Shown here: positions 1 through 64,000 of the stretch, piece by piece
Position numbering within the stretch: the first letter of the stretch is position 1
How the letters are laid out: every line of letters begins with the position of its first letter
Assembly (NCBI GenBank): GCA_963924565.1
Contig: OZ004612.1
Span: 9,548,001 to 9,612,000, forward strand
DNA length: 64,000 nt
From: Ascidiella aspersa
Lineage: Eukaryota
Direction: 5' to 3'
The notes under the pieces: generated by a model
What the model was told of the DNA's origin: nothing
What the model saw: the letters and a program-made list of their open reading frames with translations, nothing else
Database searches by the model: none
Position numbers and translations under genes: made by a program

Positions 1-297
1 TTTGATGTCCACAAACGCTAATAATGTTGCTACATAAATAAAACAAATTGTAAGTCACTTTTTGATCGCGGTATTTAGTTTTCTAAAAAGTTTACCAAAT
101 GCATTTCACATCAGAAAGGCAATAAAATGCCAAAATGTAGATGAACGTTTCCAATCATTGATTAGCTCCAGATGGGTTAACGTGTTTGCGATGTGTAGAT
201 TGCAGTCGTATATAAAGCGAGCACTTTCTCGAATGAAAGGTAGCGTTTAACGTCAACTATCAATATAGAATAACAGCATTCATTATGCGTATCGTAC

Positions 298-3200
298 CTG
301 GCTAATGAAAGCGCGGAGGTCGCCGGTTGCTATGTGAACTTTAGCGGTGGCGCCCCTGAGCTCCTTCCGGCCTGTGTCGCTCACTGTTGCTAGGCGACTG
401 TTGATGCTGGTGAAGAACGAGTTCAAAACCTGTAATCAACATTTTAATAGGATAGTTGTTATTATGACTATAATGACCGGTTCGCGTTGAAAAAGTTTGT
501 ACCTTGAGGATAATGTTGATATGATTGTGCGCCCCACATAAGTGGGAGATTTTGACCAAACACTATTTTAAACAGAGCTTGACATTTTTTTTTTCAACAT
601 ATGTAGTTTCGATTTTCAGAATTTCTAAAGTATGACCCAAACCAAAAAAATGAAAAAAACGATACCGCTTTAATTGTACTTAAAATACAAAACACACTTA
701 CAATATGTGATACTTAAAAAGGATGAAAAACAATTATGGCACGCAAATTCAAAAAAGTTGTTTTGAGGTATGGTTGTTAAAACTATTCTGCAAGTTAACA
801 ACACACAAGCGTTTTAAAATGTTTGTACTCGATTTGACGTTAATTATCGTATGTGTATTCAGATTAGTTTGTTCTGCCCCATTATCAATAATAATGAAGA
901 CCATTTAACTTGCTATCACATTTCTATTTTCTATAAAAACGGTAACATCTACTCTCGTTTATAACTCAACAACAAAGCACCTGTCCCCTTGACTTGGCGA
1001 TGGCCCGGAGTGTGTCCAGCGAGAGGACGTTGGTGGTTCCCTCCCAGATGCTGAGCACCTGAGCATCCCGGAGGAAGGTCGGGAGTCCCGTGTCCTCCAG
1101 GTATCCGGCTCCTCCAAAGCTCTCCAGACCCTCGGATGCCATGGCAACGGCCTGGAAACGCAAAGAAGAAGAACAACAACAATGATTATCAATCAGTATT
1201 CTTTTTTTTAATTTATATTTTGCCTATACCTGCATCGCCAGTTCCTTATTCAAATAGAATGAATAAGGAACTGAAGATGCCGGTATAGGCGAAATATATA
1301 TTCCTTTCTGTTTTTTTTTTAACTTTGGGTTTTATTAGATAGAAATCGCTCTTCTGGTGTAAACGAAGTATAAACCGACGTTTCGGCGATTTCTATCTAT
1401 TGATATGTTGCCTGGTGGAGCTAATTCCATTTTGGGATTTATTGTTTAATAATGTGTCAGCGAAACAATGATCGAAGAAACCTGCTGCCAATGGTATTGG
1501 ATCAAATAAAGATACGCCTTTTTTATTTGCTAAAAGTGATGTCTTTAAATGTGAATATTGTAAACTTAATTTTACCGTTGGCCCTGAATAATATTTAGAT
1601 AAAAAATCATAAACGGGAAGCCTTTAGGATAAACCCTAAACAAGTTTCTGTTATAAAAACTATCCGTAGCTTGAAACGAGCAAATCCAAAAAAAAATAGC
1701 CAAAACACTGGCTTTTTAACATTTTGCGCTCTGTTTTTGTAGTCACAAAACCATTTTTACTTCATGGTTAAAAAGCGAACTCTACGCTATATGATATAAG
1801 ATAAAATGCAACCGCAAAATTTTGACAAAACACTTTTTGTCAATATGTGCCGTTTAGTCAACAATAACAACCGTGTGGTATATTTTATGGGTGAATGCCA
1901 GGAGGATTAAAGGTTTCGGAGTAATTTATACCTTTAGGATAAGTATGTGAATTTTCATAAAACATTAGACTAACCATGGCAAATTATTACTTAATGCTTA
2001 AAATATTGCAAAATGGTGAAATTGTAACCCTACAACGGGCACAAAAGCCCCAATGCTTAATTTTTACTCTTGCGCAAAACAAAAACACGGACAAAAACTT
2101 AAAATCAAAGCCCTGACCTGTTTAGCTGTGTAAAGTTTGCAGATGGGCGTCATAAGTCGTAAAAGGTCGTTGGTCTCATCCGACGCGCCGTCCGGCGACG
2201 CTTCACTGATTCCGAGAAGTCGAACGACCTCGAAAACCATCAGAAAAGCAGCACGACTTTCGACGTCGATGCTGTAAAAAGAAAAGAGGCATAAAACTTT
2301 GTGCGGCACGTCTATGATCAAACCTTACGTTTTACAATACCAAATCAGCAATGCGCCAATCAGATTTTATATAGTTTGTACTACTAAGTGGTGATAGTCT
2401 GCTTTTTAACCAAAACTTTCTTAAAAAATTACAAGGAAACTATATAAAAGCATAAATTCCGTGTCAAGTAAGCAAATTTTACGTTACTTTGTGAATTGCT
2501 GCAGCGATACTTTGTGCAACGGTACAAATTTAGTATCTTTAAGGGGGCTTATAGCACAGGACCGCTGGTAAAACGAAGGCGGTAATAAGAAAGAATTAAG
2601 ACTTGATCAGTCTAATTTTAACAATACTTAAAATAGGTAACACGTTGATTGTGGGAGAGGCATTCCAGCATTTCTGGCGTTAAAAAATGTACTTTTGACG
2701 GCCGCTCCAAATTCAAAAAGGTATTTAACACTGCTAAAATTTCCACACAACCTTCAGAACAGAAATCCGACGCAATAGCAAGCAAAACTACGGCCCAAAA
2801 CGAGGAACAACAGCAGCACTCAGACTCACCGCGCCAGCGTCTGCACGTGCAGCGGATGATCCTTGAGGTAGGACCCGAAAGCCTTCCGCTTCGTGGCGTA
2901 GTCCCTGGAGAGCAGGAGCAGGCGGCGCATGTTGGCGGCCGACCAGACCGAGTTGTGGATTCGCGTTAAGGTCAGCATGCCTGAGATCTGCTTGACACCG
3001 GCCGACGACTGCCCGATCTGGTAGGATAGAGCGAATACACTTTTATAGGATTTGGCTTTGGGGTTTTTGTTTTGTGAGAGGATCTTTTCGCGTTTTGGGC
3101 ATTTGACACTATGCAGGAGGTAATATTCTCCAGAGATACTGGAACCTAGTTTAAAGTATTGCACATTTACGTTAAGTAGCCTTATTTCAATCATGGGTTT

Positions 3201-6200
3201 AGGCCTTTGCGAGAGTCCTAAATATGCTTTGGGGCATAATAGTTGGAGGTTTTAACTAGACGTAGTAAGAATATCAAAGCCCATACAGTTGCATTTTGAA
3301 CGTTTCGAATATCTCTTTTTTAATATCAACGCTATACCTACTTCTGTATGGGCTCTCAATTGTTACTACGTCATAAATATATATTTCAGTATTATTTTTA
3401 TCTGGTTAAAAAACGGAAATTAAATCATGTTTAGCGACTATAGGGTCGTCAAAGTTGGCAAGCGGGTCTGCAGTACCCGGTTCCAAACATGCAAATATGT
3501 ATTCAGGGTCGACACAAAATGGTCGTCCAGTCGGCAAAACAGGTCCCAATCCCAGGTGTAAAACACTATCCCCGAACGCACACAAATAAAATCCAACTCC
3601 TAACTTACAAGGTGCGCCTTTGTGCCTTGTAGCAGCAATTCTCCGGTTGGAAGCTGCCGGGTTCCCAACTTGTCCTTAAGCCGTTGCACCTGGAGCCCGT
3701 TGAGCCCCGACGCCGGGTCACGGCAGCTGGGGTCGCGCGTCTCCAGGTAGAAGAGGGAAAGTCCCTTGGACCCCGGCGGGACGTTGCCCCTGGCAACGAA
3801 AGGTTGTCAATTGTTTAAAGACATGTTAAATCAGTGTTTCTGTTCAGACCGTTAAAAGTCTTGATTTTTTTGAAAACGTTAACATCTCGATTTTCAGTTG
3901 GGCGCCAAATCTTTGTTTTTGCGAATTTGACAATTTCCTTCGGTGGAAGTGCTTATATGTTGCCTGTGTAAGTCTATAGACGAAACGACATCAGAATTCG
4001 GCCAGCAACAAAAAAGTTATTTTTTTGCAGGTTTTGCAAAAAAATAACTTTTTGTTTCTGGCCGAATTTTGATGTTGAACGAATTTTTTTTTTCTGGCCG
4101 AATTTTGATGGTTAAGAATCTTAACCTCTAGATCGCGACCCGAGATTTGCTCACCGTTTGATTTGGTTAGGCCGCCTACTGCAGTAGTGCACATGGTTAG
4201 ATGGATTGAATTTGGTTGTGAGCAAGATTTCTCAATAATTTGAAAAAAAAAATGTCATGGTGTTTATTCACTTTAAGCTTACAAAAAGTTCAGTGGAGAG
4301 AATCGAGTCGCCAAAGTGTCACTTTTCAATATACGGCCGAGATGTTGGGTCGACCAAAAAAAGGCTGAGAAACACTACGCAAGTAAAGATAACTTAATGC
4401 AATGATTTTCAACCTTTAACACCGTTCGCACTTTTGTATTTCGCAAAATTTTCATCCGCGCGAAACAAGAATTAGTAAGTTTGCAACCTTTAATTTTCCC
4501 TATTTGTGAAATAACAATGAAAGGATTTGTGTATCAAAACCGTGAAGCATAGCTTGAACTGCAATAAACCACATGGAGACTATAATACTGTACCTGTAAC
4601 GAATAAGTGGGCCCACCAGCTTATTAGATTATTGTATTAAAAAAACAATAAACAGTTTTACGACAGTTTTTAAGTTATTGAAACAACCTAAATAAAAACT
4701 GTTATTAATTACTTATACTTTCTGTTTGTAAAAAAAATATCAAAACCCAACATGGCTTACATAACATAAGAGTAACGACGTTAAAAACAACTGCCAGTCA
4801 AACTTACTGTTCGTCGACAATCCGGGCCAGTGTTAGGGCCATGTCGGCGTCGGTAGCCGACGTGAACCACTTGTATCCGTGCAAAGCGTAGCTGCCGTCG
4901 TCTTGTAAGTACGCCAGGGTGTCGGTGCCATTCGCTGAGAAAGGCATCAGGGAAATATTAATTTTGTGATCAAGAAATACAGTAGTTGTTGGTTAGGTGC
5001 ACACAACAATGAGCACCCAGTGGATTTTAAGTTAACTTGGATTAAACTTTTATGTCGTTCCTATTTGTTCCTGGCGCGTTCTTGCTAAAATTTCGGGTTT
5101 AGGTCAAAGTTTGTTTACTCTAAATTGGTTTAAGTTCTGACATGTTACAGCTTTAGGTATGGGAAAAAAATAAATCCCTCTTGAAAAATGGCATGTTTTA
5201 TTATTATGGATTACAAGATTGTCAAAAGCTAGGGCTTTATTTGCATACTTTTTGCTGTACATACACGAAGGAGAAGGCATATTAGGCCTTGTGTCAATAT
5301 TTGTTAAAACTTGGTTTAACATGTTAATCTTTAATAATACGTGTGTAGAAAAAGTTTACACATCAGTAAATTAAACCGTGTTCAGCGGGCCACAGATAAA
5401 ATAGGCGTGGGTTAATACCACCCTGTTATAGACCGTAAAAAACGAAAGAGTTCAAAGAAAAGAAAATTCATTCCTGCTGTACAGTTCGAGCTGGTCACGT
5501 GTTAACAAGTCACCTGTCCAAACATTAGTTTCTTGGCGTCGCCCAAAAACATTTCGGTGCCAGCGGACGACCATGCTTTAAATACCCAGGGGCGGCCAAC
5601 CGTTTAGAAATAAAAAGTCAGGTTTCTTACTTGATTAACCGCAAAGAGACACATAGACAGAAAAAAAACGGTTTCTTACACACATACATTTGCTCACCTG
5701 GATTTAATTAAATTGCGAAACACTAACAGTAATGCGTCGGCTACAGTTAGGTATTTTTCTTACAGTACATGACTTTTCCAATAAATGCCATCGCGGTTTT
5801 TAAGTTTCTAAAATCTGTTGACTTGACTCCACAAAATGGGAAATTATCTGATAAGGGTTGGATCTAGCAATTTTGTTTGATGGACATGGTAAAAACGTGA
5901 TGCCGAAATAAAGTCTCGTGCGCAAATATGCAATGAAAATATGCAAGGGAAATAAACATAAAAACATTCAAGGAAGAAGCGAACAAAAGACGCAAAGAGA
6001 CGCAAGGCGCATTTATGGCGAAGATTTCCTAACGGAGCAAGACATATCGAACAGCTAATCGATTTTTTGCACGTAGGTAGTTCAAATCGCCAAACAATTT
6101 AGCACACGGAAATCGACACTGGACATTCTAAAAAGTTCAAACACAACATGAACGTAAACGCCCCCCTAAAAATGGGCAAAGAGCCGCGGTTTGGCCACAC

Positions 6201-8534
6201 CTGCAATAGCACTTGATCCAGCAAGGAAGGCATAAGAAAGACGCAAAAGTTAGTCGCCTAGCGAATCTCTAATTTTTGGTATGGCAAATATTCTGAAAAG
6301 GAGAACAACATACCTACATCGGACCCTCCAGCCTTCTCTGTCATCCATTGACCCGAAGTCCAAAACTCACGAGGATCTTTACTGGTAAGGCGTCTGAATA
6401 AGAAATCTTTCGTTTGCAAAAAAACTACTTTTTTATGCAGGCTTTCTCTAAGAGAAACTTACGGAGTTTAAGCCCGTTACCGCGACTTATTTAACCACTT
6501 AGCCAAGGTAGATGACATGTGTTGTAATTACTTCAGTCAATGATTGTTTTCAAATGACTTGAATTGACTTGACTTAAGTCTTTTAGTCAAATGACTTCGG
6601 CCAAAACGAAGTATTTTCTTATTATTTTTTTTTATGTTATATTTTTTTTCACGTTTTTTTATTTTTTAGTTCAGGAGTTGTTTATAACCGTAGGAGTTAT
6701 TCTAAAGAAAAATTCTAATAGTTCAACATTTTATTTTTATGACAAGGACATGACTTCAGGTTGACTTGCTCTATGACTTGGGACTTGTTATTTATTCTGT
6801 GTTATTTATTCAAAAAGACTTGACTTGGACTTAAGAGAAAAAACACAACTTTATTTTACAAGTGACTTTTTTCACTTGTGTATTAACCTGGACCATGTTA
6901 AAAAAATGAAGAAAAAATAAAACAGCACAGCTTCAAGATAAATAGAGAGTAATACTAAAAATAGATTTTTTTTTCATATGGATTTTAGTTACAAACAACT
7001 TACATACCGAAGAGCTGTATCCATCATTTCTTTGTTATTCGAGCATCCACTGGAAAGATCGCTCTCTATGACTTTAGCAGCGCCATCCACCATGGCAAGT
7101 GGACAAGTGTACATTCCTGAAGATGGGGCAAATATGTACAACTTGGCCATCTGAAAGATCCGACTATGTGAAACAAAAAGAAAATTTATTAGGCACCCAA
7201 TTACTTGTTGTTAGTTAGGCCATATTTTTAAACATAAAAAACGACAGTTTCGACATAAAAAGTAAAACTTGGCAAATTGTAACCTTAAAATTTTTTATGA
7301 CAAATGTAGCAGGGTTTAATTTGAAAGATTTACTAAAATTTTGCATTTTAATTTTAGATGAATTTAAATTATAACAATAAACTATTTAATAAACAATTTA
7401 AAATTTTCAAATAGAACACCTTGTAACTGTTTTTATGACAAACATGAATTTTTACATAGTTTTAATTACAATAAATCGTCACACACAAAAAGATTATTAC
7501 ATTATTTCATTGCATAAAATTTGTGTTTTTTTAATTTATTAATCCAGAAAGGATCAGTATTTGAATGTGCAAAACGAAGCCTAAAAAACTTAACAACAAA
7601 ACTAAACCACAAAAACTGCACCTGAACTCGCTGTACGTCCTGTCATATCCATGTGCAATAATACCCTCAGTGGCTGCTATCGACTTCATGTTGTCCCACT
7701 CTTCACAAGTGTCGACCCTGTCGATTCTGTGACCCCAGGCATCAAATTGGGTGAGGGTTGGGGGCTTTGTCTCACAAAGTCTGCCCATGTCATCAATGTT
7801 GCTCACAATATCATCTCCGAAACGGCAAAGGTCATTTTCGATTTCTTCAAGAAACTGAATGCACAGGGGAAAGTAGATTAATGTGACTATATTAATTACA
7901 ACAAAAGTTTTAACTTTAATTTTGAACTCCACTTTCTTAACTGATTAGTAAGTCAATCCAACACATGTAGCACATAATAGAGCACACAGCTAAACATCTA
8001 CTAAGCAATGGCAAACAATTACAATTTTTGTCACAACAGTTTATCAAACCTAGTAGTTGTAAGTACTCCAATTTAAAATAAATGCTTAAACCAGACATAC
8101 AAACCTTTTGAGGTATGTGACGTCTCAAATAGGCTATAAGGATTGCATCGCTTTTGTAGGGGTTTTGAAGCTGTGGCCTATCTTGGTTGAAAGGGCCACA
8201 TTTAGAATGCTGATAATTCTGACTGTGGCCTACATTGTTCGCACCTGGTAAAACAAATTGTTCACACCTGTTTAATATTGTTAAAATGAAGTTGCAAACG
8301 GGAATTTGACCCCAACAAACCGATCATTAATTTGAAAAAATTACAAATATTTATTTTAATGACAAAGGCCTGTTTAATTTTATTACAAATTGAAATATGT
8401 AACATATTACAGCACAAACCTGAGTTAGAAACATCTTTATTTTGTGTCTCTGCATGATCTCCTAACCTATTTTCGTGCAATGAAAAGCACCGGAATGAAA
8501 TCTGCCGAGCATTTCGAAATATCAACAGGCTCAT
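298..8534 (-). CDS. AidB-like / ACAD11-like acyl-CoA dehydrogenase, 11 exons visible, 3' end beyond the left edge of the window
   Basis: GT-AG exons joined in frame at about 8534-8420, 8244-8105, 7854-7622, 7163-7008, 6393-6314, 4934-4808, 3789-3609, 3018-2830, 2272-2118, 1151-981 and 429-298. AidB-type ACAD motifs present: [79 protein letters not shown]. The Arg/Ser-rich N-terminus ([18 protein letters not shown]) resembles a mitochondrial presequence. Confidence 0.9.
1214..1298. repeat. Near-perfect inverted repeat (about 38-bp arms, 9-nt loop) in an ACAD intron
   Basis: tatattttgcctatacctgcatcgccagttccttattc pairs with gaataaggaactgaagatgccggtataggcgaaatata, with a few mismatches. Confidence 0.85.
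3262..3369. mobile_element. Small palindromic MITE-like element, with a second copy at about 22610-22710
   Basis: Terminal inverted repeats gtagtaagaatatcaaagcccatacag ... ctgtatgggctctcaattgttactac. The same taagaatatcaaagcccatacag...gaacgtttcgaata core recurs at about 22615-22665. Confidence 0.65.
5587..6203. mobile_element. Non-autonomous hAT-like element
   Basis: Ends caggggcggccaacc ... ggtttggccacacctg form a TIR. No clear TSD. Confidence 0.55.
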
Positions 8535-9001
8535 TGCCCAAACATTAGTTTACAACCATAGGAAATATTCACTATCTAATATAACTGACAGTCATCTAAA
8601 AGCAAAACAATTCAAAAAATGAAAACACAAAGGGCAGGAATTATTGAAAGTTTAATTCATGATAAAAACATAAATTAACTTATTGAAAAGTTTATTACAT
8701 TATGAAAACATTATTAAAAGAACCAAACAAATATGTACACTCACAAAAAAGAAAGAGGAACGGATTTATTAAAGTGATTTCATTATTTAATAAACCTTTT
8801 AACCTATTTTTATTTAAAGTGCTAAATGATGCAAAGAGCAAAACAAGATAGGAAGAAGTAGAAAAATAAATACATGCATAAACAGAAGTGAACTATACAA
8901 ATATTCAGTTATCAACCAAACTTATAGTTATATATATTCATAAGACAAATTCAAAAGCAATACACAGGAGACAAAAAGCAAACTACTGTTTAAGATCAAA
9001 A

Positions 9002-9553
9002 TTAGTGATCACCACTTATTGTTGGTCCTGACAAACGAATAATGCAATTTGTAATGTCACAAGCAACTCTGGTCATTCCTACTTCCTTCAGCATTTCAAC
9101 AAGCTGCCTTCGAGTTTTACCTTGCCGCCAAACTAGTAAAGCTTGAGCGCACACCAAATTTCTTTGAGTATCAGGTTGGGTAGCTTCATTGGGAAAACGA
9201 CCTATTTTCTCAAAAATTGCAATCAAATGAGGCTTATTAACATTGGATGCAACTCGATTAATGTCAAAGTCTCCAATTTCTCCATCTAGAGGATTGATTG
9301 GTTGTTGAGGTGTTTCATCTGGAGCCTGATTCTCATCAGCTGGTAATAGTTCCGAGCTTGGAGTGTCATGTTCCGGTTGATATACCAGATTAATTTGCAC
9401 ATTTTCTGATATAGTCCCCACAGGGACTGCTTTATTTTTATTATCTGCATCACCAGTAATTTCCTCTACATTTTCTTCCCTTGTATTTTGAGAAGTGTTA
9501 GATTTTGACCAATTTTTATCTTCTGGTTTTAGTGAATCTTCGTCTTTAGACAT
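9002..9553 (-). CDS. Death-domain adaptor-like protein 2 (183 aa; disordered acidic N-terminus, C-terminal death-fold domain)
   Basis: First ATG at 9553 (the listed ORF starts earlier at a non-ATG codon), with an acceptor ttttaataag at about 9599. The C-terminal ~85 aa follow a death-domain helix pattern: DINRVASNV...CAQALLVWRQ...TRRQLVEMLKEVGMTRVA, compared with the typical DD MLxxW...TxxxLxxxLxxxGxxxVA. Fold assignment is by eye. Confidence 0.6.
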   Translation of the reverse strand: MSKDEDSLKPEDKNWSKSNTSQNTREENVEEITGDADNKNKAVPVGTISENVQINLVYQPEHDTPSSELLPADENQAPDETPQQPINPLDGEIGDFDINRVASNVNKPHLIAIFEKIGRFPNEATQPDTQRNLVCAQALLVWRQGKTRRQLVEMLKEVGMTRVACDITNCIIRLSGPTISGDH

Positions 9554-10590
9554 GCCTGGTGTACCAGTAAAAACATAGGCACAGACGATACAATATAGCT
9601 TATTAAAAAACACAATAAAGAAAATTATGAACAAAAATATTTTTTATGTGGAAACTCATTATTAAAGGTATGTATTTCAAAAACACAAGACAATAGTAGT
9701 CGTTTTTTTAAATAGGCATGATCATGATATTAACAAGAATATTTGCAAATAACAGAATTGTTATAAATGTTACATTCAATAGCAGGCCTAATGTGTTTGT
9801 CAGGGAGCTATGAAATACTTAAACTAAATTTCACTTAAAGAATTACAGGAAAAGTGTATTATTAAATATTAATTATATAATCAAACCATGTAAAATAATT
9901 ATATTGAAGAACAATATGAAATTATTAAAAGACTAAAAAACTTTGCAAAGCATATAACCCTTAGAATGTTAATTAAAATATATGTTACCTTATTGATTTT
10001 GGGAACATACTTATTCAGTTAAAACAGAAGTAACTAAAAATAAGTGCAGTGCTTTTTTATATTATAAACTACAAAAAAACATGTGATTTTTTATTGAACT
10101 CAATGGTTCTAAAACTGGGAACAGCAGACCACTGGTGTTACATTACTTATATATTATATTGGTCATATTAGATTGTCATTAAGTTTTATTGATGAATAAT
10201 TAATCCTTAAAAACTTTTGTAAGTAGTTTGTATGTGTACAGATCTAAAGTCGTTATAATTAATTATTGTACCCTGATTTTCAATTATACTTGTTTTAAAA
10301 ACAGATGTTTAAAGAAAGCAGATTGTGTATACCTACTCAAAAAGTTTGAAAACCACTGTTTGTAGAAGTAGCTAGTAATTTTCCATAAATAACACCCCTC
10401 TGGGTTGCCCAATATTAATGCACATGCCTATGATACACCACGGTTACCAGCACCCAAAATGCTTGTATATATAGATCCATACAATAAAAAGGCGACAGTT
10501 TGCAACAGGATGCTTATTAAACTAAAGTGGCAGAAAAGCATGGCTAAGAAGAGAAGAACAAAAAACAGTTGTAAGAACAATAAAAAACAG

Positions 10591-11112
10591 TCATATGCGA
10601 CTCCCGATCAATTCGTCTACCATGCCAGCTACATCGGTTGTTCTGGCAACATCTGCTGTTCTGCCGGCTTCTTTTACCAAGCTGATAAGGCATTCTACAG
10701 TTCGACGCTCATTTTCACCGACATTTGCCCTCCAGAAGTCAAGCATTTTGGCACAGGCTCGAGGACGGTCTCTTACTTCTTTGCACTGCTCTTTCTGGAC
10801 TTCTGTCAGATTGACTACCGTTAGAAGCTCCTTGTTAAAAGCTTTTGTTGCTTTTGAGGTCACCATGTTAATGTGAAGCTCATCGATTTGACGGCTACTT
10901 GGAAGTTCTGGAAAAGTGTTGCTGGAGGAATCATAATTTTGGTCATTCATAAAAGCCCCTGCCTGGTTATCCCTTCCTACAGCAGAGCCATCAACATGCC
11001 GTATTTCATTCTCTATGGTACTTGTGGTTGACATATCTCCACTTGGTTGGTTGGAAGATAACTCAGTTGAATAATCCCCAGATGGCCTTGTATTGTTATA
11101 AGGGTTGGACAT
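10591..11112 (-). CDS. Death-domain adaptor-like protein 1 (173 aa; RHIM-like motif plus C-terminal death domain)
   Basis: Single coding exon with an acceptor ttttaaatag at about 11147. The C-terminus ACAKMLDFWRANVGENERRTVECLISLVKEAGRTADVA matches DD helices 5-6. The Ser/Thr-rich N-terminus contains IRHVDGSAVGRDN. Architecture parallels the 9002-9553 gene. Confidence 0.65.
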   Translation of the reverse strand: MSNPYNNTRPSGDYSTELSSNQPSGDMSTTSTIENEIRHVDGSAVGRDNQAGAFMNDQNYDSSSNTFPELPSSRQIDELHINMVTSKATKAFNKELLTVVNLTEVQKEQCKEVRDRPRACAKMLDFWRANVGENERRTVECLISLVKEAGRTADVARTTDVAGMVDELIGSRI

Positions 11113-11599
11113 ATTTCTTATTTGTTAAAACGAAAGCATACAAATTCTATTTAAAACAAATAGATGTAGTTATAAGCACGTTAACTATTTTTTTAATCTG
11201 ATAGGCACTGATATTGTATTGCTTGATATAATTTACTTCAAGGAAGGCTTTCTGGACCACTCAGGAAAAGGTCAGATTAACAATTTTTGACATATGTACG
11301 TATTTTTCAGGGTACCGTTCTTATAAACTCGCACAAATTATTATGACGTTAGTATATAAAAAAATGAGGAACCAGATAGAAAATGTTGGATTTCACCATC
11401 ACTTTACCCATATCACGTGATTAAAACCAAGGTATGTGTTTTGAACAAAACAAAAAAAAACTAAATTTAATTGTTTAATTTTAAATAAAATATACCTATT
11501 CTGTAATCTACATTATCATGAGTTGTTTTAGTTTAGTATGAAAAATAGTAAAAATATGCCGAGTCATTATGAAATGGCACAAGTTTTCGCATGTTTACG

Positions 11600-12010
11600 T
11601 TTTTTAAACATTTGTTGTAAATTTTAGGTTTCTGGGCGGCGAGCATTAAGATTTTTTATTTTAAGACAAATATAATATCCCAAACAGTGTCCTTGAAAAA
11701 AACTCAGGATTTGTCGTGTACCGAATAGGATCATCAGCAAGGTTCAATAAATCGAGCCGGCGTGTCCGCTTTAGTTGACTTGCGGGTGCGGTAACTGCAC
11801 TGCATTCAAACGTTCACGTAGTCGCAGTTTTTTTTATATAAAATAGGAAAACGTATGCCGGCCTTTATGCACTTTCTAAGTAATAAAGCTCGCGTTGCAG
11901 GTTTCAGTTTTGGGCCGTTGGCATGTCCAGCCTTTTTGTTAAAGATCAACATGTTTACTGTTCAATTAATTGATTTAAAGTAGGGCTGCGGAGTCGGGAC
12001 TGGGCACCAG
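11600..12010. promoter_or_regulatory. Probable bidirectional promoter for the DD1-DD2-ACAD (-) and GLO1-ADAT2 (+) units
   Basis: Locally GC/CpG-richer segment between two divergent gene blocks, in otherwise CpG-poor surroundings. Positional inference only. Confidence 0.4.
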
Positions 12011-12426
12011 AAAGATCACGTAAGACTACCCAAGTCTTGGCGTGCGCTGCACTTTTTGAAACTAAAAAGTCGAAAACTGTGAATTGTAATGGTGAAATAC
12101 CAGGAATAGCAAATGGTGGAATATTTTACAACCACTCAATGTATGGATAAATTATATGACACCCTATGTGCGGATTCCTGAAATTGACCATAATTATATA
12201 ACATAAATGAGTGAAAAGCAACTGTATAGTCAGAGCTGGACTCAGGACTGGAAGTCAGACTCGGGTAATCATTTTGGCCAGAGTCAGACTTATGTTATTT
12301 TTTACCGACTCAATTTACAGCACAACAGCATTGAACAATTTTCAAAACAAATTGAGCAAACTTTTTGCAACACTACGTTGTAGGTTTAAAAATAATATAC
12401 CAGGTTATACCCACCCGAATTCAGTC

Positions 12427-14248
12427 ATGTCTGAAAATGAACCAAAAGGATTAACAAAGGAGGAGGTTGCTGCTGCAGTGCATGACCCTGATCCCTCCAC
12501 AAAGGTTAGTAATTAGTAATATTAAAGATGTCAGAATTTTGACTTAGTAGATTCATGGTCAGTCTTCTTCAACTGATCCATGTAATTGGTTAATTGTTAT
12601 TCATGTGTAGATGTGTACAACCTTTTTACACACTGCTCATTAATCTGAAATTCGGTTGCACTTGTACATTATTTAAACTTTATAGAATGCCATTGTGGTG
12701 CATAGAATTTACATATAATTTTTGGTGCAGAATATTATAGGGTTGGTAATTTTTACCTGAGAAAATCACACTTTTTGTCCTTCAAAGTAAAATTTCTGTA
12801 ATGGCCCTTTTTAACGATATTGATGGAGTAAGAGCAAAAATATTACCAGGGTTCAATACTTTTACTTGGCCTAAATTTATGTAAACTAGTTTTCTTTCCA
12901 GTTCAGAAATCATGTTCACATTTTTACCAAAAAGCAAGTTGTACATTTGGCAACTAAATTTATTACAAAATTTCACTTTTACAGGATTTTATCATGCAGC
13001 AAACAATGTTGAGAATCAAGGAACCAAAGCGTTCACTAACATTTTACTCTAAAGTTCTAGGAATGAGGTTAGAATTTGTTGAAGACAAAGTGAATATTTA
13101 CCTAAACAGAGTGGTAGGGTATTATTAAGATTGATTCTGTTTATAATTCTTTTCAAAACATTTTATAAGAGACCAGAACAAGCTGTCTCTTTTTATGCAG
13201 GCTACTTTCACAGCTGCATTTTCCAAGTATGAAATTCTCTCTGTACTTCATGGGATACGCTGATCCAAAGGATGTTCCTGTAGATGAAGATGAACGAAAA
13301 AGATGGATGTTTCAGCAACCAGCAACAGTTGAACTAACGCAGTATGTAACCATTAGCTCATGAGATTTCCGGTATATCATATCCAGTCCAACATGTCTAA
13401 GAAGAAAACTAAATTCTAAGCGGACTTTTTTATTTTAATCTATTCCACCAGTTATCTTTGTAGTAGTCCCTGGTTTCGAGAAAAAAAATTTAAACAATTT
13501 ATGTCAGTAAATCCACCAATTCTATGGAACACTGCTAAACAAAGATCAAAAACAAAACAATAGAAGACAAACTATAATCAGCAAATTATTAAGTATATTT
13601 TTACAAAATTGTATTTCATATACCTAAAGTAAAAGCCTCTAAAGTTTAGGCAGGTGTACACAGCTTTAAATTATTGGTTATTATAAGCACTGAATGCTAG
13701 ACAATAGTATTTCGGATTTTCAAGTAATACCAACAATTATTTTTACATTGAAAGTGTGTTTAAAACACAAAGTGGTTTGTGATTATGGTAAAAAAACAAG
13801 TTCACCTATTGTTTAGCAACTGGGGTACAGAAACTGATGACTCTGTTTACCACAATGGCAATTCTGCTCCAAGAGGCTTCGGTCATATTGGAATATCTGT
13901 TCCAGATGTTTATGCTGCTTGTGCAAGATTTGATGAATTTGGTGTTGAATATGTGAAACGACCAGATGGAGGTAAGAAATCCTTTTTTTTTTAAACATGT
14001 GACAGAACAATAAATTCAGATGATGTCCATGGCCGACACAAAAGTTTTGCTGCTTTGTCTGAACTGTTGTTGTGAAACTTAATTTTATTTATTATTTAAA
14101 ATAAAATATTAAAAAATAAATAATATATATACAGTATCATTTACTACTTTAAAAATGTATTTCAGGAAAAATGAAAGGCCTGGCCTTTATCAAGGACCCA
14201 GATGGTTACTGGATAGAAATTCTCAACCCAAATGCAATCGCAAAATAA
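12427..14248 (+). CDS. GLO1: Lactoylglutathione lyase (glyoxalase I), 5 exons
   Basis: Exons 12427-12504, 12985-13067, 13201-13341, 13817-13971, 14166-14248. Motifs [71 protein letters not shown]. Confidence 0.97.
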
Positions 14249-14866
14249 TTTCTTGGCTTAAAAAATCACTATTTTATGTTTAGAAGGGCTGAAATAATTA
14301 TTCAAATTGTGTAGTTCATTTTTTAATTAAAAACAATTAATTTATTTGACTTTTTTAGTCATATCTCTAAGTCTTGTAAACTAATATTTTATTGTTGTAC
14401 TGCCTGGCAAAATTTACTTTTCATTCGTTGAAGGGGCGTGCAATAGATGAAAAATTATAAAATTACTTGCTTAGAGAAAAAATAAGTGGTATTTTTTTTA
14501 TTAGTTAGTGTCCAGTAATTTGAATGAATTACGTTAAATACAGAATTATGGTTCCAAATAGAAATGCAAGTAAAAAAAGTGTTATATGGCTGTAGTGTAC
14601 AGTTCAGAATATCAACAGTTATTTTTATAAAGGAACAAAAATGAGGTATAACGTCACTGTACAGTTTAGACTAAACAGTTATTTTTAGAAAGCAGCTCAG
14701 TAAAGACATTAGTTATGGGCATTAAGATTGGTTTATTTTTAACAATAAGTAGCATACACTATTTATTGGGTAATTTAAAATCATTTTATTTTTACAACTT
14801 AATTTTTACTAATAACTTTGCTCATTTGATTTGTAGCTGTTATTAAGGTGATACAGAATGAAATGA

Positions 14867-15421
<555 letters not shown>

Positions 15422-15752
15422 TTTTTACATTCCGCTATAATAGTAACCTTATACAACACAAACTCTTCACTATATTGTTACAATAACGATTGCATATTAT
15501 TTATTATTATTTGTTTTTTAACTTTTTGAGTTTTTGAAAAAAATGTCTTTTAAGCGATTACAACAACATTGACTTTGGGCAAATGTCACCCATTGCCACA
15601 ATATAATTGTATTTACATGTCACATTATATGCTAAATTACAAAATTTAGGTTAGTTGAGCATTTAACATAATATAGATATAGGCAGCAATTACAGTTTAT
15701 TGCACAGTTTTAGTTAGAAGACTATCAAATAGGATGTTTGTTGGACACTTTG

Positions 15753-16508
15753 TTATATAAGTTTGGTTTTGATTTCACAGAAGTTCCCAGTTACTTTGTC
15801 TCTGTCCGCATTTCCTGGTCTTTGTATTATACCATTCATTGCGATGAACACCCCATTATCAGGAAGAATAGCTAACGCACCAAAGGCAAACCCAATGTTG
15901 AAATCAGCATCTGAATCTTTGAACGTTTCTGGTTTGAAACAACCAGTCAAGACAATTTTCTAAAAAAATGATTTTTTTTATCTCTATAAGACACACAATT
16001 AACTAAATTGAAATATTAAAAGGGATACCTTGTCATGAATGTTAGATTCAAGAAACTTTCCAGTTTCTATCAAAGTGTCAGTGCCATGAGTTACGAGGAT
16101 CTTTCCTGCTTTTGAGCTTAAACATACTTGCAAAATGTCTTTTCTAAACATTGAATATATAAAGTTATGCAAAAACTTTACAAATAAATTTGTCAGCTAC
16201 CGGTCAGCGGATGTGATTTCCTGGGAATCTTTTCTGCATATTGTTTGAAATGCAACATTTGAGGTAATCTTAGCCCGTTTCAATATGCGAATTGATGCGG
16301 CCTCGTCAATTTCAAAAGCAAATCCACCCGTTCTTTTTGGATAGTCCTTGTCTATTGTACCTTTTTCAGAAGATAGTTAGAATACCATAAAAGTTTTATA
16401 GCCTTAACTAAAACGACCAGCGACATTATTAAACGTAATAAACTTGAATGAAGTTTAAAGTTTTGTAAAATTACCTCCAGTTTGCAAAACCAACACGTTG
16501 TCCTCCAT
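15753..16508 (-). CDS. Short-chain (N-terminal catalytic domain only) L-asparaginase-family protein, 171 aa, 4 exons
   Basis: Exons 16508-16475, 16360-16201, 16143-16029, 15959-15753 splice to MEDNVLVLQTGGTIDKDYP...CRKDSQEITSADR...ILVTHGTDTLIETG...IVLTGCFKPETFKDSDADFNIGFA...GVFIAMNG. Both class-1 asparaginase catalytic Thr motifs (TGGTI, HGTDT) are present. Confidence 0.9.
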
Positions 16509-16668
16509 TGCGGTTGCGCTTCAGGGGATTAACCCGAGACGAATGTTTACCATAACTGCCACGGGCGGCGGTAGGCGTCCGTAGTATGACGTAGCAACGG
16601 TTTTCACAGTCATTTGCCGGATAAAATTTCACTCAGCGTTATCTTTTCGCAAAACAAAACAATGACAA
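16509..16668. promoter_or_regulatory. 160-bp bidirectional promoter between the asparaginase and ANKRD6 genes
   Basis: The two start codons lie 160 bp apart head-to-head. The segment is CpG-rich, with gggcggcgg (GC box), a CRE-like tgacgta and an RFX-like gtagcaac. Confidence 0.6.
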
Positions 16669-28972
<12,304 letters not shown>

Positions 28973-30769
28973 AACGCGCCCGTTTTGCCGATTGGCCAGC
29001 CTCGGAATTCTGTTTTTAAAACCTTTAGGTCGCGATATGGTAACATTGCGAGCGCAAACTGCGATACATTAGCGCCAAGCGCGTAGCAGAAATCAAACTG
29101 ATCGAACAGACATTTAAAGACGATTCTTCTTTACAGCCATTGGAAGACGTCATAATCGTCATAATGGTCGTATAAGATTTAAAATCAAATCTTCAAATAA
29201 AATGATACTTTGCTGTCTCCTATAAGGCTGCTGTCTCTTATAAAAAAGTAAACTTGGTTTGTTCGCAAATTAACAGTTTTGCAACCTCTTTAAATTAACT
29301 ATGTTTCAAACAAAAATATATTTTGCATTTTTTGCTTTGTCATTCTCTTATGTCACATATGATTTATAACAGTCTATAAATTTGCAATTGCGAGTGACCA
29401 CTTTCTTTTCAGTGTTTAATCAATTGTAACAATACTTGCTATTAAATGTACATGTCTTTATAGCCCTATTAGGCTTCATGGACTCGACGAAAGTCACTAA
29501 ACGGTCTGCTATTATGTTGTTATCCACAAGGTGTCTATCGTCAACATTATTTTGAAACTCGATAATGTGGTGTTAGAGGTGTTCAGAATAACTGACGTAC
29601 TTATGATTTTCCCGTTAGCGCCCTTCGTTTTGCCTAACATTCAGGACCACTTATTGTCTTGTGGAATTCATGTCGTCTGTCCGTTGTGCTATGTTAAAAT
29701 AGCTTTAAAATCAAATGCACAATTTCTGCCGTTTTTTTATTAATTTAAGGCGCAATGCTTTATCATAATAATCTTTATTCATAAGTATTATTATAACCAC
29801 TGTTGCAGAATTATATAAGACTGGTCTGATTATAAGGTACTGCTTAAAAGGTGTCTGATATAATCGTTGTCAATTAATTGTGCTTAAATTTCTTTAATGT
29901 CCTTTACCTGCTTATTCGGTTTATTGTTGTAATTTTTTCTTAACTGTTATGAATCCTTTGCAAAAGACCTAATTTTTATTGATAGAAGCCACAAAGTTGT
30001 GTTTCCAATGTCTTGCTATACCCCGGCTCTTTTGGTACATTTTCAACATTTCTGTTTTGTAACTTTTTTAAACATTCCATTTGTGCCAACATTCATAGAG
30101 AGAATCTTCCCAAATACAGTATTGGAGTGGTATGTCTAAGCTCCAAAGTTTTGATATTACTTTGTTTCAAAAGTTCCTTTGGATTCACTGTATGTTATTA
30201 AGCACTGCCCATTGATGCTTTTTAAAATTTTAAATAAAATTGTGCAAAGCTGATATTTTTCAAAGAACACAACATGAAAAGCCAATATTTATATTCTTTA
30301 CCAATTTTATTAATTATACATTACACGGTAAGAAACAGCTGTTGATGCACCAAAACAGATTGAACTTCCCATTTTTACAAAAATATACAAATTATTATTT
30401 TAAGAACTTTATACAGTTCGATTATAGCTGCATTAAAATAAAAAAACATTCTAGTTAAATTGTAAAAAAGAGCAATGCAAGGGGTGCTGGTAGATTAAAA
30501 AAGAATAGTACAGCAGGTGTATTCCAAAGTGGCTGGTTAATAGGAATATTTAATTTTGATTACAACTTACAAGTATAACAAAAGAACAAACAAAATATTA
30601 CAATGCAAGCTTGTATGTTGCTACTATGATTGATTAGCTAGGTTGTTGCCCGCAAGCATGTAAATCACATGGACAACATTGTTTGCTCGATCTAAAACTG
30701 TTAAAAATGAAATGGGACTGCATTGCTTTGTATGAAATATTGTCAAAAGATGTAAAAGGAGGGTTTTAA

Positions 30770-31687
30770 TTAAAGGAAATAGGGTGTGGTAGTTCTTGCG
30801 GGAATTACCCTCATATTATCAGGTACAGCTCTGAACAACTTAGGTTCTCTCTCGTCCGGGCTATTAATTGACATAATAGCGGCAATGTTGCCACAGCGAT
30901 AACAGTAATTTGGTGCAGACCACACAGTTACGAGGTTCTCATTAAACATGTACTTGTAGCCGTCGTGTACTACCTGATGGGCTCTGCAAATCAACGACAA
31001 ATTATTAAGGTGAATAAACTCCTGCGTAACTTTGGCCCCGAAAAGCCACCCTGCCCCGCGATTGCTGATGGCCCAAGTGTCCACCTCCTCCGGGTCAGAC
31101 CAGACAAGGTCGCAGAAAGGTCCTTTGTGTGGGATTTCCTGTTGTCTGTCGATGGTCCGAATTTGATCGAGGGTCTTGATATCAGGGGATAGGCCGCCAT
31201 GAACACACAACACCCTAGAATCGATGATGGCGGCGATTGTTAGCAGGTCAAACACTTTGGTGCAGTATCTCCAAGCATTTGCATTGCCGTATTTTGTTTG
31301 GCACTCGTCATAGAATCCGTAAACCTGAGTGATCTGCCTGGTTTCATGGTTTCCTCGCAAAAGTGTAATGCGATTGGGCCACTTTGCCTTCAGAGTAAGT
31401 AGGTATGTGAAGGTTTCCAAACTGTAGTAGCCGCGGTCGACAAAGTCACCCATGAAGATGTAATTTGTCTCAGGAATTTCGCCTCCAGTGCGAAAGAGTT
31501 CCAGAAGGTCGTAAAACTGCCCATGGATGTCGCCACAAACTGTGACTGGTGTCGAAACAGGTTGGACATTTGATTCTTCCAAAAGCAGATCACAAACATA
31601 ATCACATAGTTGCTTCAAATCGTGTTCGGGAAGATATTTGCATTCCCTCGCCATTTCAATCATTTTGTCGATATTTATAGAAATCAT
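30770..31687 (-). CDS. PPP6C: Serine/threonine protein phosphatase 6 catalytic subunit, intronless CDS (305 aa)
   Basis: PPP motifs GDIHGQ, GDFVDRG, RGNHE and [13 protein letters not shown]6-specific [37 protein letters not shown] and C-terminal [13 protein letters not shown]. First ATG at 31687. Confidence 0.97.
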
Positions 31688-31772
31688 TATGAAAGTGGTC
31701 AGTGAAAAACAATAAAAACTAAAGACAAGCCTAAATTTTATAAAAAACAAAGTTGTTTAAATATAGTAGAAT

Positions 31773-32117
31773 GCGCTGGTCTAGAATCTCACCGCATTAT
31801 CTTCCTGGGGTTTATGTTGCTAACAAAAGTTGGGTTAGTGTGACAGTCAGCGTTTTGGTTCGGGTAAGTCAAGTATTATTAACATATTAATTCTAACATA
31901 TTTATGCGTTTTCTTGCAATTTTAACTTTGGCAACTTGTTTCCTGACTGTTAAAATAAATGTGGTAGGATTCTAGACCAGCAACATGGAAAAATAACTAA
32001 CAATAATACTTAACCCAGCCAAACCCAAACGGCCAAACGTCAACGCGCACTCTAACCCAAAAAATGTTAGCAATAGAAAACCCCGTATAAAATGTTGTAG
32101 GACTCTAAACCAGCGCC
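31773..32117. mobile_element. MITE-like element with long (about 70 bp) imperfect TIRs just upstream of PPP6C
   Basis: gcgctggtctagaatc...ggggtttatgttgctaacaaaagttgggttag pairs with ctaacccaaaaaatgttagcaatagaaaacccc...ggactctaaaccagcgc. Confidence 0.7.
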
Positions 32118-33826
32118 CTCTAAGGTTTTGTTTTATCAAAATAATTTTGGTTTTCGTGTTGAATGATTAAAGGTTGAGTATTTTTCATTTTAACTTTATC
32201 ATACAAGATACAACACAAAACGAGCTTTTAATTTCACTTCTTATTTCCTTTATTACCACGAATCAGTGAAGCGAAGCCTGACGTTATGTCACGGTTGCGC
32301 AATTCAAACTGATCATGGAAGTAGTACATAACAAGTTTTCTATGTTGCAATGATATAGTTTTTCTGCCGATATGCGCGGATTACGGGGTATGTGGCTCTT
32401 AAATAGTTTTTATAATTTTGAGTTTTAGGTTTTGCTTTCTTTTTGGCAATTCTAAGCTACTTTTTGATATTGAGGTCAACATATTTCTTGATATAATTAA
32501 TCAGTGGTAAAGTAAAAACAAATATTTTTACTTAAATACATAGTGGCAAAGTCTAACTCCGCTGCGAAATATAGAGTTAAAATAGGCCCATAATACTTTT
32601 TTGTGGAGGGGGGCATGGCCACGTGGCTAAGACATTGTAGAAACATATTTAGATTCGCCTGAAGCGCAAAATAATTGTTAAATTTATTTCGTTAAAATAG
32701 GCCAAAATATAGTTTGAGCCCCTCTTAGATCCGCCCCTGCTAGGGATGTTCGATATGATTGAAATGGAGTTGATAGCCTACGCCAGGGATAGTGAACTTT
32801 CTCATCGCGCGGGTCACAAACACGACCTCAAACCTTACAAAATGCACACGTGGGTCATATATTTAATTAGGCCTACATGCCAATTTTATGCGAAACTTTG
32901 CTGCTGCGTCGTTTTAAATCTTATCGTCTGGGTTGGTATAATCAATGTTTTTGGACGATTTCCAAATTAGGATTCTCACAAATATTAAAACCTAATATAG
33001 TCAACAAATGCTGCAGCACATTTTACAGCGATAAGCAATATGCTTTTAGTAGTCTGCTGCATTTGTTGAAAAGCAGTTAACGTAGACCTATTCAACAGCC
33101 CTAAAACACTTTTGCACGACCCACAGATGGGCAGCCCCGATTTGAACAGTAGCCTACAGTGCTCTTTAAAGCGAACAAATAATTTTTACATTTATCCTTT
33201 CCTGGATTTGTTCTATTTGTATAATTAAGTAGCGTTAGGGTTACACTTAGATGCATTAAATTAAATGTTTTCAATGACCTCGGAATGAGATTGTACGACA
33301 GTCTGCCTCTAAAACGCTTTCTAGCAAAGCGCTCAAGTGGATATCTCCCCAGTGACGTTATGACCTGATCTATTATAAAAAAAGACTGTTTTTTTACTAA
33401 TATCACGATTTTTTTGTTCGGTGTATGCTGTTTCTAGGTTTTCATTCGAAAAACGATTTACATTGTTTAAATACATCACCCTCTTTCAGCTTTAAATAAA
33501 CAATCCTGGTAAACATAACTTGTGTAAAAAGTTTAATAAACTACGCTAATTTAGCATGGTACAATTTATAAAGCAATTTAATCAGAGTGGTAATTCAAAT
33601 GCATGCAGGTTACATGAAATGTATATACAGAGCAATATACGAATAAAAAATGTATTGGTGTTTTCGCAACAAACCACGAATAAAGTTTGACAAAAGAGTT
33701 TTCTGGGCTTTGTTGTCGATTTTAAAATAATTCTTGACATCTTTAAAGACATTGCCTCAATAGCAGCATTTGAATGAACGAAGAAAAACAACATTCTTAG
33801 CAAATATTTAAACATGGCTTGATCAT

Positions 33827-35725
33827 TTAATCGACCTCCTCGATAACTGGACCCCTTCTCGGCGCATCTTGAGATGTGTTTGGGCCAGACGCACCACCAC
33901 CAGAAGAATAAAGGTTGCTCATCACGTCTTGGCATTTCCTCTGCAGCTCTTTGAAGTGTAACACCAACTCTTCTTTGCTGGCCTGCGAGTTGCCGTCCAG
34001 CCACGTCTGCTCTTCGTCACAAGCTTGGATCACCATGTTCCGATCTTCCTCAGATATCTTGCCTCCGGTGTTGGGATCCTCGACCGCGTTCTTGACGCCG
34101 TATAAGTAGCTCTCCAGCTCGTTTTGCGCCTTGAGCCTTTCCAGCTGCTTTGCGTCGTCATCCTTGTACTTCTCGGCCTCGGCCAGCATTTGCTCGATGT
34201 CGGCCTTGGAAAGCCGGCCCTTGTTGATTGTGATCTGGTTCGACTTGCCCGTGCTCTCGTCCTGCGCCGAAACCTGCAGAATGCCGTTGGCGTCGATATC
34301 GAACGACACCTTGATCTTGGGGACGCCCCTCGGCGCCGGTGGTATGCCGGAAAGGTCGAAATTTCCCAGGATGCTGTTGTCCTTTGTCATCGCCCGCTCG
34401 CCTTCGTACACTTGTATGCGAACGGAAGATTGACGGTCCGAGTAGGTGGTAAATATCTCCGAGACTTTACAAGGAATGCGACTGTTCCTTTCCACCAGCT
34501 TTGTCATCACACCTCCCGAAGTCTCGAGCCCTAGCGAGAGGGGAGCAACATCCATCAGGAGGACGTCAGTGACCTCTGATTTCCCGGTGAGGACAGCGGC
34601 CTGGACAGCCGCGCCGTAAGCAACCGCTTCGTCTGGATTAATTGACTTGTTCAGAGTTTTGCCGTTAAAGAAGTCTTTGAGGATGTTTTGTACGCGCGGG
34701 ATTCTTGTCGATCCTCCAACCAAAACAATCTCATGTATTTCCGACTTGTCCAGTTTGGCATCTCGGAGAGCTTTCCCCACTGGATCCAGGCAGGATCTGA
34801 AAAGATCAGCGCACAGATCCTCGAATCTGGCCTTCGTGATTTTGCTGTAGAAGTCGATTCCCTCAAACAACGACTCCAACTCAATTGCTGCTTCGGCCGA
34901 GGTCGACAAAACCCTCTTCGCTCTTTCGCAGGCCGTTCGAAGTCTTCTGATTGCGCGATTGTTGCTTGAGATGTTCTTTTTGTGCTTGCGCTTAAACTCG
35001 TTCACAAAATGATCCACCATTCGGTTGTCGAAGTCTTCTCCGCCCAAATGTGTGTCTCCCGCTGTTGACAGAACTTCAAAAATTGAGCCTTCGTCAATAA
35101 GCAAGACTGAAACGTCGAAAGTGCCGCCGCCGAGATCAAAAACCAAGATCTTCTGCTCGCCGCTCATTTTTTTGTCGAGTCCGTAAGCCAAGGCCGCCGC
35201 CGTGGGTTCGTTAATGACTCGAAGAACGTTGATTCCAGCGATGGTGCCTGCGTCTTTGGTTGCCTGACGCTGGGAATCGTTGAAGTAAGCAGGAACTGTG
35301 ATCACTGCGTCTTTCACAGGTTCGCCGAGGTAAGCTTCGGAAATTTGCTTCATCTTAGAGAGGACCATGGCGCTGATTTCCTCCGGTGAAAATCTCTTTC
35401 GTTCTCCTTGGTACTCGACCTCCAGGTTAGGCTTTCCAGCATTGTTGATAACCGAAAAGGGCCAATGCTTCTTGTCGCTCTGAACTGTTTCTTCATCAAA
35501 CCGTCTTCCAATCAAGCGTTTAGCGTCGAAAATTGTGTTGTTTGGATTTCTTGCCACCTGGTCTTTAGCGCCGTCTCCAATCAGCCTTTCAGTGTCGTTG
35601 AACGCCACATAACTTGGCGTGGTCCGATTGCCTTGGTCGTTAGCTATGATTTCGACCTTTCCGTGTCGAAACACACCAACACAAGAGTAAGTCGTTCCAA
35701 GATCAATTCCGACTGCTGTTGGCAT
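33827..35725 (-). CDS. HSP70: Inducible cytosolic Hsp70, copy A, intronless
   Basis: [32 protein letters not shown] and C-terminal GPVIEEVD. The IDEGSIFEV insertion is typical of invertebrate inducible Hsp70. True ATG at 35725; the listed ORF starts at an upstream GTG. Confidence 0.98.
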
Positions 35726-35800
35726 CTTGCTATTACTTGTAGCGGCTCTAATCACTTCTTGTTGCTGTTATTGTGATTTTGATGCTGAATGGGCGTTTCG

Positions 35801-35866
35801 AATATATATCGTTGACTTGTTTTGTGCAGGAAGCGAATTATTCATTCGAAGCTTCGCGAAGGTTTG
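35801..35866 (-). promoter_or_regulatory. Heat-shock element and TATA box of HSP70 copy A
   Basis: Inverted nGAAn array cGAAg-cTTCg-cGAAg-gTTTg at 35847-35866; TATATA at about 35802-35809. Confidence 0.85.
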
Positions 35867-37824
35867 TTTGCTCGAGCGCAAATTGCAAAGTAGACCACAG
35901 CGTCAGGTGGTGATTCACGAAAACGCAACGATTCAGGCCTACTTCGGACAAACCGTATCACAATTACTTTAAACAAGCAATGACGTTACCACCGGTTGCA
36001 AATTTTCAAAAAAACATTATGAAACTTCTTTTCAGGCGTTTTAAATTGGTTTCTTGTTTTCTGGTGTGCAACTGTGATTCACTTTATTTTATTCGGAATA
36101 TTGATGCGAAATTTACATTTTCATCACTAGTATCCACAGATACTATCATACTGCAAATAGTATCTTTCAAGATTTTGATTTTTGTCAACTTTTATAGTTT
36201 TTTTTATTACCTTCTGTTCATAGATCAACTTTGCAGTATGCCCGTTGTGTTTTAACCACTCATGTTAACTGAAGTGGATGTGGACAACGAAAAGCAATGA
36301 AAATCGTCTATAATGGTAGGCTAATCCTGAACAATGCGTTCGAAAGTGAGTTAAAATGTTACACCATAAATTGAAGTTGTTGTTAATTATTATTATTATT
36401 AATATAGCCTAATAATTTTAAATCAAAGACTACCACATGAAAACCATGTCACACCGCCGAACTTTTTTGCAGCCACCCGATTAAATTTGTTTTCAACACT
36501 TGTAGCGCTCAAATTAGGATAATTTGAGGTATTGTTAAGTCTGCGTTAGCACATGTGTTAGAAATTTTACGCTTCACGCAAACTGTGTGATAACTGCATT
36601 CAGGTGAACAGCCATATCACAGACTTGCTTATATACTCAAAAGAAAAAAAGAAAAATTCTACAGATTAAAATTAGGGATTTGACAAATTTCGTAACACCA
36701 TGAACAAAAAGGAGTCGTGGTTTCCGGCTATCTACTCTATTGTCGTTGCTAACTTTGTCGAAGCTAACGTCAGGGCTGATAAACGCTCGTTTTCCGACGG
36801 TGCAGTTCTGCACTTGATGACTCCGTCGCGTCACAGCTCATCGCATACTTTAGCAACATCGAGATTTATTAATCCTTATCTATAGTCTTTTTTTATACTT
36901 CTCAGTATATAAACTGGCTAACGCGCTCTCGTTTTAATTATTGACCCTAAGGAGGTCAGCTGGTATCTGCTGCCGAAACGTCGGTTTATACTTCGTTTTA
37001 CACCAGAAGAGCGATTTATATTCATTGATATGTTGCCTAGTGGGACTAACTCTATTTTTAACGATATTACTTTTAAAATTCCTAACAAGCGTGAACCATT
37101 TTAAAGCATATTTGTTAAGTGAGTATTTTTTCATAAAAATTTTGTTATTTTTTTAATTTTAGGAAAGGGCGCGAGTGATTATCAACTTGGACTTGAAATT
37201 AGCTGCAAATGGTTTATTAAAGTTTCGGAAAATATTCGGACTTTAATTTGTTAAAAATGAATTACTGATGAAACAGCTGACTAAACTAAGTTACGCCAGA
37301 AACGTAATCCATTACACAGCCGAATAACAACTTCCGCCATTCGCACTGACAACTTTTTCCTCGCTTTAGTTACCGCAAGGCAGGAAATACTGAAAGCATT
37401 CCGTCATTCTACATAAAACAAGCGAAAACCTAGCACATATATCAGTTTGTTAGGCAGAAATAGGAATGTATAGGCTTAGTACAAGTGTTAAGAAGCTATA
37501 TATCCCATACGTGTATTGGCATAGTAGAGCAATTGGATGATTTGATCCTTTGAAATTTGGCCTGATTTATTTGAGTTAAGTGCAAGATGCAAAATCTAAA
37601 CTATAATATTTTTCTCATAGTGAATTGTCTTATTAATTTGTAAGGCATTTCATTTGTGAAACTGAAAACAGTTGGACATATAACATTAAGTTTAATGTAT
37701 TTGTCTTCGCGCCCGCATCAGACGCCGTTTTCGTTTGCAAATACATCCCGAAGATATATAGAAATATAGTATATATGTGTTGTGCATTAAAGGTACCCAC
37801 GATTAACTATATAGGCTAACGACT

Positions 37825-38712
37825 ATGTCAAATTGCTCGCGACCAGAGTGGCAATGGACCACACAAGAAAATGAAGTTTCTTCCGACTCGGATTCCGACA
37901 CTGAAGTTCCTGATTGGCTTACATATCATAAAATTCATTGCTTTGACGATTTCGTTGAGTTCTTTGAAAAACGGGTTTTTCCCTCGCAAACAGATTTCTT
38001 TAATGGTGTTGATACCTACAAAGCTATGTTAGATCGCAGACTGGGTTTCCACGAAACCGAAGATCAGTTAAAAGTAGTTGTGAACGATTCACCAGCTGTC
38101 GAAAGTTTACAGCAATATGAACGTAAAAAAAGTACTGAGACTTTAGGTTCTGCTATAAACCCCGAAAAACCCAGATTGGTTCACGTACCACATGAATACA
38201 AATGTGAATGTTGTGTAGAAAGTTTTCCCTTATTGGCGCTTCTAAAAGCACACAAGAAAATACACTTCGGGGAAAAACATTTTCAATGTAAAATTTGTGA
38301 AAGTCGTTTTGGGGGGAGAAGGTTTTTGCTTAACCACAAGAGAAAATATCACTCAAAATCAAAGCTGTTTGTATGCGAAGACTGCAACAAGTGCTATCCA
38401 AAGGAATGCAAACTAAACAGACACAGAAGGTTATTTCACTTTGGAGAAAAACCTAAAAGATGTGAGTTGTGTGGAAAAGGTTTTCCCACACTCAAACACC
38501 TCCAGGTTCATCAACGATTTCACGCTGGTGAAAAGACGTACGAATGCGATGCCTGTGGATCCTGTTTTACCAAAAACTCACGTTTGGCTGCGCACATGAA
38601 AATTCACCTAGGTGAAAAAACACATAAATGCGAAATATCTGGATCTTGCTTTAGCCAAGACGGGGCTTTGGAAGAGCACGAAAGATGCCATGCAGAAAAT
38701 AGTAATTTTTGA
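37825..38712 (+). CDS. C2H2 zinc-finger protein (five intact fingers plus one degenerate), intronless ORF
   Basis: Repeated CxxC...HxxxH units with H(F/A/L)GEK linkers. The last finger CEISG lacks the second Cys. Acidic N-terminus with no recognisable KRAB or BTB domain. Confidence 0.9.
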   Translation: MSNCSRPEWQWTTQENEVSSDSDSDTEVPDWLTYHKIHCFDDFVEFFEKRVFPSQTDFFNGVDTYKAMLDRRLGFHETEDQLKVVVNDSPAVESLQQYERKKSTETLGSAINPEKPRLVHVPHEYKCECCVESFPLLALLKAHKKIHFGEKHFQCKICESRFGGRRFLLNHKRKYHSKSKLFVCEDCNKCYPKECKLNRHRRLFHFGEKPKRCELCGKGFPTLKHLQVHQRFHAGEKTYECDACGSCFTKNSRLAAHMKIHLGEKTHKCEISGSCFSQDGALEEHERCHAENSNF

Positions 38713-40412
38713 CCTTCAAAGTTTGCGAAATTGTTACATTACTGGACAAAAACTTCCGTTTTGCAAATTCAGTTAATTTAAGCTGTGTTAAAGTTTTCGG
38801 CACAAATAAAAATGCAACACAATTGAAATAACTTATTAGGCCTACATGTACAGCAACTATAGAAATATATTTTGTTGCTTATTCAAATATTGAATATAGA
38901 TCGTCGTTTTTGTGTGTTAAATCTATCAGCTTTTTCAAGCCATTATATTCAAATACATGTTTTTTTAGACTTGTTTACGTAGTCCTACTGTTTAGTTTAG
39001 ACATCATCTTATTGGAAAACGATTTTTTTTAATTTGTTTTTGTCTTTATTAGTTGCATGTTTAAATTGAAAACAAAATATTATTGATCAACTTGTATTGT
39101 ATACTATAGTTAAACTTGAATTTTAAATACTCCTAACCCTCGCAAAATAAATTCTATCTATGCCTGTAGTGTAGGATGTTGTTGGCACAATTTGGTTTTA
39201 AAAACTGTTCGGTATTAATTCTTTATATTAATTAAATACGGTCAGTCCAGAACAAAATATTACCATTTTAGTAAAATTGGGTTGATTCAGTCGATCATCG
39301 AATTTAATAGGTGCTAACTTGCTATTTGTTTTGGAGTTTGTTATGCAAAATAGTTCCCAGAATGGAACGCGTTTTAATTTTTTGTTTTTGTTTATTTTGT
39401 GAGGTAACTTTCAAATTTATTTGTGATTCGGATTAGCCTGCGTTGAAAACATCTAAGACTAGGTCTTGCTATTTGTTAAATATGACAGGACTTAGAATAA
39501 GTTATTTCCAAATTACTTGATTACAGCACTGAATGATTTCACGAAATCCGCATCACACCGAAATGTTGATCGCTTTCCTTACCACCTGAAAGCCTTCACG
39601 TATAACAGGTTGATAACCACTGCTTCAGGAACTCCCAAATAATGAACTTGATAGACCGAAACATGCACCAAAAATCGCCGATATAATCAGCAAACAAAAA
39701 CTAATGGTTGAAAAAATGTCGACAGCATGCTGGGCGATCAAAACCCCGTTTTCGCTATGTTTGTTCACAAATATAAACACTGTCCCAGGTCGTGTATTAT
39801 TACAAAACTTTAAAATTGTCTCGGCTGCCTCTAAATAAATGTCACAAACAAGTACTCTGTCCAACTTAACGAGGCGTGGGAATTATACTTAAGGATGCGT
39901 GAAAACCGCTAAAAAAACTTCACCAGCGTATCGCAGTTGGGTAATTCCAAGTTTGTTTTTTTAAACACGATTCTGTAAAAAACAACGAATGTGTAAAGCC
40001 TGAAGCAAATGGCCATATCCTGTTGCGTTTCAATAATTTCAACAGTTCGTTTCCACCATATAATGGATTCAAAACAGGCCATTTTGATAGCAAACGAGAG
40101 AAGAAATTCGTTAGTTCGCGTCGACTAGTGTCGCAACAACAAAAAAGAGGCCAAATCCGCATAATCGCCGTCGAAAAAAAAATAAAACAAAACCTGAAGT
40201 CACGCAGTTAAACAAAACAACGTACACGCTGTCGAAAAACGAAAGCACAAGAGGCTGCACCGTAACAGTGTGAAGCACAAACGTTTTTTTGGCAGTATCG
40301 GAACGAAACAAACACCAGCGTTGTCCTAACGCACGTATTTGCCCGCCCATTCGTCGATAGCGCGGCTCACACTCTCGGCCGGCCCTGCACACAGAAGACA
40401 CAGTCGGCGCTG

Positions 40413-43400
40413 CTAGCTACCGTTCTTCCTTAGATGCGTCGAAATGTCCTTCATGGTTTCCAGCATCTGTTTCTGCATGGCGACCAGGCTCTCGAGGGAG
40501 TGTGCGATGCGAGTCTGACTCTGGCCGAGCAGTCGCAGGCTTTCGGGCAAGCAGAGCAGCGCGTCAAGCGGCAGATCGATGGGCTCGCTGCCCCAACCGT
40601 TCGTGAGCGGCGGCGACGAGGCTGTTTGTTCTTTGGGCGGCTCTTGCGTTTCTACGGGCTCGTTTTCTTTCCACACGGGTTCGAGTTTAAGCGGCGGTAA
40701 CCGCAGTGGGCTTTTCGCGGCCGGACGAAGCGCCTCGCTTTCGTTCTCATCCTCCGAGAGATATTCGTCCAAGGGCGGGTGACCGTTTGCGAATTCCTTC
40801 TCGTCGTCGTAGAGAATCTCGAGGCGCTGCACCGGGCCGCTATTGGCGGTGGAATTGCGGTTCTGGAGGACCAGGGAAGGCCGGTCCAGGCCCGGGCCGC
40901 CCGACCACTTGTCGATTTCGTCGTAGGCACGCTTTTTGGCCTTGGCCGTGGCGTCGGTGCTGCAGCGGTAGGCCTTCATCATCATAACTTCGACCTTGAG
41001 CAGCTTGGCCACCTCGGGGAAGGTGAGGGGAATGGGCTGTGCGTGAAATAAATATTTATTAGATATGGCATACACCGGTGGTTTCAAACCGTTTGTGGTC
41101 GCGAGCCCTAAGTTTAGTAAAGTATTACACATCAATCAGATTACACTCATATTATATAATTTGGCAAAACGTTCACATTTCTATACAAACTATCAAAATT
41201 TGGCAAAAATGCTTCGATTTACCCCGAAGCAGGCAACAATAATTTGAGTTACCTTTCAAGGTATTTTTTGCTACAAACAAGACTGGTTTTAGTTCAGGCT
41301 GGCACAATCTTGCCAGCCTTCTGGTGACAAGCATTTTTGGCGAAAATTCTTCGGTTTTTGGTCACGCCCCTAAGCTTAAATGATGTGTTCGCCTAAGGAA
41401 TGTATGAACCTTGCCATGTTTTGGCGATATACAAGGCTATTAATAAGTAAACATTAGACAACAAAACGTAGCGCCTAAGGCGCAAAATTTTTTGTGATAT
41501 TAAGTCATTAACAAATACATAAGGGCAAGTGAAGGTACAACCTGGGGCCTGGGGTGCATGTACATGTCTGCTTTTCAGGCAAACTTATGTGAAAACGTGC
41601 TGCTCAAAGCCAGATTGAAAAGCAGGAAAAAATATTCTTTGGATAAATTTTCCAATTATATTGCTCGAAATAATGATATTTATAATAAAATTGAATAGAA
41701 ATTGTCACATTCATAGTGTATCATGCCCCATAGTATGCATATTACCTTTGGGATAGATTTGTTGAAAACAAAGACACATAAACCTAGCAAAACCAGGCTA
41801 AAGAAAATTTTTTGCATTTGCGTAATTAAACAACCAAAAATATACTTCAGGCCCTAGGGGGAAAAGCATAGCCTGGTACATCCTTAATATGCCGATGTGA
41901 ATGTTATACCTGGACATTTAACAGGAATGGGGAATTCAACTCAATATACAGGAAATCAACTCAATATAGAAATACTTGCCAATTTAAAGTATAACTGCCT
42001 ACACATAACAATTGTATGATCAAAAGTGTGTACTTTTTAAATAATAAATAGTCTATATGCCTTGCACTGGCTTTTTCTCACTAAACAACGTGCTTCACAC
42101 TACCGTAACTTTTTTCAAAATGACACAACAAAATTAATTTCTGCTAATTGTAAAATAGATGTGATTAAATATGTGTGGAAACAACCACAAGGTGTTTTGT
42201 AAATTTAATGTTAGAAAAAAAATTTTCACAAAAAATTTTTCGAAAAAAAAAAAATTTCGAAAAATTAAAAAAAAATTTTTTTTTCAAATTTTATTTTTTA
42301 CTTAAAATTTTTTTTGCACCAATTTCTTCGGTTTTCTGGCTGATTCTTCGGCCGACATAGTCGCCAAGTCGCCAGCATTCTGCCATACTATTTTAGTTTA
42401 CATCATTTTTTTTCTCGTCTATTTTTGGTTTAACAAATATACAAAGCGACCCGCCCAGACCTTTTGCCAACCCTAGGTTGGGAACCACTTGGATACATCT
42501 TTAAACCAGGGGTCCTTGAACTTTTAGAAACTGAAATAAAGACTAAATACATTTAAGAATAAGTCATCAAGAAGCATTTTTTCAGTTAAATTATTTTCAC
42601 TTTAATTTTTTAAACTATACACCAAGGTTTCTAATTGGGTTGGTATGAACCCCCTAAAGCTAGTACATATACCCCCCAGGGGGCCACAGATCCCAGTTTA
42701 AGAGCCCCTGATTTAAACACTGCTACAAAGTGTACAAGAATCTATATCTTAACAACTGTACTTCATGGTAGAGAGTATACATTCAGTTTTCAACATCCTT
42801 ACAGCTAAATAAAGGTAAGTTGATCTTTTAATAGTTAAGCTAACACAGTTTTGTTTTAATCAAAGCAATCAAGTTACAAAATGACAGGCAGCAAGAATAT
42901 TGATGGGTTTAAAATGACCAATCTAGACATACGTAACTGTGCTGGTTACAAATCCAGAGAGCTTATAAATAAATATGGCTGAGCAATAAACAAGATAAAT
43001 CAATACTGCACAGTCAATCGCCATGAATTTTGAGTAAAGTGGATTTGTATATTAAAGCTTATCTTATCTGTTTAAGGGTTCAGAATGCATTAGTTTGATG
43101 TTACATCCATATATATTGTATCATTTGAGTTTTGATACGCAATTGTCGACACCGAAAGTAATGCAAATCACAATCCACTTAAATTGCCACTAATTTAATA
43201 AGTGCGTACAAAAGCCATTTAACAAACACAACACGTTGATCTTAATGAAAGCTGCTGGTATGTAAAGCATGTGAATTGTATTTTCCTAATGCCATTATAA
43301 AAAACAAGGGTGCAAGTAAAACACATTAATTAGCATTACACCTTCAGGTGGATTAACACTAAAATATTACCTCCTTTCTATTTTGTTCAGGGCTACCGAT

Positions 43401-46400
43401 TAGATCTTCAGGGTTTCCATACAGGTCAATTAGGTCTTCTTGACTTACAGACTTATTTTCCTTATGAAATTCTGAAAAAAGTTATCAAAGTTGCTTAAAA
43501 TATTAATTAAAAATGTGTCAGGAATGAAAAAAAGACATTGTAATTGCGTGCTGAATGTATGTTACAAACAATTACATTAGAAAATTAAGTAGAAATGTCA
43601 ACATTCCAGTTACATTTCACCTGTGCTTTAAAACAAGTGTAACAAACAATGCCATAATCCATTACATAGATCTGCTAAACACACTTCACAAATAAACAGA
43701 AGTTACCGGTTGCCTGTCTACAGATTTCCAAGGCAGCTTCTCTTGCTTGTTTGTGTTCATTTGAGGCAAGATGTCTCATTAACCTGCGAACCCTCCACCC
43801 AGACAATGGTGGATCTTGGCCAATTGCCCATAAACAGGTTTTGGCCTGAGCAACTTTGCTGCTTCTGCATAATCTAAGAACAAACAAACATATGAAATGG
43901 TATTGCGTGTTAAGCATAAACCAAATTTAACTTTAAATGACATCCCACCCAAACCTTTGTGGTTTATATGCTACCATGTGACATCTTTGTGAAATTATTT
44001 GTTAATTAGGTACTTTGTGATAAAATATAATACCTAAAGGTAAATAAAGATTTAATTTAATTAAATTGACCATTCCATTCATGAAGAGCTTTTTTGAAAC
44101 AACAAAAAAACATTGTAACTTCTCCGTCTCACAAAATGATTAAAATAAAACTTGTCTAAAACAGTACATTTGATGATTTACTTGGCTGTGAAGGGCAAAA
44201 GTCTTGCATGTGTAATTTCTAAAGTCAGGTCTGTAAACGAACCAGAGTTATATATTTTTCATCCATTTGCATCACAACATAATAAACATTTGCATGCTAA
44301 ATTACAGCAATTACAAGCCTTTTAAATGTCTTTTAGCATTTCTTTGTTTCCAAATGGTTATTGTTATTTATTTATTTACATTCAATTTTTTAGACATTTA
44401 TGAATATGTTCAGTGTTTAGACATAGTTTGGGTATATGTGTTAAAAATGTGAAAATGGCAATAATGGATGTCTTAAACTTTGCTCTGAGGAACCAATGTA
44501 ACTTCAGGTAGATCAAACCGTGGTCACAATACACTAGATCACTATGTCCAAGATTGCAATCACCTTGGGCAAAATATTATGCACATATCCTTCATGGGCC
44601 AAATACAGGAGGTTAGTATTCGGCCATTACAGGCAAGCCTAATCTTACAAAGCACGCAAAAATTGCATTCAATTGGTTTAAGTTGACAAAGATCTCATTT
44701 TAAAACCAACTAGACCGATTGGTTACATGAAAAGCACATTGCTCAATAAAATGATGTTTCTCACAATGGTTTTTGAGTAAAATTGTTCCTCGACTTTCTA
44801 AAGTTCTACTGGTGTCATTTAGGATCCATTGACCATATTGCAGAGGAATTGTATTGAGAATTCGCACAAACAGCAAGAGTTGCATAGTAGAACACTTTGC
44901 AAAAAATGCATTGTTGTAAGTCCATGCCCAGGTACCCCCACCAACCTTCTGAATCTTCCCTCATTTATGTATGTTTTTTGTATGTGGGACACTAACACTG
45001 TAATGAACGAAATATAAAATGTTTGCCCATCACTAAATTAAACAATATTCCACAGGACACATAATTATAAAGATGTGGCCAGTGGGCCTGGGTTTGGACC
45101 ACCTTGCACTACATGACTACATATTTTAAAAGGAAAAATCCAATTGGTAAAACTTATATTATACAAAGTACCATTATATGCAGTCTTAAGGTTATAATAT
45201 TCCTAAAATAGTGGCTAAACAAAATAAAAAATAAAAATTCAGCAAACTTGATTGCACCCGTGCCTGCTTTTAAATTAATATATGCAAATATGCATTGTAG
45301 TCTAACATGCCTTCTGACTGCAAATATATATTCCGGTTTTATAGCTGCACCCGGTTAGAACATAAGGTTAAATCCTGTATGTATTTGCACTCTCAGCACA
45401 CATTAGAAAAGTGCAGTAAAACTCTCGCCATGCATTGTAAAATCGCAGTAAAACGAGTTTTAGCCGCTGTCATAGTAAACGAGTTCAGACATTAAATGTC
45501 GCTCAAAAGTGCAAAACTGTCATGCTAATGGAGTTTTGACATTTCATGTGTTTTTATTTTTAGAAGCGCAAAATGAAAGATCAAAGGTATTAGAGTTGCA
45601 CAAATTTTAGCAAAAATTGTATTACAGCCGCACAATTTTAAGCTGCATAAACATCTTAAGCGCAATATCTAAAGTTTCCTATCTGGTGCCTGCATAATAA
45701 GCAAGATTATTTTACATTGGGCATTTTTGCAGCTAAATTAATACACAATATTTCAAACTTCTATTAAAGAAAAGTTTAGTGATCAGTATAATTTAAAAAA
45801 TATAAGAACAGTTTCCATGTTAAATTGAAATAATATAACATTACAGTATCAAACTTAAGAGTAACTCCTCTGCACCATTGCTTGTGGCAACAACTTTTGC
45901 GGATATTTTGGGTGTGCTTATATTCAAGTAGGTCAGTGTACAATATATACAGGTTTTAAGCCGGATGTCAACATTTCTAACAACTCAATCACTGATAAAA
46001 ATTAAACATAATTTTCACAAATGGTATGATCAATTTACTTACTTATTTGCAGACACAAATTGGTTGTAATATTGTAGGACAAATTAGGCATGAAGTGGTG
46101 CATTATTATTTTGGCTGTTTAAACTATACAAAAATGCAAAATATTTTGTGGTGTGTGCGCATGATTTTTATTTTAAATATAAATATGTTCGTTTTAAATG
46201 GCTGTTATCACCTCAAACATGCTGTGCGCATGAAAAACTACTTGCATAACATGGAACTCTCTTAAAATTAATGTTTCCCAACCTATTTTTGAATTTTTCT
46301 GAGATGCTTTTCCATCCTTTATGAAAAACATGTAACAGCGAGAGTAAGCAGGGTGTGAATATATTTTGACTGTCTCCTTCTAAATTATTTTGTTTTTACT

Positions 46401-47259
46401 AAACCAAACAAAATGCAATTTTTATGTTGCTGCCTAACTTGATAAGTATGTGATTAATTTTTAGCTGCATAAAATAATGGTTTGCACCTGATTAAATTTT
46501 ATAGTTATCACTTTTAATTTAAAAAAATGTTGGTGGAAATTTATTATGGCTGCCGAGGTCGCTGATCCCAGAGCTAGGGTACGAGCACCTGCCATAGAAT
46601 GTAGAATAACTTGCGAAATTAAAGATTCTTGACAAAAAATGTTTACTATAAACCAGTGATTCCAAACCAGTGGGGCCCACCAATGGGCCGCAAAGCTAGA
46701 TCCGGTGGGGCGAGGAGCATTTCTAAATGTTACAGTTTTCTATTAGATCAGAAAATTATTGCATTGTCATGTTATCACATTTATGAAGCAATATTACAAA
46801 TACATAGCAATTAGATGTGTTGTTTTGCATTAACTATTTCAGTACGTACGCCAGTAGTAAAACATTTGGTTATATCTCATTGTGCGTTGCACAATAATAC
46901 TTGCATTAAAAGTGGGTCGTGAACTGAAAAGGGTGGGGAAGCACTGCTATAAACCATCTATTGGCAGTAGGGGACTTGAGTGCAATCTGGATAATGAGGT
47001 ACTAGTTTAAAGAACTGAGCAAAAACTGGTATTGAGGATTAAAAATTATGTAAGTAATTATATTAAGTAATAGGAACAATTGCCGTTTCATGCATAGTGT
47101 AACAATCTATTGTAAGGCATGCAGAAAAACAAAGGAGAGAGTCAAAATCAATTGCAACACAATTTCAACATACTTGCAAAACGTAAAGTTTATGTCTGGC
47201 TGGTGGCAAAAGGAAGGGAATTTCCGGCACCAAATCGGACACCACTTGCGCACATCCAT
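40413..47259 (-). CDS. TTF/C17orf113-type zinc-finger protein with C-terminal coiled coil, about 325 aa, 4 exons
   Basis: Exons 47259-47174, 43873-43707, 43471-43371, 41036-40413 join in frame. The exon 1/2 junction rebuilds the finger WCPIWCRKFPSF...FTFC|KLC...WAIG...WRVRRLMRHLASNEHKQA (CxxC...HxxSxxH pattern). C-terminal heptads LRLLGQSQTRIAHSLESLVAMQKQMLETMKDIS. Confidence 0.7.
42507..42710. mobile_element. Non-autonomous hAT MITE
   Basis: TIR caggggtcctt ... aagagcccctg; TSD ctttaaac / atttaaac (7 of 8). Confidence 0.75.
46654..46946. mobile_element. Non-autonomous hAT MITE with perfect 8-bp TSD
   Basis: TIR cagtgattccaaacc ... ggtggggaagcactg, flanked on both sides by ctataaac. Confidence 0.85.
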
Positions 47260-47439
47260 GGCTTTCTAGCAACATCCAGAAAAGGCAATAACGATCGGTA
47301 ATAAGCTAAAAACAAACGCACTGTTTTGTAAACTGTACAGCACGTTGAAATTCAAATTCACTCAGGTTGGTGTTTCAAGGTATCTCACAGCATTACGCCA
47401 AAATCGATTAGTTTTGAATCGTTGTGCAGTTTGGTGACT

Positions 47440-47530
47440 TCCGAAGTAACGCGAAACCTCGCGAATGCGCTCGATCAGGCGTGACGTCACCTTCGCGAAT
47501 ATTCTGGTGAATTCCCTCGGTGTATAAAAT
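47440..47530 (+). promoter_or_regulatory. HSE, CRE and TATA promoter of HSP70 copy B, shared head-to-head with the TTF zinc-finger gene
   Basis: Perfect CRE tgacgtca at 47482-47489, HSE cTTCg-cGAAt-aTTCt at 47491-47505, more GAA units at about 47452-47465, TATAAAA at 47523-47529. Confidence 0.85.
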
Positions 47531-47654
47531 ATCGCGCTACAGAACGAACAGCACACAACTCAAAGAGTTTAACCACGAACAGAAACGAAGTTCGAAGAAT
47601 AGCTAGACGCAATTTATACTATTTGAAAGAGTTATTACTGAAGAAAGAAAGAAA

Positions 47655-49550
47655 ATGTCAACTGCAGTCGGAATTGATCTCGGAACGACCTATTCTTGTG
47701 TCGGTGTGTTTCGACACGGAAAGGTCGAAATCATAGCTAACGACCAAGGCAATCGGACCACGCCAAGTTATGTGGCGTTCAACGATACTGAAAGGCTGAT
47801 TGGAGACGGCGCTAAAGACCAGGTGGCAAGAAATCCTAACAACACAATTTTCGACGCTAAACGCTTGATTGGAAGACGGTTAGACGAAGAAACAGTTCAG
47901 AGCGACAAGAAGCATTGGCCCTTTTCGGTGATCAACAATGCGGGAAAGCCTAACCTGGAGGTCGAGTACCAAGGAGAAAGAAAGAGATTTTCACCGGAGG
48001 AAATCAGCGCCATGGTCCTCTCTAAGATGAAGCAAATTTCCGAAGCTTACCTCGGCGAACCTGTGAAAGACGCAGTGATCACAGTTCCAGCTTACTTCAA
48101 CGATTCCCAGCGTCAGGCAACCAAAGACGCAGGCACCATCGCTGGAATCAACGTTCTTCGAGTCATCAACGAACCAACGGCGGCAGCCTTGGCTTACGGA
48201 CTCGACAAAAAGATGAACGGCGAGCAGAAGATCTTGGTTTTTGATCTCGGCGGCGGCACTTTTGACGTTTCAGTCTTGCTCATCGACGAAGGCTCAATTT
48301 TCGAAGTTCTGTCAACAGCGGGAGACACTCATTTGGGCGGAGAAGACTTCGACAACCGAATGGTGGACCATTTCGTAAAAGAGTTTAAGCGCAAGCACAA
48401 CAAGGATATTTCGAAAAGCAATCGCGCGATCAGAAGACTGCGAACCGCCTGCGAAAGAGCTAAGAGGGTTTTGTCGACCTCGACCGAAGCAGCAATTGAG
48501 TTAGAGTCGTTGTTTGAGGGAATCGACTTCTACAGCAAAATCTCGAGAGCCAGATTCGAGGAGCTGTGCGCTGATCTCTTCAGATCCTGCCTCGAACCGG
48601 TGGAGAAAGCGCTCCGTGATGCCAAGCTCAACAAGTCCAATATAGACGAGATCGTTTTGGTTGGAGGATCGACAAGAATCCCACGCGTACAAAAAATCCT
48701 CAGCGATTTCTTCAACGGCAAAGGCTTGAACAAGTCGATTAATCCGGACGAAGCGGTTGCGTACGGTGCAGCTGTCCAGGCCGCCGTCCTTACAGGAAGC
48801 TCTGACGTCAAAGACGTGCTCTTGGTAGATGTTGCCCCCCTCTCGCTCGGGATCGAGACCTCGGGAAGCGTTATGACAAAGCTGGTGGAGAGAAACACTC
48901 GCATCCCTTGCAAGACTTCAGAGACGTTTACGACCTACGCCGACAACCAGCCAGCCGTCACAATCCAGGTCTACGAAGGCGAGCGGGCGCTTACGAAGGA
49001 CAACAACATACTCGGAACCTTCAACCTGACCGGCATACCACCGGCGCCGAGGGGCGTCCCCAAGATCAAGGTGTCGTTCGATATCGACGCCAACGGTATC
49101 CTGCAAGTGTCGGCGCAGGACGAGAGCACTGGCAAGTCGAACCAGATCACAATCAACAAGGGTCGCCTTTCCAAGGCCGACATCGAGCGAATGCTGGCCG
49201 AAGCCGAGAAATACAAGGATGACGACGCAAAGCAGCTGGAAAGGTTCAAGGCGCGAAACGATCTGGAGAGCTACTTATACGGCGTCAAGAACGCGGTCGA
49301 GGATCCCAACACCGGAAGCAAGATATCGGAGGAAGACAAAACGAAAGTCTTAGCGGCGTGCGCTGAAGAGCAGAAGTGGCTGGACGGCAACTCGTTGGCT
49401 GACAAGGAAGAGTTTGCGTACCACCTCAAAGAGCTGCAGAAGAGGTGCCAGCCTGTGATGAGCAACCTCCATTCTGCTGGTGGTGCCGCATCTGGCCCTA
49501 AGCAAGCACAAGGATCAGACAACGGTCCAGTAATCGATGAGGTGGATTAG
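47655..49550 (+). CDS. HSP70: Inducible cytosolic Hsp70, copy B, intronless
   Basis: All three Hsp70 signatures, [10 protein letters not shown]-terminal GPVIDEVD; paralogue of copy A. Confidence 0.98.
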
Positions 49551-50107
49551 TGCACCTTGTTGGAAAGCCGCGCAAGTTTGTTTTTATTTAGTTTATCAGT
49601 GTTTTTCGTATATCAGTAAGTTTTTGTGTCGTTTTACGTTGCTGGACGATGTAATTTTTTTGATCATGATGTAAACATCCTTGAACAGTTTTAACTCGTG
49701 TATTGTGCAAAATGCATGCAGTACAATACGTTGTTTTCATAATTTATTTTTTGTAAGCTTTGTAAATAAATTATTGTACTTTCTTTTTATAATGGGTGTC
49801 AAACGCTTTTTTCTTCGCAATACAATACTTTTGTCAAAAGGTTTCTTTGATATTTTATTACCACATTAAAATATAGGACAGGTTGCATTAAATGCCCAGC
49901 AACTGGCAGATGATATAAAGAGTTTTATTTTAATATATTTTTTGTAAAAGTGGTGCGTTTTTAAAATTTTACGCATAACAGGTTGGTTGCTAGTTGTTTT
50001 CATAGTAGTTGCGATGCAAAAAAATGCTTGAAATAAAGTTATTCAATGATTCAAAAATGGTTTGTTTCGAAACAGTTATTTTTTGCTAAGACTTTGACTG
50101 ACTATGA

Positions 50108-50428
50108 CAGTGGTTCTTGAAGTTTTTTAACGCAGAAATCCTAAAAATGCTTTAGCTTCTTGTGGACCAGGGTCGGCGTGGAATTTTAGAAATGACATCA
50201 TAAATTGACGTCGTAAAACAAGTAGAGCTAGGAAACCTGCTGTTTTCAGTTCAACAAATGTGAAACTGAAATTAATTCTGAAAACATTAAAGAAAACGGA
50301 TCCGAGGGCGCTTTTAATTAAAACTCTTTTTTGTCTCCTATTTCTTATTTATTTAGGCCTTAATGGGATCCTTAAAATTGGGCCAAGTACCCCCGAGGGG
50401 TCCACGGACCCCAGTTTAAGAACACCTG
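50108..50428. mobile_element. Non-autonomous hAT MITE
   Basis: TIR cagtggttctt ... aagaacacctg; TSD gactatga / gactatgg. Confidence 0.75.
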
Positions 50429-51311
50429 GACTATGGGGAAGGGCAATGATCTGTACTGAAACTTTTACTTGGTATTTATCGGATTTTTTTTTGAATCAAT
50501 TTTGTCCAAACCTGACTAAGTATTTAGTATACTAAATTTTGAAAAATGTTAAAGTTAGGGTAGGATTTTAAATACAGGTGTGCAAAGAAACACGATTGCA
50601 CACCTGCGCATCTTAAAATTTGGCGGGGCACAACTGAGATCTTGTGATAAATTGTCATGAAATGCAGATTAGCTTTTACTGGGACTTGAGTCATTTCCCT
50701 AAGACTTGTTTACAACCCTACCAAAACTTAACATCTTAAATACCTTTCGAAATATGCTTACCTCGTTCCATGTCGCCAAAGTCTCTCTCATCATATAAAA
50801 TCCACCGATACACGATTAAAAAAAAGTTGGAAACTTTACGTGCGTTTACTACGGTATTAAATTACGAAGTGAGAAAAAAAACTTGCACAGTTCCATTGTT
50901 TTAATTTGTTTATTTTGTAACAATGGTCGTGTTGGTAATAGTTAAATTTGCAACAAATTACAAAATGTACAATTTCTACAACCATGCACATTATTGCACA
51001 TCCTTACATTTGATTTGCTGATCCAGCCTAATTAAACCTTTTGTTGTTGGTAAGTGTTTAACTGATTATACCAAATTTATAAAAAACTACCAATAGCTGG
51101 TATCGGCAAGTTGACAGTCAAGGAGTCCCTAATTTTGAAAAGCTGCATAAGTTTACCTACTTTTTTCAGTTCAGACATGGTGTCCCATACGTAATATGTT
51201 ATTCCGATACCGATACAGACAATAAGTTTCCCGATCTTAAACGATACAAAATGTCCCATACGTGAGGTTTTTATCCGCGATATTTTAGACACAAAGTTTC
51301 GCGTTCTAAAA

Positions 51312-51848
51312 CAGGGAGTCAAACCGGAACCGGACCGGAACTTTATGAACTGGTTTTGGGTCAATTTTATCCGAACCGTAATCGAACCTGAACCGGTTTT
51401 TATAAGATTTTAAGGAGCCGAACCGGAACTGAACCGAATAATTTAAAAGAACATAAACCTTAACCGAACCCGAACCTGTAAACAAAAGCGGTTCACTCCA
51501 GCATGATGTCACAACCTCTTTTTACAGATTTAAGTTACGACATGTTCGAAATTTTATGACAAAATTTCTAAATATTGATTAAAACAACGTTGATATTTTT
51601 ATTTTTTAGATATTTCAATAATGAGTTGCTGTTTTTTGAATACGTCCCGTAACTTAGATTAAATGACTTACAATTCAAAGTCTCTACATGTATTAACCCA
51701 CATTTTATAGATTTAACGCAATTTATATTGTATCCTAACCGGAACTTTTTGAACCGGTTTTGAATTAACGATGGTCGAACCGGAGCTGAACCGGATTTGA
51801 AAAAAATCCTTGAACCTGAACCGGAAAAGTCAAACGGCCAACTCCCTG
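51312..51848. mobile_element. Non-autonomous hAT-like element with internal (G)AACCGG subterminal repeats
   Basis: TIR cagggagt ... actccctg; TSD ttctaaaa / atctaaaa; many aaccgg/gaaccg motifs clustered near both ends. Confidence 0.8.
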
Positions 51849-52495
51849 ATCTAAAACGATAACAAATGACGTCATAACTATCCCTAAACATGCAAAATAC
51901 GTGCATTTGAAAGGTTCAAAGGTATTTTTGCCAGGCTACTAGGTCAAAAATTGCTTCAGCTTTAAGAAATGTTTGGCATATTTTTTCATTATGAATTTAG
52001 GCTACCTATCAAGATTGAAATGTTGGATTGCAAACCAAAGCACTGAGATTCCAATGGTAATTGGGGATCGAATCGGCCCCTCTACGAGAATATTATCGGA
52101 CGAGTGCCGCTTCTACTACTTGGCACGAGGTATCGGCTTCCATCCGATATTATCGGATATCCCTATGATGATTTAAACATACCGATATCTTGTTTTGAAT
52201 TGTGTCTACAATTCTAAACTGTTAATAGCTTATTTTAAGATAAAAATATCTTTGTTTTGTTTGATTTAAATTATTTTATTTTATTGTATAGGGCCGCAAC
52301 TTCATCAGACGGGAACCTGGGACGATATCCACCATGTTTAACGATATTTGGCAATAAACTGATCTCAGTATAGCCAATGATTGTTTAGTAATCAAAATAA
52401 AACATTTTGAAATTTACAAAAAACGGTTCCAAGTTCGGCAATAATTTTGCCCGAAACCGCTACATTAAAATACGGTTCAGGCCGACTCCCTGGTA

Positions 52496-52825
52496 CAGCG
52501 GTTCTCAACCCGTGGGCCATAAGAACATTTGAGGTGGGCCACAGGCCAATTTAAAAAAGCTATATTTAGTTTCATTTGTGTCATTATGTTGAATTTTACA
52601 AGATATAATGCCTTGGGAAGGAATTAAAAAGGAATGTAAATTTATTGTTCAGCCGCAGATAACTCACTAATGCACGGTTAAATAAATAATCTGTTTTGAA
52701 ATAAGTTCTGCTGTATTTTGTTCTAAACCTATTTTACAGATGTTTCTTTCATAAAAATTTATTTGGCCACAAAATTTTTTTGCAACGTAAATGGGCCACA
52801 AAAGAAAAAAGGTTGAGAACCACTG
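52496..52825. mobile_element. Non-autonomous hAT MITE with perfect 8-bp TSD
   Basis: TIR cagcggttctcaacc ... ggttgagaaccactg, flanked on both sides by ccctggta. Confidence 0.9.
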
Positions 52826-54651
52826 CCCTGGTATAAACAGATAAGTTCCATATGCGCAAAAGAGTTTGAAACGGGCTCTCAAGGATGTTGAGACAAGTCA
52901 TATATTGAACGAAAAAAAAAATGTTTATACGTGTAGGCCTATAGGCTATTCTAAATAAAATCCTGACAAGTTTAGGATAAGAAAAGCTGTAAAAATTGAT
53001 ATATACGCATGACGAGTTTGAGCTTTAAACTACAGGCTTGTTTTGGTGCTGATCCCCGTAAACGGTTATTTCGGATGCGGTTAGCATTTTATCCAACATT
53101 TTTTTACTGAAAAATAATTTTTTCACAAACTATAAAAACTCAAAACCAATGAAAGCCTTGTACACAATACTTGAATGATGATAATATATCTGGTTCAATT
53201 TTCAACATAGACACAACTATGTCGTATTTTATAGCTAGGGTCCTTCATTAATTGTGTTATTATTGGATTGGAGCCGATACATTTGCAAGGATTATTTCTT
53301 TATGGCTTATGTACGAAAAGCAATGTTCATTGTGGAGAGACTTAACATTACATCTAAAGTTACTTGTGTTTCACGTTTCTAGATTTTTTATCTAATACTT
53401 CGTTTGATAGTGGTCTCAACAAACTAGTCAATTCACGGTAATTTAAAAAACGTAAACTTAACAATGTGCAGACTGTATTTTGAAGTAAAAATGAAGCAAG
53501 ACACAACAATTTAAAACTTATACGTATGTCAAGGGTAAACACAATAAACAGCTGCAAACTGGGAGCAAGGCAGGAAATGAAACTTTAAAGAGAATAAGGG
53601 TGCAACTAAGAATAGATAAAATGCAAAATGTCTAATTCATACCAATAAAAAAGGCGATGCAAAGCGTGAAAACAAAGCGTTAACCACATTCTCGACTGAT
53701 ACTGTTACGGCCTAAATTATAGGAAATTTTAGGTTGGTGAATAAACGATTGTGGGGGAATTTCTCTGACTTAGCCTAGCCACAATTGCAGCCTGAGCTGC
53801 GGTGCAAACGATTTGAGATTGTTGGTGAAGAATTGTACCGCAATGTATCTGCTACAAACACAATCACAAAAATAAGCTTATAATAGGCACACGCAATGCA
53901 TTTGTGTCGGTATTTACCCAACGACTGGGCTTGTGTTTTCGTGTACCCAAGGCATAGACCGAACTTCCAGGGCGTTTTTTTCCAAACAGAACAAAATGCT
54001 TAATCACCAACAAGGCGTAACAGCTCTCGGAAAACATTTTTGTGCTTCTGCATATTATCAATGGAACAATGCGATTTCGCCAGAATAAATTTTTTTTAAA
54101 CCTAAAATTGGATCACTCTGCGTGTTTTGAATGTAAATTGAGAACAAAACCAAAAAGGCCTATATGAAATTATCAACTAAATTACAAAAACAATTTTTTT
54201 TTTACTACGGTACGTTCGAACACATACCTTAAGGCGCAAATAAAATACATTTGGAAAAAATATAGGGTTTTTTCAAAGACTTTTATTGTGTAAATCAATT
54301 CAAAAAAATTTAAAGATTTAAATAAATTGTGACAACCCTGGTTTTAAGGCAGTTAAACGACAAAATACTGCAATATAACGAAAAGTTGAGCGTACATACG
54401 AGAATGGTTGTGCAGCACATTGAAATTAAAATCGACAGGAAATGATTGAACAAAATTGTGCGGCAGCGTGATTAAAAAACAACGCTTTGTGGAATTTTTT
54501 AAAACTGGAAAACAAACAAATTTCAAAAGCCTTGAGCATGTCGCAGTGAAATTTTCTAAAGCTTAGTTAAATAATAATAAAAAATAACCCAATAGGTCAA
54601 TGATATGATAACCCTTCGTTGAGGCGATTTACTCAGCACTAAATATCTACG

Positions 54652-54943
54652 CCAGTGGTTCTTAAACTGGGGGCGCACCCCCTTGGGGGGCGTGTAAGGT
54701 TCACAAGGGGTGCGCGAAAAATTGGCAACTATGCATGAATTAAGACTAAACAGTAAGGCGAAGTGATATTTCTCTGCTACTGATCCTTGAATTAAACATT
54801 TGATATCCAAAAAACAGTTACATCTTTCGCAATAATGCAACTTACCAGGAAATATATGTTTTTTAAGTTTGAAACAAAGTGGGGCGCGAGTCTTGTTAAA
54901 ATTGTAAAAGGGGGGCTTGTCTCTAAAAGTTTAAGAACCACTG
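54652..54943. mobile_element. Non-autonomous hAT-like MITE; related partial copies end at about 10357 and 26367
   Basis: TIR cagtggttcttaaact ... agtttaagaaccactg; TSD not conserved. Confidence 0.75.
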
Positions 54944-55105
54944 AATTATGCGGATCGCGAATAAATACAAATCTACGAAGGTGTTGTCATTTTGAAGTAA
55001 GGATCCTGCAATTTAAAGATATAGGTAAAACCACAGAAGCAGAATATTGTTGACAGCGCTGGCAGTTTCGGCTTGAGGCAGCTTTACAGCTTTGCAGCTT
55101 TTCCG

Positions 55106-58100
55106 TCATAAATGTTCCAGGGTGAGAAAAAACTGCGATTTCATACGATGGCAAGTTAAGAAAGCAAAAACTTTATTTTGTTATAAATTACAGATAAATA
55201 AAGTCGAAGGAGGCGCATGATTAAAAAACAGCATGGCTACATTTTTTTAGTTGATTTGTTACTCGCTATCGTGTTGTAAGTTAGCCACAAGACTATTTTG
55301 GGTTGGCATTTGGTCAGGGGCGGGCAACTTCGAAACTAAAATACTTGGCGGGCCGGATTCCTGATCGATATATTAATTGTACTGCCATGGCCTACATGTT
55401 TTATCGCATAATGGCGGATAATGCTCTACTCTTTAAACACGGCAACACTTTCATTGCCCTGTAAACAACTGATATTTTATTGCTGACTTGAAAAAGTACT
55501 TCGGCATCCAATCTTTGTTAAACTTTACGTTTCTCGGCAAAATCCAAGGAATAATATTGATGTTAACTCTAAATCCAAATTTGGAACACACAATAAGATC
55601 TAAAAATCAGCAATACCTAAACCCCCCCCCGGGCCGTATGTTGCCCGCCCTGCATTTGAGGAAGGTGCAGTGAAATTCTCATTCTTTAGATACAATTTGT
55701 TAGTTTGCTAAGTTGTTAAATAAATTGTATTTTTTATTAGTCGTATATTGCTTTTTACAGTTTCAACCTTGAAAAAACCTATAATACAAACAAAAAAAAA
55801 AATCTCAAATTATTTTTTAGAAGAAAATTTGCTGAACAAAATGGAGTTTAAGCTAGGACTATATCACTGAATGGTAGAAATTAAGGCAAGAAATCGCGTT
55901 AACGCAAAAACATGTTGATACTTACTCGTGTGCGCAGCTGCTTTATTGGTGTGTTGCATTGTGTGCTTACAATATTTACTTTGCCATGTAGTTTAGTACT
56001 ACGTGTTTGTTAAGCAGGTGCAGCAAAAAACAAACATAACCTAAAGGCGACCCCGTGCTGCACAACAACATGTGTGACGAGGCGCAATCCAATGAAATTT
56101 ACACTAAATTCGCTTTGAATGGTAAAGTGAGAATAAACGACGGCCTAAACTGAAACGAACTTGCTTTTTGGCAATGACAAATGAAGCTTTTAGGCAAATG
56201 GCAAATGACCCCCCGGGAAAAATTTACACCAGGTCAAGGAAGGCTGATCTAAATAGTTAAAAGACGAACGAGTAAAACGTTGTAAAAACTAATTTTCATC
56301 ATAAATAGATGATATCGGCACTTCTTTCCGATGAAATCCGGCAACCCTTATAGGAAAATCATATAAAAAAAAAACGGAAGAGTAAAGGACAGGCCATCAT
56401 GCCTTTGTTCTGTCCGGCGCAGGTATTTGACCGAAAGTTAACAAACGATCGAAACAAAGGGAATAGTGGCGCCACAGCCCAGCGACATCTGACCTACTTT
56501 CGCGGGCTCCGTCGATAGATCGCGCCTTTTCTGATTGGTTAATGATTGGCGGTGATCCGAGGGCGTGTTGTGGGCAGTGGCTTGGCCTTTTGTGTGATTT
56601 AATGCCGAGTAACCAGCGACTTTTAAGGCTTAACTTTTATGTGAGATTACGCATTTCTACCGGACGAGTGAAACTGGGGGAGGCTAGGTTAACGTAAAGG
56701 ATAAGAAAGAAAGTTCACACCGCTTGGTTTTAAACGAATTTTCCTATAATATAAAAGCCTATTTCCAACCAAATCGAAAGTAAACCGCCAAACAAAAATC
56801 AAAATAATGTTGATAAGGGCAAAAGTGGCGATGCGCAAAATAACAAAAACAGTTGTTTTGTTTTATATTAGCAAAACGGGAATTAAACAAGAAGATAATT
56901 TTGGGGGATTATTCTGTTCTTTTAAAACGTAAAATTATCATATTCCCGGCCCTGGTTTGTTTAAAACCATATTTTTGTGTTTCATGTGTTAATAATGCCT
57001 GCGGTTTTGTAGATTCGTGGGGGTCACGTTTACGATCTGTGTGGGGGTTTATTTATTTCGGATGAGGATCATGGTCATCAAATATTGACAGTGTGTCAAG
57101 ACGGATACGTGACAGGATTTTTGCCTTGTGATATTGCCCCTGATAATGTTTGCGGGCTAAAATTTAAGACAACTCATTGATTTCTAAGGGGATATGTGAT
57201 ATACCAAGCAATATATGGCATTGCTCTAAAAGTCTAAACTAAAGGTTCTATCAGATTGCGTCGAATCAGAATATTTTGTGTAAAATTTTTAAAAGGATAA
57301 AAAATAAGTTACAAAGGGCACAGTCAATAATGAGTTATTTTACAATGCTTTTTTAAAAAATTGTTCTTGTTGTAAAATTTGAAACATGCGAGCTATTTGA
57401 ATTGTAGCAGTTCGTAATTAGCAGTCAGCGTTTCTGCGTTAGAGGTATAAGAGCATGTGTGTGGTAGTTAGAGGGTAAGTATATAAACTTCAATCGCGTA
57501 AACCCTCTGAGCAAGTTTACGAGTTCCCCTATAATAGGTTGTTTTACGACCAATACAGGCTTTTAAGGCAGTAAACACCAATCGTAACTACGGTTAAAAG
57601 GATACGACGATGTGCCATGGAACTGTGCGGCAGAGAACGGTGAGACAGCCCTTCCAAAACGCCCGGACTCCTTCCGATCTGTAGGTCTGCAATGTAACAT
57701 ACAAGTTTAGGTGTGATGACGCTTTCAGGTTTGCCACACTTTTTTATGTAACAAATTTGTACAAAGATACTTAAGACATTTCAAAGAAAGTTATAGGTTT
57801 TTAAAAATCCAAAAATTATTTACTCGGCGTGTTATGTTTCGAAATACAAAAAATTAAATACCTATACAAAACAAATAGTTTCACTTTTTTTAACACACAA
57901 AAAGGAACTTTTTAAACAACAAAACGCAACACCAAAAGGTTTTTGCGAACACTTAGGCTGCACATAAAATAATTTTAAAGGTAAAAAAAAGCTTTATTTT
58001 AATGTCAATTCAAAGACAAACAAAAATATTTAAAGCATAAAAGTGACTTTGTGTCAATCCTGTGTTTGGTTGCGATCTATGGTTCACATTTTGTTCGTGG

Positions 58101-61100
58101 TATTGCTTAAAATGATTTTTAAGTATGTACACAAAAAATCAGAGTTTGTTATATTTTCGTCAACTAAGTTTTATTTTCAAAGCGTAATACTGAAGAAACT
58201 TAACTGCCAACAAGAGTCTTAAGTCCACGACGTTGATATTTTTTTACTTCAAAATCTTCAGTATTTAGGTTAATCGTTTCGCAGTCACAGGAAACAAACA
58301 CTTGGGTTACGTTTTTGATAAGATAGATTCTGTCTCACGCGGGGCAAGCCGTTTTAGTTTCCTGCACACTTTACAAGTCAATCACTTGTCATATTTATAA
58401 CAATTAAGCCTCATACAGCGGGACACAAACCTATATTAAAAAGATTAAACAGCATTTGGATGAATTGCCAACAACAACGAGGTATGTCCATTAAGCTGAC
58501 TAATATACAATTTCCGTCATTTGAAGCACTGCCAACACCATATGTAGTGCATTAAGTGGGCAGCTTGCAAATGTTTGTTCAACATAAAACGATGGGAAAT
58601 ATACTGGTTGAATATATAACGGCAAACCGACATGTTTCCCAAACATCCGAGTCCAATATTTAACAATGGGATATTGATTTGTGTGGCGAATGCGACTTTG
58701 CGTAGTGTTCGTGCTGTAAACGACGAAGCCTATAACCTCAATGCATTTTTAAGGTGGCGTGTGTGTGTAAGTAAATACGAATTTCTTGCGATAAAAAAAA
58801 CTAGAAATCGATACGGCGTTATTTGGTCGTGTTTCCGGAGGAAGAAAATATGTCAACAGCAAAGCACTCACGTCACGAAAGCAGTGAAGGATGTTCTTGT
58901 AATGAACGCTGCGCTCCGACTGGTTCATCATTCGCGACTGAAAGAAAACAAACAAAATATGTTATTTACTTGACAAAGGGAAGAGATATATGTTGGCGTT
59001 TTCATAACGCAATACACGGTAATGATCTTAATACTGTTTATAAAAACAGATAGAAATGAAAATCATTTCTTAAAATTTTACAGAAATATATTTTCTTTAG
59101 ATCATCTGATACGAAAACAAGAATCTTTTTTTTACATTTTATTGTCTGCGGGAGATTCCTTACCTTCTAAAGTGTTTCAGTTTAATGCACGGTAATATCG
59201 TTTTTGAAGTGCCAATACTGTTGAATTTACGACTAAAAGCAAAAGCAGTGGTATTTCTGTGGTTAAACAGCACTCCGGTGAACTCTCTGCGAAAATAGGC
59301 CTAAATATTTCATGCACGACGTTTTGTCTCAAGCAAAGCAAAACGACGAACGTTGTTGATTCTAGCGTTTATTGCACGAGCACAATGGGTAACTGCTGAA
59401 CTAGCTTTGCTCGCATTCTTGCCAAAAGAAAACTTAACATAATGGAATATATACACCACAAGTGCAATAACACCTAATACAGCTGTATGAATTGCAAAAT
59501 GATCATTCATTCGTTACAACAAATCGGTTGCATTTACACAGTGTGCTCAGTTATACAGGAAACATTTTAAACCGGTCAACTTAGAGCGTAAACATTTTGA
59601 GGGTCATTTATGAAAGGAATCTGTGAACCCAAAATCTGTAAATTCTCTAAATAATGAATTCTTTTTTTAAAACAACTAAAATTTGTACAATCCTTGTACA
59701 TAAATAATTTAACAATCAAATCTTACAAAATGTACTTATTGTTATTGTACTGTAAAACGTATTACAAATAATTTTTTGGGAAAGGTTTGTTTCTGGCTAA
59801 TATAACAATTTACAAATCAATGCATAGGACGCTCAAAATTCCGGCACGGAAATCAGGTTGAAAACAATTGTTCCAAACCTACCTTTATAACTTCGAAGGG
59901 ATTGACCACCACCGTACCGACAAAGGAGGCGCAGGCTGATGAACTGAAAACAGATTTTGAGTGGTTAAAGTTGATCAAGTGCTCGCGGTAACCTAATTTG
60001 TGTCGAACTCTTTATATGCCACACGCTTCGGTTTCGGTAATTAATATGTCCAGCCTTGGTTACCTTTTGACACTACTATAAAAACAGCATGGAGTTCTCT
60101 ACTAAACGATGATTAATTCTATGTTTTTAAGGATATAACTTCCGAGTTTAGTTTAGCAAACCCTTATAATAGAAAAAATAGAATATTGTTGAACTTGCAC
60201 TATTTTTTTATCGCCTGTGTTTTGGGCAATTTCATCGTTGAAAGGGCCCTTTTTTAACAACAAAACAGAATAACAATCGCACAGGGGATTGGCACTAAAC
60301 AGCAGCAACGTTGCAAGTTCCAACAAAGCGGGTATCATTTTAAACGACGCAATATGAAAACAATCTCACATTGTGTACGACACAAAGCCTTCCTCGGCGC
60401 CGCACAGGATCGTCAGGCGCTTGACCTCGTCGTACACAGAGAAGGTAGTTCCCACCAGAATGCCAGTCCGTAGCACGTTCGGGACTAGACCCTGATAAAA
60501 GAAATAGCAATGGACATTTAAAGAGCTTGGAAGGCGTAGCGGATCTGTGTGGGTTCATTTCCCCGATAGAAGTAATCAAATTAAAGAAATCCCTTGAACG
60601 CTGCGATTAGAATTTAATCCTTTCGCAAACGTTAGTCGGATTACGCGGATATGGAGGGGGCCTCGTTCTCGAAGTTATGTTTTATACAAAAACGGGATAA
60701 CCTATTAATAATAATTTTTGAATTTGATTAATAATAATTTTACAATTTGATGCTGTCGATAAAGGAAAGTGTCGCGTTTGATGCGGAATTATTTTTTCGA
60801 AAACCCGAATGATGTTGACGATAAGAAAATAATGAAAACAGAGTTTACGCCATTTTCAAGTAACGCTTTTAACGAAACGTGCGAGCCACAAATAAAAAAA
60901 TGTTGGAACTACTTATGATTTAATTTATTTATGCAGCGTTTTTTTAATGTTTAATTCAAATAAAAATAAAAAAGCAACTAATAGGTAAAAAGTAAACAAT
61001 TTCCCAAATTTATTTTTTATAATATTAAAATATTTGAACATTTTACGTAAAAGTAGACAAAGAGTCACACGAAAACAACAATTTCAGGGCTTTACTGCAT

Positions 61101-63548
61101 TGCTTTTAACTTAGCATATAGCTTGTATTACTTACCCTCTTTAGGCCCTTCCAACGTTCGCAGTAAACCAGCTGACGAACGCAGGCGGAAAGTCTGGTGC
61201 CTTGCGTTTGCATTCGCACCTACGCAAATAAACAGCGCTTGTCACGTTTTGTACTGACAGGGGATTAAACCGCGTCGTGCCTGGCATTTTAACCACGCCC
61301 TAAACTGCTTTTGAAGTCTGATTTGTCAGATGATTCGAAATGCATTTCTAAAGACTATAATAAACCTGCTTTAGCAAAAATAATTTTGCCGACTTTATTG
61401 TTGTATTTTGTGCTGGTGTGTCTTAATTTTTCAGTATCGCAATTACGCCTTTAAATAGGACAGATACAAAAAAGGACAGATACAAATACTGACTATATTC
61501 CAATAAATACAAAGACAACGTTTTTCCCCTTTATGTTAACATTTTAGGTCGCTTTTCTGATTACAATACATTTCCTGTTAGATAAGATCGAACAGTCTCA
61601 CTTGCCGTGGACGAAAAGCCTACTTAACTAAAGATCAAATTAACATTGAAGTATAACGTTGTATCGCGTTTGACCCATACGGTATATTACATTGCGTTAA
61701 TAAAATGAGTGATAAATCTATAAATAGATTTAAAATTTACATTTCATAGCCCCTGATTCTATGAGATAGGAAGTGTATCGTTTGAATTTTAATTATAATA
61801 ATTCAAGACAGCAATGCGCGTCGTCAAACCATAGATTAATGCCCTATTGCCATGATTTGAATAAATGTAATTAAGCCTTTTTCGATTAGTCGCAACTTAA
61901 CTCCTTATATAGAACAACAAAAGTTGTATAGAATAACAAATTTGTAAAATACCAAAAACAAAATTTATTTCATATTATAGACATACGTCGTATATCGGCA
62001 AATTGAACGTATGAATAAAACGCCAGGACAGTTTTGTTGGCAAGAATATACTGTTAAAACAGATCGTTTGGCAGGTATTTAACGTAGGTTTGTTCTGCGT
62101 CATCCCAAGTCAGAAATATATCGGATTACTGATTAATTAGAATATTCTCCAACACATTTTTCACCAAAAAATGCGATGATTACCTGCAAAATAGAGCAAC
62201 AAATTACCTTAATAATATCTACAGGATTGCACACCATTGCGCTTGCCGAACCAGCGGTCAAGGCGAACACGAAATTGGCTCCAAAACTAGGATCGCCTGC
62301 AAAAAACAAATTGTTTTCTGTCCACATTGGGAGACCTTTTCTGCTTCTCTTATCCATGCCTTGTCTTAACAAGGTTCAGTGAAAAAGCGCTAACAAGTTA
62401 AATGGGTTTCAGACTAGACTAAAGGTTATTTGGGTCCCGGGTGCTCTCCCTATGCTCTAGCTGTAGTAAATGTGTTTTTTTGGGCCATCACATGTGTCAT
62501 TGTTGTTCTTACCACAGACAGACCCTTGTGAACTGCTGGGAGCTTTAAAGAGCCAAAACAATTGACCAAATGCTGCCTTTAGTAAAATGACTTTATTTTT
62601 TCTGTCATTGGCATTTAATTATTCAAAAACGAGTCAGGCTTTAAAGCCCAGCAATTTTCTGTACATAATCAGAACTAACCTTTGTGGCGTTTTTGCATTG
62701 TTTCATACAGGAATCGCTTAAGACCACCATAGGTGATTTGCCTAAATATAGCCGGCTTGAGCCTAAAATGTTAAAAGGAAGAGTTTTACTGAAATTTAGC
62801 ACAAATTCTTTTTAGTTAATAAACTCGTACTATAAAAAATAATTTCTATAAACAAAATGTGAGACACAACATGTTTGCAAGCATTAAGTTAAGCCATTTA
62901 TTTAGATTGAATTCTAGGACTTATATTGACATAATACACTCAAGTATGTTTAAAACTAGTAAATCAGTTTAATATTGCGAATAGATAAACTTTTTTGCAA
63001 AAATGAAATAACATTTATGACTTACCCTCTATACAATGCAAGACCACCTTCCTGGCGAAATATTTTAACAACTGCATGTGCAGGGCCCCTGTAGCGCAAT
63101 TTTGTATATTTGCTCTCCAATGCCTGTCCCTAAAAAGCCAAGACGTATAAATATATATATCTACTATCAGGAAAAAACAACTTAGATTCATTATACATAG
63201 CTATGAAATACACTCATAGCTCTGTTGAAGCAAAAAATGGTATTGGTTTTATCATTTTATGTCACACTTTTACCTGGGGGCAGTAGACAAATAAATATGT
63301 ACATAAAAAACATTGTAAGTGGTTAATTTTTCAGTCAGCACTCTGCAACATTTGTTGATCACAATTTTAACCTGGTTTTATAAAGGTAGCAATCCTGATT
63401 TTACATGCAGAACTGCTTCTCCAATAGGGCTTACCTGAATTTGTAACCTTGTTTTTGCCAAATCAAGAGGAAAGGTAACAGACTCAGCTGCCATAGATGC
63501 AAGAGCTCCATTGATGAATGCTTGCCACTCGAAGTAATCGTCTAGCAT
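55106..63548 (-). CDS. Mitochondrial carrier, SLC25A14/SLC25A30 (BMCP1/KMCP1, UCP-related) like, 10 exons
   Basis: Exons 63548-63435, 63129-63026, 62762-62680, 62296-62208, 61219-61136, 60491-60370, 59943-59883, 58937-58872, 57686-57606, 55132-55106. Three carrier signatures [24 protein letters not shown]. The N-terminus [33 protein letters not shown]...LRYRG is typical of UCP4/5/KMCP1. Ends PWHIV|FFLTLEHL*. Confidence 0.88.
55133..57605 (-). other. U12-type (minor spliceosome) GT-AG intron
   Basis: Donor GTATCCTTTT at 57605 (U12 consensus RTATCCTTT); branch site TTTCTTAAC at 55163-55155, about 20 nt before the CAG; no polypyrimidine tract. Confidence 0.85.
55315..55652. mobile_element. Non-autonomous hAT MITE inside the U12 intron
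   Basis: TIR caggggcgggcaac ... gttgcccgccctg; TSD catttggt / catttgag (6 of 8). Confidence 0.75.
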
Positions 63549-64000
63549 CTTTGTTGCATTGACAAACAGCAAACCACTTGGCCAACATGACAGAATTGCC
63601 TGTACTCCTGAATTTAAGCAGAAAAAGAAAAACACAACAGAAACAATAAAATCTGAGAAATATTATTAAGGCAAATGGCGAATATTGCATAAAAAGGCAA
63701 AGGGAGAGGGGACAAAAAACATATTTAAAACGTTACTTTACATTTAGAAGTTTAAAATGTAAAAATATTTAACTAAAGTAGTTCATGAATAAAAGCACCT
63801 GCAGAAAACAGTAACGCTAAAACTATCAATGAATTCTGATAATGCCAAATGCACAAGTATGTTGTATATCGTATATCTAAGGATGCCAAAAAACAAGTAA
63901 TTTTTCTCAAACTTATTAAAATAACACTAAAACACATAGCACTAATAACAACAACAAGCAAAATATGAATACAAACATTGATACCTGAAGGAACTGATTA

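What the first reader, a model, noticed from the sequence alone, without database searches (positions are those of the whole stretch)
9002..11112. Tandem pair of kinase-less death-domain adaptors, one with a RHIM-like amyloid motif (IMD/RIPK1-like architecture)
Seen: two adjacent small genes with single coding exons share one layout, a ~75-95 aa disordered N-terminus followed by a C-terminal helical domain with death-domain hallmarks (CAxxLxxWR...TxxxLxxxxKExGxT). They are highly diverged from each other. DD1 contains I-R-H-V-D-G-S-A-V-G-R-D-N, which aligns without gaps to the RIPK3 RHIM I-Y-N-C-S-G-V-Q-V-G-D-N-N (I, G, VG and N conserved), though the core tetrad is SAVG rather than (V/I)Q(V/I)G. 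DD2 has beta-prone AVPVGTISENVQINLVY at a similar position. Known: a (cryptic) RHIM plus a C-terminal DD without a kinase is the architecture of arthropod IMD and of the RIPK1 C-terminal half, which signal through functional amyloids. Inference: this may be an undescribed invertebrate-chordate amyloid/death-domain immune or cell-death adaptor pair.
Basis: partly seen in the sequence, partly recalled or inferred. Interest (0 to 1): 0.8.

Follow-up and report, generated by a model that had tools for sequence, protein, structure and literature searches.

The report
Sea-squirt death-domain adaptor pair, no RHIM
Two neighbouring small genes of a sea squirt really do encode proteins with a floppy front half and a death domain at the end, and one belongs to an unstudied family found only in sea squirts, but the proposed RHIM amyloid motif is a chance resemblance that relatives do not share.

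Summary
DD1 (10591-11112, minus) and DD2 (9002-9553, minus) are complete single-exon genes, transcribed on the minus strand. Each has a disordered N-terminus and a confidently predicted C-terminal death domain. Top structural matches are TNFR1, Fas/FADD, RAIDD and RIPK1 death domains.

DD1 has homologues of the same length and layout in Ciona intestinalis (LOC100180888), Phallusia mammillata, Clavelina lepadiformis and two unnamed sources. All the named ones are 'uncharacterized'. Two of them pass Pfam's Death threshold.

The RHIM reading fails:
- No family member has the (V/I)Q(V/I/L/C)G core.
- DD1's SAVG column reads SGEG, CADG, NASI, FGEP and SGLP in the homologues.
- The segment is charged and predicted disordered.
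- Five identities in 13 is about what chance gives.
- DD2's beta-prone stretch carries V43D, T47P, V52A and L56P on another haplotype of the same species.

What the homologues do conserve are other short motifs: PxGDx(S/T)T(S/T), present twice, and NxAGAF(Y).

DD2 is a lineage-specific, very diverged tandem copy. Between two haplotypes it differs 3.7-fold more than the flanking DNA (14 nonsynonymous changes, 1 synonymous).

A lead from earlier notes of this scan, an N-terminal motif of this genome's NLR genes, showed no significant match to either protein.

Verdict: new member of a known kind (small death-domain adaptor). Modest interest.

The parts
10591..11112 (-). DD1 coding sequence: 173 aa plus stop, single exon. 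It is the local member of an ascidian-restricted family that includes Ciona LOC100180888.
   Evidence: ORF. Homologues with the same start, length and layout. RNA cover on the minus strand. Only this ORF and DD2 match the family profile in the whole 308-Mb genome.
10903..11112 (-). DD1 disordered N-terminus, residues 1-70.
   Evidence: pLDDT 43-49 and no secondary structure. Aligns to the homologues only through short motifs.
11065..11085 (-). First copy of the conserved motif PSGDxST (residues 10-16). It lies within the stretch removed by an in-frame 30-nt deletion allele (about 11050-11084).
   Evidence: Alignment. The loose end at 11049, seen in 8 RNA reads and in contigs of run X3, reads as the same coding sequence minus 10 codons, not as a spliced leader.
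11020..11046 (-). Second copy of the motif, PSGDMSTTS (residues 23-31). P23 and D26 are invariant in the family.
   Evidence: Alignments A2 and A3.
10966..11004 (-). It is not a RHIM.
   Evidence: The core column is not conserved: SAVG, SGEG, CADG, NASI, FGEP, SGLP. No canonical or loose core. pLDDT below 50. R38Q is polymorphic.
10948..10968 (-). Conserved motif NxAGAF(Y/M), residues 49-55. It is the best-conserved part of the N-terminus (A51 invariant). Its partner is unknown.
   Evidence: Alignment.
10597..10890 (-). DD1 death domain, residues 75-172, six to seven helices.
   Evidence: AlphaFold2 pLDDT 75-91 over this stretch. Foldseek top hits are TNFR1, Fas, FADD, RAIDD and RIPK1 death domains, probability 0.95-1.0, TM 0.56-0.72. 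Pfam Death over residues 104-152, E=0.039. Profile search of PDB sequences: top hits are FADD and Fas death domains, E about 0.06.
9002..9553 (-). DD2 coding sequence: 183 aa plus stop, counted from the ATG at 9553 (the open frame reaches back to a TTG at 9634). It is a lineage-specific diverged tandem copy of DD1.
   Evidence: ORF. 23-29% identity to DD1. Matches the family profile at E=6e-29 over the death domain. No homologue of its own found. RNA cover.
9380..9430 (-). DD2 'beta-prone' stretch AVPVGTISENVQINLVY (residues 42-58). It is a variable linker, not a conserved motif.
   Evidence: Another haplotype carries K41E, V43D, T47P, V52A and L56P. The stretch aligns to the variable linker ahead of the second PxGD motif in the homologues. 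pLDDT below 50.
9029..9286 (-). DD2 death domain, residues 90-175. It has five helices; the helix-3 position is a loop.
   Evidence: AlphaFold2 pLDDT 88-96 outside the 69 block at the helix-3 loop. Foldseek top hits are RAIDD, TRADD and FADD death domains and vFLIP DEDs. Nine of the 14 nonsynonymous differences between the two haplotypes fall here.
9554..10590 (-). Transcribed spacer between DD1 and DD2: DD1 3'UTR and/or read-through.
   Evidence: RNA contig of run X2 is continuous over 9507-10890. X4 reads cover it except for 9683-9873. It holds 8 SNPs in 1037 nt and serves as the neutral yardstick.
8418..8534 (-). First coding exon of the next gene downstream, an AidB-like acyl-CoA dehydrogenase. 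One RNA contig joins it to the DD2 coding sequence.
   Evidence: X2 contig 9 runs 9319 to 8418, then splices to 8242-8105 and 7854-7622 with GT..AG ends on the minus strand. AidB_N and Acyl-CoA_dh_1 match the exons at 7534-7932 and 2829-3194.

Best explanation
DD1 is this sea squirt's copy of a small, ascidian-restricted death-domain adaptor family of 164-204 aa. Ciona LOC100180888 is the annotated member.

Each protein is a single coding exon. It has an intrinsically disordered N-terminus carrying conserved short linear motifs: PxGDx(S/T)T(S/T), present twice, then NxAGAF(Y). A six-helix death domain of the FADD/Fas/TNFR1/RIPK1 type follows.

The likely mechanism is inferred from how death-domain adaptors work in general. 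The death domain joins a homotypic death-domain assembly with a receptor or adaptor. Ciona has three TNF receptors and a FADD-like protein. The N-terminal motifs would then serve as docking or modification sites for downstream factors.

DD2 is a lineage-specific tandem duplicate. It kept the fold but lost the first PxGD motif, the NxAGAF motif and helix 3. It is unusually polymorphic at the protein level, so it is more likely a modulator or decoy than a second copy of the same adaptor.

Neither protein carries a RHIM, and nothing indicates amyloid signalling.

Shown: the genes, their transcription, the fold, the family, the motif conservation and the polymorphism. Inferred: the adaptor role, the partners and the role of DD2.
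For: Genes and family:
- Profile search found five homologues with the same architecture, E 5.6e-8 to 5.8e-5.
- Three are named: Phallusia mammillata CAB3262618.1, Ciona intestinalis XP_002132170 and Clavelina lepadiformis XP_076816794.1. All three are 'uncharacterized'.
- The start Met, length and motifs are conserved.
- The homologue in a metagenome contig is also a single exon.

Fold:
- Pfam Death matches 6 of 7 members. P0001 scores 23.5 bits and P0002 23.7 bits against a cut-off of 22.6.
- AlphaFold2 gives DD1 residues 75-172 pLDDT 75-91, and the DD2 domain about 90 except at its helix-3 loop.
- Foldseek's top ranks are death domains.
- The PDB profile search puts FADD and Fas death domains first.

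Expression:
- Stranded RNA reads and spliced RNA contigs from two studies cover both ORFs on the minus strand.
- An in-frame 30-nt indel allele keeps the DD1 frame.

Copy number: only DD1 and DD2 match the family profile in the genome.

DD2 polymorphism:
- One other haplotype differs at 15 of 552 coding sites, against 12 of 1621 in flanking non-coding DNA (Fisher p=0.0011).
- 14 of the 15 changes are nonsynonymous.

Ciona's extrinsic-pathway components are listed in PMC10923776.
Against: - No functional data exist for any member.
- The death-domain matches are individually weak: Foldseek E is 0.08 or worse, the PDB profile E is about 0.06, and DD1's own Pfam score is below threshold.
- Partners are not identified.
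- The N-terminal motifs match no motif class that I could test.
- Polymorphism shows no purifying selection on either gene. All 4 SNPs seen in DD1 are nonsynonymous, though that number is too small to mean much.
- Translation is not shown. The RNA could be a read-through precursor shared with the downstream acyl-CoA dehydrogenase gene.
- The polymorphism argument rests on essentially two haplotypes plus partial data from two more individuals.
Confidence: 0.7

Rival explanations
1. DD1, and perhaps DD2, is an IMD/RIPK1-like adaptor whose N-terminal RHIM or cryptic RHIM forms a signalling amyloid.
For: - The layout is a disordered N-terminus plus a C-terminal death domain without a kinase, as in IMD.
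- RIPK1 death domains are among the Foldseek hits.
- DD2 contains VPVG, which fits the loose VxxG core, and VQIN, which is one residue short of the canonical tetrad.
Against: - No canonical tetrad occurs in any of the 7 family members, and DD1 has no [VI]xxG at all in its N-terminus.
- The tetrad column is not conserved. Its fourth-position Gly, the one residue reported as fully conserved in RHIMs (PMC9387487), is P, P or I in three homologues.
- The segment has 4 charged residues in 13, mean hydropathy -0.74 and pLDDT below 50.
- DD2's stretch carries V43D, T47P, V52A and L56P on another haplotype.
- The resemblance is at chance level.
- Tunicates were reported to lack RHIMs (PMC4262963).
Confidence: 0.03
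2. DD2 is a decaying duplicate, a young pseudogene or a neutrally drifting ORF. It is transcribed only because it sits between DD1 and the acyl-CoA dehydrogenase gene.
For: - 14 of its 15 SNPs are nonsynonymous.
- It has no homologue of its own and no Pfam hit.
- It lost helix 3 and two of the family's N-terminal motifs.
Against: - The frame is open in every haplotype seen.
- AlphaFold2 gives pLDDT of about 90 or more over most of the domain.
- Nonsynonymous divergence is 14 of 428 sites. That is about 4.5 times the rate at non-coding plus synonymous sites (p=0.0002), whereas a pseudogene should only match that rate.
- None of the changes hits the family's invariant columns.
Confidence: 0.2
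3. The N-termini carry a non-RHIM templating motif shared with the N-terminal exon of this genome's expanded NLR genes. DD1 or DD2 would then be the missing partner of those NLRs.
For: - The genome has more than 95 NACHT exons.
- 53 copies of an NLR N-terminal exon encode a Gly-spaced motif.
- DD2 residues 76-97 share QPIN..L...IGD with it.
- The DD1 family conserves a Gly/Asn/Ala-rich segment.
Against: - An HMM of 38 NLR exons scores DD2 at 3.2 bits, and 54 of 2000 shuffles reach that score. DD1 scores 0.8 bits, reached by 151 of 2000 shuffles. Neither is significant for two tests.
- The matching DD2 segment is the pre-helix-1 part of the death domain, which aligns to the homologues.
- The N-terminal profile of the DD1 family hits nothing else in the genome.
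Confidence: 0.04
4. The ORFs are untranslated upstream ORFs in a long leader of the AidB-like acyl-CoA dehydrogenase mRNA.
For: One RNA contig runs from inside the DD2 coding sequence into the spliced dehydrogenase exons. RNA cover is nearly continuous from 11401 down to 7582.
Against: - DD1 is a conserved protein family in at least three named ascidian genera.
- In another ascidian-type contig the homologue has no dehydrogenase within 10 kb.
- A contig that spans two genes does not show a single molecule.
- Poly(A)-signal-like AATAAA sites and polypyrimidine-AG sites lie between the ORFs.
Confidence: 0.03

Closest known systems
Ciona intestinalis LOC100180888 (XP_002132170), with Phallusia mammillata CAB3262618.1 and Clavelina lepadiformis XP_076816794.1
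   Same: Same family as DD1: 164-204 aa, the same start, two PxGDxSTT motifs, NxAGAF(Y), and a C-terminal death domain. Identity to DD1 is 28-38%.
   Different: All are annotated 'uncharacterized' and no paper mentions them. None of those found is a DD2-type copy.
FADD, Fas, TNFR1, RAIDD and RIPK1 death domains
   Same: Six-helix death domain. These are the best sequence-profile and structure matches. The (L)L..W helix-4 signature is shared.
   Different: There is no DED, CARD, kinase or receptor part. Identity is only 13-19% for DD1 (up to 21% for DD2). No one subfamily stands out.
Arthropod IMD
   Same: A kinase-less protein with a disordered N-terminus carrying short motifs and a C-terminal death domain.
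   Different: No cryptic RHIM and no conserved Asp-Ala cleavage/IAP-binding site in the alignment. Orthology was not shown. The features of IMD are taken from PMC4262963, PMC9387487 and PMC13506858, and partly from my own knowledge.
EDARADD-type small death-domain adaptors (from my own knowledge, not tested here)
   Same: Roughly 200 aa, with a disordered N-terminus carrying a docking motif and a C-terminal death domain.
   Different: No PxQx(T/S) TRAF-type motif is conserved in the DD1 family (by eye). No sequence comparison could be run.

Membership tests
Death domain (Pfam PF00531, death-fold superfamily) | Sequence match to the Death profile at or above the curated cut-off (22.6 bits). | tested here: met
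   Met at family level. P0001 scores 23.5 bits and P0002 23.7 bits, and 6 of 7 members hit Death as their only or one of their top matches. DD1 alone scores 14.5 bits and DD2 has no hit.
Death domain (Pfam PF00531, death-fold superfamily) | Compact bundle of six antiparallel helices. | tested here: met
   DD1 has helices at 78-85, 90-99, 104-111, 116-129, 139-149 and 153-170, pLDDT 75-91. DD2 has five helices with a loop at helix 3. Foldseek's top hits are death domains, probability 0.95-1.0, TM up to 0.72.
Death domain (Pfam PF00531, death-fold superfamily) | Homotypic oligomerisation with other death domains. | not testable with these tools
   No multimer prediction or binding assay was available.
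RHIM | Core tetrad (V/I)-Q-(V/I/L/C)-G (PMC13506858). | tested here: not met
   A regex over all 7 family members found none. DD1 has SAVG and DD2 has VQIN.
RHIM | An 18-20 residue hydrophobic, amyloidogenic, beta-forming segment. | tested here: not met
   The DD1 segment has 4 charged residues in 13 and mean hydropathy -0.74, with pLDDT below 50 and no strand. The DD2 segment is more hydrophobic (+0.74), but it carries Pro and Asp substitutions on another haplotype. These are crude measures only. No amyloid predictor was run.
RHIM | Conservation of the motif in orthologues. | tested here: not met
   The tetrad column reads SAVG, SGEG, CADG, NASI, FGEP and SGLP. The fourth-position Gly is lost in three of the five homologues.
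RHIM | Forms amyloid fibrils and seeds its partners. | not testable with these tools
   Needs thioflavin-T, electron microscopy or seeding assays.
Cryptic RHIM (insect IMD pathway) | Loose core VxxG or IxxG within a hydrophobic, beta-prone stretch (PMC9387487, PMC13506858). | tested here: not met
   DD1 has no [VI]xxG in its N-terminus. DD2 has VPVG, but V43 is polymorphic to Asp and the pattern is too loose to be meaningful. Hits in the homologues lie at unrelated positions.
IMD (arthropod adaptor) | Kinase-less protein with a disordered N-terminus and a C-terminal death domain. | tested here: met
   Architecture. This feature is not specific to IMD.
IMD (arthropod adaptor) | Caspase cleavage after Asp that exposes an Ala-x-Pro-type IAP-binding N-terminus (my own knowledge of IMD). 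| tested here: not met
   No conserved Asp-Ala-x-Pro in alignment A2. Only P0001 has Asp-Ala at the second PxGD motif. Checked by eye only.
IMD (arthropod adaptor) | Sequence orthology to IMD or to the RIPK1 death domain. | tested here: inconclusive
   RIPK1 death domains are among the Foldseek hits but rank no better than FADD, Fas or TNFR1. No IMD sequence was at hand to compare.

The most novel reading that the evidence does not exclude
The DD1 family would be a tunicate-specific signalling adaptor whose conserved N-terminal motifs (PxGDxSTT twice, NxAGAF(Y)) define a new docking or processing module feeding a death-domain pathway. It would be a functional analogue of IMD or EDARADD that arose in ascidians. 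DD2 would be a hypervariable death-domain decoy kept diverse by balancing or diversifying selection, for example under pressure from pathogen effectors that target death domains, or in self/non-self recognition.
Probability: 0.15. Interest if true: 0.6.

Novelty: new member of a known kind. Interest (0 to 1): 0.3.

Why it matters
Tunicates are the closest invertebrate relatives of vertebrates, yet their cell-death and innate-immune wiring is poorly mapped. Only a FADD-like protein, three TNF receptors and a caspase-8/10 have been discussed for Ciona (PMC10923776).

This work adds a conserved, ascidian-restricted, unstudied small death-domain adaptor with defined candidate docking motifs, which can be tested directly in Ciona. 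It also removes a false lead: a RHIM here would have overturned the published view that tunicates lack RHIMs.

The very high amino-acid polymorphism of DD2 is the one feature worth following up with population data.

Tried and rejected
Searches that found nothing:
- Word-based homologue searches with DD1 and DD2 alone.
- PDB sequence searches with the single proteins, which gave only chance hits.
- Own-genome searches with each protein, which found no further copies.

Spliced-leader idea, rejected. The loose end at 11049 looked like a trans-spliced leader, but no AG precedes it. The loose sequence reads as the same coding sequence minus 10 codons. It also occurs in contigs of run X3, which span introns and look like DNA. 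It is therefore an in-frame indel allele.

NLR-partner idea, prompted by earlier notes of this scan, not supported. I located the NLR N-terminal exon motif, collected 38 distinct copies and built an HMM. The matches to DD2 and DD1 were not significant.

I dropped that step and calibrated the HMM score on shuffles read from stored files instead.

Synteny:
- The one metagenome contig with a homologue shows no acyl-CoA dehydrogenase within 10 kb. It has only a weak second family-like ORF.

Tools not available:
- The VIA-align libraries were not on the machine.
For the Ciona homologue it gave only leads below 0.9.

Handling of spliced genes.
Full report
**What is there**

The region holds two minus-strand ORFs. 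DD1 is at 10591..11112 (173 aa from an ATG). DD2 is at 9002..9634 as an open frame, with the first ATG at 9553 giving 183 aa. The window is AT-rich animal DNA (GC 0.30-0.50). It lies at C6:9548001-9612000 of a 308-Mb assembly. The two proteins resemble each other only over the C-terminal ~85 residues (28% identity, E=6e-4).

**Are they genes?**

Word-based searches with either protein alone found nothing. A full HMMER scan of 1.84 billion representatives used a profile of the two C-terminal domains. It returned five proteins of 164-204 aa whose match lies at their C-terminus (E 5.6e-8 to 5.8e-5), plus one repeat protein that I take as spurious.

Exact look-up names three of them:
- Phallusia mammillata CAB3262618.1
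- Ciona intestinalis XP_002132170 (LOC100180888)
- Clavelina lepadiformis XP_076816794.1

All three are 'uncharacterized protein'. Two more come from unnamed Logan or JGI assemblies. So the animal is an ascidian and DD1 belongs to a family found so far only in ascidians.

The alignment shows a conserved initiator Met, similar lengths and 28-38% identity to DD1. The ATG at 11112 is therefore the true start, and the gene is a single coding exon. The homologue on a metagenome contig is also a single exon. In the whole genome only DD1 and DD2 match the family profile. All five homologues are DD1-like. DD2 has no homologue of its own and is best read as a lineage-specific, strongly diverged tandem copy.

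**Transcription**

I laid one RNA-seq run of raw reads (X4) and three sets of Logan contigs on 7200-12900, which is 5701 letters and within the operators' limit.
- X4 reads lie only in the orientation expected for minus-strand RNA. They cover 7582-11401 except for one bin (9683-9873).
- Run X2 behaves as RNA. It has no cover over introns, and it has GT..AG joints at 7854/8105 and 8242/8418. Its contigs are continuous from 8418 to 10980.
- One X2 contig runs from inside the DD2 coding sequence into the spliced exons of the next gene.

That next gene is an AidB-like acyl-CoA dehydrogenase. AidB_N matches 7534-7932 and Acyl-CoA_dh_1 matches 2829-3194, searched exon by exon. Its ATG is at 8534.

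Both ORFs are therefore transcribed, in two independent studies, and the three genes are tightly packed or co-transcribed. Whether this is a trans-spliced operon, as another first-stage note (s1-793931) proposes, cannot be settled here. The only candidate leader, a 23-nt loose end at 11049, is not one. No AG precedes it, and it reads as the same coding sequence with 10 codons missing. It also occurs in the X3 contigs, which span introns. It is an in-frame 30-nt indel allele that removes the first PSGD motif copy.

**The fold**

- DD1 alone gives a sub-threshold Pfam Death hit (14.5 bits, E=0.039), and DD2 gives none.
- Across the family, 6 of 7 members hit Death. P0001 (23.5 bits) and P0002 (23.7 bits) pass the curated cut-off of 22.6.
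- A profile search of PDB sequences puts FADD and Fas death domains in 11 of its 15 matches (best E about 0.06).
- The AlphaFold2 model of DD1, made with the 7-sequence alignment, has residues 75-172 at pLDDT 75-91 as a six-to-seven-helix bundle. Residues 1-70 are below 50 with no secondary structure.
- The DD2 model has residues about 90-175 at pLDDT around 90, apart from a block at 69. It has five helices and a loop where helix 3 should be.
- Foldseek against the PDB ranks TNFR1, Fas, FADD, RAIDD and RIPK1 death domains first for DD1 (probability 0.95-1.0, TM 0.56-0.72). For DD2 it ranks RAIDD, TRADD and FADD death domains and vFLIP DEDs first.

E-values are weak, as usual for a ~90-residue helical domain, but the ranking is uniform. 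The VIA-align libraries were not available. I take the death-domain assignment as established.

**The RHIM claim**

The literature defines a RHIM as an 18-20 residue amyloidogenic segment with the core (V/I)-Q-(V/I/L/C)-G. The insect cryptic RHIM has the looser core VxxG or IxxG, in which only the Gly is invariant, within a hydrophobic beta-prone stretch (PMC13506858, PMC9387487).
- None of the seven family members has the canonical core. DD1 has no [VI]xxG anywhere in its N-terminus.
- Anchored on the conserved AGAF that follows it, DD1's SAVG column reads SGEG, CADG, NASI, FGEP and SGLP in the homologues. The first three positions are not hydrophobic or Gln as required, and the Gly is lost in three homologues.
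- The DD1 segment has 4 charged residues in 13 and mean hydropathy -0.74. It is modelled as disordered.
- Five identities in an ungapped 13-mer are expected 0.04-0.09 times per template in a 75-residue N-terminus. Over the ten or so published RHIMs one could align to, that is of order one.
- DD2's stretch AVPVGTISENVQINLVY is more hydrophobic and contains VPVG and VQIN. On the haplotype carried by runs X2 and X3 it bears K41E, V43D, T47P, V52A and L56P. A functional beta-strand motif would not tolerate this.
- In the family alignment the DD2 stretch falls in the variable linker before the second PxGD motif.
- Kajava et al. [quoted passage not shown]

**What is conserved instead**

The N-terminus of the DD1 family carries these motifs:
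- P-(S/E/Q/D)-G-D-x-(S/T)-T-(S/T), present twice. P23 and D26 of the second copy are invariant.
- N-x-A-(G/E/Q)-(A/P)-(F/I)-(Y), with A51 invariant.
- A G-P-x-V-E..P..R..D..H-I-N lead-in to helix 1.

These look like short linear motifs in a disordered region. A profile of this N-terminus hits nothing else in the genome. I could not assign them to a known motif class with the tools at hand. Resemblances to Ser/Thr-rich degrons, or to IAP-binding tetrapeptides for AGAF, are recollections and were not tested.

**The NLR lead**

Earlier notes of this scan (s1-790889, s1-801712) describe a Gly-spaced N-terminal motif on about 60 NLR genes of this genome, with no partner found.
- I confirmed a large NACHT expansion: at least 95 exons.
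- I found the motif exon upstream of NACHT exons.
- I collected 53 genomic matches and 38 distinct sequences and built an HMM.
- DD2 scores 3.2 bits through a QPIN..L...IGD match at residues 76-97, and 54 of 2000 composition-preserving shuffles do as well. DD1 scores 0.8 bits, matched by 151 of 2000 shuffles.

This is not significant, so no link is shown.

**Polymorphism**

The X2 haplotype is fully enumerated against the reference between 8418 and 10890, because tables 3 and 8 agree.

| Stretch | Differences |
|---|---|
| 8418-9001 | 4 in 584 nt |
| DD2 coding sequence | 15 in 552 nt |
| DD1-DD2 spacer | 8 in 1037 nt |
| DD1 coding sequence, covered part | 3 in 390 nt |

- Of the 15 DD2 differences, 14 are nonsynonymous. 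All 4 seen in DD1 are nonsynonymous.
- DD2 coding sequence against flanking non-coding DNA gives odds ratio 3.7, Fisher p=0.0011.
- Nonsynonymous sites against non-coding plus synonymous sites give p=0.0002.
- The N:S ratio alone is not significant (p=0.13).
- The reference individual is itself heterozygous at four nonsynonymous DD2 sites, and X4 shows further combinations.
- None of the changes touches the family's invariant columns.

This pattern is not what a plain pseudogene gives, since that should only reach the neutral rate. It suggests diversifying or balancing selection on DD2. It rests on very few haplotypes and needs population data.

**Synteny**

On the one metagenome contig with a homologue (L062), there is no acyl-CoA dehydrogenase within 10 kb. 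A weak family-like ORF lies 5.4 kb downstream on the same strand (13133-13414, E=0.025, with PDGDVTTS and PQRDLQST motifs). It could be a second, degenerate or intron-split copy.

**Verdict**

The tandem pair of small death-domain proteins is real and expressed. DD1 is a new, unstudied but annotated ('uncharacterized') ascidian family of death-domain adaptors with conserved N-terminal linear motifs. DD2 is its fast-evolving local duplicate.

The RHIM/amyloid, IMD/RIPK1-like interpretation is not supported. The most likely mechanism is inferred, not shown: ordinary homotypic death-domain assembly with a receptor or a FADD-like partner, with the N-terminal motifs serving as docking or regulatory sites. 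Ciona has the extrinsic-pathway parts (PMC10923776).

Novelty: new member of a known kind. Interest: modest.

Noticed in passing
window 9002-9553: DD2 is hyper-polymorphic. One other haplotype differs at 15 of 552 coding sites (14 nonsynonymous), against about 0.75% in flanking introns and spacers. The reference individual is itself heterozygous at 9061, 9088, 9095 and 9111.
   Followed up: partly
window 11050-11084: An in-frame 30-nt indel allele of DD1 removes the first PSGD motif copy. It is seen in RNA reads of X4 and in contigs of X3. At first sight it mimics a spliced leader.
   Followed up: yes
window 9265/9953: Five X4 reads (two start points) join 9265 to 9953, with 5 extra letters (GTGCG) and non-canonical ends (AA..CA). 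This may be a template-switch artefact or a structural variant. Unexplained.
   Followed up: no
window 11975-12165: Contig depth jumps to 331 in X1 and 939 in X3, against about 40-100 nearby. A repeated element probably lies between DD1 and the plus-strand gene that starts near 12211.
   Followed up: no
window 2829-8534 (minus): AidB-like acyl-CoA dehydrogenase gene directly downstream of DD2. Its first exon looks like a mitochondrial presequence (ATG at 8534). One RNA contig joins it to DD2, which fits the operon idea of note s1-793931 but does not prove it.
   Followed up: partly
window 33827-35755 (minus) and 47655-49550 (plus): Two intronless Hsp70 genes in divergent orientation, about 12 kb apart and very similar to each other.
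   Followed up: no
window 27878-29046: GC-rich stretch (0.44-0.47) with long overlapping ORFs on both strands (205, 336 and 132 aa). The one ORF scanned (336 aa) has no Pfam match. It could be a repeat or a CpG-island-like region.
   Followed up: no
window 14873-15421 (+) and 30770-31750 (-): Single-exon genes for a CDA/ADAT2-type zinc deaminase and a PP2A/PP4-type serine/threonine phosphatase (Metallophos, E=5e-44).
   Followed up: partly
G000:C7:2.4-6.7 Mb and other clusters; loci L014, L019, L025-L061: At least 95 NACHT exons in the genome. 53 copies of an NLR N-terminal exon encode ..ENAPQLPPANNQPINVLPVNIGDVYGHQGPIQNLHGDVHIYG.., a Gly-spaced motif with diverged sub-types. This agrees with earlier notes of the scan.
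   Followed up: partly
L004 3667-4170 and 5956-6459 (G000:C3:22958.7-22961.5 kb): Two identical tandem copies of a 167-aa ORF whose C-terminus matches Pfam Death (24.2 bits) and whose middle is Ser-rich. This is another small death-domain protein, unrelated in sequence to DD1 and DD2.
   Followed up: no
L062 13133-13414: In another ascidian-type contig, a weak second family-like ORF lies 5.4 kb downstream of the DD1 homologue. It ends at a possible GT donor just where the death domain should begin.
   Followed up: partly

What the first reader, a model, noticed from the sequence alone, without database searches (positions are those of the whole stretch)
15753..16508. Intron-containing animal gene for a bacterial-style short-chain single-domain asparaginase
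Seen: a complete 171-aa protein with TGGTIDKDY and HGTDT, ending soon after GVFIAMNG. It lacks the C-terminal asparaginase domain and ankyrin repeats. Three GT-AG introns (one only 57 nt) show it is integrated, not contamination. The ORF track shows only its last exon. Known: the familiar animal class-1 enzyme (ASPG) is much longer, with a second domain plus ankyrins, whereas ~170-aa enzymes with TGGTIDK are the short-chain type exemplified by Rhodospirillum rubrum asparaginase. Inference: horizontally acquired, or a patchily retained and poorly described animal enzyme family.
Basis: partly seen in the sequence, partly recalled or inferred. Interest (0 to 1): 0.7.

Follow-up and report, generated by a model that had tools for sequence, protein, structure and literature searches.

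The report
Arginine-type short asparaginase of invertebrates
This is a real, spliced and transcribed gene, likely of a sea squirt, for a 171-residue single-domain relative of bacterial asparaginase that is likely an old inheritance shared with many invertebrates, and it carries arginine where the only studied family member needs a lysine, so it likely breaks down asparagine or a modified form of it by slightly different chemistry.

Summary
In detail: four exons (minus strand, 16508-15753) give a 171-aa protein; introns 2 and 3 are spliced out in a public contig, intron 2 also in RNA reads, and the transcript runs through the stop, so no C-terminal domain follows. It is a short-chain class-1 asparaginase (RrA family). 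Recent horizontal transfer is unlikely: relatives occur in sponges, molluscs, a flatworm, crustaceans, echinoderms, amphioxus, a choanoflagellate and algae; the protein scores as animal-type; intron 1 seems shared with starfish and molluscs. The tree alone cannot reject a bacterial sister. The host is likely an ascidian. This scan reported the family before in a sea urchin, and the RrA paper announces eukaryotic members. New here: RrA's essential Lys158 is Arg in this protein and in 30 of 30 named animal homologues, while seven other active-site residues are kept; no Arg row was seen in the parts of the published alignment read. In prokaryotes 23 of 62 Arg-type genes lie directly before a beta-hydroxyaspartate-dehydratase/serine-racemase-like gene or RidA (0 of 74 Lys-type; not independent). 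That suggests, untested, a route for beta-hydroxyasparagine, which mammals excrete.

The parts
16475..16508 (-). Coding exon 1 (ATG at 16508; residues 1-11 and first base of Gly12); no signal-peptide-like stretch
   Evidence: RNA depth 0.7
16361..16474 (-). Intron 1, 114 nt, GT..AG, phase 1, inside the TGGT motif; position likely shared with starfish and mollusc genes
   Evidence: zero RNA depth; gene-model breakpoints (indirect)
16201..16360 (-). Coding exon 2: Thr13 (16358-16356; RrA Thr16, nucleophile), Lys16 (RrA Lys19), Tyr18 (RrA Tyr21), the YP-x3-G-F-A-F-E loop, Asp56-Ser57
16144..16200 (-). Intron 2, 57 nt, GT..AG, phase 2
   Evidence: spliced out in X3 contig and 2 X4 RNA reads
16029..16143 (-). 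Coding exon 3: HGTDT with Thr86 (16082-16080) and Asp87 (RrA Thr87, Asp88)
15960..16028 (-). Intron 3, 69 nt, GT..AG, phase 0
   Evidence: spliced out in X3 contig
15753..15959 (-). Coding exon 4 to TAA: GVFIAMNG and Arg156 (AGA, 15803-15801) at the place of RrA's catalytic Lys158
   Evidence: gap-free alignment; the K158M chain 8upc marks the column
15652..15752 (-). 3' untranslated region with AATAAA at 15701-15696; overlaps the 3' end of the ADAT2-like transcript
14873..15421 (+). Neighbour, not part of the gene: ADAT2-like tRNA deaminase, tail to tail; used to place the host
16669..16791 (+). Neighbour, not part of the gene: first coding exon of a likely ankyrin-repeat gene, head to head, 160 nt between the two ATGs
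   Evidence: (frame), X3 contig leaves at 16791; Pfam ankyrin hit on a later ORF at 20447-20794; that both belong to one gene is inferred

Best explanation
The gene is spliced and transcribed and encodes a 171-residue single-domain class-1 asparaginase of the short-chain (RrA) family in which RrA's catalytic Lys158 is an arginine; it is likely an active cytosolic amidohydrolase for free asparagine or a close analogue, likely inherited vertically from early animals. Shown: gene structure, family, conservation of Thr13, Lys16, Tyr18, Asp56, Ser57, Thr86, Asp87, and Arg156. Inferred by analogy with RrA: four chains assemble so that Tyr18 of one completes the site of another; Thr13 attacks the side-chain amide, releasing ammonia; water hydrolyses the acyl-enzyme. 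Inferred from the substitution: Arg156 would keep the charge that orients Thr86/Asp87 but is a poor base, so proton transfer would rest more on the family-specific Lys16-Tyr18 pair; the longer YP-x3-G-aromatic-A-F-E loop that travels with the Arg likely reshapes the pocket. My odds for the main substrate: L-Asn 0.45, beta-hydroxy-Asn or another modified Asn 0.25, something else 0.15, no catalysis 0.15.
For: Best PDB matches are the RrA chains (phmmer E 4.6e-15; animal profile E 2.6e-37 against 3e-19 for the best long enzyme; model of the sponge homologue TM 0.84 to 8uoo). 30 of 30 named animal domains keep T-K-Y-D-S-T-D and have Arg. Of 410 retrieved domains 321 have Arg, 73 Lys, 16 other or gap; among Arg rows P19 319/322, F27 318/322, E28 311/322 (pool biased towards animal-like hits). 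Vertical descent: named homologues in Oscarella, Corticium, Lingula, Lineus, Owenia, many molluscs, Fasciolopsis, Penaeus, Oratosquilla, echinoderms, hemichordates, Branchiostoma, a choanoflagellate and algae; the window protein scores +32.5 bits for an animal over a prokaryote profile, left-out animals +7.5 to +51.6 (30 of 30), left-out prokaryotes -17 to -73 (78 of 78); careful tree puts it in a 32-row clade of 26 animal, 5 other eukaryote-like and 1 unnamed rows (bootstrap 90, SH 96); Asterias, Pinctada and Batillaria gene models break at the same G|GTIDK point as intron 1. Coding exons free of the 16 haplotype differences.
Against: No activity has been measured for any Arg-type protein. 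K158M abolishes RrA activity (PMC10949315 section 2.9). RrA Asn26 has no fixed counterpart. AU test does not reject grouping the window protein with its four closest prokaryote-like hits (p 0.24), nor animal monophyly (p 0.39); a quick tree with more rows let 3 Bacteroidota and 3 unnamed rows into the animal-choanoflagellate group. Highest raw identity (57%) is to unnamed prokaryote-like proteins. No named tunicate homologue was among the listed hits (best 120 of 603 and 120 of 7998). The shared intron rests on protein gene models, not on DNA. Expression seen is low (14 reads in about 6% of one run).
Confidence: 0.7

Rival explanations
1. Arg-type enzymes are specialised for beta-hydroxyasparagine: they release ammonia to give beta-hydroxyaspartate, which a serine-racemase-family dehydratase turns into iminosuccinate and RidA or water into oxaloacetate. 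In animals the substrate would come from turnover of Asn-hydroxylated proteins.
For: Next gene on the same strand in Arg-type prokaryotic loci is a serine-racemase-family PLP enzyme in 15 of 62 and RidA in 10 of 62 (either: 23 of 62), against 0 of 74 Lys-type loci. All 9 such enzymes scanned score best to BhcB beta-hydroxyaspartate dehydratase (404-444 bits), then threo-3-hydroxyaspartate ammonia-lyase. The neighbour trait needs 9 changes on the tree. One acidobacterium holds both an Arg-type and a Lys-type gene. The host encodes an intact serine-racemase-like protein (46% identity). Humans and rats excrete endogenous beta-hydroxy-Asn in urine (PMC8071972), and no vertebrate name was among the listed homologues.
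Against: Scores lie below the curated cut-offs (550 and 452) and the best solved relatives are serine racemases. Independent-pairs test is uninformative (1 pair on starred branches). 39 of 62 Arg loci have neither neighbour within the flank. A Lys-type protein is fused to RidA (P0305). Ordinary E. coli AnsA already hydrolyses beta-hydroxy-Asn, so Arg is not needed for it. A generic amino-acid deamination cluster explains the neighbours too. Vertebrate absence was not tested.
Confidence: 0.25
2. The gene entered this tunicate lineage separately from a bacterium and gained its introns afterwards.
For: Top identities are to prokaryote-like proteins; AU test does not reject it; no named tunicate hit listed; it does not group with amphioxus.
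Against: Animal-type profile score and diagnostic residues, placement among animals in all four trees, likely shared intron 1; tunicate proteins evolve fast (recalled), which explains the long branch.
Confidence: 0.08
3. The Arg type is a slow or inactive enzyme that binds Asn/Asp as a sensor or regulatory module.
For: The essential Lys is replaced; eukaryotic relatives are fused to signalling-type domains, a dual-specificity-phosphatase-like domain in 8 of 38 long hits scanned.
Against: Nucleophile and all other catalytic residues are invariant in 30 of 30 animals; bacterial Arg-type genes sit with catabolic enzymes; many single fusions are likely gene-model read-throughs.
Confidence: 0.12

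Closest known systems
RrA of Rhodospirillum rubrum and the short-chain L-asparaginases (scASNases, class 1 type s; PMC10949315, PMC12951835; PDB 8uoo)
   Same: 160-185 aa, N-terminal asparaginase domain only, GGTIDK with the family-specific Lys, Tyr, DS, HGTDT; same fold for the animal homologue (TM 0.84); no leader peptide
   Different: Arg in place of the essential Lys158; longer YP-x3-G-aromatic-A-F-E loop and no fixed Asn26; animal host, three introns; activity and tetramer untested
Typical class 1 asparaginases (E. coli AnsA/AnsB, archaeal type I) and animal ASPG
   Same: Homologous catalytic domain with the two threonines and aspartate
   Different: No C-terminal domain and no ankyrins; far below NCBIfam cut-offs; that animal ASPG has a second domain and ankyrins is recalled, not tested
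beta-Hydroxyaspartate pathway enzymes (BhcB; threo-3-hydroxyaspartate ammonia-lyase) and RidA
   Same: Relatives of these genes directly follow Arg-type asparaginase genes in Bacteroidota and Planctomycetota
   Different: Neighbours score below the family cut-offs; no such linkage exists at the animal locus; the substrate link is inference

Membership tests
short-chain L-asparaginase (scASNase, class 1 type s) | 160-185 residues, no C-terminal domain | tested here: met
   171 aa; transcript runs through the stop
short-chain L-asparaginase (scASNase, class 1 type s) | Closer in sequence and fold to RrA than to long class 1 enzymes | tested here: met
   fold tested on the sponge homologue P0004, not on the window protein
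short-chain L-asparaginase (scASNase, class 1 type s) | Thr16, Lys19, Tyr21, Asp57, Ser58, Thr87, Asp88 of RrA | tested here: met
   Thr13, Lys16, Tyr18, Asp56, Ser57, Thr86, Asp87
short-chain L-asparaginase (scASNase, class 1 type s) | Catalytic Lys158 (essential in RrA; called only moderately conserved by the authors) | tested here: not met
   Arg156; hence filed as a variant subfamily, not a typical member
short-chain L-asparaginase (scASNase, class 1 type s) | Asn26 from the neighbouring chain | tested here: not met
   variable column (Gly here) in a longer loop
short-chain L-asparaginase (scASNase, class 1 type s) | Homotetramer with swapped active-site loops | not tested
short-chain L-asparaginase (scASNase, class 1 type s) | Hydrolyses L-Asn with millimolar Km, little glutaminase | not testable with these tools
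   needs an assay
short-chain L-asparaginase (scASNase, class 1 type s) | Cytoplasmic, no leader peptide | tested here: met
   by inspection only: the domain starts at residue 4; no signal-peptide program was run
long class 1 asparaginase / ASPG | C-terminal asparaginase domain (PF17763), ankyrins in ASPG | tested here: not met
recent horizontally acquired gene | Narrow host range and nesting among bacteria | tested here: not met
   range broad; nesting not favoured but not rejected

The most novel reading that the evidence does not exclude
Invertebrates and protists carry an undescribed Arg-type asparaginase subfamily that is the missing first enzyme for breaking down beta-hydroxyasparagine released from hydroxylated proteins, feeding a serine-racemase-like dehydratase; vertebrates lost it and excrete the compound instead. 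It would also be a class-1 asparaginase working without the canonical catalytic lysine.
Probability: 0.2. Interest if true: 0.8.

Novelty: new variant of a known kind. Interest (0 to 1): 0.52.

Why it matters
Short-chain asparaginases are known from one bacterial enzyme. The animal members form a subfamily that has swapped a residue shown to be essential, which makes a clean test of the class-1 mechanism (wild type against R156K, R156M, K16A). Gene neighbours in bacteria give a concrete substrate to try, beta-hydroxyasparagine, a urinary metabolite whose origin the cited paper calls unknown. A small, eukaryote-made asparaginase is also of some interest for therapy and food uses if it is active. 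The bare fact of animal members is less surprising: it is announced in print and was found before in this scan.

Tried and rejected
Contamination or bacterial contig: rejected (introns spliced, eukaryotic neighbours). Pseudogene or retained-intron reading from the three multiple-of-three introns: rejected (in-frame stops in each; 1-nt indels in another haplotype). Fusion with the adjacent ankyrin gene to give an ASPG-like protein: rejected (upstream, opposite strand). Search for a long ASPG-type gene in the host with TIGR00519, PF17763, two motif patterns and E. coli AnsA found nothing, but PF00710 also missed the known gene, so this shows nothing. No RNA holder was listed by the run index; raw reads were laid instead. 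Exact look-up of four window proteins found none. Atlas search with the Lingula homologue gave only bacterial asparaginase clusters. Independent-pairs test of Arg against neighbours: uninformative. Earlier-findings searches by sequence, place and other words: nothing. Paper searches for a Lys-to-Arg variant, eukaryotic or tunicate short-chain enzymes and a hydroxyasparagine-degrading asparaginase found no such report in the held library; supplements 1 and 3 and parts 2-4 of supplement 2 of PMC10949315 were not read and could mention Arg variants.

Full report
Observation. The gene is on the minus strand. Enumerating GT/AG pairs around the three gaps gave one model that keeps all motifs in frame: exons 16508-16475, 16360-16201, 16143-16029 and 15959-15753, introns of 114, 57 and 69 nt, 171 residues. 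A 585-nt contig of public run X3 skips introns 2 and 3 exactly and runs on through the stop to 15652, 44 nt past an AATAAA; two RNA reads of X4 skip intron 2. No joint was listed for intron 1, but RNA depth is zero inside it and present on both sides. Another haplotype has single-base insertions in introns 2 and 3 and 0 of 16 listed differences in the 516 coding bases of a 1978-base contig (chance about 0.008 if uniform). So the gene is real, transcribed at a low level and single-domain. An ADAT2-like gene lies tail to tail and a likely ankyrin gene head to head on the other strand; neither is part of it. The best named ADAT2 hits are Styela, Phallusia and Clavelina, so the host is likely an ascidian.

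Family. The best solved relatives are the RrA chains. A profile of 22 animal-type homologues scores RrA at E 2.6e-37 and the best long enzyme at 3e-19; a model of the sponge homologue (pLDDT 85.6) matches 8uoo at TM 0.84. From PMC10949315 (abstract, sections 2.2, 2.7, 2.9, 3, search passages, and parts 1, 5, 6 of 6 of supplement 2): the family is 160-185 aa, cytoplasmic, tetrameric; catalytic residues are Thr16, Tyr21, Thr87, Asp88, Lys158, with Lys19 family-specific; K158M has 0% activity; eukaryotic members are promised for a separate study. PMC12951835 (passages) files it as class 1 type s. My searches found no paper on eukaryotic members (listings only).

Origin. Named homologues occur in sponges, a brachiopod, a nemertean, an annelid, molluscs, a trematode, crustaceans, echinoderms, hemichordates and amphioxus, 158-198 aa for the 30 named animal domains analysed, and in a choanoflagellate, chlorarachniophytes, stramenopiles and a haptophyte. 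No vertebrate, insect or other tunicate name was among the listed hits, but only the best 120 of 603 and 120 of 7998 were shown and most rows have no name, so absence is not shown. Raw identity is highest to unnamed prokaryote-like proteins (57%), yet the protein scores 32.5 bits better against an animal than a prokaryote profile; 30 of 30 left-out animals were positive and 78 of 78 left-out prokaryotes negative (prokaryote folds were random and kept close kin in training). In the careful tree of 82 chosen rows it falls in a 32-row clade of 26 animal, 5 other eukaryote-like and 1 unnamed rows (90/96). The data are weak: neither grouping with four prokaryote-like hits (p 0.24, 19.7 log units worse) nor animal monophyly (p 0.39, 5.6 worse) is rejected, and a quick tree of 76 rows let three Bacteroidota into the group. 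Gene models of Asterias and Pinctada change sequence exactly before GTIDK and that of Batillaria has an insertion there, the point where intron 1 sits; only 4 of 321 proteins with the motif lack the preceding Gly, two being these animals. That is indirect evidence of a shared intron. Vertical descent within animals is the best reading; an ancient entry from bacteria before that is open.

In a gap-free stretch RrA Lys158 aligns with Arg156 (the K158M chain marks the column). Of 411 domains kept from 432 proteins (21 dropped as partial; some proteins gave two domains), the 410 other than the window's have Arg 321 times, Lys 73 and other or gap 16 (the pool is biased towards animal-like hits). 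All 30 named animal and 7 named protist domains have Arg, and all 30 animals keep T-K-Y-D-S-T-D. Arg travels with a longer loop after the Tyr, YP-x3-G-aromatic-A-F-E. In the C-terminal block of the published alignment that I read, every row of the family that reaches this column has Lys. In even samples of two phyla, 92 of 401 and 42 of 301 genomes had a match, and 29 of the best 30 loci in each were Lys-type, the one Arg being the centre genome: the Arg type is rare in prokaryotes and universal in the eukaryotes seen. One acidobacterium holds both types, which suggests different jobs. No paper on a Lys-to-Arg variant turned up.

Neighbours in prokaryotes. Among 136 loci typed as Arg or Lys (2 duplicates and 2 with a gap left out), 23 of 62 Arg-type genes are followed on the same strand by a serine-racemase-family PLP enzyme (15) or RidA (10), against 0 of 74 Lys-type. 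The nine such enzymes scanned score best to BhcB beta-hydroxyaspartate dehydratase and then threo-3-hydroxyaspartate ammonia-lyase, below both cut-offs; their best solved relatives are serine racemases. The loci are kin and the neighbour profiles were built from these loci: the trait needs 9 changes on the tree but the independent-pairs test has no power. BhcB acts in the route from beta-hydroxyaspartate to labile iminosuccinate (bioRxiv 10.1101/2022.08.08.503134, passages). Beta-hydroxyasparagine is endogenous in rat and abundant in human urine, of unknown origin, possibly from hydroxylated proteins; E. coli AnsA can hydrolyse it (PMC8071972, passages and section 15). The host has an intact serine-racemase-like gene. 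This supports a hydroxy-Asn route as a lead, not more; a general amino-acid deamination cluster fits as well.

Mechanism. Shown: residues and gene. Inferred: Thr13 acylation, hydrolysis by water, Tyr18 supplied across a tetramer, Lys16-Tyr18 taking more of the proton transfer while Arg156 supplies charge. Substrate odds: L-Asn 0.45, modified Asn 0.25, other 0.15, none 0.15.

Verdict. Real gene; known family; old animal inheritance rather than recent transfer; a seemingly undescribed Arg-type variant with a testable substrate. Interest 0.52.

Noticed in passing
proteins P0223, P0230, P0236, P0238, P0258, P0260, P0274, P0283: A dual-specificity-phosphatase-like domain is fused in front of the Arg-type short asparaginase in 8 of 38 long hits scanned, likely marine protists or algae; cluster members confirm two of the fusions. 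A Myb fusion occurs in Thalassiosira (P0284 cluster).
   Followed up: partly
P0305: RidA fused to a Lys-type short asparaginase.
   Followed up: no
window 14873-15421 and 30770-31687: ADAT2-like and PP6-like (by my reading of the sequence) genes have uninterrupted coding frames; ADAT2 and asparaginase 3' ends overlap near 15652-15678.
   Followed up: partly
window 33827-35767 and 47607-49550: Two intronless Hsp70 genes, both on the minus strand, about 12 kb apart.
   Followed up: no
window 2826-7944: Exons of an acyl-CoA dehydrogenase with an AidB N-terminal domain.
   Followed up: no
window 9002-11124: Two ORFs whose C-terminal parts look like death domains by eye; Pfam found nothing at E 0.001.
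   Followed up: partly
window 27878-28972 and 40413-41135: GC-rich ORFs of 206-354 and 240 aa without Pfam match.
   Followed up: no
G000 whole genome: No long ASPG-type asparaginase was found with five insensitive queries; whether the short enzyme is the host's only class-1 asparaginase is open. At least five intact-looking PLP dehydratase/racemase-family frames were found.
   Followed up: partly
L021, L042, L054 and other Roseivirga-like loci: Genes with the Arg-type loop but Lys at the catalytic column, followed by a subtilase gene: possible reversals or intermediates.
   Followed up: no
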